From contig CAYGTV010000001.1 of assembly GCA_964353135.1 (NCBI GenBank), positions 87,138 through 151,137 on the forward strand: DNA of 64,000 nucleotides. The letters run 5' to 3'. The position numbers were made by a program, and so were the translations under genes. Shown here piece by piece: positions 1 through 64,000 of the stretch. The first letter of the stretch is position 1; the number at the start of each line of letters is the position of its first letter. Source of the stretch: an uncultured Candidatus Saccharibacteria bacterium. Lineage in GTDB: Bacteria; Patescibacteriota; Minisyncoccia; Phycocordibacterales; UBA918. The notes below the pieces were generated by a model that saw only the letters and a list, made by a program, of their open reading frames with translations, was not told the DNA's origin and did no database searches.

Positions 1-371
1 ATCAGACCGTGAATTGGTCGAAAGAATGTCACAAACCGACCAACAATCATGTATATCAGCAGACCTTTGGTTTCCAAGAAAATTTTGGCTTTTTTTGCTC
101 GGGGTGAGTCAATTCGTTGTTCAATCATTTTTGTGGTACTAAACAACCTCCCGATCCAGTAATTAATCTGGTTTCCAAATACAGTTCCAGCAACTGCAGC
201 TATTATGATTTCTGGAACGCTGATCATGCCTGACATGTGCATCATAGCCACAGCACTGAGGGTAGCTATACCATATAAAATGTAGCCAGACAAAAAGAAT
301 ACATCCAACACCGATGCCATAAATATGACTAGTGGCGCATGGTGTGAAAGCTGGTAGAGAAGTTCGTACAT
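1..371 (-). CDS. DedA-family membrane protein, N-terminal part (3' end beyond window edge)
   Basis: Manual translation of the minus strand from the ATG at 371 gives MYELLYQLSHHAPLVIFMASVLD...SVPEIIIAAVAGTVFGNQINYWIGRLF..., resembling the DedA core (G-D-x-I-G-Y-W-I-G-R). It is absent from the ORF track because it is truncated at the window edge. Confidence 0.45.
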   Translation of the reverse strand, partial: MYELLYQLSHHAPLVIFMASVLDVFFLSGYILYGIATLSAVAMMHMSGMISVPEIIIAAVAGTVFGNQINYWIGRLFSTTKMIEQRIDSPRAKKAKIFLETKGLLIYMIVGRFVTFFRPIHGL

Positions 372-379
372 GACTAGAT

Positions 380-997
380 TTAAATCATCAGTATGGCGGC
401 AATAACCATCCAATAGAAGCTGATTGTAAATACGATACTCCTTCGGTAACCAATTTTGTTCTGTACATGCACGAGTTTTGTAATCACTAATCCGACCATA
501 AAGTAGAATGGCAGCACTTCGAGACATGAAAGGTGTGAAAGTGGTCCTAGGTTAGCTGGTAGGTAGTAAAAGATGTACTCACCAAATAAGAGTAGGAATA
601 ATCCGTTATAGAGTATTTCTAGAAAGATCGCTTCAGCTCCCATGATTATTCCCGGAAGGATTATCTGATTTGATTCAAATTTATGCCACACGGTATCGTT
701 GATGTATTTATAGAAGCCAAGTGATCCCCAAATTAATGGAAAGAAATAACTGATGTGCGCATTTTTTGTGGGGAATAGTCTGTACTCCCATAAGGGCTCA
801 CCAAATACATACGCCCATAGTGTATTTACGACTATTTCTCCCGCTATTCCAAAAAGACAAAACAGCGAAACGTAAAAGAGTAGTTTTTTCGGTTCAATCT
901 TTATCCAGCGACGTTTAATTAAACAGACAAGTGCATAGTAAGCCGCACAAAACAAAACCCCAAAGATCGTTGTCGAGAGAATGCTGATCGATATCAT
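380..997 (-). CDS. hypothetical polytopic membrane protein
   Basis: A 205-aa ORF with several hydrophobic segments. I recognise no family. Confidence 0.45.
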   Translation of the reverse strand: MISISILSTTIFGVLFCAAYYALVCLIKRRWIKIEPKKLLFYVSLFCLFGIAGEIVVNTLWAYVFGEPLWEYRLFPTKNAHISYFFPLIWGSLGFYKYINDTVWHKFESNQIILPGIIMGAEAIFLEILYNGLFLLLFGEYIFYYLPANLGPLSHLSCLEVLPFYFMVGLVITKLVHVQNKIGYRRSIVFTISFYWMVIAAILMI

Positions 998-1123
998 TTG
1001 GTAATGGTAGCAGATATGTATGGGGAATAGCCATTGCTATACTGTCTCTATCCCAAGCCTTATATCTAGCTGTGCACCCAGACTGGAAATGTGCAATAGA
1101 TTCTTTAGATACACGAGTTTTGT

Positions 1124-3217
1124 TTAGTGTGACCGTAACAGTTCATCTTTGAGGGTGATAAAAAGTTTTTGAGTAATTAATTCTTTTTCATATAGCTCCT
1201 TGAGTAGGGTGTCTTCGATTTTGTGGACACTATGCTCGGCTAGGATAAACGAAAGAATAGCCGCTTCTTTAGGGCGCTCGGCGCTGAGGGCTGCTAGTTT
1301 AGCTGCTGAATTTTGTTTGAAAGTAGTGTACAGCGCGATAGCGTCGTGTAATTCGTGATCACTAAAGACACTGCTGGCGGTGTCCTGGAGACTGGTAAAT
1401 TCTTTGACGACTTTTTGAGAAATAATTTTTTGGGCTCGGTAGTACATATACCTCTCATCAAAGCCAAAGGTCTTTTTGTTAGGCTGTACAATTGCCCTCA
1501 CTGCGGTTGCAAGTCGCTCAAATACATCACGGCTGTCAGTGTGCAGGGCAGTGTCTGGAGCCATATTCCCAGCTTCTATGGCTTCTAGTTGTAGCTGCAG
1601 CTTCCCAGAAATCCGTCTGAATACAATCTCATTGATTTCGTTGTGACGATATAGCACCTTGAGTTCACGTTTTTCGATTCCAATCGCAAACACTCGTAGG
1701 GTGCGCAGTGATAATTGTTCCTGACTATCATCTGACAGAGTGTTTATTTGTTCACAGGCTCGGGTGAGAGCTGCTTCGTGGTCAGTTAACAGTCGTTTTG
1801 CAGTTTCCTCATCGATGTATTGCCTGTCTTTAAATGCGTTGACTCGTTTGCTTACTTCATCATGGATCAATGCGCGAGCTTCTTTGTATTCGACTTCCTC
1901 AAGTTTTGTTAGTGCATCGAGCTTGAAATGTCTAATAAAGGGTTTGATAGTGGTGGCTTTGATAAACAACGTGGCACCAATACAACCAACCGTAAGAGCC
2001 AGCAGGAATTCTTTTGGTGACGTGGCTAGTGACCAACCGGTTACCATAAAGTCGTCAGGGATCAGTAGCACCATAGTGACCGCCAGCGCTCCTCGAAGTG
2101 ACCCCCAGGCCAGTAAGTGTTGCCAGCTGGTGGGGATTGATTTGCTGGTATCCACCAGTTTGTTATAGATAAACACGACTGGGTAAATAGAAATCGCTCG
2201 AGCCACTGCCACTACGACAACACCGATGAGCACCGCATAGAAAATGGTGGGAGTGTTAAATGATGTCTGTGACATAAGGACTCCAATAAGCAGGAATACA
2301 AGTGAGTTGGCCATAAAAGCAAACTGCTCCCACAGTTCAGCCACAAATTTTTCAGCTCGAGGGTGAATCTTTGCTCGACCGTAGTTACCAATCAAGAGAG
2401 AAGCTATAGTCGTACTAATAATTGGAGAAATCGGTATGACATGTCCAAACAGTAGTGGGGTAGTTGAAAGCAATTCGGCTAGGATAAAAGTAATATGAGC
2501 TAAAACAAGCGTGAGCGTAATGCTAGCAACCTCACTCTCGCGGGTGATTCCCATTAGCAAAGAGAAGAACCCCCCAATACATAATCCAAATATAACTCCA
2601 CCTAGTAGCATCGATACAAATATAGCTAGTCCAACCAGGGAAGTGGTTACAGTAAATAATCCGGCGTTGATTGCCTCGAGGGTGATAAGAAAGACCGCTA
2701 CAGCGGTCGCGTCGTTAAAGAGACTCTCGCCTTCAAATATAAGTGTTAGTCGTTTTGGGGCTCCATATTCTTTAAACAAGGCTAAAATCGCTACTGGGTC
2801 AGTTGCTGAAATCAAGGCCCCAAATAAAATCGTCAGCACAATCGGAATATCGATACCTACTAGTAGCAAGAGTACATGCAGTAGGGTTGCAATGACGGTG
2901 GTGGATACAATAAAACTACCAATTGAAAGTGTGAGAACCGCTGCATAGTCGTCGACCAGTCGCCGGATATTCATGTTGTAGGCCGATTCAAAAATCAGCG
3001 TCGGGAGGAAGATGTAAAAGAGTAGTTCCGGAGTGAGTTGAAACATCCCCAAGAATTGAAATGTCGGGATGTATGACAGTACACCCAGACTAATGCCAAT
3101 AATCACGAGTAATACTGTATGCGGGATGTGGAGCCGTTTGGCCCAAAAAATAGCTAGGCTAGAAATACCGAGCATGAGAAAGAGTGTAAGGATAGCTTCA
3201 ATTGTGACCATAAGCAA
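1124..3217 (-). CDS. Na+/H+ (cation:proton) antiporter, CPA1/NhaP-like, with a long C-terminal cytoplasmic domain
   Basis: A 697-aa ORF. The N-terminal ~400 aa is multi-TM with an ATDPVA motif typical of Na+/H+ exchangers. The C-terminal ~280 aa is a soluble helical domain. Confidence 0.7.
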   Translation of the reverse strand: MLMVTIEAILTLFLMLGISSLAIFWAKRLHIPHTVLLVIIGISLGVLSYIPTFQFLGMFQLTPELLFYIFLPTLIFESAYNMNIRRLVDDYAAVLTLSIGSFIVSTTVIATLLHVLLLLVGIDIPIVLTILFGALISATDPVAILALFKEYGAPKRLTLIFEGESLFNDATAVAVFLITLEAINAGLFTVTTSLVGLAIFVSMLLGGVIFGLCIGGFFSLLMGITRESEVASITLTLVLAHITFILAELLSTTPLLFGHVIPISPIISTTIASLLIGNYGRAKIHPRAEKFVAELWEQFAFMANSLVFLLIGVLMSQTSFNTPTIFYAVLIGVVVVAVARAISIYPVVFIYNKLVDTSKSIPTSWQHLLAWGSLRGALAVTMVLLIPDDFMVTGWSLATSPKEFLLALTVGCIGATLFIKATTIKPFIRHFKLDALTKLEEVEYKEARALIHDEVSKRVNAFKDRQYIDEETAKRLLTDHEAALTRACEQINTLSDDSQEQLSLRTLRVFAIGIEKRELKVLYRHNEINEIVFRRISGKLQLQLEAIEAGNMAPDTALHTDSRDVFERLATAVRAIVQPNKKTFGFDERYMYYRAQKIISQKVVKEFTSLQDTASSVFSDHELHDAIALYTTFKQNSAAKLAALSAERPKEAAILSFILAEHSVHKIEDTLLKELYEKELITQKLFITLKDELLRSH

Positions 3218-3293
3218 AAAACAATACGCCTATCTTGCCGCCTTGGCAAGGGTGTATTTCAAACAAGTCAGTAGGTTTGTTATACTCCTTGGT

Positions 3294-6272
3294 ATGACAG
3301 ATATCATCTCAAGTAGTGCCTTTACCGCCGCTTACAAACAGCTCAATGCAGCTCAAAAAGAAGCAGTCGATACCACCGAAGGGCCAGTGATGGTGATTGC
3401 GGGTCCAGGGACTGGTAAGACCCAAATCCTTACCCTGCGGATCGCAAACATCCTTTTGCAGTCTGATATACAACCAGATAATATCCTAGCGCTCACGTTT
3501 ACCGAGTCTGGTGCGAAAGCTATGCGTGAACGGTTGCTTCGGTATATCGGTGCAGCTGCGTATCGCGTTAACATCTCGACGTTTCATAGTTTTGCGCAGC
3601 GGTTGATTGCTACATACCCTGATGCCTACCCCAACGTTATTGGTGGTCAGCCGGCAACAGATATTGATCGGATTTCTATCATTGAGGCAATTTTAGAAGA
3701 TCCGGCTGTATCAACCCTTCGTCCTGGTGGAAACCCAGAATACTACGTAAAACCACTGATGGGCACTATTAGTGACCTCAAGCGTGAAAACATCACGCCT
3801 AACACTCTACAACAAATGATTGCCGACCAAGAGAGGGATCTGCTAGAAATCGAACAGTTCCACCAAAAGGGCGCCCACAAAGGTAAAGAGCGAGGTGAAT
3901 ACAAAGACGCCGTGAAATCAATCGAGAAAAATCAGGCCCTGCAGTATGTGTACCGACTCTATGAAACCATGTTGCGTGATCAAAAACGCTTCGATTTTGA
4001 CGACATGATTTTACAGACTGTCGCAGCTCTCGAGAAAGACGAGGACATGCTGCGTGACCTGCAAGAGCAGTACCAGTACTTGCTAGCGGACGAACACCAG
4101 GACGTCAACGGGGCACAAAACCGAATTTTGGAGCTGTTGGCTAACTACCATGATCAACCAAACATTTTTGTTGTAGGGGATGAGAAGCAGGCGATCTTTC
4201 GCTTTCAAGGAGCGTCGCTTCAAAACTTTCTGTATTTTCAGTCGAGCTTCACCGGGACAAAAGTAATTTCTCTGACCGAGAACTACCGCTCCGGCCAACC
4301 GGTTTTGGATGCCGGGTATAGTCTCATTACAACTGACGACGAGCATTTGCAGACACTGCGTATTCCACTTAATGCCGCGTTGGTAGATAGTGCGCAAGTA
4401 ACCGTGCGCGACTTCTCACATCAAGCAATCGAAGATAGCTGGCTGGTGGAGCAAGTACAAACCCAAATTGACTCAGGGATCGCTCCAAAAGAAATTGCCG
4501 TCATCGTGCGCAGTAACCGTGAGGTAGAAGACCTCAGTGCTGCTTTGCGCAAAGCGGGAATTCCAGCCCACGCTTCAGCTGAAAGTGACATTCTGTACCA
4601 TCCTGTGACTCAAACCATTGAGCAGTTACTGCGAGCGGTGACACAGTCTGACCAAGGTGCGCTGTTTACGGTGCTGCAGGGGGCGTTTTGGGGTATTAGT
4701 GTGGCTGATACCACCAGGATGTGTGCTGCACAAAACTATAAACGAAAGCTCAGTGAGATTCTGTTTGATGTAGAAATGTTGCAAGAAATTGGGGTGACTG
4801 ATACAGCACCAGTTGAGCGCCTTGTGTCAGTCTTAGAAGAGGCCAGGCGGCGCAATAGTGTCGAAGCACCGCACGAAGTTTTAGCGTTCTTGCTCGAGGA
4901 ATCTGGCTACAAAGAGTACGTCCTGCAGCATGATCCATACGACGGAGCTCGAATTATCAGGCGACTCTATGATGAGATTGAAGAGCTGGTCAAGCGTGAT
5001 AAGAAATCAACCCTGACTGACGTACTATCTGTGTTTGCTCAACGTCGTGCCTATGGACTCCCTTTGTCAGCGCCGTTTATCGGTTCAGAACTAGACGCGG
5101 TCCAAGTGATGACTGCGCACAAATCAAAGGGGCTCGAATTTGAAGTGGTCTTTGCGCCTCATCTCACTGATAACGCTTGGGGTGGAAAAACTAAACGTGA
5201 ATTGTTCAAGATTCCTCGTCAAACTGAAATGGCCGCTGATGCAGCCGACGATGAGAAACGACTCTTGTATGTGCTGATGACTCGAGCAAAACGGTCGCTA
5301 TATCTATCCAATAGCGAGCAAAATGCTGATGGTCGACCACTGACCCCGTCACGCCTGTTGGCTGACATTGCAGAGGATCTGCTTACAGTTGAATCAACCG
5401 CTGAGGCTGAGAAAAAATTTGCTCCGCTTGATCAGGTGGTGTCAGAAGCAAAACATCAATCCGTCGACACAGCACTAGTGGCGGCACTGTTTGCTGAGCG
5501 GGGCTTTTCAGCTACGTCTCTCAACAACTATCTGCGAGATCCGTACGAGTTCTATTTCAAGAATATCCTTCGGGTTCCAGCGGTCCAGCCACCACACATG
5601 CAGTTCGGTACTGCTGTCCACGCCGTGCTACAGCGCGCAACAAACCATCATACAAAAAATAAAACGGTCCCAACTGACAAGCAACTAATGCAATGGATTG
5701 ATGAAAGTTTTGCGAGGCTACCACTAGCAACTGAGGAGTACACCAGGCAACATCAAAAAGCACTAGAGATTATTTTGCCGTATGTCTCTGAACTTATGCC
5801 AACTTTGCCGGTAAAAACTGAAGAAGAATTCTCGATTTCAGTTGAATTAGAAACAGGCATTCCTGACATTCCAACCATACCACTCAAAGGGAATCTCGAT
5901 CGATTGGACTTTGATGAGTCAGGTCAGTTGGTGCAGGTGGTTGATTATAAAACTGGTAAACCAAAATCGAGAAATGTAATTGAAGGGAAGACGGCGTCAT
6001 CAGATGGTGCCTATAAACGACAGCTTACATTTTATGCCTTGCTGCTTGATTTGTATGATGATGAACGTTATCGATGTCGAACCGGGGTGCTTTCATTTGT
6101 AGAGTCGGCAGCTACAGGTTCAATTAAAGAGGAGTCATTTGTGATTACAGATGCAGAAGTGGCGGAACTGAAACAAGAAATCATCAATGCTGCGACTGCT
6201 CTTTCAAACGGCAAATGGGCCACACAAACGTGTGACCCATCTACCTGTGACTACTGTCACTTATTAAACTAG
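3294..6272 (+). CDS. UvrD/PcrA-family ATP-dependent helicase fused to a C-terminal PD-(D/E)XK nuclease (AddA/RecB-like)
   Basis: Walker A GPGTGKT, a DEHQD-type motif II (LLADEHQDVNG), a YRS motif and helicase motif VI-like VLMTRAKRSLY. The C-terminus has a VVDYKTGK nuclease motif and a Cys cluster CDPSTCDYCHLL. The ORF-track start at 3069 overlaps the upstream gene, so the likely start is the ATG at 3294 (MTDIISSSAFTAAY). Confidence 0.8.
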   Translation: MTDIISSSAFTAAYKQLNAAQKEAVDTTEGPVMVIAGPGTGKTQILTLRIANILLQSDIQPDNILALTFTESGAKAMRERLLRYIGAAAYRVNISTFHSFAQRLIATYPDAYPNVIGGQPATDIDRISIIEAILEDPAVSTLRPGGNPEYYVKPLMGTISDLKRENITPNTLQQMIADQERDLLEIEQFHQKGAHKGKERGEYKDAVKSIEKNQALQYVYRLYETMLRDQKRFDFDDMILQTVAALEKDEDMLRDLQEQYQYLLADEHQDVNGAQNRILELLANYHDQPNIFVVGDEKQAIFRFQGASLQNFLYFQSSFTGTKVISLTENYRSGQPVLDAGYSLITTDDEHLQTLRIPLNAALVDSAQVTVRDFSHQAIEDSWLVEQVQTQIDSGIAPKEIAVIVRSNREVEDLSAALRKAGIPAHASAESDILYHPVTQTIEQLLRAVTQSDQGALFTVLQGAFWGISVADTTRMCAAQNYKRKLSEILFDVEMLQEIGVTDTAPVERLVSVLEEARRRNSVEAPHEVLAFLLEESGYKEYVLQHDPYDGARIIRRLYDEIEELVKRDKKSTLTDVLSVFAQRRAYGLPLSAPFIGSELDAVQVMTAHKSKGLEFEVVFAPHLTDNAWGGKTKRELFKIPRQTEMAADAADDEKRLLYVLMTRAKRSLYLSNSEQNADGRPLTPSRLLADIAEDLLTVESTAEAEKKFAPLDQVVSEAKHQSVDTALVAALFAERGFSATSLNNYLRDPYEFYFKNILRVPAVQPPHMQFGTAVHAVLQRATNHHTKNKTVPTDKQLMQWIDESFARLPLATEEYTRQHQKALEIILPYVSELMPTLPVKTEEEFSISVELETGIPDIPTIPLKGNLDRLDFDESGQLVQVVDYKTGKPKSRNVIEGKTASSDGAYKRQLTFYALLLDLYDDERYRCRTGVLSFVESAATGSIKEESFVITDAEVAELKQEIINAATALSNGKWATQTCDPSTCDYCHLLN

Positions 6273-7024
6273 AGAGTTTCTACGGCTGTCGCTTCTGAAT
6301 CAAAGTTCCCGTCCAGCTGAGAAATGAGATTTTCTACGATAGCTTTAACCGTGTTGTATGACTGCGCTCCGTTTATAACCGCTTCTTGGTTCCCGACTCG
6401 GATGATTGTGTAGGGTGTTCCTTGGGCACCGGCAGCCAAGCCGTCTGCCATGTCAGCTTTTAAGGTGTCTAACATTCGGTCACTGTTCATACACTCAGTA
6501 AAGGCTGAACGTTCAACTCCAGCGGCTTCAGCAAATTGTGGCAGTTTAGTGACATTTGTGAAATCAGTTTCGTCCCGACTGTCAAAGACAGCATCTGAAA
6601 ATGTCCAAAAGGCACTATTACCAGCGATGTCACCGACACATAGTGCAGCTTCAGAAAGCTGCGGAGCGTTTGGATGTAGGTCAACCAGAGGGAATTGCCG
6701 GTATACCCAAGCCAGTCTGCCGGTCACACCATATTCATCTAGAATTTGGTGCATGGTTGCGTGAAACTGTTTACAAAATGGACAGTCGTAGTCAGAGTAC
6801 TCAATCATGACGATTGGAGCATTTGGGTTGCCAAGGACATAGTCAGAGTCACTGATTGATCGAACCGCACTTGCTGCCACAACATTGTCGGTGACAGTAG
6901 GGGCTGTGGCGACCGGTGCTTGATTGCCGCTAGTAAAGAATATTGCAATTGCAATCATGGCAAACCCGACCACGATTGCGAGTGGGAGAGCCATTGACGT
7001 TTGTTGTTGGTTTGAAGGTTCCAT
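6269..7024 (-). CDS. DsbA-like thiol:disulfide oxidoreductase (thioredoxin fold), membrane anchored
   Basis: CPFC active-site motif (YSDYDCPFCKQFH) and an N-terminal TM helix. Confidence 0.7.
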   Translation of the reverse strand: MEPSNQQQTSMALPLAIVVGFAMIAIAIFFTSGNQAPVATAPTVTDNVVAASAVRSISDSDYVLGNPNAPIVMIEYSDYDCPFCKQFHATMHQILDEYGVTGRLAWVYRQFPLVDLHPNAPQLSEAALCVGDIAGNSAFWTFSDAVFDSRDETDFTNVTKLPQFAEAAGVERSAFTECMNSDRMLDTLKADMADGLAAGAQGTPYTIIRVGNQEAVINGAQSYNTVKAIVENLISQLDGNFDSEATAVETL

Positions 7025-7088
7025 AAAATAATTACCTGGTTACAATGTGATTATATCACGCAATGTGGCGTGCTATACTCGAAACAAT

Positions 7089-7898
7089 ATGGAACTAGTG
7101 GACGCAATCATTCTTGGTTTGGTACAAGGTATTACAGAGTTTTTACCTATTTCATCCACTGGGCACCTGGTATTGGCTCGGGAGTGGCTGATGATTGAGG
7201 GAATTAATGCCTTGGCGTTTGATGCGATTCTGCACTTTGCTACAACTGCCGCTGTGATGCTCTACTTTTGGAGTGACCTGTGGCGGCTACTACAGGTAGC
7301 GTTGCGGAAACTTGGCCGACTACCAGTAGATGAAAAGGATATGACGCTTCTCTATGCGCTGATCATCGGTACCATTCCCGCTGTCGTGATCGGGCTGTTA
7401 CTTGAGCCGACCGTCTCGACCTATTTACGCAGTTCTTTGGTTGTAGCAGTTGTGTTGTTTGCTGCATCAATCTTCTTTTTATACACGGAGTGGCGCTACA
7501 CAATAGCTCCACCACGCGAAACGCTAACCCTTAAAAAGGGATTGCAGATCGGATTGTTTCAGGCATTAGCACTGCTTCCGGGTATGTCACGCTCTGGCGC
7601 CACAATTGCCGGGGGTATGTTGCTTGGTCTAACGCGGATCGAAGCGGCTCGCTTTTCGTTTCTGCTGGCTATTCCGATCACATTAGGGGTGGGTATCAAG
7701 AAAACGCTCGATCTGATGCAAGAAAGCGGGGAAGTAGAATGGTTTTTGATCGCGGTAGGTGCCGGGGTGTCATTTGTCACAGCTCTGTTCGTGATCCATT
7801 TCTTCCTGGCGTTTATCCGCCGCTACACCCTGTGGCCGTTTGTTTGGTACGGAATTATCCTCTCAGCGCTCGTGGGATACGTTGCGTTCATTTCATAG
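7089..7898 (+). CDS. uppP: undecaprenyl-diphosphatase
   Basis: MELVDAIILGLVQGITEFLPISSTGH is the UppP/BacA N-terminal signature. The protein has a polytopic membrane profile and a SRSGATI motif. The start was chosen at the ATG at 7089 inside the ORF-track ORF. Confidence 0.85.
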   Translation: MELVDAIILGLVQGITEFLPISSTGHLVLAREWLMIEGINALAFDAILHFATTAAVMLYFWSDLWRLLQVALRKLGRLPVDEKDMTLLYALIIGTIPAVVIGLLLEPTVSTYLRSSLVVAVVLFAASIFFLYTEWRYTIAPPRETLTLKKGLQIGLFQALALLPGMSRSGATIAGGMLLGLTRIEAARFSFLLAIPITLGVGIKKTLDLMQESGEVEWFLIAVGAGVSFVTALFVIHFFLAFIRRYTLWPFVWYGIILSALVGYVAFIS

Positions 7899-7899
7899 G

Positions 7900-7928
7900 T
7901 TGACCAATACATAATTTTGTGTATTAAT
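7900..7928 (+). promoter_or_regulatory. sigma70-like promoter candidate (TTGACC-N16-TATTAA)
   Basis: Seen upstream of the 7993 gene. It is followed by the GGAGGTAGGG RBS. Confidence 0.3.
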
Positions 7929-7992
7929 ATAAATATAGACCAGTGATGGCCTATTATTTATATATCCCATAATAAAAAACGGAGGTAGGGAA

Positions 7993-8403
7993 ATGAAAAG
8001 GCAGTTCTTTGGAATTTTGACAGCAATCACCGTGTATGTGACACCTGTCGTAGCCGAACAGGCAGACATTGACTGGACAACATTTGATATATACAAACGT
8101 TGTGACGGTGTTGTGATGTTTGATCAAACGTCAGATAGTGGCACCTATTCTGGGTATACAATTTTCCGTCTTCCAGACGGACGTGTCTATTTTGAACGTT
8201 ATGAGGACGGAACTCCTGTTGGGTATGGTACCTTTACCGGTTCTATTTATCAGCTTCCGAAAATGTCAGAAGTTGCCTTGGACCAAGAGGATGAGATGTA
8301 CACGTATCGTTCAGACTTCTTTTTTCATGCCGACACTCCAGATTGGAATGGTGGCAGCGAGAAGCTTCGTATTTGTGAAGATGACTCAAAACCCATTGTC
8401 TAA
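7993..8403 (+). CDS. secreted hypothetical protein (signal peptide)
   Basis: N-terminus MKRQFFGILTAITVYVTPVVA and a strong RBS ggaggtagggaaATG. Confidence 0.5.
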   Translation: MKRQFFGILTAITVYVTPVVAEQADIDWTTFDIYKRCDGVVMFDQTSDSGTYSGYTIFRLPDGRVYFERYEDGTPVGYGTFTGSIYQLPKMSEVALDQEDEMYTYRSDFFFHADTPDWNGGSEKLRICEDDSKPIV

Positions 8404-8413
8404 AATTGAGGAA

Positions 8414-8442
8414 AAGGCCCGCACAATTGCGGGCCTTTCTTG
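8414..8442. terminator. intrinsic terminator hairpin between convergent genes
   Basis: GGCCCGCA-caat-TGCGGGCC stem followed by TTTCTT. Confidence 0.55.
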
Positions 8443-8454
8443 CGTTTGATGGTT

Positions 8455-9030
8455 TTAAAAAAGTAGTGAGTGAGTCATCGCTGATTCCTCTTTGACTTCC
8501 CAGTGGGCGATGTCGAGAGGGATTTCTTTTTTACGGTGGCCGTCTTTAAATTTTACAAAGCCGTTTTTACGCGCAAATTCAAATACGTCCTTGGTCACCT
8601 TTACGTCCTGCTCGCAGTATTTCATGATCTCTTTTATTTTGCCTTCACGCCACCAACGGACTGCCTGTAAGCCGTCCGCTGATTTTTTGGCCCCTACGGT
8701 GGCTTGGGCCACACTATCGAGTCTCAGTCGGCGGCCAAGTGACGCTTTGATGTCTTCGAGCAGGTCGATGCTTTTGATCTGGGTCAGGTCACCCGGGTAG
8801 TATTTATTGAGTAGAGGTATATCAAAGTGGTTTGAATTGTATCCAACCAGCGCGTCGGCTTGTTCGATGATTGGCCACAGGTCGTCGAGGTTATCGATCG
8901 AGACTGTTGTGTATTTCTCTGTCCCGTAGTCGTATACAGTCCCAACTGAAATATCTAAAGCCGTCGGATCACTCGATCCGACTTCCTGGAAAATATTTTG
9001 AGTTTCGAGGTCAAATACAACGTAACGCAT
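8455..9030 (-). CDS. DEDDy-type 3'-5' exonuclease, RNase H-like fold (YprB/COG3359-like)
   Basis: Exo motifs FDLET (I), YNSNHFDIPLL (II) and YCEQDVKVT (III). Confidence 0.55.
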   Translation of the reverse strand: MRYVVFDLETQNIFQEVGSSDPTALDISVGTVYDYGTEKYTTVSIDNLDDLWPIIEQADALVGYNSNHFDIPLLNKYYPGDLTQIKSIDLLEDIKASLGRRLRLDSVAQATVGAKKSADGLQAVRWWREGKIKEIMKYCEQDVKVTKDVFEFARKNGFVKFKDGHRKKEIPLDIAHWEVKEESAMTHSLLF

Positions 9031-9031
9031 A

Positions 9032-10303
9032 CTAGCTTAGTGCAATCAGAGAATTCATAAGTTCTGATAGTGTACCACTAGTGTCTTTGCCAGTTTCGAG
9101 GTGCTTCATAGTATATGTCCCACTTGCAACCTCATCGGAACCAACGGTAATAATATAAATGATGTTGGCGTTAGCGGCGGTGGCAATTTTCTTACCAATT
9201 TTACGATCAGTTGTGTCCACGCTGACTGAAAGTCCTGTTGCTCGGATGTCTTGGGCTAGTTTCATTGCTGCCAGGTTTTGCTCGGGTCCCATCGGTAGCA
9301 GTGCTATTGCTGGTGAGGTGACTGACACTTGTTCTGGTAGTAGTTTGTGTGTCTCAAGGAAGTCTTTCATCGTGACGTCACCAAACCCAAATCCAATGCC
9401 TGACACAGCTTCACCACCAAACAAACTGGTGAGGTTGTCGTAACGCCCACCTCCTAGCAGTGATCGGTTGTTGTCAGGGTGAGTGTCTTTGAATTCAAAG
9501 ACTGTCCCGGTGTAGTAGTCAAATCCGCGGGCTAGGGAACGGTCGATGCGAACATTGTTGATCCCTAGGTCACGCAAAGTAGACACAACCAGGTTATCAC
9601 CAGCGTCGTCTGACTCGATCATGGTCTTGATTTCACTAGCAAGTACTTCATCGCCGTCCAGGATTTGTATCAGGTCCTGGAGATACGCCCCGGCCTCGAT
9701 CTTATCTTTACGGTCATTCAGGCGGGTGATCGCCGTTACTGTATCAGCATCAGTCACGCCTAGTGCAGCATACGCGTGGTTCATGGTTGCTCGGTTGTTG
9801 ATCAGGATTTCAAACATATCCTCGGTTGCGCCAAAGTCCATGAAAATCTGGTGGGCGAGCTGGATGATCTCTACGTCACTGGTGTAATCAGTGGCACCGA
9901 ACATATCGACGTTCAGTTGCCAGTGTTCACGAAGTCGTCCACGCTGCGCTCGTTCGTAGCGAAATAGGTTCGGGATTGAGTACCACCGAGCCGGCCAGGC
10001 TAGTTCCCGCGCTTTACCAGCAATCATACGGGCGACCGTTGGGGTCATTTCTGGTCGTAGAGTAACCTCACGTTCACCACGGTCGGTAAACGTGTAGGTC
10101 TGCTCGTTCACCATTTCTTCGTTTTCAGCCCCTTTGGCTTTGTATAGGGCTGATGGTTCTAATACTGATGCGTCGTAGCGCTCGTAGCCAAAGCGCTCAG
10201 CGGTCTCGCTCCAAGTATCAAAAATATACCGTTGCACGGCCATATCAGCTGGATAAAAATCTCGGACACCCTTATAAGGGTTGGTAGATAGTGGTTCGCT
10301 CAT
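9032..10303 (-). CDS. hisS: histidine--tRNA ligase
   Basis: Class II aaRS motif 2 FRYERAQRGRLREHWQ. It is 423 aa with a C-terminal anticodon-binding domain. Confidence 0.85.
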   Translation of the reverse strand: MSEPLSTNPYKGVRDFYPADMAVQRYIFDTWSETAERFGYERYDASVLEPSALYKAKGAENEEMVNEQTYTFTDRGEREVTLRPEMTPTVARMIAGKARELAWPARWYSIPNLFRYERAQRGRLREHWQLNVDMFGATDYTSDVEIIQLAHQIFMDFGATEDMFEILINNRATMNHAYAALGVTDADTVTAITRLNDRKDKIEAGAYLQDLIQILDGDEVLASEIKTMIESDDAGDNLVVSTLRDLGINNVRIDRSLARGFDYYTGTVFEFKDTHPDNNRSLLGGGRYDNLTSLFGGEAVSGIGFGFGDVTMKDFLETHKLLPEQVSVTSPAIALLPMGPEQNLAAMKLAQDIRATGLSVSVDTTDRKIGKKIATAANANIIYIITVGSDEVASGTYTMKHLETGKDTSGTLSELMNSLIALS

Positions 10304-10358
10304 GATGTAAATGATTGTACGGGAAGTGTTTTCTCTAGTAAAGCAGTGGTGAGGCTCG

Positions 10359-10928
10359 TTAGTGAATCATTTCGTCTGGAGTAACGTGCAGTGCACGCAT
10401 TCGGGCGTCCATAGCTTTTTGAATAGTTGCTTGGAGTCCTCTTGGGTCGGGTAGCCCGCTTGAATTAAAGTTGCTTTCGTGTGCGCCAGCAGTTTGGGCT
10501 TTGAGCGTTCCAAAATTGAGTAGAGTAGGGATAATGCCTTTGATTTTATATTCGATATCTTGCATCCGTTCGAGTCGAAATACACTCACATTCCGACTAA
10601 AGAAATGAATCTGGTCAACCAAAATAATCCGTCGGTCAGTAACTATCCAGAGGTCCAGGTAGTAGTGAGTCCAGATGGTGAACCCTCCCATCAGTGATAG
10701 TAGTAACCAGGCCGCCATCCCGAAGCCAATCAGGTTCGCAAACTGATACAGGTCAACGCCCATCGTGGCAAATGTTTGGTTAAATATTAAAAAGCCTGCT
10801 AGTGCAAAAAACGGCAGTATAATCAAAAGGAAAATCCCAAACAATTCAGTCAAGATCACAAACCAGTGTTTTCGAACCATGATCAGCACTTTCTCATCTG
10901 GCTCCATCTGAATTTTTTCGAACAACAT
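10359..10928 (-). CDS. membrane protein with a bacterial PH domain (bPH_2/YdbT-like)
   Basis: Two N-terminal TM helices followed by a ~100-aa domain of the pattern seen in DUF304/bPH_2. Confidence 0.5.
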   Translation of the reverse strand: MLFEKIQMEPDEKVLIMVRKHWFVILTELFGIFLLIILPFFALAGFLIFNQTFATMGVDLYQFANLIGFGMAAWLLLSLMGGFTIWTHYYLDLWIVTDRRIILVDQIHFFSRNVSVFRLERMQDIEYKIKGIIPTLLNFGTLKAQTAGAHESNFNSSGLPDPRGLQATIQKAMDARMRALHVTPDEMIH

Positions 10929-10929
10929 A

Positions 10930-11172
10930 TTAAAAAGAAAAAGTTAAAGCTGCCATTATTAAAATAAGTGGAACCGTGGTCAGCCCATAGGTGACAAGCG
11001 TTAGTCCGGTGACGGCTTTGTTTGTTCCGTACTGAGTCCAGTGATAATACAATATAACTGAATATATGATGTATATGAGTGCTGCGATGTAAAACAAAAG
11101 GGTAATGATGTCAGCCAGGGGCATAAAGCCACCTAGAGAATCAGTGAGCTGTACTGGTGATTGTCCGTTCAT
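10930..11172 (-). CDS. small membrane protein (2 TM)
   Basis: An 80-aa hydrophobic ORF, apparently translationally coupled to the downstream gene. Confidence 0.35.
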   Translation of the reverse strand: MNGQSPVQLTDSLGGFMPLADIITLLFYIAALIYIIYSVILYYHWTQYGTNKAVTGLTLVTYGLTTVPLILIMAALTFSF

Positions 11173-11177
11173 AGGTA

Positions 11178-11954
11178 TTATTGTAGCACTAGGATTGAGT
11201 AACGTAGGACACTGTATTGATCAGGATGACTAGTGCAACTGAACCCGTACTGCTCAGCTAGTTTGGCTATACCGTTTACTTGTTCTGGTTCGTGTTCAAT
11301 CCAAAGCTGACCATTGACAGTCAGGTGGCCTGCGGCCGAGCTGAACAATTGTTCAATTACTTCTAGACCGTCAGTTCCACCATAGAGCGCGAGGTGGGGT
11401 TCATGAGACTTAACCGAGTCGGTCGCACGATCAATGGCTGGGTCGATGTAAGGAGGATTGCTTAAAATAAAGTCGTACGTAGCTCCAGCCGGAATTTGTT
11501 CAAATAGGTTTGAGTGATAGATGTTGTACCGCTCTTGTTCAATAGTATTCTCAGCACAATTCTTGGCAATAGTTGGAATCAAGCGTTTACTAAGTTCTCC
11601 AAAATCAACCCGGGCAGCTAGTACAGCTTTAGCGACCGCTACTCCAATACAGCCACTCCCGGCGCAGAGATCGAGGATACGAGGCGCCTGTGCTGCTGAG
11701 TTGTCGAGGCTGGGTTGCATCACACTACTCATTTTAATAGCAGCAATCGCTTTTTCTACCCAAAACTCAGTTTCAACCCGCGGGATCAGCGGCTGGTTAT
11801 CTAGGTGGATGGTACAGTCCAAAAAGGGAACATGGCCAATCAGATACCCCAGTGGGGTACCAAGCGCCAACGCTTTGCAGTCAGCGTAAAAAGCCTCAGA
11901 TTTTTCACCCTGGTATTTCTCCTGAAGCAGCCACTGTTCTTCTTGACTTTTCAT
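11178..11954 (-). CDS. prmC: release-factor glutamine N5-methyltransferase
   Basis: NPPY motif (ILSNPPYID) and SAM motif I LDLCAGSGCIG. Confidence 0.75.
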   Translation of the reverse strand: MKSQEEQWLLQEKYQGEKSEAFYADCKALALGTPLGYLIGHVPFLDCTIHLDNQPLIPRVETEFWVEKAIAAIKMSSVMQPSLDNSAAQAPRILDLCAGSGCIGVAVAKAVLAARVDFGELSKRLIPTIAKNCAENTIEQERYNIYHSNLFEQIPAGATYDFILSNPPYIDPAIDRATDSVKSHEPHLALYGGTDGLEVIEQLFSSAAGHLTVNGQLWIEHEPEQVNGIAKLAEQYGFSCTSHPDQYSVLRYSILVLQ

Positions 11955-12006
11955 ATGATCTGTCTACTATGCAAGATGAAACTGCTATGGTCAAGGAGGA
12001 TGTAGC

Positions 12007-12327
12007 ATGACAGAAGATAAGCTCTCTCAGCTTTTGAAAGAATGCTTGGCAGATGAGTTCATGCGGGAGATTCTTTTCGCGCTAGAATTGGGTCAAAGTT
12101 TGACTGAGTATGCTGCGGAGTCAAAACGAGACTTGGGCAACATATCGAAAAAACTCAAGCGGCTTCAAGAAAAGCTGGCTATACGTCTTACCGAATCAGT
12201 TGGTCGCAGGCTCGTCTTAAATGAAGCCGGGAAAGCATTGGCCGGTTCGGCTCATATCTTCGAAGATGCACTGAACGATATCGTCTATGATCTTTGTGAT
12301 AATAAACATTTCAGCACAGGGGACTGA
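12007..12327 (+). CDS. small hypothetical protein, possible wHTH regulator
   Basis: 106 aa, helical, with a good RBS (aggaggatgtagcATG). Confidence 0.4.
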   Translation: MTEDKLSQLLKECLADEFMREILFALELGQSLTEYAAESKRDLGNISKKLKRLQEKLAIRLTESVGRRLVLNEAGKALAGSAHIFEDALNDIVYDLCDNKHFSTGD

Positions 12328-12332
12328 ATGAA

Positions 12333-12366
12333 GGGCCTCGCGGTAAAAACCGCGTGGCCTTTCTTG
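12333..12366 (+). terminator. intrinsic terminator
   Basis: GGGCCTCGCGG-taaaaa-CCGCGTGGCC (one mismatch) followed by TTTCTTG. Confidence 0.45.
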
Positions 12367-12564
12367 TATTCCTGAGTATGTAGCTTGAAGGTCTCAACAT
12401 TTAGGTCAGCACAAATATTACAATCTATCGAAAAAATAGCCTAGCCTCTAGTTCGTCCTGTTTCTGTTAGTATTGACTTTTAATTTTATTAATTGCATTA
12501 TGCTGGCGGAGCAGTATTCATACTGCTGAGCAATGTAATCAAAAACAGAATCGAGGAGAGCAGA

Positions 12565-14088
12565 ATGCTAGATTCAATAGAACTAAGTATTGCAGCAGCT
12601 ATGAGGCAGTTGGGATATGAAGATTTCAAATCAGACGCGCAGCGTCAGATGATTGAGGCTGCCACAGCTGGAAAAGATGTGCTCAGCATCATGCCGACAG
12701 GTGGTGGTAAAACAGCCGGTGCTATTGTGCCAGCAATTGTGCATGGTTGGGTGGTATTGGTGGTTTCACCGCTGAAATCGCTGATGGCTGACCAGTGCGG
12801 CGGTCTCGACGAAATGGGTATACCGGCGTTTATGCTGACGGGTGATCAAACTGAACAGGAAAAGAACGACGTTCGTAGCTCACTACGGAATCTCGCTTCG
12901 GGTCCGGCGTTTTTGTTTGTTTCTCCTGAAATGGCTGAAACAGCTACATTTCATCAGAAGTGGGTCAAAGACATTGAATTCAACCTTTTGTTTGTTGATG
13001 AGGTGCACTGCGTCAGTGTATGGGGAAACTCGTTTCGGAAAAAGTATCAACGAATCCGTTCAATTTGGACTAAGTTGAAAAAGCCACAAATTGTGGCGGC
13101 TTCCGCGACAGCTGATCCTCATATTTTGGCTGATATCATGAGTAGAGTTCCTTTTCGCAAAAAGCATCTTGTTGAAGTTTATGACGACCCTATTCGTAAT
13201 AACCTTCATTTGTTAATCGAGCAGCCGACGGTTGGTCTTAAGACGCAAAACTCGAAGCGACGCTGGGCAATCGATAGGCTTAAGCAGGTTGTAATGGATG
13301 ACCGAATGCCAACTCACGGCACTACCATCATCTATTGCACCCGGACTAGCGAAACAGAACTGTTGTTCTCTGAGTTGGTTGATCAAGCTGAGGAGTGTGG
13401 ATTTACACCCGCGCTCTATCATTCGAAACTTGATCCAGAGCATAAGGCTGCTTCTATGCGGATCTTTAAAACCGCACAGAAACCTCTGATTATCGCAACT
13501 TCTGCTTTTGGGATGGGGGTCGATCGGGCTGATGTTCGACTGATTGCGCACTACGGTCCGCCGCCTGATTTGGTTGAATTTGCACAGCAAATCGGCCGCG
13601 CTGGGCGGGATGGTTTATCGGCATATTGTCTGACTCTGTATCTTGATTGGATGGTTGATCGTTCAGTTCGGGCAGAAGTGCGAGAGCTTCCGGATCTTGC
13701 TCTGGTTGAGCAAACATACATTCGCTTGCTCAGAAATTGGCGTGATTGTCAGGAACGCCAGGAGAGTCGGTTCAATCTCGACTCATTCAATCGTATGTAT
13801 GAGCAATGGATTCAAAGTCGTGAAAACGTCTTTGATCCAGAGCGACGAATCGCCTTGCGAGAACAGTCAGTCGACATCCTGCAACGGCTCGGGTACATAC
13901 AAATTGATGGCCCGTATGTTTATGGTGTTAAGCAGATGCAGTTTGGTACTGAGACACATGAAAAGCTGATCGAGCTGACCGGTATGTATGCTCGCCGGGC
14001 AGAGCGCAACGCAAAGCGTGTCAAAGCGTTCTTTACTGCAGACGCTCCTGATCAAAATTTGCTGTTTGAGTCAATTCAAGCAGACTGA
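12565..14088 (+). CDS. recQ: RecQ-family ATP-dependent DNA helicase (short form)
   Basis: Walker A PTGGGKT, DEVH box (FVDEVHCVS) and motif VI QQIGRAGRDG. The start was chosen at the ATG at 12565, preceded by GAGGAGAG. A possible TTGACT-N17-CATTAT promoter lies at 12473. Confidence 0.8.
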   Translation: MLDSIELSIAAAMRQLGYEDFKSDAQRQMIEAATAGKDVLSIMPTGGGKTAGAIVPAIVHGWVVLVVSPLKSLMADQCGGLDEMGIPAFMLTGDQTEQEKNDVRSSLRNLASGPAFLFVSPEMAETATFHQKWVKDIEFNLLFVDEVHCVSVWGNSFRKKYQRIRSIWTKLKKPQIVAASATADPHILADIMSRVPFRKKHLVEVYDDPIRNNLHLLIEQPTVGLKTQNSKRRWAIDRLKQVVMDDRMPTHGTTIIYCTRTSETELLFSELVDQAEECGFTPALYHSKLDPEHKAASMRIFKTAQKPLIIATSAFGMGVDRADVRLIAHYGPPPDLVEFAQQIGRAGRDGLSAYCLTLYLDWMVDRSVRAEVRELPDLALVEQTYIRLLRNWRDCQERQESRFNLDSFNRMYEQWIQSRENVFDPERRIALREQSVDILQRLGYIQIDGPYVYGVKQMQFGTETHEKLIELTGMYARRAERNAKRVKAFFTADAPDQNLLFESIQAD

Positions 14089-14146
14089 TAATAAAGGCGG
14101 CCGTGTAACCATGGCCGCCTTTTCGATTAGGTGTATACTGACAAGT

Positions 14147-14893
14147 ATGAGTACACCAATGCTAGAAATTAAAAACCTGACCAAGGTTTATGGAAAAGGA
14201 AAAGATGCAAAAGTAGCAGTTGATAATATCTCGCTCAACGTTGAGCGTGGGGCGTTTTACGGGCTGCTTGGGCCAAACGGAGCGGGGAAGTCGACCACCA
14301 TTCACTGTATTACCGGTATTGCCCAGCCAACTAGTGGACAGATTTTGGTTGATGGGACTGACGTAGTGGCTGATTACCGAACCGCTAGAACAAAAGTGGG
14401 GCTTTCACCACAGGAATTCAACGTTGATATTTTCGCGACACCAGCACAGCTGATGGACTATATGGGTGGGTACTACAAAATCTCGAAAGCTACCCGGGAC
14501 GAGCGAATCGAACAACTCATCGAGCGGTTCGACCTACAGGAACACCGCGATGTGAAATTCCAGAAATTATCAGGTGGACTGAAACGTCGAGCAATGTTGG
14601 GGCGGGCGTTGGTGCATACTCCGGACCTGTTGATTCTCGATGAGCCAACCGCTGGAGTTGACGTCGAACAGCGCAAAGACCTCTGGGCGTACCTCAAAGA
14701 AATGAACGAACGAGGAAAAACTATTATTCTGACATCACACTACCTCGAAGAGATTCAATATCTCTGCAAGGAAATTGCGATTATTAATCACGGAAAAATT
14801 GTGGCACAAGGTACCAAAGCTGACTTTATGAAAGACGGTAAATCAGTCGAAGACACCTATCTAAGTATTATTGGTAAAGATAATCACAAATAA
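14147..14893 (+). CDS. ABC transporter ATP-binding protein
   Basis: Walker A GPNGAGKST, ABC signature LSGGLKRR and Walker B LLILDEPT. The start at 14147 (MSTPMLEIKNL) was chosen inside the longer ORF-track ORF. Confidence 0.8.
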   Translation: MSTPMLEIKNLTKVYGKGKDAKVAVDNISLNVERGAFYGLLGPNGAGKSTTIHCITGIAQPTSGQILVDGTDVVADYRTARTKVGLSPQEFNVDIFATPAQLMDYMGGYYKISKATRDERIEQLIERFDLQEHRDVKFQKLSGGLKRRAMLGRALVHTPDLLILDEPTAGVDVEQRKDLWAYLKEMNERGKTIILTSHYLEEIQYLCKEIAIINHGKIVAQGTKADFMKDGKSVEDTYLSIIGKDNHK

Positions 14894-14895
14894 TT

Positions 14896-15657
14896 ATGAA
14901 CACAATCGGACTATATACCATGTTTCGTCGCGAGGTCACCAGGACCATGCGCGTAGCAATCCAGACCCTGGTCGCGCCAGTGGTGTCAGCTGCGCTCTAC
15001 ATATTTATTTTTGGAACGGTAATTGGAACCAAGATCGAAGATTTTGCGGGTGTGCCGTACATCAGCTTTGTTTTTCCGGGAATTCTGATGCTTTCGATTA
15101 TCAATGCGTCGTTTGCTAGTGCGTCTTCGTCACTATATTTTATGCGCTTTACACGTGGGATTGAAGAAATTCTGATTGCCCCGTTTTCATACCTCGAAAT
15201 GCTGCTCGGGTTTGTAGGGAGTGCGATAGTCCGCGCGCTGATGGTGGCTGGTTTGATTCTGTGTGTTGGGCTCGCATTTGGTGCAGTACAGCTCGTGAAC
15301 CCACTTGCGTTTGTGGGCTATGTGTCAGCCATTGCAGCGATCTTTGCCATGTTGGGAATCATTGTGGCACTCTGGGCTGAAGGGTTTGAACAGCTGCAGG
15401 CACTCAACACATTTGTGATTACACCACTGACGTACCTCGGCGGTATTTTCTACAGTATCACCATGCTGCCACCACTAGCAGCCAGTATCACTCAGTTCAA
15501 CCCATTCTTTTATTTTGCTGATGGTATTCGTAGCAGTATGATCGGGTATAGTGAAGCCAATTCACTAGTTGGACTAATCGTGATTGTCGGTCTGGTGGTA
15601 TGCTTTGGTGCTCTGGTCACACATCTATTCAGAATTGGCTGGAAGATTCGGTCTTAG
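14896..15657 (+). CDS. ABC-2 type transporter permease
   Basis: A 6-TM profile immediately downstream of the ATPase. Confidence 0.7.
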   Translation: MNTIGLYTMFRREVTRTMRVAIQTLVAPVVSAALYIFIFGTVIGTKIEDFAGVPYISFVFPGILMLSIINASFASASSSLYFMRFTRGIEEILIAPFSYLEMLLGFVGSAIVRALMVAGLILCVGLAFGAVQLVNPLAFVGYVSAIAAIFAMLGIIVALWAEGFEQLQALNTFVITPLTYLGGIFYSITMLPPLAASITQFNPFFYFADGIRSSMIGYSEANSLVGLIVIVGLVVCFGALVTHLFRIGWKIRS

Positions 15658-15727
15658 AAACATAAAGTGAAAGTTGCACACAGCGCGGCGCCCTATGGGC
15701 GCTGCTCTTTGTTACAATCTAGGTAGT

Positions 15728-16729
15728 ATGAAATCAAACACTAAACTATATGAAACCGCGGCAGCTTTGCTTGCTGGTGGAAAGGGAATTCTAGCCGCTG
15801 ATGAGAGTGATGGGACAGCAGGGAAGCGGCTCGACCAGGTACGGCTCGAAAATACACCAGAAAATCGACAAGATTTCCGAGAGATTCTTTTTACTGCTGA
15901 TGGAATTGAGCAGTACATTTCAGGTGTCATTATGTATGACTCCTCAATCCGCAATACCACTGACGACGGAACTCCGTTTCCAGATGTGTTGATCGCCAAA
16001 GGGATCATTCCAGGGATCAAGGTAGATACTGGTGCCAAGGATTTTGAAGGCTTTAAAGGGGAGCAGATGACCCAAGGGCTAGATGATTTGTCTACTCGGT
16101 TTGAGGAATACTACGCCATGGGAGCGCGGTTCGCTAAATGGCGGATGGTTATAAACATTGATGGTGAAGAGCTTCCAACTGAACAAGCAATCGAAATGAA
16201 TACAGTTATGATGGCTCGCTACGCTCAGCTAGCTCAAGCAGCTGGGATAGTTCCAATTGTAGAGCCTGAGGTTATCCATGCTGGTGACCATTCACTCGAA
16301 CGAGCGGAGATGGTGACTACAACTGTGTTGCAAATACTGTTTCAACAATTGATGTATTACAAGGTTGATCTAGCGGGGCTGATCCTTAAATCATCGATGG
16401 TATTAGCCGGCGACAAATACTCAGAACAAACGTCAGCAGCGGAAGTGGCTCAAGCAACCCTCCGCACCTTCCACATGAGTGTGCCACATGAGACAGCTGG
16501 AATTGTATTTCTTTCAGGCGGACAAACTCCAGAGCGATCAACTGAAAACCTCAACGCCATCGCCAAGATGGGGCCACAACCGTGGCCGATCACGTTCTCG
16601 TTCTCACGAGCGCTTGAAAATGTAGTTCTCGACGCTTGGGGAGGAAAGAAAGAAAACGAAGAGGCTGCCAAGACCGCACTGTTTGAAGTTGTAAAGAAAA
16701 ATAGTGCAGCTAGTTTGGGGCAGCTATAG
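15728..16729 (+). CDS. fba: fructose-bisphosphate aldolase, class I
   Basis: GILAADES motif near the N-terminus. The protein is ~334 aa from the ATG at 15728. Confidence 0.8.
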   Translation: MKSNTKLYETAAALLAGGKGILAADESDGTAGKRLDQVRLENTPENRQDFREILFTADGIEQYISGVIMYDSSIRNTTDDGTPFPDVLIAKGIIPGIKVDTGAKDFEGFKGEQMTQGLDDLSTRFEEYYAMGARFAKWRMVINIDGEELPTEQAIEMNTVMMARYAQLAQAAGIVPIVEPEVIHAGDHSLERAEMVTTTVLQILFQQLMYYKVDLAGLILKSSMVLAGDKYSEQTSAAEVAQATLRTFHMSVPHETAGIVFLSGGQTPERSTENLNAIAKMGPQPWPITFSFSRALENVVLDAWGGKKENEEAAKTALFEVVKKNSAASLGQL

Positions 16730-16744
16730 TCAACACAAAAACAA

Positions 16745-16778
16745 AAACACCTCGCGACTGCGAGGTGTTTTTGTTTTA
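16745..16778. terminator. bidirectional intrinsic terminator
   Basis: ACACCTCGC-gact-GCGAGGTGT flanked by an A-run and a T-run, between convergent fba and rpmG. Confidence 0.6.
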
Positions 16779-16977
16779 GCAATTCGCTTACAAAGAGGCG
16801 CTATCACCAACATCAAAGCTATAGAGTTCGAGTTCCAGGGAATGACCAAATTTTTAATGACTGAAAGGAATATAGAAATGGAAATACTCTTGTGGTACTC
16901 CCTCGGTAGGTCGAATCCGGAACAAAGTGAAAACAAGCCCCTTACGGGACTTGTTTTCACTCTTTAGGAGAGAGTAC

Positions 16978-17157
16978 TTACTTCTTCTGAGTATAAACCG
17001 TGTGCTTTTTAGCAACTGGGTTGAACTTTGAGACTTCGTATTTCTTGCTCGGGTCTTTTTTGTTTTTGTTGTTAAACCGTGTGTAGTACACGTGACCTTT
17101 GCCGACGCCGTTTTCGTCGCCTTTTGAAACCAATTTGATGAGTAAATCCTGTGACAT
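16978..17157 (-). CDS. rpmG: 50S ribosomal protein L33 (zinc-less type)
   Basis: Manual translation gives MSQDLLIKLVSKGDENGVGKGHVYYTRFNNKNKKDPSKKYEVSKFNPVAKKHTVYTQKK, which matches the L33 pattern (GHFYTT.KNKRN.PEKLELKKFDP..KHV.Y.E.K) without the Cys ligands. At 59 aa it is below the ORF-track cutoff. Confidence 0.6.
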   Translation of the reverse strand: MSQDLLIKLVSKGDENGVGKGHVYYTRFNNKNKKDPSKKYEVSKFNPVAKKHTVYTQKK

Positions 17158-17325
17158 AGTGGCGAAATACTATCAAATGGCTTAGAAATGTCAATCAATT
17201 CATGTTTAGAATGACTAACTAACAGGTCTATCCAATCTAAAAGGGTCATAAGTAAAACCTGCGTGCTATCATGAGGATACTACCGGGCATTTCTGTCTGT
17301 TTTATGTAGCCCGATAGATTTTATA

Positions 17326-18552
17326 ATGAAAGTTTTAACCTTTAGCTGGGAGTACCCTCCAGCCAAAAACGGTGGCCTTGGGGTTGCGTGTTTTGGTTTA
17401 ACTCGAGAGCTACTACACGATGGTGTAGAGGTTATCTTGGTGCTCCCAAAAACCCAAGAAACGCGCGGAAACGCGCGAGTTTTGTTTGCCGATACCGAAC
17501 GCCTGGCTCGGATGAGTGAACATGAGCAGACCTTCCCCGGCCCATATCATCACGCTACAACTATGGTCGATTCTATCATTGGCTACGACGCAACTGGTAA
17601 ACCGATCTATCGCTCACGGACTATTCTGGAAGAAGCTCATCGGTTTGCGCATCAGGCAGCAATTATCGCCAAAATGGAGGATTTTGATATCATCCATGCT
17701 CATGACTGGACATCATACCTGGCTGGTGTAGCCGCAAAAATAGCGTCTGGTAAACAGCTGATCCTGCACGTGCATGCAACATCGTTTGATCAAGCGGCAG
17801 GTGATAATGTCGATCCAAGCATGCTTCAAATCGAACACGAAGGGTTTATGATGGCTGACAAGGTTATCGCTGTGAGTGAATACACCAGGCAGATAGTTAT
17901 CAATAAACACGGTGTTGATCCTGCTAAAGTAGATGTCGTTCATAATGGCTGTGACGCTGAAGAAGTGGTACAGCTAGAACCAACCCTGCAAGCACTCAAG
18001 GATCAAGGAAAGAAGATTGTTCTGTATCATGGCCGGATTAGTATCCAAAAAGGAGTCGATTATTTTGTCCATGCCGCCAGACGCGTTGTCGATGAGGATC
18101 CCAATGTGGTGTTTGTGATCTCTGGCTGGGGTGACATGATGACGCAAGTCATCCACCAGGTTGGTGCGATGGGGTTGTCTGAGCACGTCAGGTTTGCCGG
18201 AGCGACTTGGGAACAAGAGCGGGATCGTCTGTACCAGAGTGTTGATCTGTTTGTGATGCCTTCGGTATCAGAACCATTTGGTCTGGTGCCCCTTGAGGCA
18301 CTCCAGCACGGTACGCCGTCAATTATTACAAAGCAATCAGGTGTGTCAGAGGTGCTCACACACGCCCTCAAGGTGGATTTTTGGGATGTGGACGAGATGG
18401 CTAACCAAATCTTGTCAGCTCTGCGGTACCCAGTACTTGGTGAGCAGATTGTTAAAGAAGGAAGGTTGCAGTTGTTAGGGTTATCATGGCAAAAGGCTGC
18501 CACTAAAATGCATCAGCTATTTCGAAATCTGTTACAATACGCTACATCATAA
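17326..18552 (+). CDS. GT4/GT5-type glycosyltransferase (glycogen-synthase-like)
   Basis: Two Rossmann-like halves and a C-terminal E-x7-E-like motif (EPFGLVPLEALQHG), in an alpha-glucan context. Confidence 0.7.
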   Translation: MKVLTFSWEYPPAKNGGLGVACFGLTRELLHDGVEVILVLPKTQETRGNARVLFADTERLARMSEHEQTFPGPYHHATTMVDSIIGYDATGKPIYRSRTILEEAHRFAHQAAIIAKMEDFDIIHAHDWTSYLAGVAAKIASGKQLILHVHATSFDQAAGDNVDPSMLQIEHEGFMMADKVIAVSEYTRQIVINKHGVDPAKVDVVHNGCDAEEVVQLEPTLQALKDQGKKIVLYHGRISIQKGVDYFVHAARRVVDEDPNVVFVISGWGDMMTQVIHQVGAMGLSEHVRFAGATWEQERDRLYQSVDLFVMPSVSEPFGLVPLEALQHGTPSIITKQSGVSEVLTHALKVDFWDVDEMANQILSALRYPVLGEQIVKEGRLQLLGLSWQKAATKMHQLFRNLLQYATS

Positions 18553-18555
18553 GTT

Positions 18556-19959
18556 ATGCTCACTGTCTGTCCGTATTTCCATGTCCACCAACCGTACCGG
18601 GTAAAAAAATACCGAGTATTTGATATCGGACAAGACACCGAATATTTCAACGACGATTCTGAAACCGACCTAAACAATCGTCGAATTGTAGAAAAGGTTG
18701 CCAACAAATCATACCGTCCAACTAATAAAGTCTTAAAAGAACTGCTCGACAAGCATCCTGAATTCCGGTTTAACCTGTCTTTCTCTGGAACTGCACTCGA
18801 TCAGTTTGAAGCTTACGCCCCAGACGTCCTTGAATCATTTCAGGAGCTAGTAGCGACTGGGCGGGTAGAAATTCTGGCTGACACATACCACCACTCACTG
18901 GCATTTTTCTATTCGGTACCAGAATTCAAACGTCAGGTACAAAAACACGAACGTCGGATCAAGCAACTCTTTGGAGTGAAGCCGCGAGTGTTTCGAAATA
19001 CTGAGTTGTCGTATCGCAATGACCTAGCTAAATGGTGTGAGGATAATGGCTACCTCGGGATAATGGCCGAGGGTTGGGATAAGTACCTTGGGTGGCGCAG
19101 CCCAAACTTTTTATATCAACCGCCAGGTTGCAAGAAAATAAAAATCCTGCTCAAAAACTACAAGCTCTCTGACGACATTGCCTTTCGATTTGGAAACAAA
19201 GAGTGGGACAGTTGGCCACTTTCAGCTGACACGTATGCAAACTGGATTCATTCAAATCATGGTAATGGTGAGACGGTGAACTTGTTTATGGATTACGAAA
19301 GTTTCGGGGAACACCAGTGGGAAGATACGGGGATTTTTGAATTCCTCAAGGCTCTCCCTGAGACACTGCTGCGACACCCAGAAACCAGTTTTAAAACGGC
19401 CACTGAAACAGTCCAGGCGTATGACGTGAAGGGTGAGTACGATGTTCCTGATGTCCTGACCTGGGCTGATACGGATCGCGACCTAACTGCTTGGACTGGT
19501 AACGACATTCAGCGTGATGCGATTGCAGCTACTTATCGGATGGAAGACGCCGTCATGTCTACCGGTAAACGTGACCTGATCGAAAAATGGCGCAAGCTGC
19601 AGACGTCTGACCACTTTTATTATATGTGTACCAAATGGTCTAACGATGGTGATGTGCACGCGTACTTCTCACCGTATGAGTCACCGTACGATGCCTATAT
19701 TGCATTTATGAACGCGTTGTCTGATCTAAAATTGCGAGTGGATCATGCAGTCAAGGAGCGGGCTGAGCGCCTAGACGCAGTGGCAGAAAAAGCTGGTTAT
19801 CAATTACACCAAGCAGAAGAGAAGGTACAGAACGAGGATCCAGAGCCAGAAATTGCTGAGTCTCCAACTAAGGAAAAGGGTGATAGTCGTTTAAAAAACC
19901 TTTGGGATCGCTTGAAATCATTATTCCCGGGATCACGCAGAAACAAGCAAGCAACGTGA
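18556..19959 (+). CDS. glycoside hydrolase family 57 protein
   Basis: N-terminal CPYFHVHQPYR, the hallmark GH57 HQP motif. Confidence 0.75.
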   Translation: MLTVCPYFHVHQPYRVKKYRVFDIGQDTEYFNDDSETDLNNRRIVEKVANKSYRPTNKVLKELLDKHPEFRFNLSFSGTALDQFEAYAPDVLESFQELVATGRVEILADTYHHSLAFFYSVPEFKRQVQKHERRIKQLFGVKPRVFRNTELSYRNDLAKWCEDNGYLGIMAEGWDKYLGWRSPNFLYQPPGCKKIKILLKNYKLSDDIAFRFGNKEWDSWPLSADTYANWIHSNHGNGETVNLFMDYESFGEHQWEDTGIFEFLKALPETLLRHPETSFKTATETVQAYDVKGEYDVPDVLTWADTDRDLTAWTGNDIQRDAIAATYRMEDAVMSTGKRDLIEKWRKLQTSDHFYYMCTKWSNDGDVHAYFSPYESPYDAYIAFMNALSDLKLRVDHAVKERAERLDAVAEKAGYQLHQAEEKVQNEDPEPEIAESPTKEKGDSRLKNLWDRLKSLFPGSRRNKQAT

Positions 19960-19998
19960 TAAAATAAACCCATTAGTACTCAATTGTTCCTAGTTCTT

Positions 19999-20400
19999 AT
20001 GCCTACAAAAAAACCAACAACTAAAAAAGTTAGCAAGAAGACCGTTGCAAAAACAACTGTAAAAAAGCCAACAACTAAAAAAGCGCCGGCGAAAAAGAAG
20101 GTGGCAAAAACAACTGCTATGAAAAAACCAAACAAAGATTTGGTGTTTGCTTCCGACCAAGAATCATTCTGGACAACTGACGGTCAAATCCTCAACAGTT
20201 TGATGGCGCTATCAGAAGCCTTTGGCACCATGGACAAAGGTGTCTACCGATTCCATGCTGAAGGCGACCGAAATGACTTCTCTGTTTGGGTGGAGACAGT
20301 CTTGTGTGACGGTGAGTGCGCGGCAGAGTTAGCTAAAGCAAAAACGCACAAGAGCGCACGCACTATCGTCAACAAACACCTTAAGAATTATTCGAAATAA
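19999..20400 (+). CDS. lysine-rich histone H1-like protein with a C-terminal globular domain
   Basis: N-terminus MPTKKPTTKKVSKKTVAKTTVKKPTTKKAPAKKKVAK. The ATG at 19999 was chosen; the ORF-track TTG at 19984 is also possible. Confidence 0.45.
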   Translation: MPTKKPTTKKVSKKTVAKTTVKKPTTKKAPAKKKVAKTTAMKKPNKDLVFASDQESFWTTDGQILNSLMALSEAFGTMDKGVYRFHAEGDRNDFSVWVETVLCDGECAAELAKAKTHKSARTIVNKHLKNYSK

Positions 20401-20406
20401 TTTCCT

Positions 20407-22374
20407 ATGGCACGATCGGTTACTGTCGGAAATGGAAACGTACTGGTCGGTCTAGACAACCGTGGGCAGGTTCGTGATTTGTACTATCCGTTTGTCGGTG
20501 AAGCCAATCACGTTAGTGGAGCAAGTGGAAACTTCGTTCATCGGGTAGGGGTATTTGTTGACGGGACGATGTCATGGCTCGACGACCCAGCTTGGAAAGT
20601 AAACATCGGCGGTGAGGAGCACACGTGCGTGGGTTCGATGTTTGCCGAAAATACCTCCCTTAGAATTACTTTGTCCAGTCGTGATACGGTTCATAATGAA
20701 CACGACGTATTTCTGCGGCATTTTACTATCACCAACACCGGTGACAAAAAACGCGAGGTAAAACTATTTCTCGCTCAGCAATTTAGAATATATGAATCAA
20801 GGCGGGGTGATACTGGCTACTACGACCCACGAGTTGGTGCGATTGTGCACTACAAAGGTGAGACAACACTACTGGTAAATGCTTATGCCAACGGTAAACA
20901 GTTTTCAGAATACAACATTGGTTTATTTGGAATCGAAGGTAAACAGGGGACTTGGCTCGACGCTGAAGATGGTCGACTAGAGAACAACCCAATCGAGCAT
21001 GGGTCGGTTGATTCTGTCCTAGGGCTAACGTTTACCCTAGACGCCGGAGAGTCTAACCAGGCCCACTACTGGATTGTCTGCGCCAAATCTGTGTCTGAAG
21101 CCCACACCCTTGACGAGGTAGTACTCGAGGAAACTCCTGACGCACTGATTACTTCTACCGACGCGTACTGGACAGCGTGGCTCGAGAAAGAGTCACGTGA
21201 CATGACGGTCTTACCGGCATCACTACGTACTTTGTACCGACGCTCATTGATGATCATGCGCGTACACACCGACAACCGGGGTGGAACTATCGCTTCTTCA
21301 GACACTGACATGTTGCACCATGGGCGCGACACCTACAGCTACGTGTGGCCGCGTGACGGAGCGATGATTAGTCTGGCTTTTGATGCTGCCGGCTACCGGG
21401 ACGTTACCCGACGGTTTTTTGAATTTATGGCCAAGTGTCAGGAGCCAGGTGGGTATCTGATGCACAAGTACCGTAGTGACGGTGTACTCGGGAGTAGTTG
21501 GCATCCATGGATGATTAACGGTAAACCCCAGCTACCAATCCAAGAAGACGAGACATCATCTATTTTGTTTGCGCTTTGGAAGCACTACGAAAAATACAAA
21601 GACATTGAATTTATCGAAGAGTTGTACAATAGCTTTATTGAGCCAGCAGCAGAATTCATGTGTGACTACATCGAGCCAACCACCGGTTTACCACAAGCAT
21701 CGTTTGATTTGTGGGAAGAAAAATACGGCACCTCTACCTACACCAGTGCGAGCGTCTATGCTGGGCTGATGGCTGCAGCCAAATTTGCCCAGCTACTAGG
21801 GAAAGCTGGTCCAGCCCGCAGTTTTGAAGCGGTCGCGAGCCGGATTCAAACCGCAATTGGAGACGTATTGTTTGATAAAGAAACGGGCACGTTTGTAAAA
21901 CACGTCTTGCACACCGAAGATGAACTGGAATACGATCGCGTGATCGACACCAGTAGTCTGTATGCACTGCAACTGTTTGAAGTGTTTGACCTCGATGACG
22001 AGCGGGTGGTGAGCATGGTTAAAGCGGTTGAGGAAAAACTCCAGCTCCACGGCAACAGCAAAGGTTTTGTCCGCTACGAAGGCGACAACTACTACAAGCA
22101 ACATGACGCTGCGAGCCCTAACCCGTGGGTGATTTGTACTCTCTGGATTGCTCGCTACTACATTGAAACCGCCAAGACCAAAGACGACCTAAAATACCCG
22201 CTAGAAATCCTCGAATGGACTTCATCGCACGCCAGCAGCAGCGGAACCCTCTCAGAACAAATGCAACCTAACACCCGCGAACACCTTAGTGCTAGTCCAC
22301 TGGTCTGGAGTCACGCCGAGTTTGTGTTGGCGTCGTTAGCGTACGTAAAGAAAGCTGAAGAGTTGGAAAACTAA
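20407..22374 (+). CDS. GH15 glucoamylase/glucodextranase-like glycoside hydrolase
   Basis: (alpha/alpha)6-barrel signature region YSYVWPRDGAMISLAF, 655 aa. Confidence 0.7.
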   Translation: MARSVTVGNGNVLVGLDNRGQVRDLYYPFVGEANHVSGASGNFVHRVGVFVDGTMSWLDDPAWKVNIGGEEHTCVGSMFAENTSLRITLSSRDTVHNEHDVFLRHFTITNTGDKKREVKLFLAQQFRIYESRRGDTGYYDPRVGAIVHYKGETTLLVNAYANGKQFSEYNIGLFGIEGKQGTWLDAEDGRLENNPIEHGSVDSVLGLTFTLDAGESNQAHYWIVCAKSVSEAHTLDEVVLEETPDALITSTDAYWTAWLEKESRDMTVLPASLRTLYRRSLMIMRVHTDNRGGTIASSDTDMLHHGRDTYSYVWPRDGAMISLAFDAAGYRDVTRRFFEFMAKCQEPGGYLMHKYRSDGVLGSSWHPWMINGKPQLPIQEDETSSILFALWKHYEKYKDIEFIEELYNSFIEPAAEFMCDYIEPTTGLPQASFDLWEEKYGTSTYTSASVYAGLMAAAKFAQLLGKAGPARSFEAVASRIQTAIGDVLFDKETGTFVKHVLHTEDELEYDRVIDTSSLYALQLFEVFDLDDERVVSMVKAVEEKLQLHGNSKGFVRYEGDNYYKQHDAASPNPWVICTLWIARYYIETAKTKDDLKYPLEILEWTSSHASSSGTLSEQMQPNTREHLSASPLVWSHAEFVLASLAYVKKAEELEN

Positions 22375-22400
22375 TTTATATAAAATGACAAAGAGCCCCA

Positions 22401-22697
22401 CTAAGGAGGCTCTTCAATTTCTTCATATGCGATGTCAATGCACCAGCTAATTCCTTCATACTTGAACGAGCCAAATTCATTCAAGAATCGAACCATTTCA
22501 CGAAGAACAAGAGATCTCTGTTCCATGGAAAGTTTGGTGGACGACCGTACCCAGAACCTGAGGGTGTTACGGCCGTCCCAGTAGGACATCATTGGTTCAA
22601 CTCCGTGCGGCAGGTTTGGTCTAGCTGCTTTTACTGTTTCCAGCGCAGCTTTTACTACGACTGATTTTGCTTTTTCTGATTTAGGATAAGTGCTCAA
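22401..22697 (-). CDS. hypothetical protein
   Basis: A 98-aa ORF with no recognised motif. Confidence 0.35.
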   Translation of the reverse strand: MSTYPKSEKAKSVVVKAALETVKAARPNLPHGVEPMMSYWDGRNTLRFWVRSSTKLSMEQRSLVLREMVRFLNEFGSFKYEGISWCIDIAYEEIEEPP

Positions 22698-22752
22698 GGT
22701 TCTCTCCGTCCATTATGGTGATTTTAATATAAAAGCATATTATTCATAAAAA

Positions 22753-23604
22753 TCAAGAAATATCTTCAATTTTTGTACGATGAATTGACCAAGCGAGGCT
22801 AAGGGTGGGTGGAGTGAGTTTTTCACCGATTAGTTTGGCTAAGGTGCGCATGTAGGTGCCGCTTGAGGCGGTGCAGGTGAAATGGGCGATGTGGTATTCA
22901 GCTGGAAGTGTTTCGTCTGATTTAATTTGTTCCCAGTCAGCGCGGACGTCTACTCGGCGGAAGTCTGCGCCTAGCTGCTTATTTTTGTCTGTTACTTCTG
23001 GAATGGTGTCAATTTTAGCTCGAGCTTCAATACATACATCTTCTCGGGATTTTGTTTCGATATTGTTGAGGGTGAGGGAATAAATGGTCGATTTTCTCGT
23101 CGGGATCTCGATTTCATCTAGTCGACTTTCTAAGCTCCACTCAAACAATGGTTTCCCCTGGACAGTCTTGCTTGAAAAATGAGGATAGGGGAGTTCTACT
23201 TCTCCGGTTAGGTTTTGGCAAATTCGAGATAACTCCTCACCCAGAAGACTTGATTCATCCGCTCCTTCAGCGCCCCAGCCAACCCCACCCGGCGATAGTC
23301 GCTGCTTCTCTAAGTCTTCTAACTGGCGAGTTACGAGCCGTCCCAGTACATCATGTGTATCTGAACCTATCCCAAACAACACGGAAAATTCATAGGTTTT
23401 ATCTAGACCTAGGTATTCATCCTTCTTCTTACACTCATCACCAATCAGTACCAGCAATTTGCCTGATGCCATTGGATCGAGTCGGCCGGCGTAGGTGAGG
23501 GGAATATCAGCTGAAATACACTGAGTTGCACGCCAATTCTCCACACACTGCAGCGGCGTCTCTCCTACGGCCTTTTCAATAATTACGTATTTCGGGAGTT
23601 CCAT
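22753..23604 (-). CDS. pseudouridine synthase, TruB-like
   Basis: Catalytic Asp motif YAGRLDPMASGKLLVLIGDECKK followed by LDKTYEFSVLFGIGSDTHDVLG, compared with the TruB patterns GTLDP...K.Y...G..TDT.D..G. Confidence 0.55.
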   Translation of the reverse strand: MELPKYVIIEKAVGETPLQCVENWRATQCISADIPLTYAGRLDPMASGKLLVLIGDECKKKDEYLGLDKTYEFSVLFGIGSDTHDVLGRLVTRQLEDLEKQRLSPGGVGWGAEGADESSLLGEELSRICQNLTGEVELPYPHFSSKTVQGKPLFEWSLESRLDEIEIPTRKSTIYSLTLNNIETKSREDVCIEARAKIDTIPEVTDKNKQLGADFRRVDVRADWEQIKSDETLPAEYHIAHFTCTASSGTYMRTLAKLIGEKLTPPTLSLAWSIHRTKIEDIS

Positions 23605-23761
23605 TACCTGGAGCGTATCACAAAAGGTGAATTAACCCAGCGGGTTACCACCCAGAAACGAGTTCAGCATCATCAGCAATACAAACCCTCCAATCACCAG
23701 CAAAATAAATTTCATGTAGATATTATACATACCCAACCACCTAAAACTTATGCAGTATCGT

Positions 23762-23790
23762 CAACTTGACTCTATATCTTATGGGTGTAG
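23762..23790 (+). promoter_or_regulatory. promoter candidate for the ATPase operon (TTGACT-N16-TAGTAT)
   Basis: Located ~80 nt upstream of 23867. Confidence 0.3.
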
Positions 23791-23866
23791 TATGCAGTCG
23801 CAAAGGCTCTCGTTATATTGAGTAACTCCAGAGATTTGCATTGTAAAGCAAATTTGAATCTATTTT

Positions 23867-24184
23867 ATGACTGTACTCGACCAAGTGCTCGAAGCGGAAA
23901 CTCGCAGTGAAGTTGCTGTCAAAGCAGCCAAAGAGACTGCTGCCCGAACCATCGCGGAAGCTGAAACTGCTAAGCAGTCGGCTATTGCTGAAGCCAAAAT
24001 CGCGGCTTTACAAACTGTAGCTGAAGCGAAATCAGCTGCTCAAGCCAAAGCTGATAAAGAAGCAGCGGATATCATTACTGCAGCTGATAAAGAAGCAGCA
24101 ACAGTTAAAGAAACAATTACAGCCAAAGCGAACACACTCACCACAAGCGTTGTAGATGCTTTCAATAATGCTCAGGCTAGCTAG
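23867..24184 (+). CDS. A/V-type ATPase peripheral-stalk subunit (H/G-like)
   Basis: A 105-aa Ala/Glu/Lys-rich coiled coil that is the first gene of the operon. Confidence 0.5.
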   Translation: MTVLDQVLEAETRSEVAVKAAKETAARTIAEAETAKQSAIAEAKIAALQTVAEAKSAAQAKADKEAADIITAADKEAATVKETITAKANTLTTSVVDAFNNAQAS

Positions 24185-24190
24185 ACGTAT

Positions 24191-26143
24191 ATGGCTGTCG
24201 TCAACATGCAAAAAGTTCGAGCGATCGTTCATCAACCAGAAGTTGATGGTTTTTTAAGTGTATTGCAACGACACGGCGCAATGGAATTTACGCCGATTTC
24301 TGACAGTGCGTCATTACGAGCGCTGCCTACCAGCGCACCGCATGACGCGTTGTTGCCGCGAGTGCAGCACGCTGTTGCTTTCATAAAATCGTATGAAATA
24401 AAACGAGGTCTGTGGCAAACATTGCGTGAAGGATCGGTTGCTGAATATACCGAAGCGCAGATTGCAAAACAGCTGCAGGAAACAGAAGTGGTGGCCGATA
24501 TTACTCGCGATATTGAGGAAATTCAGGTTGAGTTAGCAGAAAAAAACGCTTTAGTAAGTAGTCTGGAGCGACAGCGTACACTACTAAAAACCTGGCTACC
24601 AGTAGAAAACCGGTTGGGTGATATTGACACAAATACAACTACATCACTACTAGTAACAACCGAACGTCCAACCAAAGTCTCGGTCTACAAACTATTGACC
24701 GACGGATTGTCTGTACATTCATTTACAGTTGCAACCGAGACCTATGGTGGTGTGGTCTTGCTTACAGTTTTACGTGAAGAGTTAGCTGCGGTAGAGGCTG
24801 CAGTAACTGAATCAGGTCTGGTCGTAGTAGATCGACCAGAAGGGGTTGAAACAGCAACGACAGAATTAACCAAAGTAGAAGAAAAACTAGCTGCTGCAAT
24901 TAGTGCCCAGGCTGTAGTGCATGATCAAGCCTCTCATACGGCACACACACATTTACCTCAATTACGGATTGCTGCTGAGATATTGCAGTGGGAAGCTGAT
25001 CGCTTCGCTACGTTTGCTACAGCCGGAGCGACCGCGTCGACAGTGGTGTTTGATGGTTGGTTGCGATCAGATATGGTAGATACGGTTGAGTCTGAATTAC
25101 ACTCAGCCGGAGTAGTGGCGCTCATTAGCCAGGTTGAACCAGCAGCAGACGAAGTTCCTCCTGTAGAAATCAAAAACGGAGCCTTCATTCAACCATTTGA
25201 AGCGGTGACTCGACTCTACGGGATGCCTGGTCACACCGACCTTGATCCAACACTCTTCCTAGCTGGATTCTTCTTCCTATTCTTTGGATTGTCTCTGACT
25301 GATGTTGGATATGGTGCGACTTTGGTAGTGATCAGTGGAGGACTTCTCATGTTTGCAAAATTGCGTGATGGGGTGCGATCAATGATGAAACTACTGTTCT
25401 ACATTGGAATTGCGACTATGTTAGTTGGTATGCTCTTTGGTGGATATTTTGGAATTGCACCAGAACTTCTCCCAGCACCCCTGCAAGCCTTGCAACAGTT
25501 TGATCCAATTGGTAACCCATTACCAGTGTTCTATCTTGCGCTTGGTTTAGGTGTCTTCCAAGTGATGATTGGTATGTTGCTCAAAATCTACAGTGATTCG
25601 CGTAACGGTAAACTGATTGATGGTATTTGGGAGCAAGGTCCATGGTTGCTGTTGTTTATGGTTGGGATTGTATACGTAGCTGGTATGTTTGACCTGGTTA
25701 CTGTACCAACAGAAACCTTGGTACGGGTTGCCTATGTTGGGCTAGGGCTACTCATCATTGGAGCGGTTCGAGCCAGCGATGGTGTGCTGTCAGCCTTGAT
25801 GAATATTGGCGGTAGTTTGTACGGCAGTGTTGGGTATTTGTCTGACATCTTGTCATACTCTCGACTACTGGCACTTGGTTTAGCTACTACTGCGCTAGCG
25901 TTTGCAGTCAACTTGATTGCAGGGATTGTGTATGACACTAATCCGATCCTTGGTCCGGTGTTTGCGGTGATTATTCTGTTGATTGGTCACACGTTTACAC
26001 TTGCGGTAAACACACTCGGGGCCTTCATCCATAGTGCACGATTGCAGTTTGTGGAATTCTTTGGCAAGTTTGTGGTCGGCACCGGAAAGAGTTTTGCGCC
26101 CCTGGCGCGCACTGATCAGCATGTAACGGTCCAAAAAGAATGA
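24191..26143 (+). CDS. A/V-type ATPase subunit I (a)
   Basis: 650 aa with a soluble N-terminal half and a polytopic C-terminal half, in the conserved operon position. Confidence 0.8.
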   Translation: MAVVNMQKVRAIVHQPEVDGFLSVLQRHGAMEFTPISDSASLRALPTSAPHDALLPRVQHAVAFIKSYEIKRGLWQTLREGSVAEYTEAQIAKQLQETEVVADITRDIEEIQVELAEKNALVSSLERQRTLLKTWLPVENRLGDIDTNTTTSLLVTTERPTKVSVYKLLTDGLSVHSFTVATETYGGVVLLTVLREELAAVEAAVTESGLVVVDRPEGVETATTELTKVEEKLAAAISAQAVVHDQASHTAHTHLPQLRIAAEILQWEADRFATFATAGATASTVVFDGWLRSDMVDTVESELHSAGVVALISQVEPAADEVPPVEIKNGAFIQPFEAVTRLYGMPGHTDLDPTLFLAGFFFLFFGLSLTDVGYGATLVVISGGLLMFAKLRDGVRSMMKLLFYIGIATMLVGMLFGGYFGIAPELLPAPLQALQQFDPIGNPLPVFYLALGLGVFQVMIGMLLKIYSDSRNGKLIDGIWEQGPWLLLFMVGIVYVAGMFDLVTVPTETLVRVAYVGLGLLIIGAVRASDGVLSALMNIGGSLYGSVGYLSDILSYSRLLALGLATTALAFAVNLIAGIVYDTNPILGPVFAVIILLIGHTFTLAVNTLGAFIHSARLQFVEFFGKFVVGTGKSFAPLARTDQHVTVQKE

Positions 26144-26164
26144 CCGTGCATAGAGTTGTCGTAA

Positions 26165-26686
<522 letters not shown>

Positions 26687-26689
26687 TAT

Positions 26690-27055
26690 ATGGAAACCAA
26701 AGCATTACTAGAAAAAATAATTGCTAGTCAGGTAGAAGCTGTATCTGCAATCGAAGCTGAAGTACAAGCTGCTGTATCTGCAATCGAAGCTGAAGTACAA
26801 GCTGCTGTAGCTGTTATTGAAACAGACGCACAAGCAGTAGCTGAAAAAGCAGCAGCTCAAATCAGTCGGGCTACCTTGGCGCAAGCTAGGCAGTCTGGTT
26901 CCCTGGCCGTACAAACTGCTAGACGGGCAGCGTTTGATGACATCATGGCAGCAGCCAAGCAAACAGTTGCTGGTGATGATGCAGTTGCTGCACGAGCGTT
27001 TGACGACAAGCGTGCGCAGCTTGAGCTGCATCTAGCTGGACAACTTCCTGCATAA
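26690..27055 (+). CDS. A/V-type ATPase stalk subunit, E-like but short
   Basis: A 121-aa Ala-rich helical protein in the E position. It contains a perfect 33-bp tandem duplication (26742-26807). Confidence 0.45.
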   Translation: METKALLEKIIASQVEAVSAIEAEVQAAVSAIEAEVQAAVAVIETDAQAVAEKAAAQISRATLAQARQSGSLAVQTARRAAFDDIMAAAKQTVAGDDAVAARAFDDKRAQLELHLAGQLPA

Positions 27056-27060
27056 TAATT

Positions 27061-28044
27061 ATGAACACGTCGTATATCTACAGCGCCTCAAGAGTCACCA
27101 CTCTTAGTCAAGAACTACTCTCAAAAACCGACATTGATCGGTTGTTGGTAGCGACTCCTGGTCAGCGACTGACTGGCGCCCTCAAAGAAACATATCTGGC
27201 GCCATATTTGCTCCAGGTTCCAAATGAGGATATGGCAGCAGCGATTGAATTAACACTAATCGAGGCTCAATCGTTGATTTCAAGTATCGCGCCTGATAGT
27301 GCTCAGTTTGCGGTGCTGTGGGTGCAATACGACATTCATAATTTGCGAGTGTTGGCCAAAGCTACCGCAACTGAGATGACTACAGAGCAGCTAGCTGATT
27401 ATTTCTCACACCGTGGCTCGTATGAACCGGCAATACTAGCTCAGTATGCGAGAGAGGAGTCACTCAGTAATTTGCAGCCTGGTTGGCAGGAATCATATAA
27501 CAAAGCGGTTGAACTGGTTGCAGCCGGTCAACTTGATGCTGTTGATGCGGTGTTTGATGCTTTGGTGTTGTCTGCGATGGTGCAGATTGCCACCGCTGCC
27601 AAAGACCCATTTATTACCAAGTATGCTCAGGCCGTGATAGATATGCACAATATCAAATCAAACCTGCGTTCACTAAAATTGGGAGGCAAAATTGGTCGAC
27701 CGGCACATGCCGCGGGTGGAACTATTTCTGCTGACAGACTGAGTGATGTGGGTCAGATTGCTGGTGTTTTAGAGTGCTTAGCACCAGGACATTTCACTAG
27801 TGCACTCGAGCAGTACCAGCTAGACGGTCATACTACAGTGCTAGATGCTCGTTTTGATGAGTATCTGATCAAGCTCGCTCACGAAGCTCGAATTGATATG
27901 TTTAGTGCAGCGTCAATCGTTGCGTACTACTTGCACGTGCGACAGTCTGCTACCAACGTCCGTACAATTGTAGTTGGTCTAGAGAGTGGGCAGGAGGCTG
28001 ATGTTATTCGACCAAATATTCGTATGTCTTATGTCACTAACTAA
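27061..28044 (+). CDS. A/V-type ATPase subunit C (d)
   Basis: 327 aa, helical, in the operon position between E and F. Confidence 0.7.
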   Translation: MNTSYIYSASRVTTLSQELLSKTDIDRLLVATPGQRLTGALKETYLAPYLLQVPNEDMAAAIELTLIEAQSLISSIAPDSAQFAVLWVQYDIHNLRVLAKATATEMTTEQLADYFSHRGSYEPAILAQYAREESLSNLQPGWQESYNKAVELVAAGQLDAVDAVFDALVLSAMVQIATAAKDPFITKYAQAVIDMHNIKSNLRSLKLGGKIGRPAHAAGGTISADRLSDVGQIAGVLECLAPGHFTSALEQYQLDGHTTVLDARFDEYLIKLAHEARIDMFSAASIVAYYLHVRQSATNVRTIVVGLESGQEADVIRPNIRMSYVTN

Positions 28045-28393
28045 CAAAAAAACGAGTGCATACAAAATTGCAATTATCGGCCCAGCAGACATGGTGTCAG
28101 GATTGCAAGCATTAGGTGTGGAGGCACATAACGCTACTAATCCAGCTGAAGCGCTTGAGCAGCTGCGAGCAATCAAGAAAATCAACAGCGATCTAGAAGA
28201 CAATCGAACCTACGCTGTGGTCTGTGTGATTGACGATGTGTTGAAAGACATCGACCAGACAGAATACGCCAAAGCAATTGAAGGGGCGCTGCCGGCAGTT
28301 GTGGTATTGCCTGGACCAGCTGGTTCAAGCGGAGTTGCAATTGAGCGACTGCGACTCTTGGCACAAAAAGCCGTTGGGTCATCCCTCATATAG
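28031..28393 (+). CDS. A/V-type ATPase subunit F
   Basis: KIAIIGPADMVSGLQALGVEA matches the subunit F N-terminal pattern. The ATG at 28031 overlaps the subunit C stop by 14 nt. Confidence 0.6.
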   Translation: MSLTNKKTSAYKIAIIGPADMVSGLQALGVEAHNATNPAEALEQLRAIKKINSDLEDNRTYAVVCVIDDVLKDIDQTEYAKAIEGALPAVVVLPGPAGSSGVAIERLRLLAQKAVGSSLI

Positions 28394-28503
28394 AAGCCGA
28401 GTTCAGAAACTTTGGCAGCAGCACAAAAAACTATTTTAGGTTGCTGCCAGAGTTTCTGGGAAGAAAATTATTACCAAGGAAGATTACAAAAGAAACTATT
28501 ATT

Positions 28504-30282
28504 ATGACTGAAGATCAAAAAGCGGGAGAAATCATCCGCGTCACTGGACCGCTTGTTCGGGCAACTGGAATGAGTACAGCTAAACTGTACGAGGTTGTAC
28601 GCGTGGGTGAGGAAAAGCTCATGGGTGAAATCATTGAGCTACACGGCGAAACAGCCGCTATCCAGGTATATGAAGAAACTGCAGGAATCGCTCCAGGTGA
28701 CCCGATTTATCTAACTGGACGAACTATGTCAGTGGCTCTAGCTCCAGGGTTACTTACTTCTATTTATGATGGGGTGCAGCGACCACTAGCAACTATCGAA
28801 GAAGCAGCTCAAAGTCCGTACATTAAACGAGGGATTGAAGCTGATCCTATCGACATGTCAAAGACGTGGGATTTTAAACCAACTGTACAGGTTGGTGATA
28901 CGGTCGGCGAAGGTGATGTATTGGGAACTGTTCAAGAAACGACTGTGATCGAGCACAAAGTGATGGTGCCTCCGGGAATGTCAGGGACTGTTGAGTCTAT
29001 CGAATCAGGTTCAAAAAATGTCACTGAAACCATCGCTGTAATCAAAACAGACGAAGGTTCAGTCTCTGTTGCCATGCTGCAGTACTGGCCAATTCGTGTT
29101 GCTCGTCCAAAAGCTAAAAAAATCTTCCCAAGTACACCACTTCGAACTGGTGGTCGTTCAATCGACACATTCTTCCCAATTGCTAAAGGTGGAGCTGGGT
29201 GTATTCCTGGACCATTTGGGGCTGGTAAAACAGTGACCCAGCAAAGTATCTCTAAATACTGTGATGCACAAATCATCGTATACATCGGTTGTGGTGAACG
29301 AGGAAACGAAATGACAGAAGTGTTGACTGAATTCCCACACCTAGTTGACCCAAACACTGGGGAGCCATTGATGAAGCGAACCATCCTCATCGCTAACACC
29401 TCAAACATGCCAGTAGCTGCGCGTGAGGCTTCTGTATATACAGGAATCACTATCGCAGAATACTACCGAGACATGGGATACCATGTTGCGCTAATGGCTG
29501 ACTCGACTTCACGTTGGGCAGAAGCGATGCGTGAAATTTCAGGACGTCTAGAGGAAATGCCAGGTGAAGAAGGCTACCCAGCGTACCTATCATCACGAAC
29601 AGCAGAATTCTACGAACGAGCTGGAATGGTCAAAGCGCTTGGCTCAGAAGGACGAGAAGGTTCACTAACTGTAATCGGTGCGGTATCGCCTCCGGGGGGA
29701 GACCTCTCTGAACCAGTGTCACAGTCAACCCTACGTGTGACCAAGACTTTCTGGTCACTTGATGCTGGGCTAGCGTACAAAAAGCACTTCCCAAGTATTA
29801 ACTGGCTTACGTCATACTCACTCTACGCCCCAAACTTTGAAAAGTTCTGGGCCGAAGAAGTAGCACCTGACTACAGTGAATACCGAACCAAGGCTATCGA
29901 ACTACTTGGGCGAGAAGCGTCGCTGTTGGAAATCGTACGATTGGTAGGTATGGAATCACTTTCTAACGAAGAACGACTGGTGATAGAAGTAGCACGTATG
30001 CTACGAGAAGACTTCCTGTTCCAGGACGCCTTCTCACCAGACGATGCCTACACACCACTTGATCGACAGTATGGAATGTTGAAATCAATGATGACATTTT
30101 TTGAAGCCGGATTGCCAGTGGTAACCACTGAAGACTTTGATTTTTCTACATTTTCAAAGATCGATTCATACGCCCAAGTTGCAACTTTGAAAGATCAGTT
30201 GAAATGGACCAAAGAAGACTTTGCGACTTTCCAGGACAAGATTCGAAGTGAGATTACTAGCCTAGTAGCTAACGCTGCCTAA
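28504..30282 (+). CDS. A/V-type ATPase catalytic subunit A
   Basis: P-loop GPFGAGKT, a non-homologous insert region and Walker B. The ATG at 28504 ([13 protein letters not shown]) was chosen. Confidence 0.85.
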
Positions 30283-30292
30283 CTCCAAAAAT

Positions 30293-31690
30293 ATGAGTAA
30301 AGAATACAAAACAGTTTCTGATATTGCCGGACCACTAATGATTGTGGAGGGTGTTGAAGGAGCAGCCTATGAAGAACTGGTAGAAGTGATGGTTCCAGGT
30401 GAAAAAGCACCTCGATTTGGAAAAGTACTCGACACGAGTAAAGGACGAGCGGTAGTGCAGATGTTTGCACCAACAGCAGGCATGACCACTGAAAACACGT
30501 CAGTGCGTTTCAAAGGTGAAACACTTAAACTGGGTGTGAGTTCAGACATGCTCGGTCGGGTGTTTACCGGAACTGGTGAAGTGGCGGACGGTGGACCAGC
30601 GATTATTCCCGAAGAACGTCGAGACATCGCCGGAGACCCAATGAATCCGTACTCACGTGAATTCCCGGATGACTTTATCCAAACGGGGATCGGTTCAATT
30701 GACGTAATGAACACGCTAGTGCGTGGGCAGAAACTACCGATTTTCTCTGGAGCTGGGTTACCACATGCTCGCCTTGCGGCTCAGATCGCTCGTCAGGCAA
30801 CCGTGAAAGACGGGGCAGAGTTTGCGATTGTGTTTGGAACCCTCGGAGTTTCATTTGAAGAAGCGGAATACTTCCGTCGAGAATTTGAAGAAGCTGGAGC
30901 GCTAGAACGATCAGTGCTATTCATCAACACCGCAGCCGACCCAGTGGTTGAACGTATCTCAACACCGCGTATGGCACTCACAACAGCGGAATACCTCGCG
31001 TTTGAAAAAGGGATGCACGTACTCGTCATCCTGACTGATATGACCAACTACTGTGAAGCCCTGCGAGAAGTCTCAGCTGCTCGAAAAGAAGTTCCAGGAC
31101 GTCGTGGATACCCAGGGTATCTATACACCGACCTTTCTACTCTCTATGAACGAGCTGGAGCAGTGAAAGGGAAAGAGGGGACTATTACCCAAATCCCAAT
31201 TCTCTCAATGCCGGACGACGATAAAACGCACCCGGTACCAGACCTTACTGGTTACATCACAGAAGGGCAGTTCGTGATCTCACGAGAGTTGTTCGGTAAA
31301 GGAGTGTTCCCGCCAGTGGATGTACAAGGTTCACTGTCACGACTCTGGTCAGCCGGAGTAGGGGAAGGAAAGACCAGGGCAGATCACAAAAACCTCAAAG
31401 ACCAACTCTTTGCGTCATACGCCACTGGTCGAGAAGTAAAAGAGCTTGCAGTGGTACTCGGTGAAGCATCACTCGATGCAACTGACCTTGCGCACCTTAA
31501 ATTCGCTGATGCGTTTGAACGAGAATTCGTTGGGCAAGGTGAATACGAAAACCGATCTGTGGAAGAGTCACTCGACAAAGGTTGGGAGTTGCTAAAAATG
31601 CTGCCACGAACGTCACTCAAACGAGTAAAACCAGCTGAGATTGACCAGTACATCGGTAAAGAGGAGGTTAATGAAGAAGCTGCTGCATAG
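30293..31690 (+). CDS. A/V-type ATPase subunit B
   Basis: 465 aa with a degenerate P-loop region, typical of the B subunit. Confidence 0.85.
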
Positions 31691-31692
31691 TC

Positions 31693-32331
31693 ATGGCTAT
31701 TCTAAAAGTTAACCCAACCCGAATTGCATTACTTGGACTCAAGAAAGAGCTCAAGACAGCCAAAAAGGGTCACAAACTACTCAAAGACAAGCGAGACGGA
31801 CTCGTGAAGAAATTCATGGCGGTTATTTATGAAGCCAAAGCAGTTCGTGAGAGCGTCGAAGCGCGCCTTGGTTCTGCGTTTGATTCATACACCCGAGCGA
31901 GCGCAATGACCAACGCAGCGTCACTTGATACGGCATTTTTGGCACCCAACGCCAAGATCGACCTAGACGTGAAAATTAAAAACGTGATGTCAGTGAAAAT
32001 TCCTGAGTTCCAAATCACTAAATCAGGGTCAGCCTTTTCGTACGGGATGCTTGAAACAACCGGTGACCTCGACAACGCAATGGTTAAATTTGATGAAGTA
32101 TTTGTCGACATTCTGAAATTAGCAGAGTTAGAAAAAACGGCTGAAAATTTAGCTGAAGAAATCGAAAAAACCCGGCGACGTGTGTCAGCGCTCGAAAACG
32201 TCCGTATCCCGAACTTTGAAGAGACAATTAAGTTCATCACCATGCAGTTGGATGAGCGCAACCGTGACGCTGTCGTTTCAACTATGCGAGTTAAGTCCAT
32301 GATTGTAGCTAAAGAAGAACAAACAGCTTAA
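31693..32331 (+). CDS. A/V-type ATPase subunit D
   Basis: A 212-aa coiled coil that is the last gene of the operon. Confidence 0.8.
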   Translation: MAILKVNPTRIALLGLKKELKTAKKGHKLLKDKRDGLVKKFMAVIYEAKAVRESVEARLGSAFDSYTRASAMTNAASLDTAFLAPNAKIDLDVKIKNVMSVKIPEFQITKSGSAFSYGMLETTGDLDNAMVKFDEVFVDILKLAELEKTAENLAEEIEKTRRRVSALENVRIPNFEETIKFITMQLDERNRDAVVSTMRVKSMIVAKEEQTA

Positions 32332-32463
32332 ATCTGGCGAATCTGTACCCGCTTCGTGAATCGGCCGGCGTCACCGTACAGCCGTACGACTCCTTGTCCA
32401 ATTCACTGCGCCGAGCACACCTTCATCCAGATTAAAGCTGTTTGTAACAAGAGGAGTAAGTAA

Positions 32464-32550
32464 AACAACCCACCTAAAGTTAGAGACAGAAACCAGACTT
32501 TGCAGCTTGTAGCGCAACTGCAATATTGCTCTAACTTTAGGTGGGTTGTT
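32464..32550. repeat. 22-bp perfect inverted repeat separated by a 43-nt spacer (long hairpin)
   Basis: AACAACCCACCTAAAGTTAGAG (32464-32485) is the exact reverse complement of 32529-32550. It is followed by TTTTATAT, and the spacer contains a nested TTGCAG/CTGCAA palindrome. Confidence 0.5.
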
Positions 32551-32680
32551 TTTATATAAGAAAACCTCGCGCGATATACGGAGCCTTCATGCGTTTTTTT
32601 TATTTGCAATAAAAAAACCGCTGGTAAAACCATGCGGATTTGTAGTGTGAGAAGTTTTGCCAAGGTGTTCCTCTCACCCT

Positions 32681-32708
32681 TTGTCGGCAGCAGCTTTCCG
32701 CTGCCGAC
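32681..32708 (-). terminator. hairpin downstream of the minus-strand gene (no clear U-tract)
   Basis: TGTCGGCAGC-agctttcc-GCTGCCGACA, a perfect 10-bp stem. Confidence 0.3.
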
Positions 32709-32717
32709 ATTACTGAT

Positions 32718-33335
32718 TCAGACCTCTACATTGGAGCCGTAACCCAACTTTTGCAAGAAGTTTTGAGGAAGCGACAGAGGATCAGTGTCCTCCATCTCTT
32801 CCTCGTAGCGCATCTGCGCCCAGTCTCTCCAGTTAGACCGCGGGTCCAGACGGGAGAGCTCAACAGTGAGCTCCTTAATGACGGGAAGGGTAGCTAAATA
32901 GCTATCCGTCCCGTAATCGTCGTTTTGGAAGAATGCCTCAGCGGCATCTTCCTGTGACTGGCACCACAACAGGTGTGGCCGATTGGTTTCGTAGGTCAAG
33001 TCGGTCACCTCCCAATATGGTGTCCAATCATACCCCCAAGCCAGCCGGCGGTATTTTAGGAAGTGATCCATGATCACCTCCCGATCACCGTTGATTTGAA
33101 CCTGGATACCCAAGGGGTATCCTTTTCCTCCTCTTTCACTGATCTCGATTTTCATCGAAGCATCTTTGACAGACACCTCGATGTTTTTGATCAGCTCCCA
33201 AGTTTTCGGGGGCTCGTTACCGATGTAGGGCTTGGTATAGTCGACCAGAGCGCGAATCTCTGGCGACAGCTCCAAGGCTGTCTCAATGAGAGTCGAAATT
33301 AGATCTTCGTCGGTTGTTTTAAAGAACGTTTGCAT
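32718..33335 (-). CDS. hypothetical cytoplasmic protein
   Basis: The ATG at 33335 (MQTFFKTTDE) was chosen, with an AAGGAG RBS 6 nt upstream. The ORF track extends it to 33401. Confidence 0.45.
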   Translation of the reverse strand: MQTFFKTTDEDLISTLIETALELSPEIRALVDYTKPYIGNEPPKTWELIKNIEVSVKDASMKIEISERGGKGYPLGIQVQINGDREVIMDHFLKYRRLAWGYDWTPYWEVTDLTYETNRPHLLWCQSQEDAAEAFFQNDDYGTDSYLATLPVIKELTVELSRLDPRSNWRDWAQMRYEEEMEDTDPLSLPQNFLQKLGYGSNVEV

Positions 33336-33514
33336 CGTTTTCTCCTTTGGGTTTGGTTGTCTGGGGAGACTCCCCAATGGAGCTTTGTTTCTATGGACCA
33401 CTGACTAGAGTCAGAAACAAAGTGCTGTGTCTCTATAAGAAAGCTGCGGCGACTGCTGCAGTGCATGACACAAGTTAGTATTTATATTATACATAAAAAC
33501 ACTAAAAAGTCAAT

Positions 33515-33548
33515 AAAACCGCCTAGCGTTAGCCAGGCGGTTTTATTG
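33515..33548 (-). terminator. intrinsic terminator
   Basis: CCGCCT-loop-AGGCGG flanked by an A-run and a T-run. Confidence 0.4.
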
Positions 33549-33567
33549 TTTTGTTTAACTAGGGGAA

Positions 33568-34329
33568 CTAGTTAGTAGTGGTTGCTTCTAGTTCTGCTTC
33601 ACTAGATACTTCGGCGTTGGCACCTAGGTCAATTGCTGCATCGAAGGTATCCATAGAATCACCCATGTCTGAGTCCATATCATCCATTTCAGACTCGGTT
33701 GTCTCGTCAGTTGTAGTTGCTTCTTCGTCAGTCATTTCACCTTCGTCAGTTCCAGTTTCTGCATCTACGTCTAGATTAGCTTCAGCAGTAGTGTCTGCTG
33801 CAAAATCAACTTGAGCGTCTAGTTCTGGGTCTGCTTCGTACTCTGGTACTGAATCAACCACAGTTTCTTCAACGTCACTGATGACGTCAGCTACAGTTTC
33901 GTTTAGGGTTCGGTTCGGTCGGTATGAACCACCTCGACGTAAAACTTCCGCTGCCACCACAGTATCATTAGCGTTAGCTTCAACTATTGCGAGAGTATTT
34001 TGATAAGTAACCAAAATATTTTTTAGTCGGTCCAATCCTTCTGCCAGTTGTGTTCGCTGGGAAGGTGTTAGTTCAGCTTTTTCAGACTGTGTAGAGGCTT
34101 CGTTAATCGCGTTGAGGCGAGTAACAATTCGGACTTTAGCGGCTGTGGCGTCTGCTTCTGAAAGTGTTCCAGCTGATACTTGTGCATCGAGCGTCACTAG
34201 TTCGTTTTCTAGTTCAGTAATTTCTGCATCAACGTCTGCTACGTAATTATAGGTATTGCTCGCAGTGAGCAGGAACCATCCAGCAGCAATCGCTGCCACG
34301 ACAAGTAGGGCAATAATAATTTTATTCAT
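33568..34329 (-). CDS. membrane-anchored coiled-coil protein with a highly acidic C-terminal tail
   Basis: N-terminal TM MNKIIIALLVVAAIAAGWFLL. The C-terminal 80 aa is rich in D/E/T. Confidence 0.5.
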   Translation of the reverse strand: MNKIIIALLVVAAIAAGWFLLTASNTYNYVADVDAEITELENELVTLDAQVSAGTLSEADATAAKVRIVTRLNAINEASTQSEKAELTPSQRTQLAEGLDRLKNILVTYQNTLAIVEANANDTVVAAEVLRRGGSYRPNRTLNETVADVISDVEETVVDSVPEYEADPELDAQVDFAADTTAEANLDVDAETGTDEGEMTDEEATTTDETTESEMDDMDSDMGDSMDTFDAAIDLGANAEVSSEAELEATTTN

Positions 34330-34469
34330 AGGTATGTTTTTAGTTTAGGTTTGTGTGTTGCGTAATAAACCTCTTCTTCTACTGTACGCCTGCTTGTCGC
34401 AGATGTATATACGATTGGAGTGACTCGCTGCTGTATATGACGTTGGGGAGGGGAGAAACTTACTGACAA

Positions 34470-34496
34470 ACAAAAAACCCCGCACAAAGCGCGGGG
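34470..34496 (-). terminator. intrinsic terminator
   Basis: CCCCGC-acaaagc-GCGGGG. On the minus strand it is followed by TTTTTTGTTTG. Confidence 0.5.
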
Positions 34497-34518
34497 CTCT
34501 TGCGGGGCGCGGGGTCGA

Positions 34519-34833
34519 TCATAGATAAATCTCTATGATGTCAAATATTATATAGGGTTCGCGCCCAGTGTTCTCGGCTACATGTGTGCCGTCGGACCAA
34601 TAACATTTGAGGCCATTGGTTATTGTTGGAGGTTCGTCCCCTCCGAATTTCCAAGATTCAAACGCTCCACACTGTGGACAGGAATGAGCCTCATCATAAC
34701 TACATTCTCCTGTCTCCCCATCAGCACAAGCGTTTGTGTGTTCCCAAACAGTCTCGCAATCGGGACACTTATGTTTGTGAAATCGCTTGCCTGAGCATCC
34801 GACGTTAGAATTTCCGATTTCGAATTTGCTCAT
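34519..34833 (-). CDS. Cys-rich zinc-ribbon protein
   Basis: Contains CPDC...C...C...CPQC pairs in 104 aa. Confidence 0.45.
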   Translation of the reverse strand: MSKFEIGNSNVGCSGKRFHKHKCPDCETVWEHTNACADGETGECSYDEAHSCPQCGAFESWKFGGDEPPTITNGLKCYWSDGTHVAENTGREPYIIFDIIEIYL

Positions 34834-34896
34834 TTCAACTTAACCTCCGTACTAATCGGTCCATTTTATAACCTATTGATAAATTTAAGTCAAGTA

Positions 34897-34938
34897 AACA
34901 AAAAGCCCCGACACTGAGAAGTGACGGGGCTTTCTTTG
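34897..34938. terminator. bidirectional intrinsic terminator
   Basis: GCCCCG-14 nt-CGGGGC with A/T runs on both sides. Confidence 0.45.
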
Positions 34939-34954
34939 GGTTGAGCTGAAACTT

Positions 34955-35092
34955 TACTTGTTCAGCTCAGGAAAATTTGCTGAAAGATCAAACCATGCTG
35001 TTGTGTCGATGCTTGAAAGTCCAAAGAGGACAATCGCTGCAAGCGAGATCTGCATGATGATGAGGGTGTGCGAGGAGCTGAGGTTGAACATG
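34955..35092 (-). CDS. possible 45-aa hydrophobic peptide
   Basis: Manual translation gives MFNLSSSHTLIIMQISLAAIVLFGLSSIDTTAWFDLSANFPELNK. It is short with no clear RBS, so confidence is low. Confidence 0.2.
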
Positions 35093-35166
35093 AGAGCGGT
35101 CCTTTTCTGAAAGTGTCCAGTGCTTATTGATTAGAATTATACATTAAATATAAGTTTTGTCAACCA

Positions 35167-36033
35167 CTAACCAAAACTCTGGCTTGCGACGAGTCTCCCG
35201 GTTGTAATATCAAAAAGTGCCACACCAAGTTGTTCGGTTTTGGCGGTTTGCTGTAGTTGTTGCTGGGTGAACTGTAAAGCAGCGGTAGCAAAAGCATCAG
35301 CATCGGCCGCGGTCACTGCTTTTATAAACGTGGCGTCACTGGTGAGTTGGTCAGATACAATATGGTTGTGAGTTCCGGTAGCGTTTTTCCAGACCCGCTT
35401 GTGGGGGCTCGAGGCTGCGAAGCCTTGATTGAGGAGGGTGGTTTTGGCGATTCCAGTTCCTGGTTTGATTGGGTGCTCGAGGAAAATAGTAATTGGTTCA
35501 CCGGCATTGTGAGTGACGTACATGTCACCACCTCCATTAATTAAAAATTGCTCTAGGTTCAGTGTCTGCTGTAGTTCCTTTGCAATCAGATCAATCAGAT
35601 AGCCCTTACCAAATCCACCAAGATCAACGTTGCCGTGTTTGAGCTCAATCAACTCGGAAGTGATTGTAAGGTCTGTGATCGGATTTCCGGCTGTTTGCGT
35701 AGTTTCGTTAGCACTGAAGCTATAGTCAGCGTCATAGCCCTTAGACTCTAGAATATGACCTGTCAGAAGGTTGAAATAGGTGTCCGAGCGAAGGTATAAG
35801 TGCTTGCCATATTCGAGGAGTTGTACAAATTCTGGAGAGGGATTTTGAAAACTCCTTTCACGATTCAGGATAGAAATTTGTGAGTCGGATTGAAACCTAG
35901 AATACTTTTTCTCATAAGCTGACGCAAAAACCTCGACGAAGTTTGTAACTTCGTCGAGGTTTTTGCTTGAGAGGTTTTCAAATAGTTCAATCCACCACGT
36001 GGTACCAAGAGCCTCAAATGAAAACTTCATCAC
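35167..36033 (-). CDS. ApbE-family FAD:protein FMN transferase
   Basis: The LGGFGKGYLIDLIAKEL region matches the ApbE pattern (dlGgiaKGyavD). Confidence 0.65.
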   Translation of the reverse strand: MMKFSFEALGTTWWIELFENLSSKNLDEVTNFVEVFASAYEKKYSRFQSDSQISILNRERSFQNPSPEFVQLLEYGKHLYLRSDTYFNLLTGHILESKGYDADYSFSANETTQTAGNPITDLTITSELIELKHGNVDLGGFGKGYLIDLIAKELQQTLNLEQFLINGGGDMYVTHNAGEPITIFLEHPIKPGTGIAKTTLLNQGFAASSPHKRVWKNATGTHNHIVSDQLTSDATFIKAVTAADADAFATAALQFTQQQLQQTAKTEQLGVALFDITTGRLVASQSFG

Positions 36034-36036
36034 GGG

Positions 36037-36579
36037 TTAGAGTTGGGCTCGGATCTCGGCGACAGCTTCGTTAAAAGCATTTGAGGTAAGTGATGCTCCG
36101 CCTACTCGTGAAAGTTCAATAGTATTGACGTCTTTTCCAATTACTTCTGCTGCGTATGCATTGTCAAAACTACTGTGCTGGGGAGTTCCAGCTGCACCCC
36201 CGTCGTAGGTGACATTAGCATCAACAATAGTTGTTCCGTCTAGTTCAAGCGTTACCCCGATGTCGTGCTCAACACGACGAGGAGTAAAGTATGAAGCTTC
36301 TGCTACATAACTCTCGCTTGGAGCCGCTACTGCTTCTGGTGTTACAGTCTCATCGATCATAATATCTGACTCAGCCTCGATTGTGGCAGAATCAGCACCT
36401 GGAGTTAGTGAAGGTGGCTGTTCGGTCGGTGGGGTGTAACCTTCGGGTAGAGTGTTTTCAGTGTCGGCTTCAATGCGAGCTGTTTCTTCTAATACAGCGG
36501 GTGCTTCAACTGGTTCTCGGAATAATAGTAGTGCTCCAGCAGCGACCACGATAATAACAAAAGCGATAATATACGGCAT
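36037..36579 (-). CDS. membrane-anchored FMN-binding domain protein
   Basis: N-terminal TM. The C-terminus ...LSRVGGASLTSNAFNEAVAEIRAQL matches the FMN_bind domain (vSGAT-TS). It ends 4 nt upstream of the ApbE gene. Confidence 0.6.
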   Translation of the reverse strand: MPYIIAFVIIVVAAGALLLFREPVEAPAVLEETARIEADTENTLPEGYTPPTEQPPSLTPGADSATIEAESDIMIDETVTPEAVAAPSESYVAEASYFTPRRVEHDIGVTLELDGTTIVDANVTYDGGAAGTPQHSSFDNAYAAEVIGKDVNTIELSRVGGASLTSNAFNEAVAEIRAQL

Positions 36580-36624
36580 AAATAAATGGAATTACAATTT
36601 AAAAAGTTTATACTAGTATAAAGT

Positions 36625-38220
36625 ATGATCACAAACATTTCCAGGACAATCTCTTATATCTTTGCACTACCTAACCGTCTGACTGACAAAGTCGGTATGT
36701 ATCGGCTGGTGACGTTATCTTTACTGTTTATTCTAGGCTGCTCGTTGCTCGCGAGTGCGACCGGTCAGTTGTTTTACTCAGTTGGGGCTCAGCTGGTGTC
36801 CGTTTCACTCGCGGTGGGTATCGCACTCGCTCTCAATGTGTTGTGTGCAAAAGTATGGCATGTGCACGCTAACCACGAGTCAGCTGTAATCACTGGTTTG
36901 ATTCTGTTTTTCTTGGTGGGCCCAAAAGTGTCGCTCGAAGCAAATATTGCCCTGATGGCAGCGGTCGCCATTGCGGTGCTTTCTAAATTTCTAATCACGT
37001 ATCGCAAGCAACATATATTTAACGCCGCTGCGTTTGGAGCGGTCGCTGTCGCGGCTGGGGTGTGGGTCTACAACGTATTTTCAGGATCATCGTATAACAC
37101 CGATATCTTTGGTTGGTGGGTTGCCAATCCAGTCTTGTTCTGGCCGGTCTTGTTGCTGGGTATTTTGATAGTTTCAAAAATCCGCCGCTGGGCAATGGTT
37201 GGGTCTTTTATCGTTGTTGGTTTACTAGTGTTTTTGATTGAAGAATATCGGTTTGGTGCCCTTGCCTGGGAATCATTCCCACTGTATCTAGTGTCATATC
37301 CAACGTTGTTCTTGGCATTCTTTATGCTGACAGAACCGTTTACCATGCCGCCTCGCACCAGGCATCAGGTCATGTACGGCGCCCTGGTTGGGGTACTTTC
37401 AAGTACGGCGCTGTTCGCTCCGTGGTTGGCGATGACACCTGAGTTAGCGTTGATTATGGGTAACACATTTGCGTATACCTTTAGGATTAGACGAAAGCTA
37501 TTTCTCAAGCTGCAATCAAAACGAGAGATTGCCACCAACACCTGGGAATTCACATTTTCAAAACCGGCTGATTTTAACTTTGAGGCCGGGCAGTACGTCG
37601 AGTGGATGCTCCCACATCAGAAAACTGACACTCGAGGCCCTCGGCGCTATTTCACCATCGCTTCCAGTCCAACTGAGTCAGTCATTAGATTGGCATTGAA
37701 AGTGGTTCCAAGCTCTAGTGATATGCGTAGTAGTACTTACAAACAAGCCTTACTAAACTTAGATGAAGGCGAAGAGATTATTGTAAGTCAACTGGCGGGC
37801 GATTTTGTCCTACCAAAAGACACTAGCACTAAACTAGGCTTTATTGCCGGAGGAATAGGAGTCACACCGTTCTCGAGTCATTTGTCTTGGATGAAGGATA
37901 GCGGTCGTCACTACGACACTCGCTTGTACTACTGTTGCAACACCATGTCAGAATTGGCTTTCCTAGATGAGTTTGAAAAAATGAGTGACAGCATGCCGGT
38001 GGTTACAATCCCTGTCATTGCTAAAGAAGAAGTGAATCCACCAAACGAACGAGGGTTTCTAGCCGCTGAAATGTTAGCCAGAAGAACTCCTGATTTTAAA
38101 CAGCGAACCTGGTATATCTCTGGTCCACCCGGCATGGTCAACGCGTACAAAAAACTCCTCCGCGAAGCTGGCGTTCCAAAGAAGCAAATTCACACTGACT
38201 TCTTCCCAGGACTTGCGTAA
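36625..38220 (+). CDS. fusion of a polytopic membrane domain with a C-terminal FNR-like FAD/NAD(P)-binding oxidoreductase
   Basis: The C-terminal half has RYFTIASSP (the RxY[ST] FAD motif), GGIGVTP (NAD motif) and a GPPGM-like end. The N-terminal ~300 aa has about 8 TM segments. Confidence 0.65.
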   Translation: MITNISRTISYIFALPNRLTDKVGMYRLVTLSLLFILGCSLLASATGQLFYSVGAQLVSVSLAVGIALALNVLCAKVWHVHANHESAVITGLILFFLVGPKVSLEANIALMAAVAIAVLSKFLITYRKQHIFNAAAFGAVAVAAGVWVYNVFSGSSYNTDIFGWWVANPVLFWPVLLLGILIVSKIRRWAMVGSFIVVGLLVFLIEEYRFGALAWESFPLYLVSYPTLFLAFFMLTEPFTMPPRTRHQVMYGALVGVLSSTALFAPWLAMTPELALIMGNTFAYTFRIRRKLFLKLQSKREIATNTWEFTFSKPADFNFEAGQYVEWMLPHQKTDTRGPRRYFTIASSPTESVIRLALKVVPSSSDMRSSTYKQALLNLDEGEEIIVSQLAGDFVLPKDTSTKLGFIAGGIGVTPFSSHLSWMKDSGRHYDTRLYYCCNTMSELAFLDEFEKMSDSMPVVTIPVIAKEEVNPPNERGFLAAEMLARRTPDFKQRTWYISGPPGMVNAYKKLLREAGVPKKQIHTDFFPGLA

Positions 38221-38277
38221 CTCCAGTTAAATCGTTTTTCTCTGAGAAACATTTGTTACTTTCAAAGGAGACTGGTC

Positions 38278-38370
38278 ATGCCAGATGATGATCCACTACT
38301 AAGAACAATCAGCGACTCAATGGCTTGCATATTTCGACGGCAAAAGCGAAAGAGCTTTATTGTTGATTGA
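38278..38370 (+). CDS. possible 30-aa peptide
   Basis: AAGGAG lies 7 nt upstream of the ATG. Manual translation gives MPDDDPLLRTISDSMACIFRRQKRKSFIVD. Confidence 0.25.
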   Translation: MPDDDPLLRTISDSMACIFRRQKRKSFIVD

Positions 38371-38456
38371 AATGTGGGAAAAGGATCTCATTTCTGAAGG
38401 GCTGTCTCGAGAAGAGATATATCGCCACTAATCCAAATTGGTGGCGATAAAAACTA

Positions 38457-39134
38457 TTACCACGCGATCGGATTGATCGCGTGGTTTTGTAAATACTTAT
38501 TACACTGCGAGAAATGTTTGCAGCCAAAAAAGCCTCGATGAGCAGATAGGGGAGAAGGGTGTGGGGCGGTGAGGATGAGGTGTTTTGATTCGTCGATCAG
38601 GTTGGCTTTATCTTGGGCGAATTTACCCCAGAGTAAAAACACTACATGTTCTTGCTCGTCTGAGACCGTTTTGATGATTTGATCAGTAAACTGCTCCCAG
38701 CCTTTGCCTTGGTGGCTTCCGGCGTTAGCGGCTTCAACCGTTAGGGTAGCGTTAAGTAACAGGACACCCTGTATAGACCAATGCTCTAGGTTGCCATTGT
38801 CAGGGATTGGTTGGCCGAGGTCGTCAGCGATTTCTTTGTAGATATTTTGCAACGACGGAGGGATTTTTACGCCATCGGGCACGCTAAAAGATAAGCCCAT
38901 GGCCTGACCTGGTCCGTGATAGGGGTCTTGGCCGAGGATGACGACCTTGGCAGTATCGAGTGGACATAATTGAAGGGCGTTAAAAACTAGCGGGGCAGGT
39001 GGATAGATTGGTGGCTCATTGATCAAATACGACGCGTTGACGTCGAGTGTGAGCGCTTGCCAGTAGTCTTTAGTTGTTTCGCTCTGGAGATAAGTTTTCC
39101 ACTCTTCCGGTAATTCAGGAATCATTATGTACAT
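38457..39134 (-). CDS. ung: uracil-DNA glycosylase, family 1
   Basis: GQDPYHGPGQAMGLSFSV and HPSPLSA motifs. Confidence 0.85.
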   Translation of the reverse strand: MYIMIPELPEEWKTYLQSETTKDYWQALTLDVNASYLINEPPIYPPAPLVFNALQLCPLDTAKVVILGQDPYHGPGQAMGLSFSVPDGVKIPPSLQNIYKEIADDLGQPIPDNGNLEHWSIQGVLLLNATLTVEAANAGSHQGKGWEQFTDQIIKTVSDEQEHVVFLLWGKFAQDKANLIDESKHLILTAPHPSPLSAHRGFFGCKHFSQCNKYLQNHAINPIAW

Positions 39135-39155
39135 TATAGCGGTACACTTATAGAT

Positions 39156-39377
39156 ATGCGAGAAGCTCGATTTCGAAGTATTATCAAAGCCCTCACCTGG
39201 CGAGTGATTGCCACCTGTACAACAATGGCGTTGGTGTACTTTGCTACACGTGACTTGGAAGTAATGGGGGCGGTTGGGGCGGCTGATGTTTTGATCAAAC
39301 TATTTTTCTATTATTGTCACGAACGAGCCTGGGGGCGGATACCGTGGGGGAGAAATGTGCATTTTGGTAAACAATAA
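39156..39377 (+). CDS. small membrane protein
   Basis: 73 aa with two hydrophobic helices. Confidence 0.35.
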   Translation: MREARFRSIIKALTWRVIATCTTMALVYFATRDLEVMGAVGAADVLIKLFFYYCHERAWGRIPWGRNVHFGKQ

Positions 39378-39382
39378 CAAGT

Positions 39383-39769
39383 ATGTGGTTGCGTTTGTAT
39401 TCAGTAACGATCTTGGCTGCACTTACTCTACTATGTGTTTTTTTAGGATGGCTACTGCTCCTGCCTTTGCAGCCTGATTTGGTGTATGACTTGAGTGACA
39501 GACGGTTTGTATTGCTTAGTTATGTTGATTTTGTTTTCTTGATACTAGTTGCACTGACGATCGTACTGATTATTACTCGATCGTATTTTTACAACGCACT
39601 GCAAAGGATTAGCCTAGGAATGTTTGATCGTACCCTGTATCGACTGATGTTCAATCTGCCGTTGGTTCTCATTTGCTTGCTGTGCGCAGTAGTGCTTTTT
39701 GTAGTGTTTGCTGTATCACTTAGTCTCGGGATCGATTTCTCAAGCTACGATTGGCAGCCTGGACAATAG
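39383..39769 (+). CDS. membrane protein
   Basis: 128 aa with 3-4 TM helices. Confidence 0.4.
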   Translation: MWLRLYSVTILAALTLLCVFLGWLLLLPLQPDLVYDLSDRRFVLLSYVDFVFLILVALTIVLIITRSYFYNALQRISLGMFDRTLYRLMFNLPLVLICLLCAVVLFVVFAVSLSLGIDFSSYDWQPGQ

Positions 39770-40611
39770 TGTGTACCACGACCTGCGCAGCGGGTTTTTT
39801 TAATAATTTCACCACAGCGAGAACATGGTTTGCCCTGCTGTCCAAATACACGCAAGTAGTCGGTGAAATTTCCGTTGTCGCCGCCGGTGTCGACAAAGTG
39901 CTGAAAGGTGGTTCCGCCGACAGCGATTGATTCGCGCATGACATCTCCAGCGGCTTTACATAAAACCGCAGCTTCGGCCTTAGTAACTCTGTCAGCTCGA
40001 CGCATCGGGCGTACCTTGGCTCGCCACAGTGCTTCGTCCACATATATATTTCCCAGACCAGCGACAAATTTTTGATCGAGAAGAGCCGCTTTGACCGGTG
40101 TCTTTCGTTTCTTAAGTTTTTTGGTAAACCACTCACAATCAAACTCAGGATCAATTGGTTCTGGCCCAAAGCCGCTGCGGGCAACTGTAACCTCGGCAGC
40201 GGTTGCAAGTTTCGTGTACCCAAACAATCGCATGTCGTTAAAATAGAGGGTAGTGCGGTCAGTAAAATGAAATGCGACGCGCGAGTGTTTATGAGGGAAG
40301 TCACGACCGTCTGATTCTGACATTGAATGTCCTCCACCTGATATAGCGCCTGTGCTATCTACATAGAAAAACTGCCCAGTCATTTTCAGATGTGCAAGCA
40401 TAAACAGATCACTCTCATCTACGAATGAGAAAATCATCAATTTGCCAATTCGATCGATATTTTTGATTGTCTTGCCGCGCAGACGATCGTCGATCGTCTC
40501 GTCATGAGCGACAATTTTACTATGAAAAACTTCGACAGTGTCGATGGTTTTTCCGGTCACTTTTCGCACCAGTTGGAGACGAACAGTTTCAACTTCTGGG
40601 AGCTCAGGCAT
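39745..40611 (-). CDS. mutM: formamidopyrimidine-DNA glycosylase
   Basis: N-terminal MPELPEVETVR with the catalytic P2/E3. C-terminal zinc finger CSRCGEIIKKTRCAGRGTHYCPGCQ. Confidence 0.85.
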   Translation of the reverse strand: MPELPEVETVRLQLVRKVTGKTIDTVEVFHSKIVAHDETIDDRLRGKTIKNIDRIGKLMIFSFVDESDLFMLAHLKMTGQFFYVDSTGAISGGGHSMSESDGRDFPHKHSRVAFHFTDRTTLYFNDMRLFGYTKLATAAEVTVARSGFGPEPIDPEFDCEWFTKKLKKRKTPVKAALLDQKFVAGLGNIYVDEALWRAKVRPMRRADRVTKAEAAVLCKAAGDVMRESIAVGGTTFQHFVDTGGDNGNFTDYLRVFGQQGKPCSRCGEIIKKTRCAGRGTHYCPGCQS

Positions 40612-40908
40612 GTGGGTATCCTAGCAGAATTTACAGCTCCCTGAAATTGACAAAAACTAGTGATGTTCACTGAGCACTTTAGTGGGGATAATTCTGGGGA
40701 AAACCAGCGTATAACTCGGTGGGTAACCAAAGGACAAGTCGGGGAGTAATTGGGTACAACTGTCAAAACTGCGTATGATTAGAGAGGCTGTTCTGTGGCG
40801 TCAAACCATACAAAGCTATAATGTAGTCAAGTGACTTATACACAGTTATAGCCTTAAAAATAAGGCTATTTTAGCGATTTACGGGTTTTTTACATATAAT
40901 GTATAGGA

Positions 40909-43900
40909 ATGGCATCCTTGATGGGAAACAACGCCAGGTCCTGGTTATATAAATTCTGCTCCTTTGTGCTGGTCTTTACGCTGCTGTCAGCGGATTTGTT
41001 CGTGGTATTAGAACGGGGATTTTTTATCGCGTCACAAGCGGAAGCTGCGGTCGGAGACTTTTCTGTTTTTCGTGAGACTACCGGTACCGAAGTGATCGCG
41101 GGAACTGGTAATAATGTCTCGTGGGATACCTCAGTTGCTGCAAGTGCCAACATTGCACTGCAGGCAAACACGAGTGATATTGACTTAGCAGATGGAGGAA
41201 AGTATCTAGTTTTGTACAATTCGTGGACGCATGAAGGATCCACCGGTGGAGCCAACCGACGCTCAGTCGCATCGTATGTGGCTGTCAACGGGAGTGCTAG
41301 TGAGTATGGTTGGGGTGGTGGATACATCCGCGATGCCGAAAATGATTTTAATGCGTATAACAGCGGTGCGGCAATCCTAGACGTAACAGCAGGCGATGAT
41401 ATTACGGTGGTGCTTGATCGGGATGACTCCAACCCTGGCGGTGGAACTGCTATCAGAGGGGGAACTAACGGGGTGAGTATTCTCAAACTTGATGATGACC
41501 TTGATTATCTTCGAGTCCATTCTAGTGCTGGTGTAAGTGACATCAGTAGTAATACGTCCTTTAATGTTGTTGATTGGGATACGGCTGATGAGGTTGATGC
41601 GGGTTCATTCACCTTTGCCGCACCAGCTTCGGGTGTGGTCGTGAAGGGCGCGACCGACCAGAAGTTTTTGGTTACCAGTAATGTAAAACTAAATGTGACT
41701 GGCGGTGGTGGTCCACGCCAAAATTATGAAATGCGCCTGACTCTGGATGGGGTTGAGGTGCCAGGTACCCGCAGTACAGCGTATCTACGGTTTGACAACG
41801 GAGATGTTAATTCAACTTTGCAATACACCGGGATTATTCAGAAAACCAGTGCTGCTGACCAAACTCTTGCAGTCGAGGTGCGGCGTGAGGGACAAGCTGC
41901 AGCCACTACCGCTATCGTTGGTGATCAGACTGCTTTAGCTATCGCTGCGTTACCGGCAACCGCGCAGGTACTCTCGCTTACGACAACGGCTGACGAAAGC
42001 CTCACCAGTGCACCGAGCACCATGTCGTTTGGTAGTCAGCTATCAACCGCGTCAAGCTTCCTGAGTCATTCAACCACAACCGCCTCTGACAACATTGTGG
42101 TAGACACAGCTGGTAACTATTTAGTCTTGGCCACAACTTACACGTCTCGGATATCTGGAAACGGACGAGATGTGCCGCGGATCGACTGGCGCTTGGACGG
42201 CAGTACTCAGCCGTACGGTGGACACGGTCACTACAACCGAGGTGATGAAGGGACCGAAGACACCTACACCAGTGGTGGATCGAGCGGTGCCATTTTCCCG
42301 TCGCTTACCAGCGGTCAGATCATCGAGCTAGCGCAAAGTGACGAAACTTCTGGTACGCCGGTGTCAGATTTTCCCGCCGGCCGGGTAGCGGTCCAGGTTG
42401 TAGAATTGTCGGAGTTGATCCCGCAAACTTCTACGGACGTATCGGTTAACGGATCACAAGTAGCCACCCTGGCACCAAACACAAGCAATGTGAATTTAGG
42501 TGAGCAATTTGTAATTTCTGAAAACAATGGTGCGCGCAATGTAACCAACATCACGTTGTCAGAAGACGGAACAATCGCGGCTGACACTGGTCTAGCAAAC
42601 ATCAGACTCTACTACGATTTGGACACCTCGGCGCCCTATGATTGTACTAGCGAAAGTTACGTTGGCACGGAGAACCAATTTGGTGCGACGTCGACTTTTA
42701 GTGGTGCAGACGGATCGGTATCATTTACTTCCAGTGAAACAATTAGCCCCACACAATCGATGTGCTTGTATGTGGTGGCTGACGTAACCGCAAGTGCCAG
42801 TGATGGTCAAACCGTGAATGTGTTCATTGCTAGTCCAGCTACTGACGTGGTTGTCACTGCTGGCGGCACAGTTAGTCCGGTTAGTAGTGTTGGCAATTCA
42901 GCGTCAACTATCACTGACGCCGAAATCACTCAGACCAACTATCATTGGCGAAATGATGATGGTAGTGAAACTGGTGCCACATCAGCCACCGGTGGAATTG
43001 AAAACACCCCCGGTCTAGCGTTTGCCGCTGCTACTCCACAACGATTACGTATCGGTGTCGCAGGAGAAGGAACTGGAACCGAAGTGAATTCATACCGGTT
43101 AGAATTTGCTGAAAAAATTACCACCTGTGATGCAGCAACTGGCTGGGAGTCGGTGGATACAGTGGGTGGAGCGTGGGACGTATTTGATTCGGTAAACCTA
43201 ATTGAAGGTGGAAACACAACTAATATTGCCGAGGTTGACGGCGGGGTGTCAGATGGAACGGGAACGTTTGTGACACCAAACGGTGGAGTACGTGATGCCA
43301 CATCGCAAACTGCGGCGCTTTCGATTACAGCCGATGATTTTACCGAACTCGAATACTCAATCCAGGCGACCGGTGCTGCGATTGAAGGGCTAGCATACTG
43401 TTTTAGAGTGACCGATGCTGGCTCTCCACTGCGAGCGTACACAAACTACCCAGAGGCGACCCTTAGTGCAGATGTGACTGTGGCTGCTAGTGGAAGCTAT
43501 ATAGCAAGTGTAGTTGCTGGGGCAACCGATGTGTACCTCGGTGGGCAATTTATTGCTGTCAGCAATAGTGGTAACCATACTCTTACCGAAATTATTTTGA
43601 CCGAGGTTGGTACCCTCGACGCCGGACAGTACCTCACTAATCCACGCTTGTACTACGAAGGGGATGCAACTAATCCTCGTGACTGTGCCAGTGAGTCTTT
43701 TGATGGTCTCGAAACAATCGCGGCAGGAACAGCCTTTACAGATGCTAATGGAACGACAACCTTTACCGTGAGTAGTCCGGTGCGGACCAATGAATCGTTT
43801 TGTGCGTACATCGTTGTTGATGTGGCTGATACAGCTCCAGATAGTGAAACAATCACGTTTGAAATTAGTACCCCTAACACCGACCTGACTATCGCTGGAG

Positions 43901-46900
43901 CAACCATTGGTCCAGGTAGTGCCGTTGCACCAAGTGGGTCGGTGATTGTGAATGCTCCTTCGCTCACCCAGGGTAATTACCACTGGCGAAACGACGACGG
44001 TACCGAAACTGGTGCTAGTTCAGCCACTGGTGGGGTAGAAAATACGCCAATGAATGGTGTGTTACAAGAGTCGCAGCGCCGATTACGTTTAGCAGTATCA
44101 AACGATGGAAATGCTGATGCGGTAGGGACTGACTTACGGCTAGAGTACGGGACAAAAGTAACTACTTGTGAGAACGTCGGTTCGTGGGAACGGGTAGACA
44201 CCGGGGTGGCATTTGATATGGATGTTACCTCACAACTGGTGCAAGGAAATGATACGACCGATATCCTAGAAGGTGACGGTGGCGTAAATAATCCAAACAC
44301 CTTCCTTTCACCAAACAGCGCTCAGCTTGAAACAGTTGATCAGCTGACATTAGCAACATTAACCAATACACAGTACATCGAGCTCGAGTATGCACTGGAA
44401 ATAACTGCAGCGTCAGCTTTTAGTGCGACGTATTGTTTCCGCCTGACTGACGCTGGGGTACCATTGTCCACCTACACCAATTATCCTGAGTTAACCATCC
44501 AAGATCGACAAGATTTCATCGTACAGCGCGGAACCGAAACAGTTAGCGGAACCGGAGTGACGCTGACTGCGGGAGTAGATTATGTTGCACCAGCTTCTAA
44601 TTCTGCAGCTTTTGTACGGATTACCAATACTAGTATGACTGGTGCTGGAAGTGATACACTTGGGCAAACCAGGGTACCTGAAGATGTCTTTGCTTACATC
44701 GAAGGGGGTGATAATCTCACTACTAGTTTCTCGATTGTTCGACCTCCAGCTGCGACGGACAATACCCGAGTGTCTTGGGAGATTGTTGAATACATAGGCA
44801 TAACTGGTGCTGATAATGAGTTTATCTTGCGGGATGCTGGTACGGTGACGTATGGCACCTCTGCACTGTTTGCAACCGGCACACCGGTAGTTGGGATTGC
44901 TGATGATAATGACGTCGTTGTATTTATCACCGGCCAGTACAACCCTGATGGTAACGTAAACAACTACAATACCGGATTATCGATCTCTAGCTGGGATACG
45001 ACTGGAGACCAGCCAGTATTTGAACGTGGTGACGCCGACGGGGTAGCCGCTCGAGTGAGTTACGCTGTGGTCGAATTCACCGGTGCTAGTTGGGCAGTAC
45101 AGCGAGCACAACATACATTTACCGCCGCTGGGGTAGCGGAGACTGAGTCAATCACAGCGGTTAATAGTTTACTAAGGACCTTTGTCCATGCGCAAAAAAT
45201 ATCCGGCGATGAGTTGTTTAACCTCGATGAGAGCGGGCATGAGGTCTGGTTATCAAGCATTGGTGCGGTGTCTTTCCAGCTCGAGAATGGTGCTACTAAC
45301 CCAGGTCAGCAAACGTCAGTAGCGTGGGTAGTTGAAAACACTCAGATTGGTGATGGCTCCATGATGGTGTACCGGTCAAATGGTCTCATTGCCCAAGGAG
45401 GAGTACAGCCGATAACTACAGTGTTAGGGATCGGGGGGACTATTCGTCCAAGCAACGCATCGCTATGGGCAACCAACCGCAGTACCGGGGGTGGATCTGC
45501 ACATCCTCGGGCGTTACTGGGAGCAACCATCTTGAATGAGACTCAATATGAATTGTGGAAGAGTGATGAGGGGCAGAACCAAAACTTCCGGGTCGAGATC
45601 GTTGAGTGGCCAGTGGCAGAAACATCTATCCGTCAGGCGGTCTACCGACTATATGCCGACAACGATGCGTTGACACCAACTGATCCTTGGCCTGCAGGTG
45701 CTAATGACTTGGGTGAAAATACACCGATGACCGATATTGATGAACCACTTGGTGAGGGTGAACAAACCCGTATCCGTATGAGTTTGTTTATTAACAACGC
45801 GACGCTGATATCAGATAGTACCAGTTTTAAACTGCAGTACGGCAGACGTGTGACTACGTGTTCGGCGGTTAGTACCTGGGATGATGTCGGACCAAGTGGA
45901 AGCGGTAGTGTGTGGCGGGCGGTTGATGCCACTCCAGTTGGTGGCACCGAGCTACTTGGTGGTGCATCGTTACTACTCTCGGTTTCAGATGTAGCAGGTA
46001 CCTACGAAGAAAACAGTCCGTCGGCAGTTAACCCAAACACGGTAGATATTGGTGAGTATGTCGAGTATGACTGGATTGTAGAAAATAACGCAGCCATCCA
46101 AAAAAGTAGCTATTGCTTCCGGATGACGGAAAGTGATGGGGCAGTGCTTGATGGGTATGACGTGTATCCAACGGTGCGAACCTCTGGTTACACTCCTGTG
46201 ATCGAAAACTGGCGTTGGTACGATGATGAAGGAAGTTTGACTCCAACGGTCGCACTGGCTGGTGAAAATGTGGCACCAAGTGCGCTCCAAAATGGGTCTG
46301 AGGTTAAACTACGTGTGTCTGTGACTGAGGTCGAGGGAGCGCCAGGCGAAAATGTTAAATTCAACTTACAATACTCAGAATACCCAGACTTCCGAGTTGC
46401 TTCAACTGTTAATGCAACCACTTCGTGTGATGGGAATGATTTGTGGTGTTACGTCGATGGGGCTGGGAATGACAACCAAACGCTTGATGCTACCGTACTT
46501 TCTGGGGTTGATAGTTGTGCGGCTGGAGTTGGGAATGGTTGTGGGACTCACAATGAGGCGGAGGGTATTTCTGGACTATACGATCAACCAGCCTTTTCTA
46601 TCTCTGAACATGAATTCACCTTGCGGCACGACGGGGCGCGGGTTAATACGGTGTATTACTTCCGCTTGTTTGATGCTACTAATGGAGTCCCACTTTTTGC
46701 AAGTACCTCGTTTCCAAGTGTGACAACAGAAGGTGCAGTTCTTACCTTTACCGTCAGTGGTATTGATGCTGGCCAGACAACAGAAGGAATTATCACTGAT
46801 GCAACTACGACTGCCAGTGGAGTAAATTTCGGGTCACTTACTATGGACACAGACACTGAAGCTGCCCAACGACTGACAGTATTTGCAAACGGTACACAGG

Positions 46901-47256
46901 GGTACCGCGTGTTTGTTGACTTTTCTGGTGATTTAGTGAATTCCTATGGTGACACAATCGCCAGCTTGGCAAGCACCAACGCTGCCCCCGCTACCTGGGA
47001 GTCACAGTGTACCGGTGCCACTACTGGCTGCTTTGGGTATCATGCTGGAGACAATTCACTCTATGATGGTTCGGTCCGTTTTGCCGTTGACAACTCATAC
47101 GCTGGTATTGAACCTGGGTTAGTTGAGGTTATGTCGAGTAACATCCCCGTGACGTTTGACGTGAGCGACATCATATATAGGACTCGGGTAGGGTTCTTGC
47201 AACCAGCGGGTGAGTACAATACTACGGTACGTTATATAGTAGTGCCTATATTCTAA
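40909..47256 (+). CDS. giant secreted/surface protein with internal repeat domains
   Basis: 2115 aa with an N-terminal signal/TM (FCSFVLVFTLLSADLFVVL). It has recurring blocks (TQ.NYHWRNDDG.ETGA.SATGG.ENTP and YCFR.TDAG.PL..YTNYPE) and is Thr/Ser/Gly/Asn-rich with little Cys. Confidence 0.7.
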   Translation: MASLMGNNARSWLYKFCSFVLVFTLLSADLFVVLERGFFIASQAEAAVGDFSVFRETTGTEVIAGTGNNVSWDTSVAASANIALQANTSDIDLADGGKYLVLYNSWTHEGSTGGANRRSVASYVAVNGSASEYGWGGGYIRDAENDFNAYNSGAAILDVTAGDDITVVLDRDDSNPGGGTAIRGGTNGVSILKLDDDLDYLRVHSSAGVSDISSNTSFNVVDWDTADEVDAGSFTFAAPASGVVVKGATDQKFLVTSNVKLNVTGGGGPRQNYEMRLTLDGVEVPGTRSTAYLRFDNGDVNSTLQYTGIIQKTSAADQTLAVEVRREGQAAATTAIVGDQTALAIAALPATAQVLSLTTTADESLTSAPSTMSFGSQLSTASSFLSHSTTTASDNIVVDTAGNYLVLATTYTSRISGNGRDVPRIDWRLDGSTQPYGGHGHYNRGDEGTEDTYTSGGSSGAIFPSLTSGQIIELAQSDETSGTPVSDFPAGRVAVQVVELSELIPQTSTDVSVNGSQVATLAPNTSNVNLGEQFVISENNGARNVTNITLSEDGTIAADTGLANIRLYYDLDTSAPYDCTSESYVGTENQFGATSTFSGADGSVSFTSSETISPTQSMCLYVVADVTASASDGQTVNVFIASPATDVVVTAGGTVSPVSSVGNSASTITDAEITQTNYHWRNDDGSETGATSATGGIENTPGLAFAAATPQRLRIGVAGEGTGTEVNSYRLEFAEKITTCDAATGWESVDTVGGAWDVFDSVNLIEGGNTTNIAEVDGGVSDGTGTFVTPNGGVRDATSQTAALSITADDFTELEYSIQATGAAIEGLAYCFRVTDAGSPLRAYTNYPEATLSADVTVAASGSYIASVVAGATDVYLGGQFIAVSNSGNHTLTEIILTEVGTLDAGQYLTNPRLYYEGDATNPRDCASESFDGLETIAAGTAFTDANGTTTFTVSSPVRTNESFCAYIVVDVADTAPDSETITFEISTPNTDLTIAGATIGPGSAVAPSGSVIVNAPSLTQGNYHWRNDDGTETGASSATGGVENTPMNGVLQESQRRLRLAVSNDGNADAVGTDLRLEYGTKVTTCENVGSWERVDTGVAFDMDVTSQLVQGNDTTDILEGDGGVNNPNTFLSPNSAQLETVDQLTLATLTNTQYIELEYALEITAASAFSATYCFRLTDAGVPLSTYTNYPELTIQDRQDFIVQRGTETVSGTGVTLTAGVDYVAPASNSAAFVRITNTSMTGAGSDTLGQTRVPEDVFAYIEGGDNLTTSFSIVRPPAATDNTRVSWEIVEYIGITGADNEFILRDAGTVTYGTSALFATGTPVVGIADDNDVVVFITGQYNPDGNVNNYNTGLSISSWDTTGDQPVFERGDADGVAARVSYAVVEFTGASWAVQRAQHTFTAAGVAETESITAVNSLLRTFVHAQKISGDELFNLDESGHEVWLSSIGAVSFQLENGATNPGQQTSVAWVVENTQIGDGSMMVYRSNGLIAQGGVQPITTVLGIGGTIRPSNASLWATNRSTGGGSAHPRALLGATILNETQYELWKSDEGQNQNFRVEIVEWPVAETSIRQAVYRLYADNDALTPTDPWPAGANDLGENTPMTDIDEPLGEGEQTRIRMSLFINNATLISDSTSFKLQYGRRVTTCSAVSTWDDVGPSGSGSVWRAVDATPVGGTELLGGASLLLSVSDVAGTYEENSPSAVNPNTVDIGEYVEYDWIVENNAAIQKSSYCFRMTESDGAVLDGYDVYPTVRTSGYTPVIENWRWYDDEGSLTPTVALAGENVAPSALQNGSEVKLRVSVTEVEGAPGENVKFNLQYSEYPDFRVASTVNATTSCDGNDLWCYVDGAGNDNQTLDATVLSGVDSCAAGVGNGCGTHNEAEGISGLYDQPAFSISEHEFTLRHDGARVNTVYYFRLFDATNGVPLFASTSFPSVTTEGAVLTFTVSGIDAGQTTEGIITDATTTASGVNFGSLTMDTDTEAAQRLTVFANGTQGYRVFVDFSGDLVNSYGDTIASLASTNAAPATWESQCTGATTGCFGYHAGDNSLYDGSVRFAVDNSYAGIEPGLVEVMSSNIPVTFDVSDIIYRTRVGFLQPAGEYNTTVRYIVVPIF

Positions 47257-47439
47257 GTTTTTCTCATCGTGTTCTTGTAACTTGAGTAAAAAAATGTAAA
47301 ATAGCTCGTACTTACCTGATTAAGGTAAGTGGGTGAACGAATTAGATGTGCGGTTGTCGGAGTCATTCCGACTGACTGCATTCGCAGACGTCGTCACTCG
47401 ATGCGTAAATGAAAGTTAACTTTCATTCCACATCTTCAT

Positions 47440-47511
47440 TCCGACGTAGCTCAGCGGTAGAGCAGTTGACTGTTAATCAATTGGCCGCAGGTTCGAATCC
47501 TGCCGTCGGAG
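47440..47511 (+). tRNA. tRNA-Asn (anticodon GUU), no encoded CCA
   Basis: The cloverleaf was folded by hand. Acceptor TCCGACG/CGTCGGA, D-arm GCTC-AGCGGTA-GAGC, anticodon arm GTTGA-CTGTTAA-TCAAT, T-arm GCAGG-TTCGAAT-CCTGC and discriminator G. Confidence 0.85.
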
Positions 47512-47547
47512 CTTTTGTAAAGAATAGTTAAGAAAAGTCTAGTTTAG

Positions 47548-48003
47548 ATGCTAGGTTTTTCTTGTATACTGGTAAATATGGAAATTAGAAACTACAATCC
47601 AGAAACTGATTATCCAGGCATTGAAGCCCTTTTGAGTGCCGAGGGTACTTTTGGTGGTCAGTTTGATGAAGCTAGAGATACTAAAGAGCGAATCGATGCT
47701 TTAGAAAGTACCAAACCAGGTAGTGTTCTAGTAGCAGAAGAGGATGGAGAGATCCTGGGCACAGTGACGCTTTTTGAAGATGGTCGATCTGCTTGGCTCT
47801 ATAGGTTTGCAGTCCAGCAAGACAATGAGACTGAAATAACAAAGCTTCTCAATGAAAAAGCTCTTCAGACAATGAAAGATCGTGGACATACTCAAGTTTT
47901 AGTTTACGCTCCCACTGGCGATCGACACTTTGAAGACCGATACACTTCACTTGGTTTTAATAAAGGAGGTGATTACACTGCCTACTGGCAAGATATTGTA
48001 TGA
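47548..48003 (+). CDS. GNAT-family N-acetyltransferase
   Basis: Acetyl-CoA-binding core of a GNAT (ILGTVTL...AWLYRFAVQQD...). The protein is ~140 aa if started at the ATG at 47578. Confidence 0.55.
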   Translation: MLGFSCILVNMEIRNYNPETDYPGIEALLSAEGTFGGQFDEARDTKERIDALESTKPGSVLVAEEDGEILGTVTLFEDGRSAWLYRFAVQQDNETEITKLLNEKALQTMKDRGHTQVLVYAPTGDRHFEDRYTSLGFNKGGDYTAYWQDIV

Positions 48004-48139
48004 AATCAGAAAAATTAATCTGCAATAGTTCGAATATTACCTATGACAAGGGTTACATAGCTCTTTGGTGTAAAGAATATGATCTACCAGACACTGTAGA
48101 AATTGATGGTGATACACTGCTTAAGAAAGACCATTTAGT

Positions 48140-48802
48140 ATGACAGTAGATTCTGCCATAAAAACCGTCTGGGACTATATGCATATGAATCATCAGCTCA
48201 AGAAAGCTGATACAATTATGGCTTTGGGTAGCTACGATATTCGGGTAGCAGAACACGCTGCAAAGCTATGGCTGGATGGATGGGCACCGTATCTTGTGTG
48301 TGCAGGATCAGGAACTGTACATAGCAATTCAGCGGTCTGGCAGGGGTTTGTAGGTTCTACGGAAGCAGAAATTTTTGCAGATGTGGCTCGTAAAGCTGGT
48401 GTCCCAGATGATGTGATACTGATTGAAAATAAATCACAAAATACTGGTCAAAATTATGAGTTTACATTGAACCTGCTTAATGAGAAAAACTTAGATGTAA
48501 AAAGTATTATCGCAGTACAGAAACCTTTTATGGAACGACGTACGTATGCGACAGGTAAGGTCTGGCTGCCTGAAGATATTGAATTAATTGTAACTTCGCC
48601 AAATCTGTCCTTAGACGAATATCCTAACGAAATCATAAGTCAGAATAATCATTGGATACACAATATGATCGGAGATCTGCAGAGGGTGAAAGAATACCCA
48701 GCTAAAGGCTTCCAAATTCATCAAGATATTCCAGATGAAGTTTGGGAAGCGTTCGAATTTCTAGTCAAAGAAGGATATTCTGATAATTTGCTTAAAGATT
48801 AA
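48140..48802 (+). CDS. DUF218 (YdcF/ElyC-like) domain protein
   Basis: Pattern ...ADTIMALGS...LVCAGSG...VILIENKSQNTGQN... typical of DUF218. Confidence 0.55.
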   Translation: MTVDSAIKTVWDYMHMNHQLKKADTIMALGSYDIRVAEHAAKLWLDGWAPYLVCAGSGTVHSNSAVWQGFVGSTEAEIFADVARKAGVPDDVILIENKSQNTGQNYEFTLNLLNEKNLDVKSIIAVQKPFMERRTYATGKVWLPEDIELIVTSPNLSLDEYPNEIISQNNHWIHNMIGDLQRVKEYPAKGFQIHQDIPDEVWEAFEFLVKEGYSDNLLKD

Positions 48803-48804
48803 CT

Positions 48805-49458
48805 ATGACACCAGATAACAATGCATTAGAACGAACATATTTTATAGGTGGACCACCTAGAGTTGGTAAAACTACTTTGGCTTATAAACTGGCTGAGGAT
48901 ATAAGGGGGCACGTTGCAATGACAGATGCAATCCGCAATTCAGCTAAAAAAGTATGTGAAGACAAGGCAGGTCCGTTGTTTATGATCAATCACTACAATG
49001 AATTCAGTGAAGAGAAATGGCTGAACCGCTTTGCGAATAACCCTGATCAGGTTGTCAAAGATCAAATTAACGAATCGAAAGCCATTTGGCGTTCTGTTGT
49101 TTCGTTCTGCAATATGTTCTGTGAGGATAATGCCAATCATATTGTTGAAGGGGTAGCAGTTATGCCTGAACTAGTAGCCTCAATGGACAATAAGCCTGAT
49201 CACGTAGTTTTTGTTGGTAATACTAGCGAGCACCACGTTGAAACAATGTTGCAGTATGGAAAAGATAATCCTGAACAATGCTGGATGGCGTATCTGGGGT
49301 ACAGTGAGGACCGAATCAGAGCTTTTGCAAATTACGTTTTGCATATGAGTCAACATTTCAAAGATGAAGCTGATAAATATGGCTTTAGCTATGTGGAGCT
49401 TTCAGATGATAATTTCGAGCAATCGCTCCAAGAAGCGATTAACTCGCTAAAGAAGTAG
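48805..49458 (+). CDS. P-loop NTPase/kinase (AAA_33-like)
   Basis: Walker A IGGPPRVGKTTLA and a Walker B-like HIVEGVAV. Translationally coupled to the upstream gene. Confidence 0.55.
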   Translation: MTPDNNALERTYFIGGPPRVGKTTLAYKLAEDIRGHVAMTDAIRNSAKKVCEDKAGPLFMINHYNEFSEEKWLNRFANNPDQVVKDQINESKAIWRSVVSFCNMFCEDNANHIVEGVAVMPELVASMDNKPDHVVFVGNTSEHHVETMLQYGKDNPEQCWMAYLGYSEDRIRAFANYVLHMSQHFKDEADKYGFSYVELSDDNFEQSLQEAINSLKK

Positions 49459-49583
49459 GAGCGAGTATTTGTATATCAGACTCAATTGAACGCCAATTGA
49501 TTGTTCGAAAAGCTTCCAACTGGCAGAGCCTTTGTAAAGAAAAGTGAAGTAACACCCTGATGCTCCTTTAAAACTAGAGGGTT

Positions 49584-50369
49584 TTGTGCTTCAATTTATC
49601 GATGATTATTGATATTGGGTCAGGTCACCAACCACATCCTCAGGCAGATGTGCTGCTAGATATTCATGATGAGCATGGTTCTCATAGGTGGTCCAAAAAA
49701 TTACAATCTGACCGACCTACAGTCATCTACGAGGGGAAAACTTTTCCGTTTATTGATAATGCTTTTTTGTACTCTGTCTGTAAGCATGTACTGGAGCATG
49801 TAGATGACCCGGCACACTTTCTTAATGAGATCAGTAGGATTTCTACTGCAGGTTACATTGAAACACCATCAGAATTATCAGAATTGATATTTACACCTTA
49901 TGCACTGCACAAGTGGGTGGTTCACAAAAAGGGTGAGGTGCTCATTATAAAAAACAAAATTAATGCGAATGTTTCCAAATGTGGCAAGTTGTTTGACTAT
50001 CTCTGCGATAATGAACCCGGTTTTGATGAGTATTTCTACTTGAGCAGAAGACGTCTTTTTCTCACAGAATATTGGTGGACGGAAGCAGTATTGTTTGAAC
50101 TTGTTGAAGAAAATGACTCTACTTTTGAGAACTATAATGACGAACAAACACTTCTCAATATATCAGAAAGAAACAATGTTGATTATCAAATCGAAATACC
50201 TCCAGAGCACTTGAGTCAAAAACCCTCTGATATATTCCAAGAATTATCTAGGGTGCTCTGCTCACCGTGCTGCTCGAATAAGGTTGAGTATAAGGAAGAA
50301 TCATATCAATGCATCAAATGTGGTCATGTATACAAAAAAGACGGGAACCAGATCTTGTTTATTCAGTAG
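49584..50369 (+). CDS. class I SAM-dependent methyltransferase with a C-terminal zinc ribbon
   Basis: Motif I IIDIGSGHQP and a post-I acidic motif VLEHVDDP. C-terminal CSPCC...CIKCGH. The ORF-track start is a TTG at 49584; the ATG at 49602 is an alternative. Confidence 0.55.
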   Translation: MCFNLSMIIDIGSGHQPHPQADVLLDIHDEHGSHRWSKKLQSDRPTVIYEGKTFPFIDNAFLYSVCKHVLEHVDDPAHFLNEISRISTAGYIETPSELSELIFTPYALHKWVVHKKGEVLIIKNKINANVSKCGKLFDYLCDNEPGFDEYFYLSRRRLFLTEYWWTEAVLFELVEENDSTFENYNDEQTLLNISERNNVDYQIEIPPEHLSQKPSDIFQELSRVLCSPCCSNKVEYKEESYQCIKCGHVYKKDGNQILFIQ

Positions 50370-52614
50370 CCACTTTCAGTTGTTTGATGAATTTCTCAGC
50401 AACACTATCAATGTATTGAAAAATTTCTGTAAATGAACTCGATTCAGTGTGCGGGTTCCCAAGAGTAACACCCAACACCCTAAAACGATCTCTTTTGTCT
50501 GTGAGAAGCCTTTTGACATCAAAAATGTCAAAAGTGTGAATACAGATTATACCGTCTTGGTAAATTTCATCATGAATCATCTTGTTCAAGTCACTAATCA
50601 CTTTTGATTTCTCAGTAGAGCCAAGATCAATTTTATGCGTTGACACTGAAAACACCACGCTGTTTAACTCAACTTCGTTAAGTGTGCAAAAATATTTCGA
50701 TGTCTCTACTGACTTGTGCCAGCTCTTTGCGAGCTCATAACGATAGTCGACTAACTCACCAATACCCTTAGTTCCTAAATGCTTTATGAAAAACCAAAGT
50801 TTTAGACTGTCGAATGGTCGACTTCCCATAAACGGGGTTATTTGACCAAGATCGAACGAATCTTTTTTTATTGTGATATCTGTTGATTTGCTGAATAGAT
50901 CTGTATTTTCTATATCCTTAAATAAAACTGCACTAGCAGAATACGGTATACACAGGCCCTTGTGTGGATCAATTGAGATTGAATCTGCTCTTTCTATGCC
51001 TTTTATGCGCTCTCTGTGATTGTTGGAAAATATAAGTACCCCGCCATGACATGCGTCCACGTGGAGCCAAACTCTTTTTGTCTCGCAGATATCAGCTATT
51101 TTGTTAAAGTCCTCTATGGTTGTTGTTCTCGAATCACCAGCTTGGCTAACAACAGCGACAACTTTAGAGGTGACTCCGTTATCATACTGATTAATTTTTT
51201 CAACCAAGTCATCACAATCGATTCTATAGTCTTCGGAATTATTTACGTACACTATGTTGTCCTCTCCCATACCAAGCCACCAAAATGACGCAATATGCGA
51301 GTAGTGATAGAAGGTCTCAGATGCGACAATCAATATCGGCTTCAACTTGCTAGCGTTCAGGCCACTTTTACGAGAATCAGGAAAACTTTTGCACCTAGCT
51401 GCTAACAAAGCTGTTGCATTAGCTAGAGTACCGCCGGTCGTCATGATACCTCCAGCTTCTTGAGCTCTTTTTGGGAAACCACTTTTTACATCGTAGCCAA
51501 TGAGTTCCCGCAACCACTTTATAACTTGAATTTCTGCGAAGGTTGCCGAGGGACCACTTTTAGTTGTTGCAATTAAATTTTGATTAGTAAAATTTTCTAG
51601 TATTGAGGCAGATAGTGCTGCGATTGAATTCCCGGCATCTGGGAAAGCAAGATAGTTTGGATGAGCTTGGTGTATAGATGAACTGTAAATTTTATTGGTG
51701 TATTCTTTAAGAATTATACCCATTTCCTTACCTAATTCAGGAGCTGGTTCGTCAAAACCTCCGATCAACTCCTCCTCGGTTTTGTAATCGATTACTTTTT
51801 CTGGGTTTACAATAAACTCTACACCCATCTCAAGAGCTCTATAAAGAGCTTCAGTGCTTGATTGTGTAGTAGTTTTTCCTAAAAATTTATTTTTTATGTC
51901 AAAGATGCGCTTTGAGGTCAGTTCAGGCAGCTCCAAAAACGCCTTTGTTCTATCAATAAAAAGCCAATTTTCTTCAACAGATAAAATTCTTTTTGAAACT
52001 AGTTGATTGGTTACAGTGCCGAAAATATTTTCGATATAATTACTAGTTTCTTTTGAGTTTACAAATCCTAGCGACTCTTTGCCGCTGTTTAGAAGTAGGT
52101 TTATAATTTTTTCTTTTGTAAATTGATCGCTATTAGTAGACAAAAGTAGAAGAAGAACTACCGTTGAGAAAGCTTGAACTCGATCGAGTTCAAATTCCTT
52201 CATATCTCCAATTAACATCTGATTTGGTCCGGCCAATGCGCACAACCATTGTCTGTATTGATTAAAGCCCGACCAATCTAATGGACCTATTTGATCTACG
52301 ATTACCGAATCGTCCGTCTTTATATGGCCATATCCTCGTATAGATTTCTGCAACTCAAGCCAAGAAATGTATTCTCCTGCATATTGGAGATCTGGTACTA
52401 GCCCGTTTTCGTTATGATACTTCACAAACCACTTTTTAAATGAAGTCACTTCCTGCAGCGGTGCACTTTTGTGAAAAACACACATTAAATCAATATCGCT
52501 ATCCTTTCGCTGTTCTTTTCTTGCTCTCGAGCCAAATACTAGACAGTATTTTAAACTATCAGAAAAATGTTTCTCTGCTGCAACCTTTAAATCGTTTAAA
52601 ATTTTATCTGTCAT
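50359..52614 (-). CDS. fusion of a minimal nucleotidyltransferase (Pol-beta superfamily) with a PLP-dependent group II decarboxylase
   Basis: N-terminus ...YCLVFGSRARKEQRKDSDIDLMCVF has the GS...DxD NTase motif, followed by a helical region. The C-terminal ~480 aa has the PLP-Lys motif SISIDPHKGLCIPYSASAVLF (S-x-x-x-HK, typical of group II decarboxylases). Confidence 0.6.
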   Translation of the reverse strand: MTDKILNDLKVAAEKHFSDSLKYCLVFGSRARKEQRKDSDIDLMCVFHKSAPLQEVTSFKKWFVKYHNENGLVPDLQYAGEYISWLELQKSIRGYGHIKTDDSVIVDQIGPLDWSGFNQYRQWLCALAGPNQMLIGDMKEFELDRVQAFSTVVLLLLLSTNSDQFTKEKIINLLLNSGKESLGFVNSKETSNYIENIFGTVTNQLVSKRILSVEENWLFIDRTKAFLELPELTSKRIFDIKNKFLGKTTTQSSTEALYRALEMGVEFIVNPEKVIDYKTEEELIGGFDEPAPELGKEMGIILKEYTNKIYSSSIHQAHPNYLAFPDAGNSIAALSASILENFTNQNLIATTKSGPSATFAEIQVIKWLRELIGYDVKSGFPKRAQEAGGIMTTGGTLANATALLAARCKSFPDSRKSGLNASKLKPILIVASETFYHYSHIASFWWLGMGEDNIVYVNNSEDYRIDCDDLVEKINQYDNGVTSKVVAVVSQAGDSRTTTIEDFNKIADICETKRVWLHVDACHGGVLIFSNNHRERIKGIERADSISIDPHKGLCIPYSASAVLFKDIENTDLFSKSTDITIKKDSFDLGQITPFMGSRPFDSLKLWFFIKHLGTKGIGELVDYRYELAKSWHKSVETSKYFCTLNEVELNSVVFSVSTHKIDLGSTEKSKVISDLNKMIHDEIYQDGIICIHTFDIFDVKRLLTDKRDRFRVLGVTLGNPHTESSSFTEIFQYIDSVAEKFIKQLKVATE

Positions 52615-52616
52615 AT

Positions 52617-53447
52617 TTAACGAGTTAAAATATACTGATCCTGTGAGCTGAGATTCAGGTCATGAATCACTGAAAAATCTGTTTTAGTAAAACCGTCATA
52701 AGAATGCGCATCTGAACCGAAGACGAACTTACCGCCATATTTTAAGTATTCAATAAGAAAAGCCTGGTCGTTCGTTTTTAGCTGGCCAGTCTCGTACATA
52801 TTGTATTTCCACTGGTCATAAGAAGGATATTTTTTTCCATTGATTTCAAAATAAATATTATGGCCTGACTCCCATTCCGACTTAAATAAGTTAAGGATGT
52901 AGTGGATCTCCTCAGTGTTAAAGTTTTCAGAGAAATGTCCATGGATGGCTTGAAAGGGGTGTGCAAAAATATCAATACTTTTATTTTGGATAAGTGCCTT
53001 AATATTTTCCATCAAAAAACTTCGCTTTGATGCATTGTCATTATTGGTCCTTGAATACTCCTCTTGAAAACTTTCTGAATGAATTGCTCCAAGTAATATA
53101 TCGACACCAAATTTATCACTTTCTTTTCCGGTGATGCCTTGGGCTAATCTGAGAGATCCATCAATATTCACTTCAACTTCTAGTCCTGAGAATATATCAA
53201 TTTTATTTTTGTATCTATCTCTAAGACTGTTAATTTGGTTGAGATACTCTGAAAAAACCTCGTCGTCATCAAAAAAGACAGATTCTGTTCCGTCGGCGTT
53301 AAACCAGCCGCATGCATGATCTGTGATTATTATTGACTTAATTCTTAGCTGAATGGCTTGGGTGACCATTTCCTCTAGAGAGTTTTTACCGTCAGAAAAT
53401 TTACTATGTATCTGAACATCCTGCCTCTTTAGAAAGTCGTTTAACAT
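52617..53447 (-). CDS. PHP-domain phosphoesterase (HisK/CpsB-like)
   Basis: N-terminal IHSKFSDG...IIITDH metal-binding motifs of the PHP family. Confidence 0.6.
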   Translation of the reverse strand: MLNDFLKRQDVQIHSKFSDGKNSLEEMVTQAIQLRIKSIIITDHACGWFNADGTESVFFDDDEVFSEYLNQINSLRDRYKNKIDIFSGLEVEVNIDGSLRLAQGITGKESDKFGVDILLGAIHSESFQEEYSRTNNDNASKRSFLMENIKALIQNKSIDIFAHPFQAIHGHFSENFNTEEIHYILNLFKSEWESGHNIYFEINGKKYPSYDQWKYNMYETGQLKTNDQAFLIEYLKYGGKFVFGSDAHSYDGFTKTDFSVIHDLNLSSQDQYILTR

Positions 53448-53523
53448 ATAGATAATTTACCTTAATACAGTATTTAAACAAGAAACTTCAGCAAGTAGTT
53501 CTGAAATAGACTCCCAGTTTAAT

Positions 53524-53638
53524 GTTCGAAACTCATCCAGCTGAGAGAGCGAGCAGAAAAACCCTTATTTATAAGGGTTTTTCTTATGCTCGCGACGACG
53601 GAAGAACAATCTGGGAGATTGTTCTGTCAGGATTCGAA
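53524..53638 (+). repeat. repeat module copy 0 (degenerate)
   Basis: GTTCGAAACTCATCCAGCTGAGAGAGCGAGCA box, an AAAAACCCTTA-ttta-TAAGGGTTTTT terminator hairpin, a second hairpin GAACAATC-tggga-GATTGTTC, then GATTCGAA. Confidence 0.45.
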
Positions 53639-53704
53639 AAGCTTTTGAGGTAGATTCGACCAGAGGAAGAATATATCCAAAAGGTATACTGGTCATGTAA
53701 TGAC

Positions 53705-53726
53705 CGAAATTCCTGCCGTCGGAGCA
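53705..53726 (+). repeat. direct repeat of the tRNA-Asn 3' end (putative att-site copy)
   Basis: CGAAATTCCTGCCGTCGGAGCA versus the tRNA 3' end CGAATCCTGCCGTCGGAGCT. There is a 15/15 exact core and 19 of 21 positions matching with a 1-2 nt indel. Confidence 0.6.
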
Positions 53727-53796
53727 GACAAAAATACTCTTGTTTTGCAGGGGTATTTTTAGTTTAGATTCATACCCCGAAGACGACGGTTCGAAC
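53705..53796 (+). repeat. repeat module copy A
   Basis: Box (the tRNA-3'-like DR), an AAAAATACTCTTG-tttt-CAGGGGTATTTTT hairpin, then GGTTCGAAC at 53788. Confidence 0.5.
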
Positions 53797-53816
53797 TTTT
53801 GGTATGATTAGAATAT

Positions 53817-54353
53817 ATGAAAAAAGTCGTCGTCGGATCTAACAACCCTGTAAAACTCAAAACAACAAAAGAAGCATTTACTTTACGATTTCCAGAGGAA
53901 ACTTTTGAATACATTACTTTTTCCGCGCCATCAGGTGTCTCAGATCAACCCATGAGTTCAGAGGAAACTAAGAAAGGCGCTTTAAATCGTGCTTTGGCTT
54001 GCAAGCAGGAATATCCAGACGCTGATTATTATATTGGACTAGAGGGCGGTATTGAAGCGATAGAGGGGCAGTATTGGGTATCTGCTTGGATGTGTATAGT
54101 CGATGGAAACAAAAAACAAGGATTTGGAAGAACTAGTGCCTTTTTACTTCCTAGTCGGGTGTGTAAATTGATTGATCAAGGTGAAGAACTTGGTACCGCC
54201 ACTGACATTGCTTTTAATGAAGTTAATTCAAAACATAAAGGAGGTGCTGTAAGCGCTTTAACAGATGAACTTGTGACCCGAAAAGATTTTTATAGAGATG
54301 CTATTATTTTTGCCCTCATACCTTTCTGTAAAACAGAGTTATATAGCCAGTGA
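53817..54353 (+). CDS. YjjX-family non-canonical NTP pyrophosphatase (inosine/xanthosine triphosphatase-like)
   Basis: N-terminus KVVVGSNNPVKL and ...YYIGLEGGIE...WMCIVDG... match the NTPase_I-T family pattern. Confidence 0.55.
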   Translation: MKKVVVGSNNPVKLKTTKEAFTLRFPEETFEYITFSAPSGVSDQPMSSEETKKGALNRALACKQEYPDADYYIGLEGGIEAIEGQYWVSAWMCIVDGNKKQGFGRTSAFLLPSRVCKLIDQGEELGTATDIAFNEVNSKHKGGAVSALTDELVTRKDFYRDAIIFALIPFCKTELYSQ

Positions 54354-54362
54354 GTCGTTTTT

Positions 54363-54470
54363 CTATACAAAAGTTCGAACATCCTCCACCCAGCGGAGCA
54401 GTTAAAAATAACCTTATTTTATAGGGTTATTTTTTATTTAAATCTATACCCTTGAGGGCAATGTTCGAAC
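54363..54470 (+). repeat. repeat module copy B
   Basis: CTATACAAAAGTTCGAACATCCTCCACCCAGCGGAGCA box, an AAAAATAACCTTA-ttt-TAGGGTTATTTTTT hairpin, then GTTCGAAC at 54463. Confidence 0.55.
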
Positions 54471-54620
54471 TTCTAGTACGCGTGCCACAGATATGATGGT
54501 GAATTAATACCATATTCATTGAAAAAGAAATAAATCTGTGTCATTGTGCAGTCAGACAATCCTGTCTAAAACTGGCGGAATGCTAGTTCTTTCACATCTT
54601 ACGGAATGTAGGAGATACCA

Positions 54621-55619
54621 ATGAAACCGACGGCACAGAAGAACCAAAAACTTATTGCTCAATATCCATTTCTTAAAGAAATGATTACAGCACCATTCGA
54701 ACCCATTTCACCCGGTGTTTTTGAAAAAGATACAGTCTCTGACCTGACTATCAAATTCGAACGGGCGGATGCTCATCTGATGTACCGACATGGCAAAAAT
54801 ACAGGACTAGAGAGCCGTAATGGTTCATGCAGCTGGTCTATGCCGATGGAAGGTCCTCGCAAGGGTCAGGCTGGTAAACGTGGACATCTATTGTTCGCCG
54901 TCGACCACTCCGGTAAAGTCATCAACGAGCTTGATTGGCAGGAAGAAAAGCCGAAAGAACCTATCTTTGGCTATCATGCGCTTTGGGGCAAGAAGCTTGG
55001 ACCAGACCATTTCACTGAATGTCTTTATGACCAAGTGAAGTATCTTGTTTGGGTAACTGTTGAAGCTTGGCACGAGTTCATCAAAGGTTTTGAGGATACG
55101 CCATTTGGCGACTTCATTGACCGTACGATGACTGTAACCATCTACTCAGCCCCAGAGCAAGGGTTCAGCAAACTGAGTGACGAAGCGAACGTCTACGACC
55201 ATCTATGGCTGGATGATGACGTCATGATGCGTGGCTCAATGCGTAATGACCATGACATCTTGCGTATCAATGGAATGTTGACCGAGCTTTGTCACCAATT
55301 CAAGACCGACGTATACGACAATGGCATGCGAGACGTGGCAGACTCTCATCCGAAGCATCGTATTGCCGCTAGCGGTCAGTTTGGCCCTGTCGAGGTGCTG
55401 GTTGCTGAAATGTGTGGCTATGAACGTATCCAACTGGATACCGACACGTGTCGTATCACATTTCAAATTAGACCTGACGCAACTAAAGCATACGTTCTTG
55501 CTATGCAAGGTCGTTTGCCACAGCTACGTGAAATAGTTCGAACAGTCATTGAATATTGGAACTACCGCGAAGGTGGTCGTTCTGACTTTTCCTACAATCA
55601 AGAAGTTTGCGTAGGATAA
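54621..55619 (+). CDS. hypothetical protein (332 aa)
   Basis: A long ORF with RBS GGAGATACCAATG and no recognised motif. Confidence 0.45.
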   Translation: MKPTAQKNQKLIAQYPFLKEMITAPFEPISPGVFEKDTVSDLTIKFERADAHLMYRHGKNTGLESRNGSCSWSMPMEGPRKGQAGKRGHLLFAVDHSGKVINELDWQEEKPKEPIFGYHALWGKKLGPDHFTECLYDQVKYLVWVTVEAWHEFIKGFEDTPFGDFIDRTMTVTIYSAPEQGFSKLSDEANVYDHLWLDDDVMMRGSMRNDHDILRINGMLTELCHQFKTDVYDNGMRDVADSHPKHRIAASGQFGPVEVLVAEMCGYERIQLDTDTCRITFQIRPDATKAYVLAMQGRLPQLREIVRTVIEYWNYREGGRSDFSYNQEVCVG

Positions 55620-55635
55620 TTAGTTCACTTTAAGT

Positions 55636-55672
55636 AGCCGCCTTCCCTAATTTGGGTGGGCGGCTTTTTCTT
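55636..55672 (+). terminator. intrinsic terminator
   Basis: AGCCGCC-loop-GGCGGCT followed by TTTTTCTTTTT. Confidence 0.5.
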
Positions 55673-55675
55673 TTT

Positions 55676-55770
55676 CATAAAAAGTTCGAACATCCTCCAC
55701 CCAGCGGAGCAAAGAAAATACCCTTGTTTTTCAGGGGTATTTTTTGTTACCCTCGGATAGGATTCGAACC
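55676..55770 (+). repeat. repeat module copy C
   Basis: CATAAAAAGTTCGAACATCCTCCACCCAGCGGAGCA box, an AAAATACCCTTG-ttttt-CAGGGGTATTTTTT hairpin, then GATTCGAACC. Confidence 0.55.
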
Positions 55771-55975
55771 GGGTAGATATTTACATAGTAGTAAGTATAG
55801 GTATACTGCACTTATTGGTCCTACCTGTAGGAAAAAGACAGTCTGTCATAATCGCTGTTGGGGATGCTTGAGAAAGCAAACTGACGGACTGTTTCAATGC
55901 TGGCAACCGAAACATTATAATCGAGTTTTGGTTAGTTTGGTCTCCAACAGCTGCTCATGTATAAGGAGATGTGCG

Positions 55976-56293
55976 ATGCCGCTAAATAAAGCTGGACGCA
56001 AAATCCTTAAGCGTCTTCGCCAAAAACACACAGGCAGGGGTTCGCGATTGCGTGCCGGAAGATATCAGTACCTTCTTTGTCCTTTTCATTATGAAGGAAC
56101 TGCATCTTGGTGCATAGACCTAAAAACAGGTCGGCACTATTGCTTTGGGTGTCACCAGCGTGGTGATATCTGGAATCTTGCAACGAACCAACCGGAGTTG
56201 TTAGGTCAACCCAAACCAAGAGATAGAAGAGAAGTACTGCCGCCACTTCCAATGGTTGATGGATTGCCTCACGATGATGATGTTCCTTTTTGA
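55976..56293 (+). CDS. small CHC2-type zinc-finger protein (primase-like zinc-binding domain only)
   Basis: LLCPFHYEGTASWCIDLKTGRHYCFGCHQRGDIWNL matches the DnaG-type CHC2 zinc finger (CPFH-x-E-x-T-x-S...CFGCG). AAGGAG lies 7 nt upstream of the ATG. The ORF-track ORF starting at 55652 reads through repeat module C and is rejected. Confidence 0.5.
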   Translation: MPLNKAGRKILKRLRQKHTGRGSRLRAGRYQYLLCPFHYEGTASWCIDLKTGRHYCFGCHQRGDIWNLATNQPELLGQPKPRDRREVLPPLPMVDGLPHDDDVPF

Positions 56294-56312
56294 GAGGTTT
56301 AAAACGTTGTTT

Positions 56313-56340
56313 CCGCCCAGCTTTGTTGGGCGGCTTTCTT
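56313..56340 (+). terminator. intrinsic terminator
   Basis: CCGCCCA-gctttgt-TGGGCGG followed by CTTTCTTTC. Confidence 0.5.
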
Positions 56341-56349
56341 TCATTTGGA

Positions 56350-56466
56350 TACTGAAAAGGTTCGAACATCCTCCACCCAGCGGAGCAGTAAAAATCCTTG
56401 AAAGGGGATTTTTCTTTTGCTCTGACGGAGAAAGTGACAGGAGTCACTTTCGTTGGGATTCGAAAT
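56350..56466 (+). repeat. repeat module copy D
   Basis: TACTGAAAAGGTTCGAACATCCTCCACCCAGCGGAGCA box, an AAAAATCCTTG-aaa-GGGGATTTTTC hairpin, a second hairpin AAAGTGAC-agga-GTCACTTT, then GATTCGAAAT. Confidence 0.55.
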
Positions 56467-56494
56467 CTTCCAAAGCCTTTGATATACTAAAATT

Positions 56495-56917
56495 ATGAAT
56501 AGATATGTCTTATATTTTGTTTTGTTTGCAATTGCCGTGACAATTGTCGCAGCGTTACTTTCTACTGATAATGAAGAGCCCGAAGTGGAATCAGTACAAG
56601 AAAGCACACCTGCTTTAGGTGAAGATTTTGCTAATAACATTGCCGAATCTGGTCGAGAACTACGGATTACCTATGAACACACGAAGCCAGGTGAATATAG
56701 TGAAATCTTCGTTGCTTTTACTGCTGCACAGCCTGGTGAAGATGTACAAGTTACCTTGCTAGGACCGGATACTGAACCTAATGTACGAACAGTTACCGCA
56801 GATGAAAATGGTAATGTCTACGAAGTATTCACTATTTATCAATTTGGACAATATAACTTTGAAGTTATTCCTGCCGTTAGTGGTTCACGCTTTAGCTCCT
56901 CGATTATTGTTGAGTAG
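56495..56917 (+). CDS. secreted/membrane-anchored hypothetical protein
   Basis: N-terminal TM MNRYVLYFVLFAIAVTIVAALL, then a 110-aa soluble domain. Confidence 0.45.
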   Translation: MNRYVLYFVLFAIAVTIVAALLSTDNEEPEVESVQESTPALGEDFANNIAESGRELRITYEHTKPGEYSEIFVAFTAAQPGEDVQVTLLGPDTEPNVRTVTADENGNVYEVFTIYQFGQYNFEVIPAVSGSRFSSSIIVE

Positions 56918-56977
56918 ATCTGAATTTCCCCCGCCCAGTGGAGCAAGACATAAAAACACCCGCCGGGTGTTTTTATG
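56918..56977 (+). repeat. repeat module copy E (degenerate, lacks the GTTCGAAC head)
   Basis: GATCTGAATTTCCCCCGCCCAGTGGAGCA box, then an AAAAACACCCG-c-CGGGTGTTTTT terminator. Confidence 0.4.
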
Positions 56978-57034
56978 TGTGCAACTGTTTTGAGTCTTTG
57001 GTATACAGGCTACAATAAGGCTAAGGAGCACAGT

Positions 57035-57535
57035 ATGCAATTTAGCAAAAAAGACGTGGTTTTATACGGGGTATTAATGACGCTGGTTTTAGGTGTCTGC
57101 ACGATGGCAGTTCACGCCAGAATACAGCCTCCGGTCGCGACCCCGCTAGCTCTCTCAAACGCCAGATTGTCTAGTGATCCACTCGCGCAAACGCAACAAA
57201 TTAAAGCGGAAATTACCAAAGTATTTGCGCCCCTTGAGCCGGCCATACCAGGAGTAGTTGAAGCGATGATTCGGATTGCTGATTGTGAATCATATGGTGG
57301 GCCAGATGGCATGTTGATGCACGTTGGACCCGATGGTGAGCTCGTTGAAAACCCACGCTCATCAGCGACGGGAGTATTCCAGGTGTTGCTGTACACCCAT
57401 CGGGATGATTACGAAGCTCTGGGACTCGACCCGCGCAGTGTGCTTGATAACATCAAATTTGCCCGCAAGCTGGTTGAGCGACGGCATATACAAGGTGTAG
57501 ATCCATACGCAGATTGGGAATGCTCACCTGACTAA
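57035..57535 (+). CDS. secreted protein with an Rpf/transglycosylase-like muralytic domain
   Basis: Signal peptide MQFSKKDVVLYGVLMTLVLGVCTMAVHA. The C-terminal domain has DCES...GVFQVL...DWECS motifs resembling the transglycosylase-like domain (CES...GlQF...W..C). AAGGAG lies 6 nt upstream of the ATG. Confidence 0.5.
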   Translation: MQFSKKDVVLYGVLMTLVLGVCTMAVHARIQPPVATPLALSNARLSSDPLAQTQQIKAEITKVFAPLEPAIPGVVEAMIRIADCESYGGPDGMLMHVGPDGELVENPRSSATGVFQVLLYTHRDDYEALGLDPRSVLDNIKFARKLVERRHIQGVDPYADWECSPD

Positions 57536-57542
57536 AATCACA

Positions 57543-57576
57543 TAAAAACCTCCATCCGAACGGATGGAGGTTTTTA
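57543..57576. terminator. bidirectional intrinsic terminator
   Basis: CCTCCATCCG-aa-CGGATGGAGG, a perfect 10-bp stem flanked by AAAAA and TTTTT. Confidence 0.6.
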
Positions 57577-57584
57577 TGTGGTGT

Positions 57585-58223
57585 CTACTTCTTGGTCACT
57601 TTCTTTACTACTTTCTTGGCGACTGGCTTTTTGACGGGTTTTTTCGCCACCACCTTTTTTGTTACTACTTTGCTAACGGTCTTTTTCACTGCAGCTTTTT
57701 TGGGTTTGGTAACCGATGCTTCCTTTTCTATGACCGGCACCTTTACAGACGGCACTGGTGGGTTGAGTAGATCGAGGATCTTGTTCAGCTTTACCTCTAG
57801 AGCACTTACTTGTTGTTTTAGCTCTAGGATGTTTTGGGCTGTCGGCCCTGCTGGTGAACTGGAGTACGCTGGTCCAGCATTGACTGGGCCATTTCCAAAT
57901 GGCTTTCGCTCCCGCTTTGAACCGTTACCTTCTGAGTTACGTAGTTCATTCCCGCTTTTCTTCATTCCAAAACAAGCGCTGCAGTACACTGGCTTATCTT
58001 GTGATGGTTTAAACGGAACATCACACTTTTTGCCACATTCACTACAAGTGGCCGAAAACATCTCTGACGAACTGCCGTCGTTTCGACTGTCTCGTCGTTG
58101 TCCGCCACTAAACTTATTGTCACCACCAAACTTCTTTTTCCCGCCAAACTTTTGTCCTCCTTTATATCCACCTTTAAAATTATTCATTAGGCCGAGTATG
58201 CGCTTGTTTAAGTCGTTTGGCAA
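57585..58223 (-). CDS. zinc-ribbon protein with a Gly-rich N-terminus and a Lys-rich histone-H1-like C-terminal tail
   Basis: CSECGKKCDVPFKPSQDKPVYCSACF (CxxC-x17-CxxC). C-terminus KPKKAAVKKTVSKVVTKKVVAKKPVKKPVAKKVVKKVTKK. Confidence 0.5.
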   Translation of the reverse strand: MPNDLNKRILGLMNNFKGGYKGGQKFGGKKKFGGDNKFSGGQRRDSRNDGSSSEMFSATCSECGKKCDVPFKPSQDKPVYCSACFGMKKSGNELRNSEGNGSKRERKPFGNGPVNAGPAYSSSPAGPTAQNILELKQQVSALEVKLNKILDLLNPPVPSVKVPVIEKEASVTKPKKAAVKKTVSKVVTKKVVAKKPVKKPVAKKVVKKVTKK

Positions 58224-58287
58224 TGTATATGTATGACTAAAATTATAAATTGTAACTAGCCAGGTTCGAGCACTATCGCCAAGTAGT

Positions 58288-58470
58288 TTGCTATACTCTC
58301 ATTATATGGAATCTAAACGAACAATTTGGTTGTGTGCGGCAGTAGGTGGTTGGTTGGGAGGCTATGTCCCAATGTTCTTTGGTGCTGGTTATTTTTCTAT
58401 GTGGTCGATTGTCTGTAGTTCTATGGGTGCAATTGTAGGCATCTGGATAGCTTTTAAACTGACACACTAG
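58288..58470 (+). CDS. possible small membrane peptide
   Basis: A 60-aa ORF with two hydrophobic helices. Support is weak. Confidence 0.25.
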   Translation: MLYSHYMESKRTIWLCAAVGGWLGGYVPMFFGAGYFSMWSIVCSSMGAIVGIWIAFKLTH

Positions 58471-58597
58471 ACAAAATAATTGACTTGTTGTGCAATTGGT
58501 GTATACTGCTGGTTCAAATCGATTGTATTAAGCAGAATATGTTTAGGGCAGTCTCAAAAAAAGGTTTGAGATTATTATTTTGTTTAAGAACAACACT

Positions 58598-58822
58598 ATG
58601 GAAACAGGAATTATCGCACGTCTAAACAACGGCTACGGGTTTATCACACGAGAAGGATCAGACAAAGATCTATTCTTCCACGTTAACGAACTTTCAGGAG
58701 TTGCGTTTGACGATCTACGAGAAGGGGACAAAGTTCAATTCGAAGTAGGAGAAGGTCCAAAAGGACCAAACGCTGTCAAGGTAACACTTGTAGCGGAAGG
58801 AGCTGCAGAAGAAGCTGCGTAA
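58598..58822 (+). CDS. cold-shock protein (CspA family)
   Basis: GIIARLNNGYGFITREGSDKDLFFHV contains the RNP1-like GYGFI motif and the FFH RNP2 motif. The ATG at 58598 was chosen. Confidence 0.75.
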   Translation: METGIIARLNNGYGFITREGSDKDLFFHVNELSGVAFDDLREGDKVQFEVGEGPKGPNAVKVTLVAEGAAEEAA

Positions 58823-58840
58823 TCGCATCTTGTAGATACA

Positions 58841-58868
58841 AAAAATACCCTCTTGCGGGTGTTTTTTG
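58841..58868 (+). terminator. intrinsic terminator
   Basis: ATACCC-tcttgc-GGGTGT followed by TTTTTTG. Confidence 0.5.
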
Positions 58869-58976
58869 TTGTTCGTGAAAGAAACAAAGAAGTCGTGCGT
58901 CATAGAGGGCGGGAGGAATTGATGTTTGGAGGAACGTCTTGTCCTGAAATGTACAAAACAAAAATGGAAGAGAAGA

Positions 58977-59537
58977 ATGAAATATCGTCTAAAGGTAGTG
59001 CTATTCGTAGCTGCTGTTAATTTTGTAGCATCATGTGGAGCTTCAAATGTGACAGCAGACGACGAGTTACTTCCTGTGGTTGCAGAGGAATTGGTTGCAA
59101 TACCTTCTATGACAGCAGCACCAGTAAGCGCTACAAGCGTACCTGAGATGTTGTCTCACCCGCTTATGGTTTCAAATGAAAATCTCTCATCTGATCCAGG
59201 TGAGCAGGCTGTGCAAATTGCAACAATGCTCAGGGTTGTGTTTGAGCCACTGGAACCAAGCTTTCCAGGGGTTGTTGACAGAATTATTGATGTTGGAGAT
59301 TGTGAGTCTGGTTTGAACCAGCTTGAGCCAGATGGCAGGCTCAGGGTTAATCCCGATCCCAAATCCTCGGCTGGTGGAGCATTGCAAGTGCTGCTAAACA
59401 CACACAAACCTGACTATTTGCGGGTTGGATTAAATCCACGGGAAGCTCCAGACAATCTAATTTTCGGACGCTTCCTCGTTGAGCGCAAGCTACGCCAAGG
59501 TCGGCGTAACCCATTAGAAGACTGGGTATGTGCATAA
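58977..59537 (+). CDS. lipoprotein paralog with an Rpf/transglycosylase-like muralytic domain
   Basis: Lipobox FVASC after MKYRLKVVLFVAAVN. C-terminal DCES...GALQVL...DWVCA aligns with the 57035 protein (PGVV..II...DCES, VLL.TH..DY, LVER). The ATG at 58977 was chosen. Confidence 0.5.
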   Translation: MKYRLKVVLFVAAVNFVASCGASNVTADDELLPVVAEELVAIPSMTAAPVSATSVPEMLSHPLMVSNENLSSDPGEQAVQIATMLRVVFEPLEPSFPGVVDRIIDVGDCESGLNQLEPDGRLRVNPDPKSSAGGALQVLLNTHKPDYLRVGLNPREAPDNLIFGRFLVERKLRQGRRNPLEDWVCA

Positions 59538-59547
59538 CCATGACAAA

Positions 59548-59578
59548 GAAAAAAGGCGACCTGCAGGCCGCCTTTTTT
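59548..59578. terminator. bidirectional intrinsic terminator
   Basis: AAGGCGACCTG/CAGGCCGCCTT around a CCTGCAGG palindrome, with A- and T-runs on both sides. Confidence 0.5.
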
Positions 59579-59579
59579 G

Positions 59580-60320
59580 CTACCCAATTTGTAATAGTGT
59601 TTCAAACTGCAGTTTCTGTAGAGCAGCGTATTCAGAACTTTCAACTATAAACCCAAAGGCTTCTGCGTGGGAACTGATCTGAGCGACTTTGCTACTGTAG
59701 ATGATTGTTGCCATTTCTGGTATTGGTTTTGATTTCAATATTTGTTGTTTGTCATCTGGTAGTTGTGAAAATAATGACGTACAGGTGGTGACTAATGCGT
59801 TGATCACTAGGTGTCTTTTTGCCCGTCGCTCGTCAAACCAGTTGAGGAAGGCTTGGTCAAACACCTGATTCATACTATCTGTCGACCAAATGATAGATAG
59901 GGTTTGGCTGTCGTGCCACATGATGTCTTTGAGTAGTTGTTTGACGCCTTCGCTACCCTCAAAAAACCTGATTTTGGGATCAGTGGTTTGAAGCGAATCA
60001 CCGAGAGAGGGAAGGGAGGTTTTGAGGAAATCACGGCTTTGTTCGAGACGATCGATCTGGTCGTTAAGCAGCGCCTCGAGGTGTTTGATCGCAGCGGCTG
60101 CAAAATGTGCTTTGCCGTCGATGTCTAGCTCATGAACAATCCCTAGTTGTCGCAGGGATTTTAGCTGGTCATACACCGATGGGCGAGTGATGCCGGTACG
60201 AGCTGCAAGCGTGCGAGCAGTTGCCTGACCCTCGGTTAAGAGCGATAGGTATACCGTCTGTTCATTTTCGCTGAGCTGCAGACGCCGTAGAGCCGATCTG
60301 ATTTTTTCTGTAGCGTTCAT
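59580..60320 (-). CDS. TrmB-family transcriptional regulator (N-terminal HTH, C-terminal sensor domain)
   Basis: N-terminus RLQLSENEQTVYLSLLTEGQATARTLAARTGITRPSVYDQLKSLRQLGIV is the TrmB-type wHTH. Confidence 0.6.
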   Translation of the reverse strand: MNATEKIRSALRRLQLSENEQTVYLSLLTEGQATARTLAARTGITRPSVYDQLKSLRQLGIVHELDIDGKAHFAAAAIKHLEALLNDQIDRLEQSRDFLKTSLPSLGDSLQTTDPKIRFFEGSEGVKQLLKDIMWHDSQTLSIIWSTDSMNQVFDQAFLNWFDERRAKRHLVINALVTTCTSLFSQLPDDKQQILKSKPIPEMATIIYSSKVAQISSHAEAFGFIVESSEYAALQKLQFETLLQIG

Positions 60321-60429
60321 ACGTTTATTGTAGCTTTTTGTCGAAATTCGTCAACAGATATACAAAAAATGACATATTGCGTAATCTATCAGCAGAAGTT
60401 CATTGTCACCGTCATGAGAGGAAAATGAC

Positions 60430-61521
60430 ATGCAAATCGCACAAACAGTTCAAGCTATCGATACCGGCACCAATCCATTGTTCAAGCTGATCATGGATCG
60501 CAGTCTGCAGATCAATAAAATACTCGCACGGCGGACGATCAGCCAAACCCAGTTCACCTGGCACGGTCGCCGACCAAAACCTTCGGCCACAGCCAATGGT
60601 TTGATACGCAAAACAAACCTGGATCTACTGTCATGGTTGGTCGAGCTGTATAAACGCTCGGCACAAATCACACTTAACGACTATCAAAACCAGTTGCCAT
60701 GGAAAGCCATAGCTGGTGAGCAGCGTATCGGCAACCAAAAACCACACGGACAGATTGTTGATTTGATTTCAAACCAAAAACATCTTTCGTTTTCAGTTCG
60801 GATCAAAGACATGTCGATCCTCAAGTCTGGTGCTGGAGAACCGACCCTTGGAGCCGAACGTACTTATATGATCGCTGATCATGCCGGCAACTGGAGCCCG
60901 GGTTGGCATGGTTTTGATTGGGATAAAACTGAAGACGAATTATCATATCTCAATCGTCGGTCGCTGCTGGTTGATGGCAAGGTTCAGTTTGATGACTATC
61001 TGCATCAGAACCGTCGTCAAAGTATCTATGGTGCGCCATACCTGCTACTGAAACTGTTGTGGCAGCGCATCGAGGACGAAATTGCGTTCTATGAGGCTGA
61101 GCTCAATCGGCTGCAGCAGCTAGGTGTAGTTCCGTACGCGGAGCCCGCAAAACCAACGCATGCATGTTTGGCTGTCGGTGATTCACGCAGTGCCTTGGTT
61201 CCAGTATTTACCATGCAGGTTACTGGTTCAAAGTTTGTCGGTGAGTATGCCGCTGTGTCAGCTGATGCTGTTGGATATCAGGTAGCAAAGCTGTCACTTC
61301 GTTTTCTCAAACACACACTGCGCCCGATGGTTCAGTTTGTGGTTCGGGCCGACGAGGTGGCGTTCTACCGCTTTGGTTTGGAACAAGGGTTTGTTTCCTC
61401 TTGGATCAAGGGTGCACACTGGGTGTATGATACATCGATCCGAGCTCACGTCATGCAGTTGGGTGACAATCTGTCGATCTCGTATCAAAAAGGAGTCACA
61501 GAAATGCGTCTCGCCGCATAA
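60430..61521 (+). CDS. hypothetical protein (363 aa)
   Basis: Divergent from the TrmB regulator. No motif recognised. Confidence 0.45.
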   Translation: MQIAQTVQAIDTGTNPLFKLIMDRSLQINKILARRTISQTQFTWHGRRPKPSATANGLIRKTNLDLLSWLVELYKRSAQITLNDYQNQLPWKAIAGEQRIGNQKPHGQIVDLISNQKHLSFSVRIKDMSILKSGAGEPTLGAERTYMIADHAGNWSPGWHGFDWDKTEDELSYLNRRSLLVDGKVQFDDYLHQNRRQSIYGAPYLLLKLLWQRIEDEIAFYEAELNRLQQLGVVPYAEPAKPTHACLAVGDSRSALVPVFTMQVTGSKFVGEYAAVSADAVGYQVAKLSLRFLKHTLRPMVQFVVRADEVAFYRFGLEQGFVSSWIKGAHWVYDTSIRAHVMQLGDNLSISYQKGVTEMRLAA

Positions 61522-61561
61522 CATAACAAGCGTACAGCTGGCCGATCACTCGGCCAGCTTT

Positions 61562-62701
61562 TTATAGTAACGTTCTAAAATCTTTGATGATATGAAAAGT
61601 TAGGTAGTTTGCGTTATGGAATGAGTTTGCGCCACCAGAGCGATCGTCAGTGGCCGTTCTACTAACAAACAAGATATCTTTGTCTTTGATGACCCAGCTC
61701 ACGTATTGGAAACCGTTTTTAGTGTGGTCGGGGTGGTATAGAATTTCTTGCTCGATTTTCCAGGTAAGTAGGTCGGTGGAAGAAACCAATGATAGCTGAT
61801 TGCGTAAATTATCTGGCTCGACGTCTTTTGTATCGTTTGTTTCCTTGATGGTGTTTGTGAGCGCGATGTATTTTTTACTGACTGTATCAAGCCGAATCAT
61901 AAATTTCTTGCTGCCACCGGGGAATTGCACGAAAGCATGAGATTTGTTTGGAGTCAGCAGGTTTGACTGAGTGTTAATGTCACAGAATGCGAGGTGTTCT
62001 GTGTGGGTGTAGTCATTTTCGACCCGCAGCAAGTTTGCCAGTGTGTTTTGAGGGGTATGAACAACATTACCTTCCAACCAACCTCCAAACTTTCCCTCAA
62101 GCAAATCTGGGTTGTATAGCAACGTGTTTGAGATTCGCCAGTTAGCAGCGTCCAGTAAATTGTCATCAGTAGAAATTGAAAGAATCAGTGGGCTGTAGTA
62201 TTTGGGCCATTCTGTTTCGTTGGCGATTTTCTGCTCGAATGCTTTCCACAAAAACCCTTCGTGCTGAACAAACGGGGTTGGGGCGCAGTGAAATTCGCCA
62301 TCTGCCAATAAGCCGTTTTTACGATCGGTTGGTTCGGTCCAAGTTTTGCCAAAATCAGTTGATTTACGAATCACCAGATTTCCATGGTGTCGATCGGTAC
62401 CTAGTAGCCATAAACAGTCGTCATGCCAAAAGAGTTTTGACCAAAACGCTCCCTTGATTTTACTTACTAGTTTCCATGAGGTGCCGTTATCTTTACTGGC
62501 ATAGATATAGGTCTGTGGTGCATGGTGTTCGTCAGAGTTCGGCCCAAAAAAATCATGGCTGGTTAGCAGTAGACCTGCTTCAGTTATGGTGATGGATGGT
62601 GAACCGATATATAGCCCTGATGTAGCTGGTGAATGCGCGATCACTGTTCCAGGGGCATGCGGATGCTTTAGTTTTTGTGTTAATGAACGTACGAATTGCA
62701 T
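61562..62701 (-). CDS. BNR/Asp-box repeat glycoside hydrolase (sialidase-like beta-propeller)
   Basis: Asp-box motifs SKDNGTSW and STDFGKTW (S-x-D-x-G-x-T-W). Confidence 0.6.
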   Translation of the reverse strand: MQFVRSLTQKLKHPHAPGTVIAHSPATSGLYIGSPSITITEAGLLLTSHDFFGPNSDEHHAPQTYIYASKDNGTSWKLVSKIKGAFWSKLFWHDDCLWLLGTDRHHGNLVIRKSTDFGKTWTEPTDRKNGLLADGEFHCAPTPFVQHEGFLWKAFEQKIANETEWPKYYSPLILSISTDDNLLDAANWRISNTLLYNPDLLEGKFGGWLEGNVVHTPQNTLANLLRVENDYTHTEHLAFCDINTQSNLLTPNKSHAFVQFPGGSKKFMIRLDTVSKKYIALTNTIKETNDTKDVEPDNLRNQLSLVSSTDLLTWKIEQEILYHPDHTKNGFQYVSWVIKDKDILFVSRTATDDRSGGANSFHNANYLTFHIIKDFRTLL

Positions 62702-62800
62702 GTAGCTCTAGTGTAACGCAGTGTGGGTGCTTTTTTTGAAATATCTTGTACTGAAATTTGTAGTATACTGTAGAGGAATTACAATAATCTTTCAAACGTT

Positions 62801-63106
62801 ATGCTTAGCTTATACTACACAGAATCTTGCCCATTTTGCCAACGAGTATTGCAGATGGCAGAAAACCTTGGGGTTGAGTTCGACCTCAAGGATATTGAAG
62901 ATGACGCTGCTTTAGCTGCTGAGTTGATCGAAAAAGGTGGTAAACGACAGGTTCCATACCTCGTAGATACAGACAAAGATGTCGCGATGTACGAATCAAA
63001 CGACATCATTGACTATATTCGAGAGAATTATGCCGGGGTAGCCACCGCAGTTGCAAAACCACGGATTCACATGAGTGACTCTACCTGCGTGTCTTGTGAG
63101 GGGTAG
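62801..63106 (+). CDS. glutaredoxin-like protein
   Basis: Active site YYTESCPFCQ and the thioredoxin fold pattern ...VPYLVD... Confidence 0.65.
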   Translation: MLSLYYTESCPFCQRVLQMAENLGVEFDLKDIEDDAALAAELIEKGGKRQVPYLVDTDKDVAMYESNDIIDYIRENYAGVATAVAKPRIHMSDSTCVSCEG

Positions 63107-63153
63107 GGTACAGAGTAGAAAAGCAGACGCTTATTTGGTAATCAAACAAACTG

Positions 63154-63510
63154 ATGAACATTAATTTCAACTACAACAACCACGCCGAAGCCCAAGTACT
63201 CACCACCATTACAGAGCACAAACTAGGATCACTCAAGAAATTTATTGCAGACGACCAGTCAGTAATTTGTGACGCTGAATTCGACAAGGTTGCCGCGAAC
63301 AATAATGGAGAAATCTTTCACTTTGCAGTCAATTTGCAGCTAGAGGGTGAACTATATCGAGCAGAAGCAACCGAAGAAAGTTTTGAAGCGGCAGTAGATG
63401 AGGTGCGCGACGAGCTCGATAAAAAGCTTCGCCGAAATAAAAGTAAAAAAGATACATTAGGGAAACGAGCAGGACGAGCGATGAAGCGACTTATTTCTCG
63501 CCAAGGCTAG
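63154..63510 (+). CDS. hpf: ribosome hibernation promoting factor / RaiA family
   Basis: 118 aa, N-terminus MNINFNYNNHAEAQ. Overall pattern of the sigma-54 modulation protein/S30EA family. Confidence 0.65.
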   Translation: MNINFNYNNHAEAQVLTTITEHKLGSLKKFIADDQSVICDAEFDKVAANNNGEIFHFAVNLQLEGELYRAEATEESFEAAVDEVRDELDKKLRRNKSKKDTLGKRAGRAMKRLISRQG

Positions 63511-64000
63511 CTAGCCAAACATCAAACGGCATCGCTTGTTTTCCTTCAGGAATAACTGTGATGAGGCGGAGTTTTCCCATGGAAAACTCCGCCTCTTTGA
63601 TTTTGATGCGTTTGCCCTCATGCATAAACCACGTGTCACCAATACCCATGAAAGCATTGATTTTGAGCCAGGCCAGCCGAGCTTGGTTACTAGTTGGTAG
63701 TTTTTTAGGGTTGATGATTAGCTCGCTGTCGGCTTTTGTTAAGCGTCCGCAGTAGGTCGCCATGGTGTCGTCTTGTTCTTGGGGTTCAATGTGCCCGGCG
63801 ATGTATTCTCGCAGCACATCAGCTAGCAAAGCTCCACCTGTTTGAGCTAGTGCGAGGTCGAGTTCTGGTCCAGGTACGGGCCAGTACTCATCACTGATTG
63901 GCACAGGAATCTGGTCAAGGATTGGTCCGGTGTCCATGGTAGCGTCCATTTTCATAATGGTGACCCCGATGGCTTCACGCAGGTCATCTTTGATGGCGGT
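63491..64000 (-). CDS. fmt: methionyl-tRNA formyltransferase, C-terminal part (5' end beyond window)
   Basis: C-terminal domain pattern ...ATYCGRLTKADSELI...RLAWLKINAFMGIGDTWF.... The ORF runs off the window edge. Confidence 0.55.
   Translation of the reverse strand, partial: TAIKDDLREAIGVTIMKMDATMDTGPILDQIPVPISDEYWPVPGPELDLALAQTGGALLADVLREYIAGHIEPQEQDDTMATYCGRLTKADSELIINPKKLPTSNQARLAWLKINAFMGIGDTWFMHEGKRIKIKEAEFSMGKLRLITVIPEGKQAMPFDVWLASLGEK

What the first reader, a model, noticed from the sequence alone, without database searches (positions are those of the whole stretch)
53504..56977. Array of six repeat modules (conserved box, terminator hairpin, second hairpin, TTCGAA) partitioning single genes, in the manner of a cassette array
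Six copies of a ~100-130 nt composite element occur in 3.5 kb at 53524, 53705, 54363, 55676, 56350 and 56918. Copies B, C and D share an identical 27-nt box, GTTCGAACATCCTCCACCCAGCGGAGCA, preceded by an A-run. Each box is followed by an A-tract/stem-loop/T-tract hairpin of the family AAAATAYYCTTG...CAGGGGTATTTTT, then a short second hairpin of variable sequence, then GATTCGAA or GGTTCGAAC. Each module therefore starts and ends with the TTCGAA palindrome, an architecture loosely reminiscent of integron attC sites (inverse-core, variable middle, core). One plus-strand gene sits between each pair of consecutive modules: a YjjX NTPase, a 332-aa unknown, a CHC2 zinc finger, a secreted protein and an Rpf-like protein. 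Modules 0 and A flank an empty 200-nt slot. The box of copy A is not the common box. Instead it is a near-exact copy of the tRNA-Asn 3' end, linking the module family to a tRNA-targeting site-specific recombination site. Translating the box gives the same peptide (FEHPPPSGA) in three ORF-track ORFs, which is a repeat artefact rather than coding. I know of no described element with this composition. It could be a novel cassette/att-site array, serial integration scars, or a MITE-like terminator-bearing intergenic repeat.
Basis: seen in the sequence. Interest (0 to 1): 0.8.

Follow-up and report, generated by a model that had tools for sequence, protein, structure and literature searches.

The report
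Serine-recombinase cassette array at tRNA-Asn
Downstream of the only tRNA-Asn gene in this window, which comes from a tiny Patescibacteria (CPR) bacterium, lies a strain-variable stack of small inserted gene cassettes; their repeated boundary modules match the attachment sites of a family of large serine recombinases, so this is a gene-insertion hotspot and not an integron or an ordinary intergenic repeat.

Summary
The repeat array is real: three boxes are identical over 28 nt, and copy A carries an exact 15-nt copy of the tRNA-Asn 3' end. The cassette reading is right in spirit. In 50 related CPR loci the box always lies downstream of tRNA-Asn and on the same strand, and identical left flanks are joined to different right flanks across it. 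Two empty/filled site pairs show precise insertions straight after the tRNA's GGAGC. One of them is the window's own 6,038-bp insert.

On the minus strand the box encodes LRWVEDVRT, the C-terminus of a Patescibacteria large serine recombinase (LSR) whose gene runs across its own attachment site. A circular 10-kb LSR element carries the same box, terminator hairpin and GGTTC motif inside the 3' end of its LSR gene. Each module is therefore an attP-like junction: the right end of one insert joined to the left end of the next.

It is not an integron. The crossover lies at GGAGC, not TTCGAA. No LSR lies in the window, so whether these LSR-less single-gene cassettes are moved in trans is inferred, not shown. 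The "empty slot" is a conserved, covarying 140-nt structured element of unknown function. Closest analogues are SCC composite islands and tycheposons. I rate it a new variant of a known kind.

The parts
47440..47512 (+). tRNA-Asn (GTT). This is the primary attachment site (attB); insertions begin directly after its 3'-terminal GGAGC.
   Evidence: ARAGORN; Rfam tRNA at 76 bits; junction comparison with L068.
47513..53550 (.). A 6,038-bp insert that is absent from the related contig L068. GC is 0.381. It carries six genes (GNAT, DUF218, AAA ATPase, methyltransferase, nucleotidyltransferase-PLP decarboxylase fusion, PHP) and no recombinase.
   Evidence: Empty/filled comparison; Pfam; composition.
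53524..53550 (+). Box 0. A variant P arm (GTTCGAAACTCATCCAGCTGAGAGAGC) forming the right end of the 6-kb insert.
   Evidence: a similar variant occurs in L004.
53555..53584 (.). Terminator-type hairpin (14-bp perfect arms). In L068 and L069 the same hairpin follows the tRNA-Asn gene directly.
   Evidence: Inverted repeat I18.
53587..53727 (+). It holds an inverted tRNA-Asn 3'-end copy interrupted by a hairpin, two inner hairpins, and a direct tRNA 3'-end copy (copy A, 53711-53725). The GGAGC of copy A serves as an insertion point.
   Evidence: RNAalifold; covariation counts; covariance model R1 scores 149.8 bits at this position.
53726..54399 (+). Cassette 1. P' module 53726-53796 (terminator 53730-53760, GTTCGAAC 53789-53796), YjjX-type NTPase gene 53817-54353, box B 54373-54400.
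   Evidence: The P' module is 0.88-0.89 identical to two L068 modules that are followed by other genes.
54400..55710 (+). Cassette 2. P' module 54400-54470, 332-aa gene of unknown function 54621-55619, its own terminator at about 55637-55675, box C 55684-55711.
55711..56386 (+). Cassette 3. P' module 55711-55769, CHC2 zinc-finger gene 55976-56293, its own terminator 56313-56333, box D 56360-56387.
   Evidence: A homologous gene sits after a different box in L076.
56387..56944 (+). Cassette 4. P' module 56387-56465 (terminator plus inverted tRNA-like copy with hairpin, ending GGATTCGAA), 140-aa gene with an N-terminal hydrophobic segment 56495-56917, degenerate box E at about 56921-56944.
56945..57535 (+). 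Conserved right flank of the array. Terminator 56948-56978 and a 166/186-aa gene. It is shared with L068, where a canonical box precedes it.
   Evidence: blastn 56927-57536 against L068 5111-5721, 77% identity.

Best explanation
Region 47.5-56.9 kb is an insertion hotspot anchored at the 3' end of tRNA-Asn. It was built by site-specific recombination of a Patescibacteria family of large serine recombinases (LSRs).

**Parent elements.** In these elements the LSR gene reads across its own attP.
- The P arm is the 'box' (AAGTTCGAAC-N-TCCTCCACCCAGC). It mimics the T-arm and acceptor 3' strand of tRNA-Asn and encodes the LSR tail ..WVEDVRT.
- The crossover lies in the following (C)GGAGC.
- The P' arm is the last ~30 LSR codons. 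On the opposite strand these form an A-tract/hairpin/T-tract terminator and end at a GGTTCGA(A/G)C motif (the LEP/FEP codons).

**Integration.** Integration places P' (with a fresh terminator) behind the tRNA or behind an earlier box. It leaves the box at the distal end, where it mimics attB and can receive the next insert.

**The resulting array.** Repeated insertion gives tRNA-Asn, insert, box, insert, box and so on. In this window all inserts lack the LSR: one 6-kb insert and four single-gene cassettes, each with its own promoter.

**Shown:** the anchoring, orientation, shuffling at the box, precise insertions, and the overlap of LSR gene and att site.

**Inferred:** that the LSR catalysed these particular insertions, that LSR-less cassettes are moved in trans rather than being decayed elements, and that the post-box hairpins terminate transcription.
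For: 1. **Anchoring.** In 50 CPR loci carrying the box, 16 of 18 tRNAs found are tRNA-Asn. All lie upstream of the box and on the same strand, at 0.3-9 kb.
2. **Orientation and spacing.** An nhmmer box profile finds 85 boxes, all on one strand. The median spacing is 877 nt, and 18 of 34 intervals hold exactly one ORF.
3. **Shuffling.** Identical left flanks join three or more different right flanks across the box, and the reverse also occurs. The base 5' of TCCTCC travels with the left flank and the base 3' of GGAGC travels with the right flank. Cassette-order strings are mosaic.
4. **Empty/filled pairs.** L068 compared with the window shows a 6,038-bp insert directly after the tRNA's GGAGC. 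The flank identity is 94% and drops to background beyond the module. L076 compared with L019 shows a 529-bp single-gene insert. Only 3-6 nt are shared at the junctions.
5. **Coding on the minus strand.** The box on the minus strand reads LRWVEDVRT. The intact 583-aa LSR in L049 (Resolvase + Recombinase + Zn_ribbon_recom) runs through the box. P0001, 100% identical over the aligned 97% of the query, ends instead in LRRQDSNL.., which I read as the reverse translation of tRNA-Asn. The L062 LSR likewise ends inside the tRNA-Asn gene.
6. **Family-wide pattern.** Many of the 120 listed family members end at WLR followed by tRNA-encoded or box-like tails.
7. **Circular element.** L080 and L081 are circular permutations of one ~10-kb LSR element. 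The 3' end of its LSR gene carries box variant, terminator hairpin and GGTTC in the module's order.
8. **Integrated element.** L078 is an 11-kb integrated LSR element lying between a tRNA-Asn 3' end and a box variant.
9. **LSR remnants.** LSR C-terminal remnants lie to the right of boxes in several loci.
Against: - No LSR gene lies in the 64-kb window, and the rest of the genome could not be searched.
- The P' side of the 64 distinct junctions shows little sequence conservation beyond an A-rich tract and a hairpin. Known LSR att sites need both half-sites.
- The conserved GTTCGAAC at the outer end of P' lies 55-75 nt from the crossover, farther than a normal ~25-bp LSR half-site.
- No small circular cassette was found among the retrieved contigs.
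- The loci were retrieved through the exact box, so box conservation is partly by construction.
- No recombination was observed directly.
Confidence: 0.72

Rival explanations
1. The boxes serve only as short homology anchors. Cassettes would be swapped by RecA-dependent recombination after natural transformation, and the LSR link would be historical: the boxes are dead scars of old integrations.
For: - The boxes are 28-30 nt identical, and the flanks shuffle exactly there.
- The cassettes lack recombinases.
- The P' sides are not conserved in sequence.
- From my own knowledge, CPR bacteria are thought to be naturally competent.
Against: - The primary insertions join tRNA-Asn (..CGTCGGAGC) to P arms that share only 3-6 nt with it. 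That is too little identity for homologous recombination.
- The same LSR gene is fused to either tail, with the switch right after the WLR codons.
- All 85 boxes are co-oriented.
- This route may still add to the shuffling between canonical boxes.
Confidence: 0.13
2. An integron or integron-like system. The modules would be attC-type sites recombined as folded single strands by a tyrosine integrase, with promoterless cassettes expressed from a common promoter.
For: - The modules fold end to end as single strands, with z-scores of -2.3 to -7.6.
- One gene sits between modules.
- The cassettes are shuffled between genomes.
Against: - No tyrosine recombinase was seen among the window ORFs scanned with Pfam or next to the related arrays. 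The recombinase physically overlapping the site is an LSR.
- GTTCGAAC does not fit the attC core GTTRRRY or its inverse RYYYAAC (read directly from the sequence).
- The cassettes have their own extended -10 promoters and terminators.
- The array starts at a tRNA gene, not at an attI site.
Confidence: 0.03
3. A REP/MITE-like intergenic repeat that carries a terminator. It would be spread by transposition or selected only for transcription termination.
For: - Each copy carries a bidirectional terminator-like hairpin.
- The modules form sequence subfamilies.
Against: - The repeat is confined to one locus in the 64 kb.
- In every related contig it lies downstream of tRNA-Asn and on the same strand.
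- The exact-box scan of 185,579 species genomes recovered five CPR loci, each with a single exact match; the other 26 hits were high-GC sequences unrelated to the element.
- Precise empty/filled sites exist at GGAGC.
Confidence: 0.03
4. The modules are tRNA-derived RNA genes (permuted or split tRNA-like RNAs, or tRNA pseudogenes), conserved for an RNA function.
For: - The box and its inverted partner reproduce the tRNA-Asn acceptor and T-stem pairings.
- The 140-nt element shows strong covariation: 24 of 40 pairs carry compensatory changes, against 11.7±1.9 in shuffles.
Against: - ARAGORN and Rfam find nothing there.
- G·T and A·C mismatches are equally frequent (24 versus 25). That argues against selection on one RNA strand.
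- The box is protein-coding in the parent elements.
- An RNA function would not explain the flank shuffling or the precise insertions.
Confidence: 0.06

Closest known systems
SCC / SCCmec composite islands of staphylococci (Ccr large serine recombinases, integration-site-sequence repeats at the 3' end of rlmH/orfX). This comparison rests on my own knowledge.
   Same: - An LSR inserts elements at the 3' end of a conserved housekeeping gene.
- Each insertion regenerates a target-like repeat, so elements stack in tandem.
- Many stacked units lack the recombinase ('pseudo-SCC') and are thought to be moved in trans.
   Different: - The target here is a tRNA gene.
- The LSR gene spans its own attP, so its C-terminus changes on integration.
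- The units are mostly 0.4-2 kb single genes.
- The junction carries a terminator and a quasi-palindromic module.
- The host is CPR/Patescibacteria.
Tycheposons and tRNA-proximal genomic islands of Prochlorococcus (bioRxiv 10.1101/2020.12.28.424599)
   Same: - Islands sit next to tRNA genes and are built by successive integrations that push older elements outward.
- Partial tRNA copies lie between elements, along with degraded remnants.
- A minority use LSRs.
- Replication genes (helicase/primase) accompany the integrase (compare the AAA_25 genes).
   Different: - 910 of 937 tycheposons use tyrosine recombinases.
- Their repeats are plain partial tRNAs, not a diverged box that also serves as an integrase C-terminus.
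- Arrays of single-gene, recombinase-less cassettes are not described in the passages I read.
Integrons (IntI tyrosine recombinase, attI, attC). This comparison rests on my own knowledge.
   Same: - Single-gene cassettes form directional arrays.
- Each cassette ends in a structured recombination site.
- Cassette content differs between close relatives.
- The recombinase acts in trans.
   Different: - The recombinase class differs (serine, not tyrosine).
- There is no attI/Pc platform.
- The cassettes are self-expressed.
- The site has a strongly conserved 28-nt arm rather than a conserved fold with variable sequence.
- The anchor is a tRNA gene.
Myxophage Mx8 intP/attP arrangement. This comparison rests on my own knowledge.
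   Same: attP lies inside the integrase gene, so integration into a tRNA gene changes the integrase C-terminus.
   Different: Mx8 Int is a tyrosine recombinase, and no cassette array forms.

Membership tests
Tandem array of LSR-integrated elements (SCC-like composite island) | A large serine recombinase (Resolvase + Recombinase + zinc ribbon domains) is physically linked to the repeat. | tested here: met
   The L049 and L062 LSRs overlap the box and the tRNA respectively, and 782 family members were found. This was met only in related loci: no LSR lies in this window.
Tandem array of LSR-integrated elements (SCC-like composite island) | Precise empty and filled alleles exist, with very short identity at the crossover. 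| tested here: met
   Window versus L068 (6,038 bp) and L019 versus L076 (529 bp). Both insertions start directly after GGAGC.
Tandem array of LSR-integrated elements (SCC-like composite island) | A free circular form carries the joined attP. | tested here: met
   L080 and L081 are circular permutations with terminal repeats and carry a module-like attP inside the 3' end of the LSR gene. This holds for an LSR-bearing element, not for the small cassettes.
Tandem array of LSR-integrated elements (SCC-like composite island) | Both att half-sites are recognisable around a central dinucleotide. | tested here: inconclusive
   The P arm is strongly conserved. The P' side shows only an A-tract and hairpin, with information of at most 1.1 bits per position.
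Tandem array of LSR-integrated elements (SCC-like composite island) | Recombinase-dependent integration and excision are demonstrated. | not testable with these tools
   This needs an in vitro or in vivo recombination assay.
Integron | An IntI-type tyrosine recombinase with attI lies next to the array. | tested here: not met
   Pfam scans of the window ORFs flanking the array show no tyrosine recombinase, and none was seen in the related loci. The array starts at tRNA-Asn.
Integron | attC sites carry RYYYAAC / GTTRRRY cores, and the cassettes are promoterless. | tested here: not met
   The module ends are GTTCGAAC (C at the first R position; read). Genes have TGGTATACT-type promoters placed 5-7 nt from the ATG, and their own terminators. 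The IntegronFinder attC model was not available.
REP/MITE-type dispersed intergenic repeat | Many copies are dispersed through the genome in both orientations. | tested here: not met
   There are 3 exact copies and 3 variant copies at a single locus in the 64 kb. All 85 boxes in the related loci are co-oriented. The whole genome of this organism was not available.
tRNA gene or pseudogene | A cloverleaf is detectable by ARAGORN or the Rfam tRNA model. | tested here: not met
   Only the tRNA-Asn at 47440-47512 is detected.
Tycheposon-type tRNA island | Integrase-bearing elements are flanked by a full tRNA and partial tRNA copies, stacked at one tRNA. | tested here: met
   The L062 and L078 elements lie between tRNA-Asn and box or tRNA-like repeats. 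Copy A is a partial tRNA-Asn copy. The resemblance is functional only; no homology to tycheposon genes was tested.

The most novel reading that the evidence does not exclude
CPR bacteria may carry an integron-like gene-capture system run by serine recombinases. Promoter-bearing single-gene cassettes without a recombinase would be excised and inserted in trans through the ~100-130-nt box/terminator module. That module would serve at once as att site, as integrase C-terminus and as transcription terminator. The covarying 140-nt tRNA-like element would act as a portable surrogate attB or accessory structure, so the platform can spread between classes (Paceibacteria, Saccharibacteria).
Probability: 0.3. 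Interest if true: 0.75.

Novelty: new variant of a known kind. Interest (0 to 1): 0.62.

Why it matters
**Gene flux in CPR.** CPR/Patescibacteria have very small genomes, and their routes of gene gain are poorly understood. I found no paper describing their integrative elements or attachment sites. This locus gives a concrete, testable mechanism: a single hotspot at tRNA-Asn where genes are added, lost and reshuffled one at a time between close relatives.

**Practical use.** The analysis yields a large LSR family with candidate attP and attB sequences. That is the information needed to build integration vectors for organisms that are very hard to manipulate, and it adds new candidates to the genome-engineering LSR toolbox.

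**Design features.** Several are unusual:
- an integrase gene that spans its own site;
- coding sequence that also acts as a terminator on the other strand;
- a box that mimics a tRNA end;
- a conserved structured element next to the site.

These features raise questions about how serine recombinases recognise their sites.

Tried and rejected
- **Rfam.** Gathering thresholds on the window, and E≤10 on 53.3-57.7 kb, found nothing but the tRNA.
- **Exact-protein look-up of the YjjX gene.** It is not on record.
- **Viral contig scan for the box.** No hits.
- **PADLOC on 10 cassette and insert proteins.** No convincing defence hit.
- **PDB sequence search for the 'Rpf-like' protein.** No hits.
- **Small circular cassettes among retrieved contigs.** None found; only the 10-kb LSR element is circular.
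- **TTCGAA as the crossover.** I considered and rejected this. The base three positions 3' of it segregates with the left flank, and the insertions start after GGAGC.
- **A second crossover at the module's distal GTTCGAAC.** I considered this because window/L068 identity ends there. I rejected it because the window's module A is as similar to a non-orthologous L068 module (0.88) as to the orthologous one (0.89).
- **Assembly chimeras at the box.** I judged these unlikely, because the repeat is only 28-30 nt. This is inference, not a test.
- **Strand test for the 140-nt element (G·T versus A·C).** Uninformative at 24 versus 25.

Full report

Yes. The 28-mer GTTCGAACATCCTCCACCCAGCGGAGCA occurs three times exactly (54373, 55684, 56360; + strand). 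No further match within three mismatches exists anywhere in the 64 kb, and none was expected by chance.

Copy A holds an exact 15-nt copy (TCCTGCCGTCGGAGC, 53711-53725) of the 3' end of the window's only tRNA, tRNA-Asn at 47440-47512. Copies 0 (53524-53550) and E (about 56921-56944) are diverged variants of the box.

Each box is followed by an A-tract/hairpin/T-tract. In copies 0, B, C and D there follows a second short hairpin and a TTCGAA. Twelve of the 28 TTCGAA sites in the window fall within 53.5-56.5 kb.

The gene calls are partly confirmed. NTPase_I-T (YjjX type) and a CHC2 zinc finger are supported. The 332-aa and 140-aa proteins have no Pfam hit. 'Rpf-like' is supported neither by Pfam nor by PDB sequence search. 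Rfam finds nothing in the region.

**2. Where else does the box occur?**

I scanned one genome per species (GTDB) for the last 19 nt of the box. The hits were chance matches in high-GC coding sequence plus five CPR/Patescibacteria loci: Paceibacterota, Parcubacteria, Saccharibacteria and one misbinned contig. All five also keep the upstream AAGTT(C/T)GAAC, which was not part of the pattern.

L019, a Paceibacterota MAG, is a relative of the window's organism. Its tRNA-Asn region is 97.6% identical and the sequence upstream is 82% identical. A metagenome scan added 45 more loci.

Across these loci ARAGORN finds 16 tRNA-Asn genes and only two other tRNAs. Every tRNA-Asn lies upstream of the box on the same strand, 0.3 to 9 kb away. 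A profile search finds 85 significant boxes, all on the same strand. The median spacing is 877 nt, and 18 of 34 intervals hold exactly one ORF of at least 70 aa. One contig (L061) has ten boxes in 8 kb.

The array structure is therefore a general property of this locus in these bacteria. A caveat applies: the loci were retrieved through the exact box, so the box's own conservation is partly by construction.

**3. The box is a recombination junction.**

In the metagenome contigs the same left flank is joined across the box to three or more unrelated right flanks, and the same right flank to different left flanks. Strings of gene clusters show mosaic cassette orders. The variable base just 5' of TCCTCC travels with the left flank. 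The base just 3' of GGAGC travels with the right flank. The exchange point therefore lies inside TCCTCCACCCAGCGGAGC and not at TTCGAA.

Two empty/filled pairs fix it further.
- **L068 versus the window.** In L068, tRNA-Asn ..CGTCGGAGC is followed directly by GAGCAGAAAAACCC... In the window a 6,038-bp segment (47513-53550, GC 0.381) sits exactly between these. It ends in box 0 (..CAGCTGAGAGAGC), and the sequence after it is 94% identical to L068 for 250 nt.
- **L076 versus L019.** L019 carries a 529-bp insert (promoter, one 144-aa gene, terminator, box) at the same point, where the L076-type locus has none.

The joined sequences share only 3-6 nt. This argues for site-specific rather than homologous recombination.

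The right edge of the array is also conserved. The gene after box E (56927-57536) and the gene beyond it match L068 (77% identity). Yet between the tRNA and that edge the window and L068 share no cassette, only the structured element described in section 8.

**4. The recombinase.**

On the minus strand the box reads LRWVEDVRT. In L049 a 583-aa ORF with Resolvase, Recombinase and zinc-ribbon domains (a large serine recombinase, LSR) runs through the box and stops in the variable left flank.

Database protein P0001 is 100% identical to it over the aligned 97% of the query but ends ..CPDWLRRQDSNL... I read RQDSNL as the reverse translation of the tRNA-Asn T-arm. A second LSR (L062, 35% identical) ends ..LLRRQDSNLRPID inside the tRNA-Asn gene itself.

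The family is large in Patescibacteria, with 782 hits at E≤1e-20. Many of the 120 listed members end at ..WLR followed by a stop, by tRNA-encoded tails of several kinds, or by box-like tails such as TVEAVRT, MLNEVRT and VLDEVRT.

The LSR gene thus spans its attachment site, and its tail switches at the L-R codons, that is, at (C)GGAGC. This agrees with the crossover mapped in section 3.

**5. The module equals attP.**

L080 and L081 are 100% identical circular permutations of one ~10-kb sequence, each with terminal repeats. This indicates a free circular LSR element. Read in box orientation, the 3' end of its LSR gene is: GTTCGAACAGCCTCAACAGTCCGGAGC, then cagttaggaattga, then the hairpin GGCGGCGaaaaCCGCC with a T-run, then about 30 nt, then GGTTC. 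All of it is coding (LEPGKDGYEQRKKAVFAASIPNWLRTVEAVRT).

That is the same order of parts as the window's modules: box, terminator-type hairpin, distal GGTTCGA motif. The KAVFAAS peptide is encoded by the hairpin, which on the other strand is a terminator facing the tRNA (read).

L078 shows an integrated 11-kb element carrying FtsK-like, HTH, methylase, ResIII helicase, AAA_25 and LSR genes. It lies between a tRNA-Asn 3' end and a box variant. LSR C-terminal remnants of 20-88 aa lie to the right of boxes in several other loci.

**6. Model.**

attP = P (box) - crossover in GGAGC - P' (LSR 3' end, which doubles as a terminator). attB = the 3' end of tRNA-Asn.

Integration leaves the tRNA intact and gives it a new terminator. 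It deposits the box at the far end of the insert, next to whatever previously followed the tRNA.

The box resembles the tRNA end (GTTCGAA..TCCT..C..CGGAGC), so it can be used again. At the junction right of one particular cassette (gene cluster c5), four alternative right neighbours occur, among them an LSR element (L049) and the native tRNA trailer (L062).

Internal junctions are therefore hybrids of one insert's P arm and the next insert's P' arm. In window coordinates:
- tRNA-Asn (47440-47512)
- 6-kb insert ending in box 0
- native trailer with the structured element and tRNA-end copy A
- YjjX cassette (53726-54399)
- 332-aa cassette (54400-55710)
- CHC2 cassette (55711-56386)
- 140-aa cassette (56387-56944)
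- conserved flank

**7. What is not shown.**

No LSR lies in the window (tblastn), and the rest of the genome is unknown. Among 64 distinct junctions the P' side is conserved only as an A-rich tract plus hairpin. This is atypical for LSR sites, which normally need two half-sites.

The distal GTTCGAAC of the modules lies 55-75 nt from the crossover. If the hairpins are discounted the distance is 23-32 nt, close to the 20 nt on the P side. That observation is suggestive only.

As single strands the modules fold end to end (z -2.3 to -7.6), largely because GTTCGAAC is self-complementary and the terminators are palindromes.

Two questions remain open. One is whether the LSR-less cassettes are mobilised in trans, as pseudo-SCC elements are thought to be, or are decayed elements reshuffled by other means. 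The other is how far homologous exchange between identical boxes contributes to the shuffling. It cannot explain the tRNA-to-box junctions.

**8. The 'empty slot'.**

The sequence 53587-53727 is a conserved element. An alignment of 17 distinct copies folds into a closed four-helix structure:
- the outer stem pairs an inverted copy of the tRNA-Asn 3' end with the direct copy (copy A);
- a T-stem-like helix follows;
- three hairpins complete the fold.

In total 94% of cells are paired against 81% in shuffles. Compensatory changes occur in 24 of 40 pairs against 11.7±1.9 in shuffles, and in 4-10 pairs in slid controls.

A covariance model finds 36 copies in 56 sources, all on the strand of the tRNA and box. 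Some lie directly after the tRNA-Asn terminator (L076, L069, L068, L052). Others lie after a box plus terminator. One locus holds up to four copies.

G·T and A·C mismatches are equally common (24 versus 25). A DNA-level palindrome is therefore at least as likely as an RNA. The element's terminal GGAGC is used as an insertion point. Its function is unexplained. A surrogate attB that supplies both half-sites, or an accessory site at the right end of tRNA-type elements, are my best guesses.

**9. Comparison and novelty.**

The system works like SCC/SCCmec composite islands: an LSR, a target at the 3' end of a conserved gene, target-like repeats between stacked units, and units without a recombinase. 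It also works like tycheposon-built tRNA islands of Prochlorococcus. It resembles integrons only in outcome.

It fails the integron membership tests: no IntI, no attC cores, and self-expressed cassettes.

Searches of the paper library found no description of LSR elements, tRNA-Asn arrays or this box in CPR bacteria. The library is incomplete.

I rate the finding a new variant of a known kind, with moderate to high interest. The main reasons are the compact att/terminator/C-terminus overlap, the single-gene cassette grain, the cross-class spread of an identical box, and the practical value of a defined LSR/att pair for CPR genetics.

Noticed in passing
L068 stored coordinates 4983-5256 (-); L078 3' end: In these relatives the tRNA-Asn gene is split in its anticodon loop by a group I intron (Rfam Intron_gpI, 85 bits). 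The LSR element in L078 sits next to the 3' exon. The window's own tRNA-Asn has no intron.
   Followed up: partly
window 53587-53727: A conserved ~140-nt element with a tRNA-like closed fold and strong covariation matches no Rfam family. It occurs in 36 copies across the related loci. Whether it acts as RNA or as DNA is undecided.
   Followed up: partly
window 40909-47256: A 2,115-aa ORF lies directly upstream of tRNA-Asn and has no Pfam hit. A fragment 72% identical lies at the same position in L059.
   Followed up: no
window 53800-53819, 56478-56497; L019 6770-6787: Cassette genes start 5-7 nt after TGGTATACT/TATGAT-type extended -10 boxes and have no Shine-Dalgarno sequence. This suggests leaderless mRNAs.
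   Followed up: no
L039, L055, L067, L070 (424-aa ORF left of a box): A reverse transcriptase (RVT_1) occurs as a cassette in several arrays, with different right neighbours.
   Followed up: partly
window 50359-52614 (-): A 751-aa fusion of a nucleotidyltransferase domain with a PLP-dependent decarboxylase lies inside the 6-kb insert. Its N-terminus hits the PADLOC candidate family PDC-S09.
   Followed up: no
window 58926-59537 and 56975-57535: These are two paralogous genes. One flanks the array and the other lies 1.4 kb further on.
   Followed up: no
L077/L078 (11-kb element), L049, L009, L032: The LSR elements carry an AAA_25/DnaB-like helicase. In L078 there is also an FtsK/SpoIIIE translocase and a methylase with a ResIII helicase. 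This gene set recalls actinomycete integrative conjugative elements.
   Followed up: no
protein hits P0003-P0118: Other members of the LSR family end in tails that look like reverse translations of other tRNAs' T-arms (DQDSNLEPTP, GLDSNQGPSR, GRDSNPRPMR). Sister lineages may therefore target different tRNA genes.
   Followed up: no
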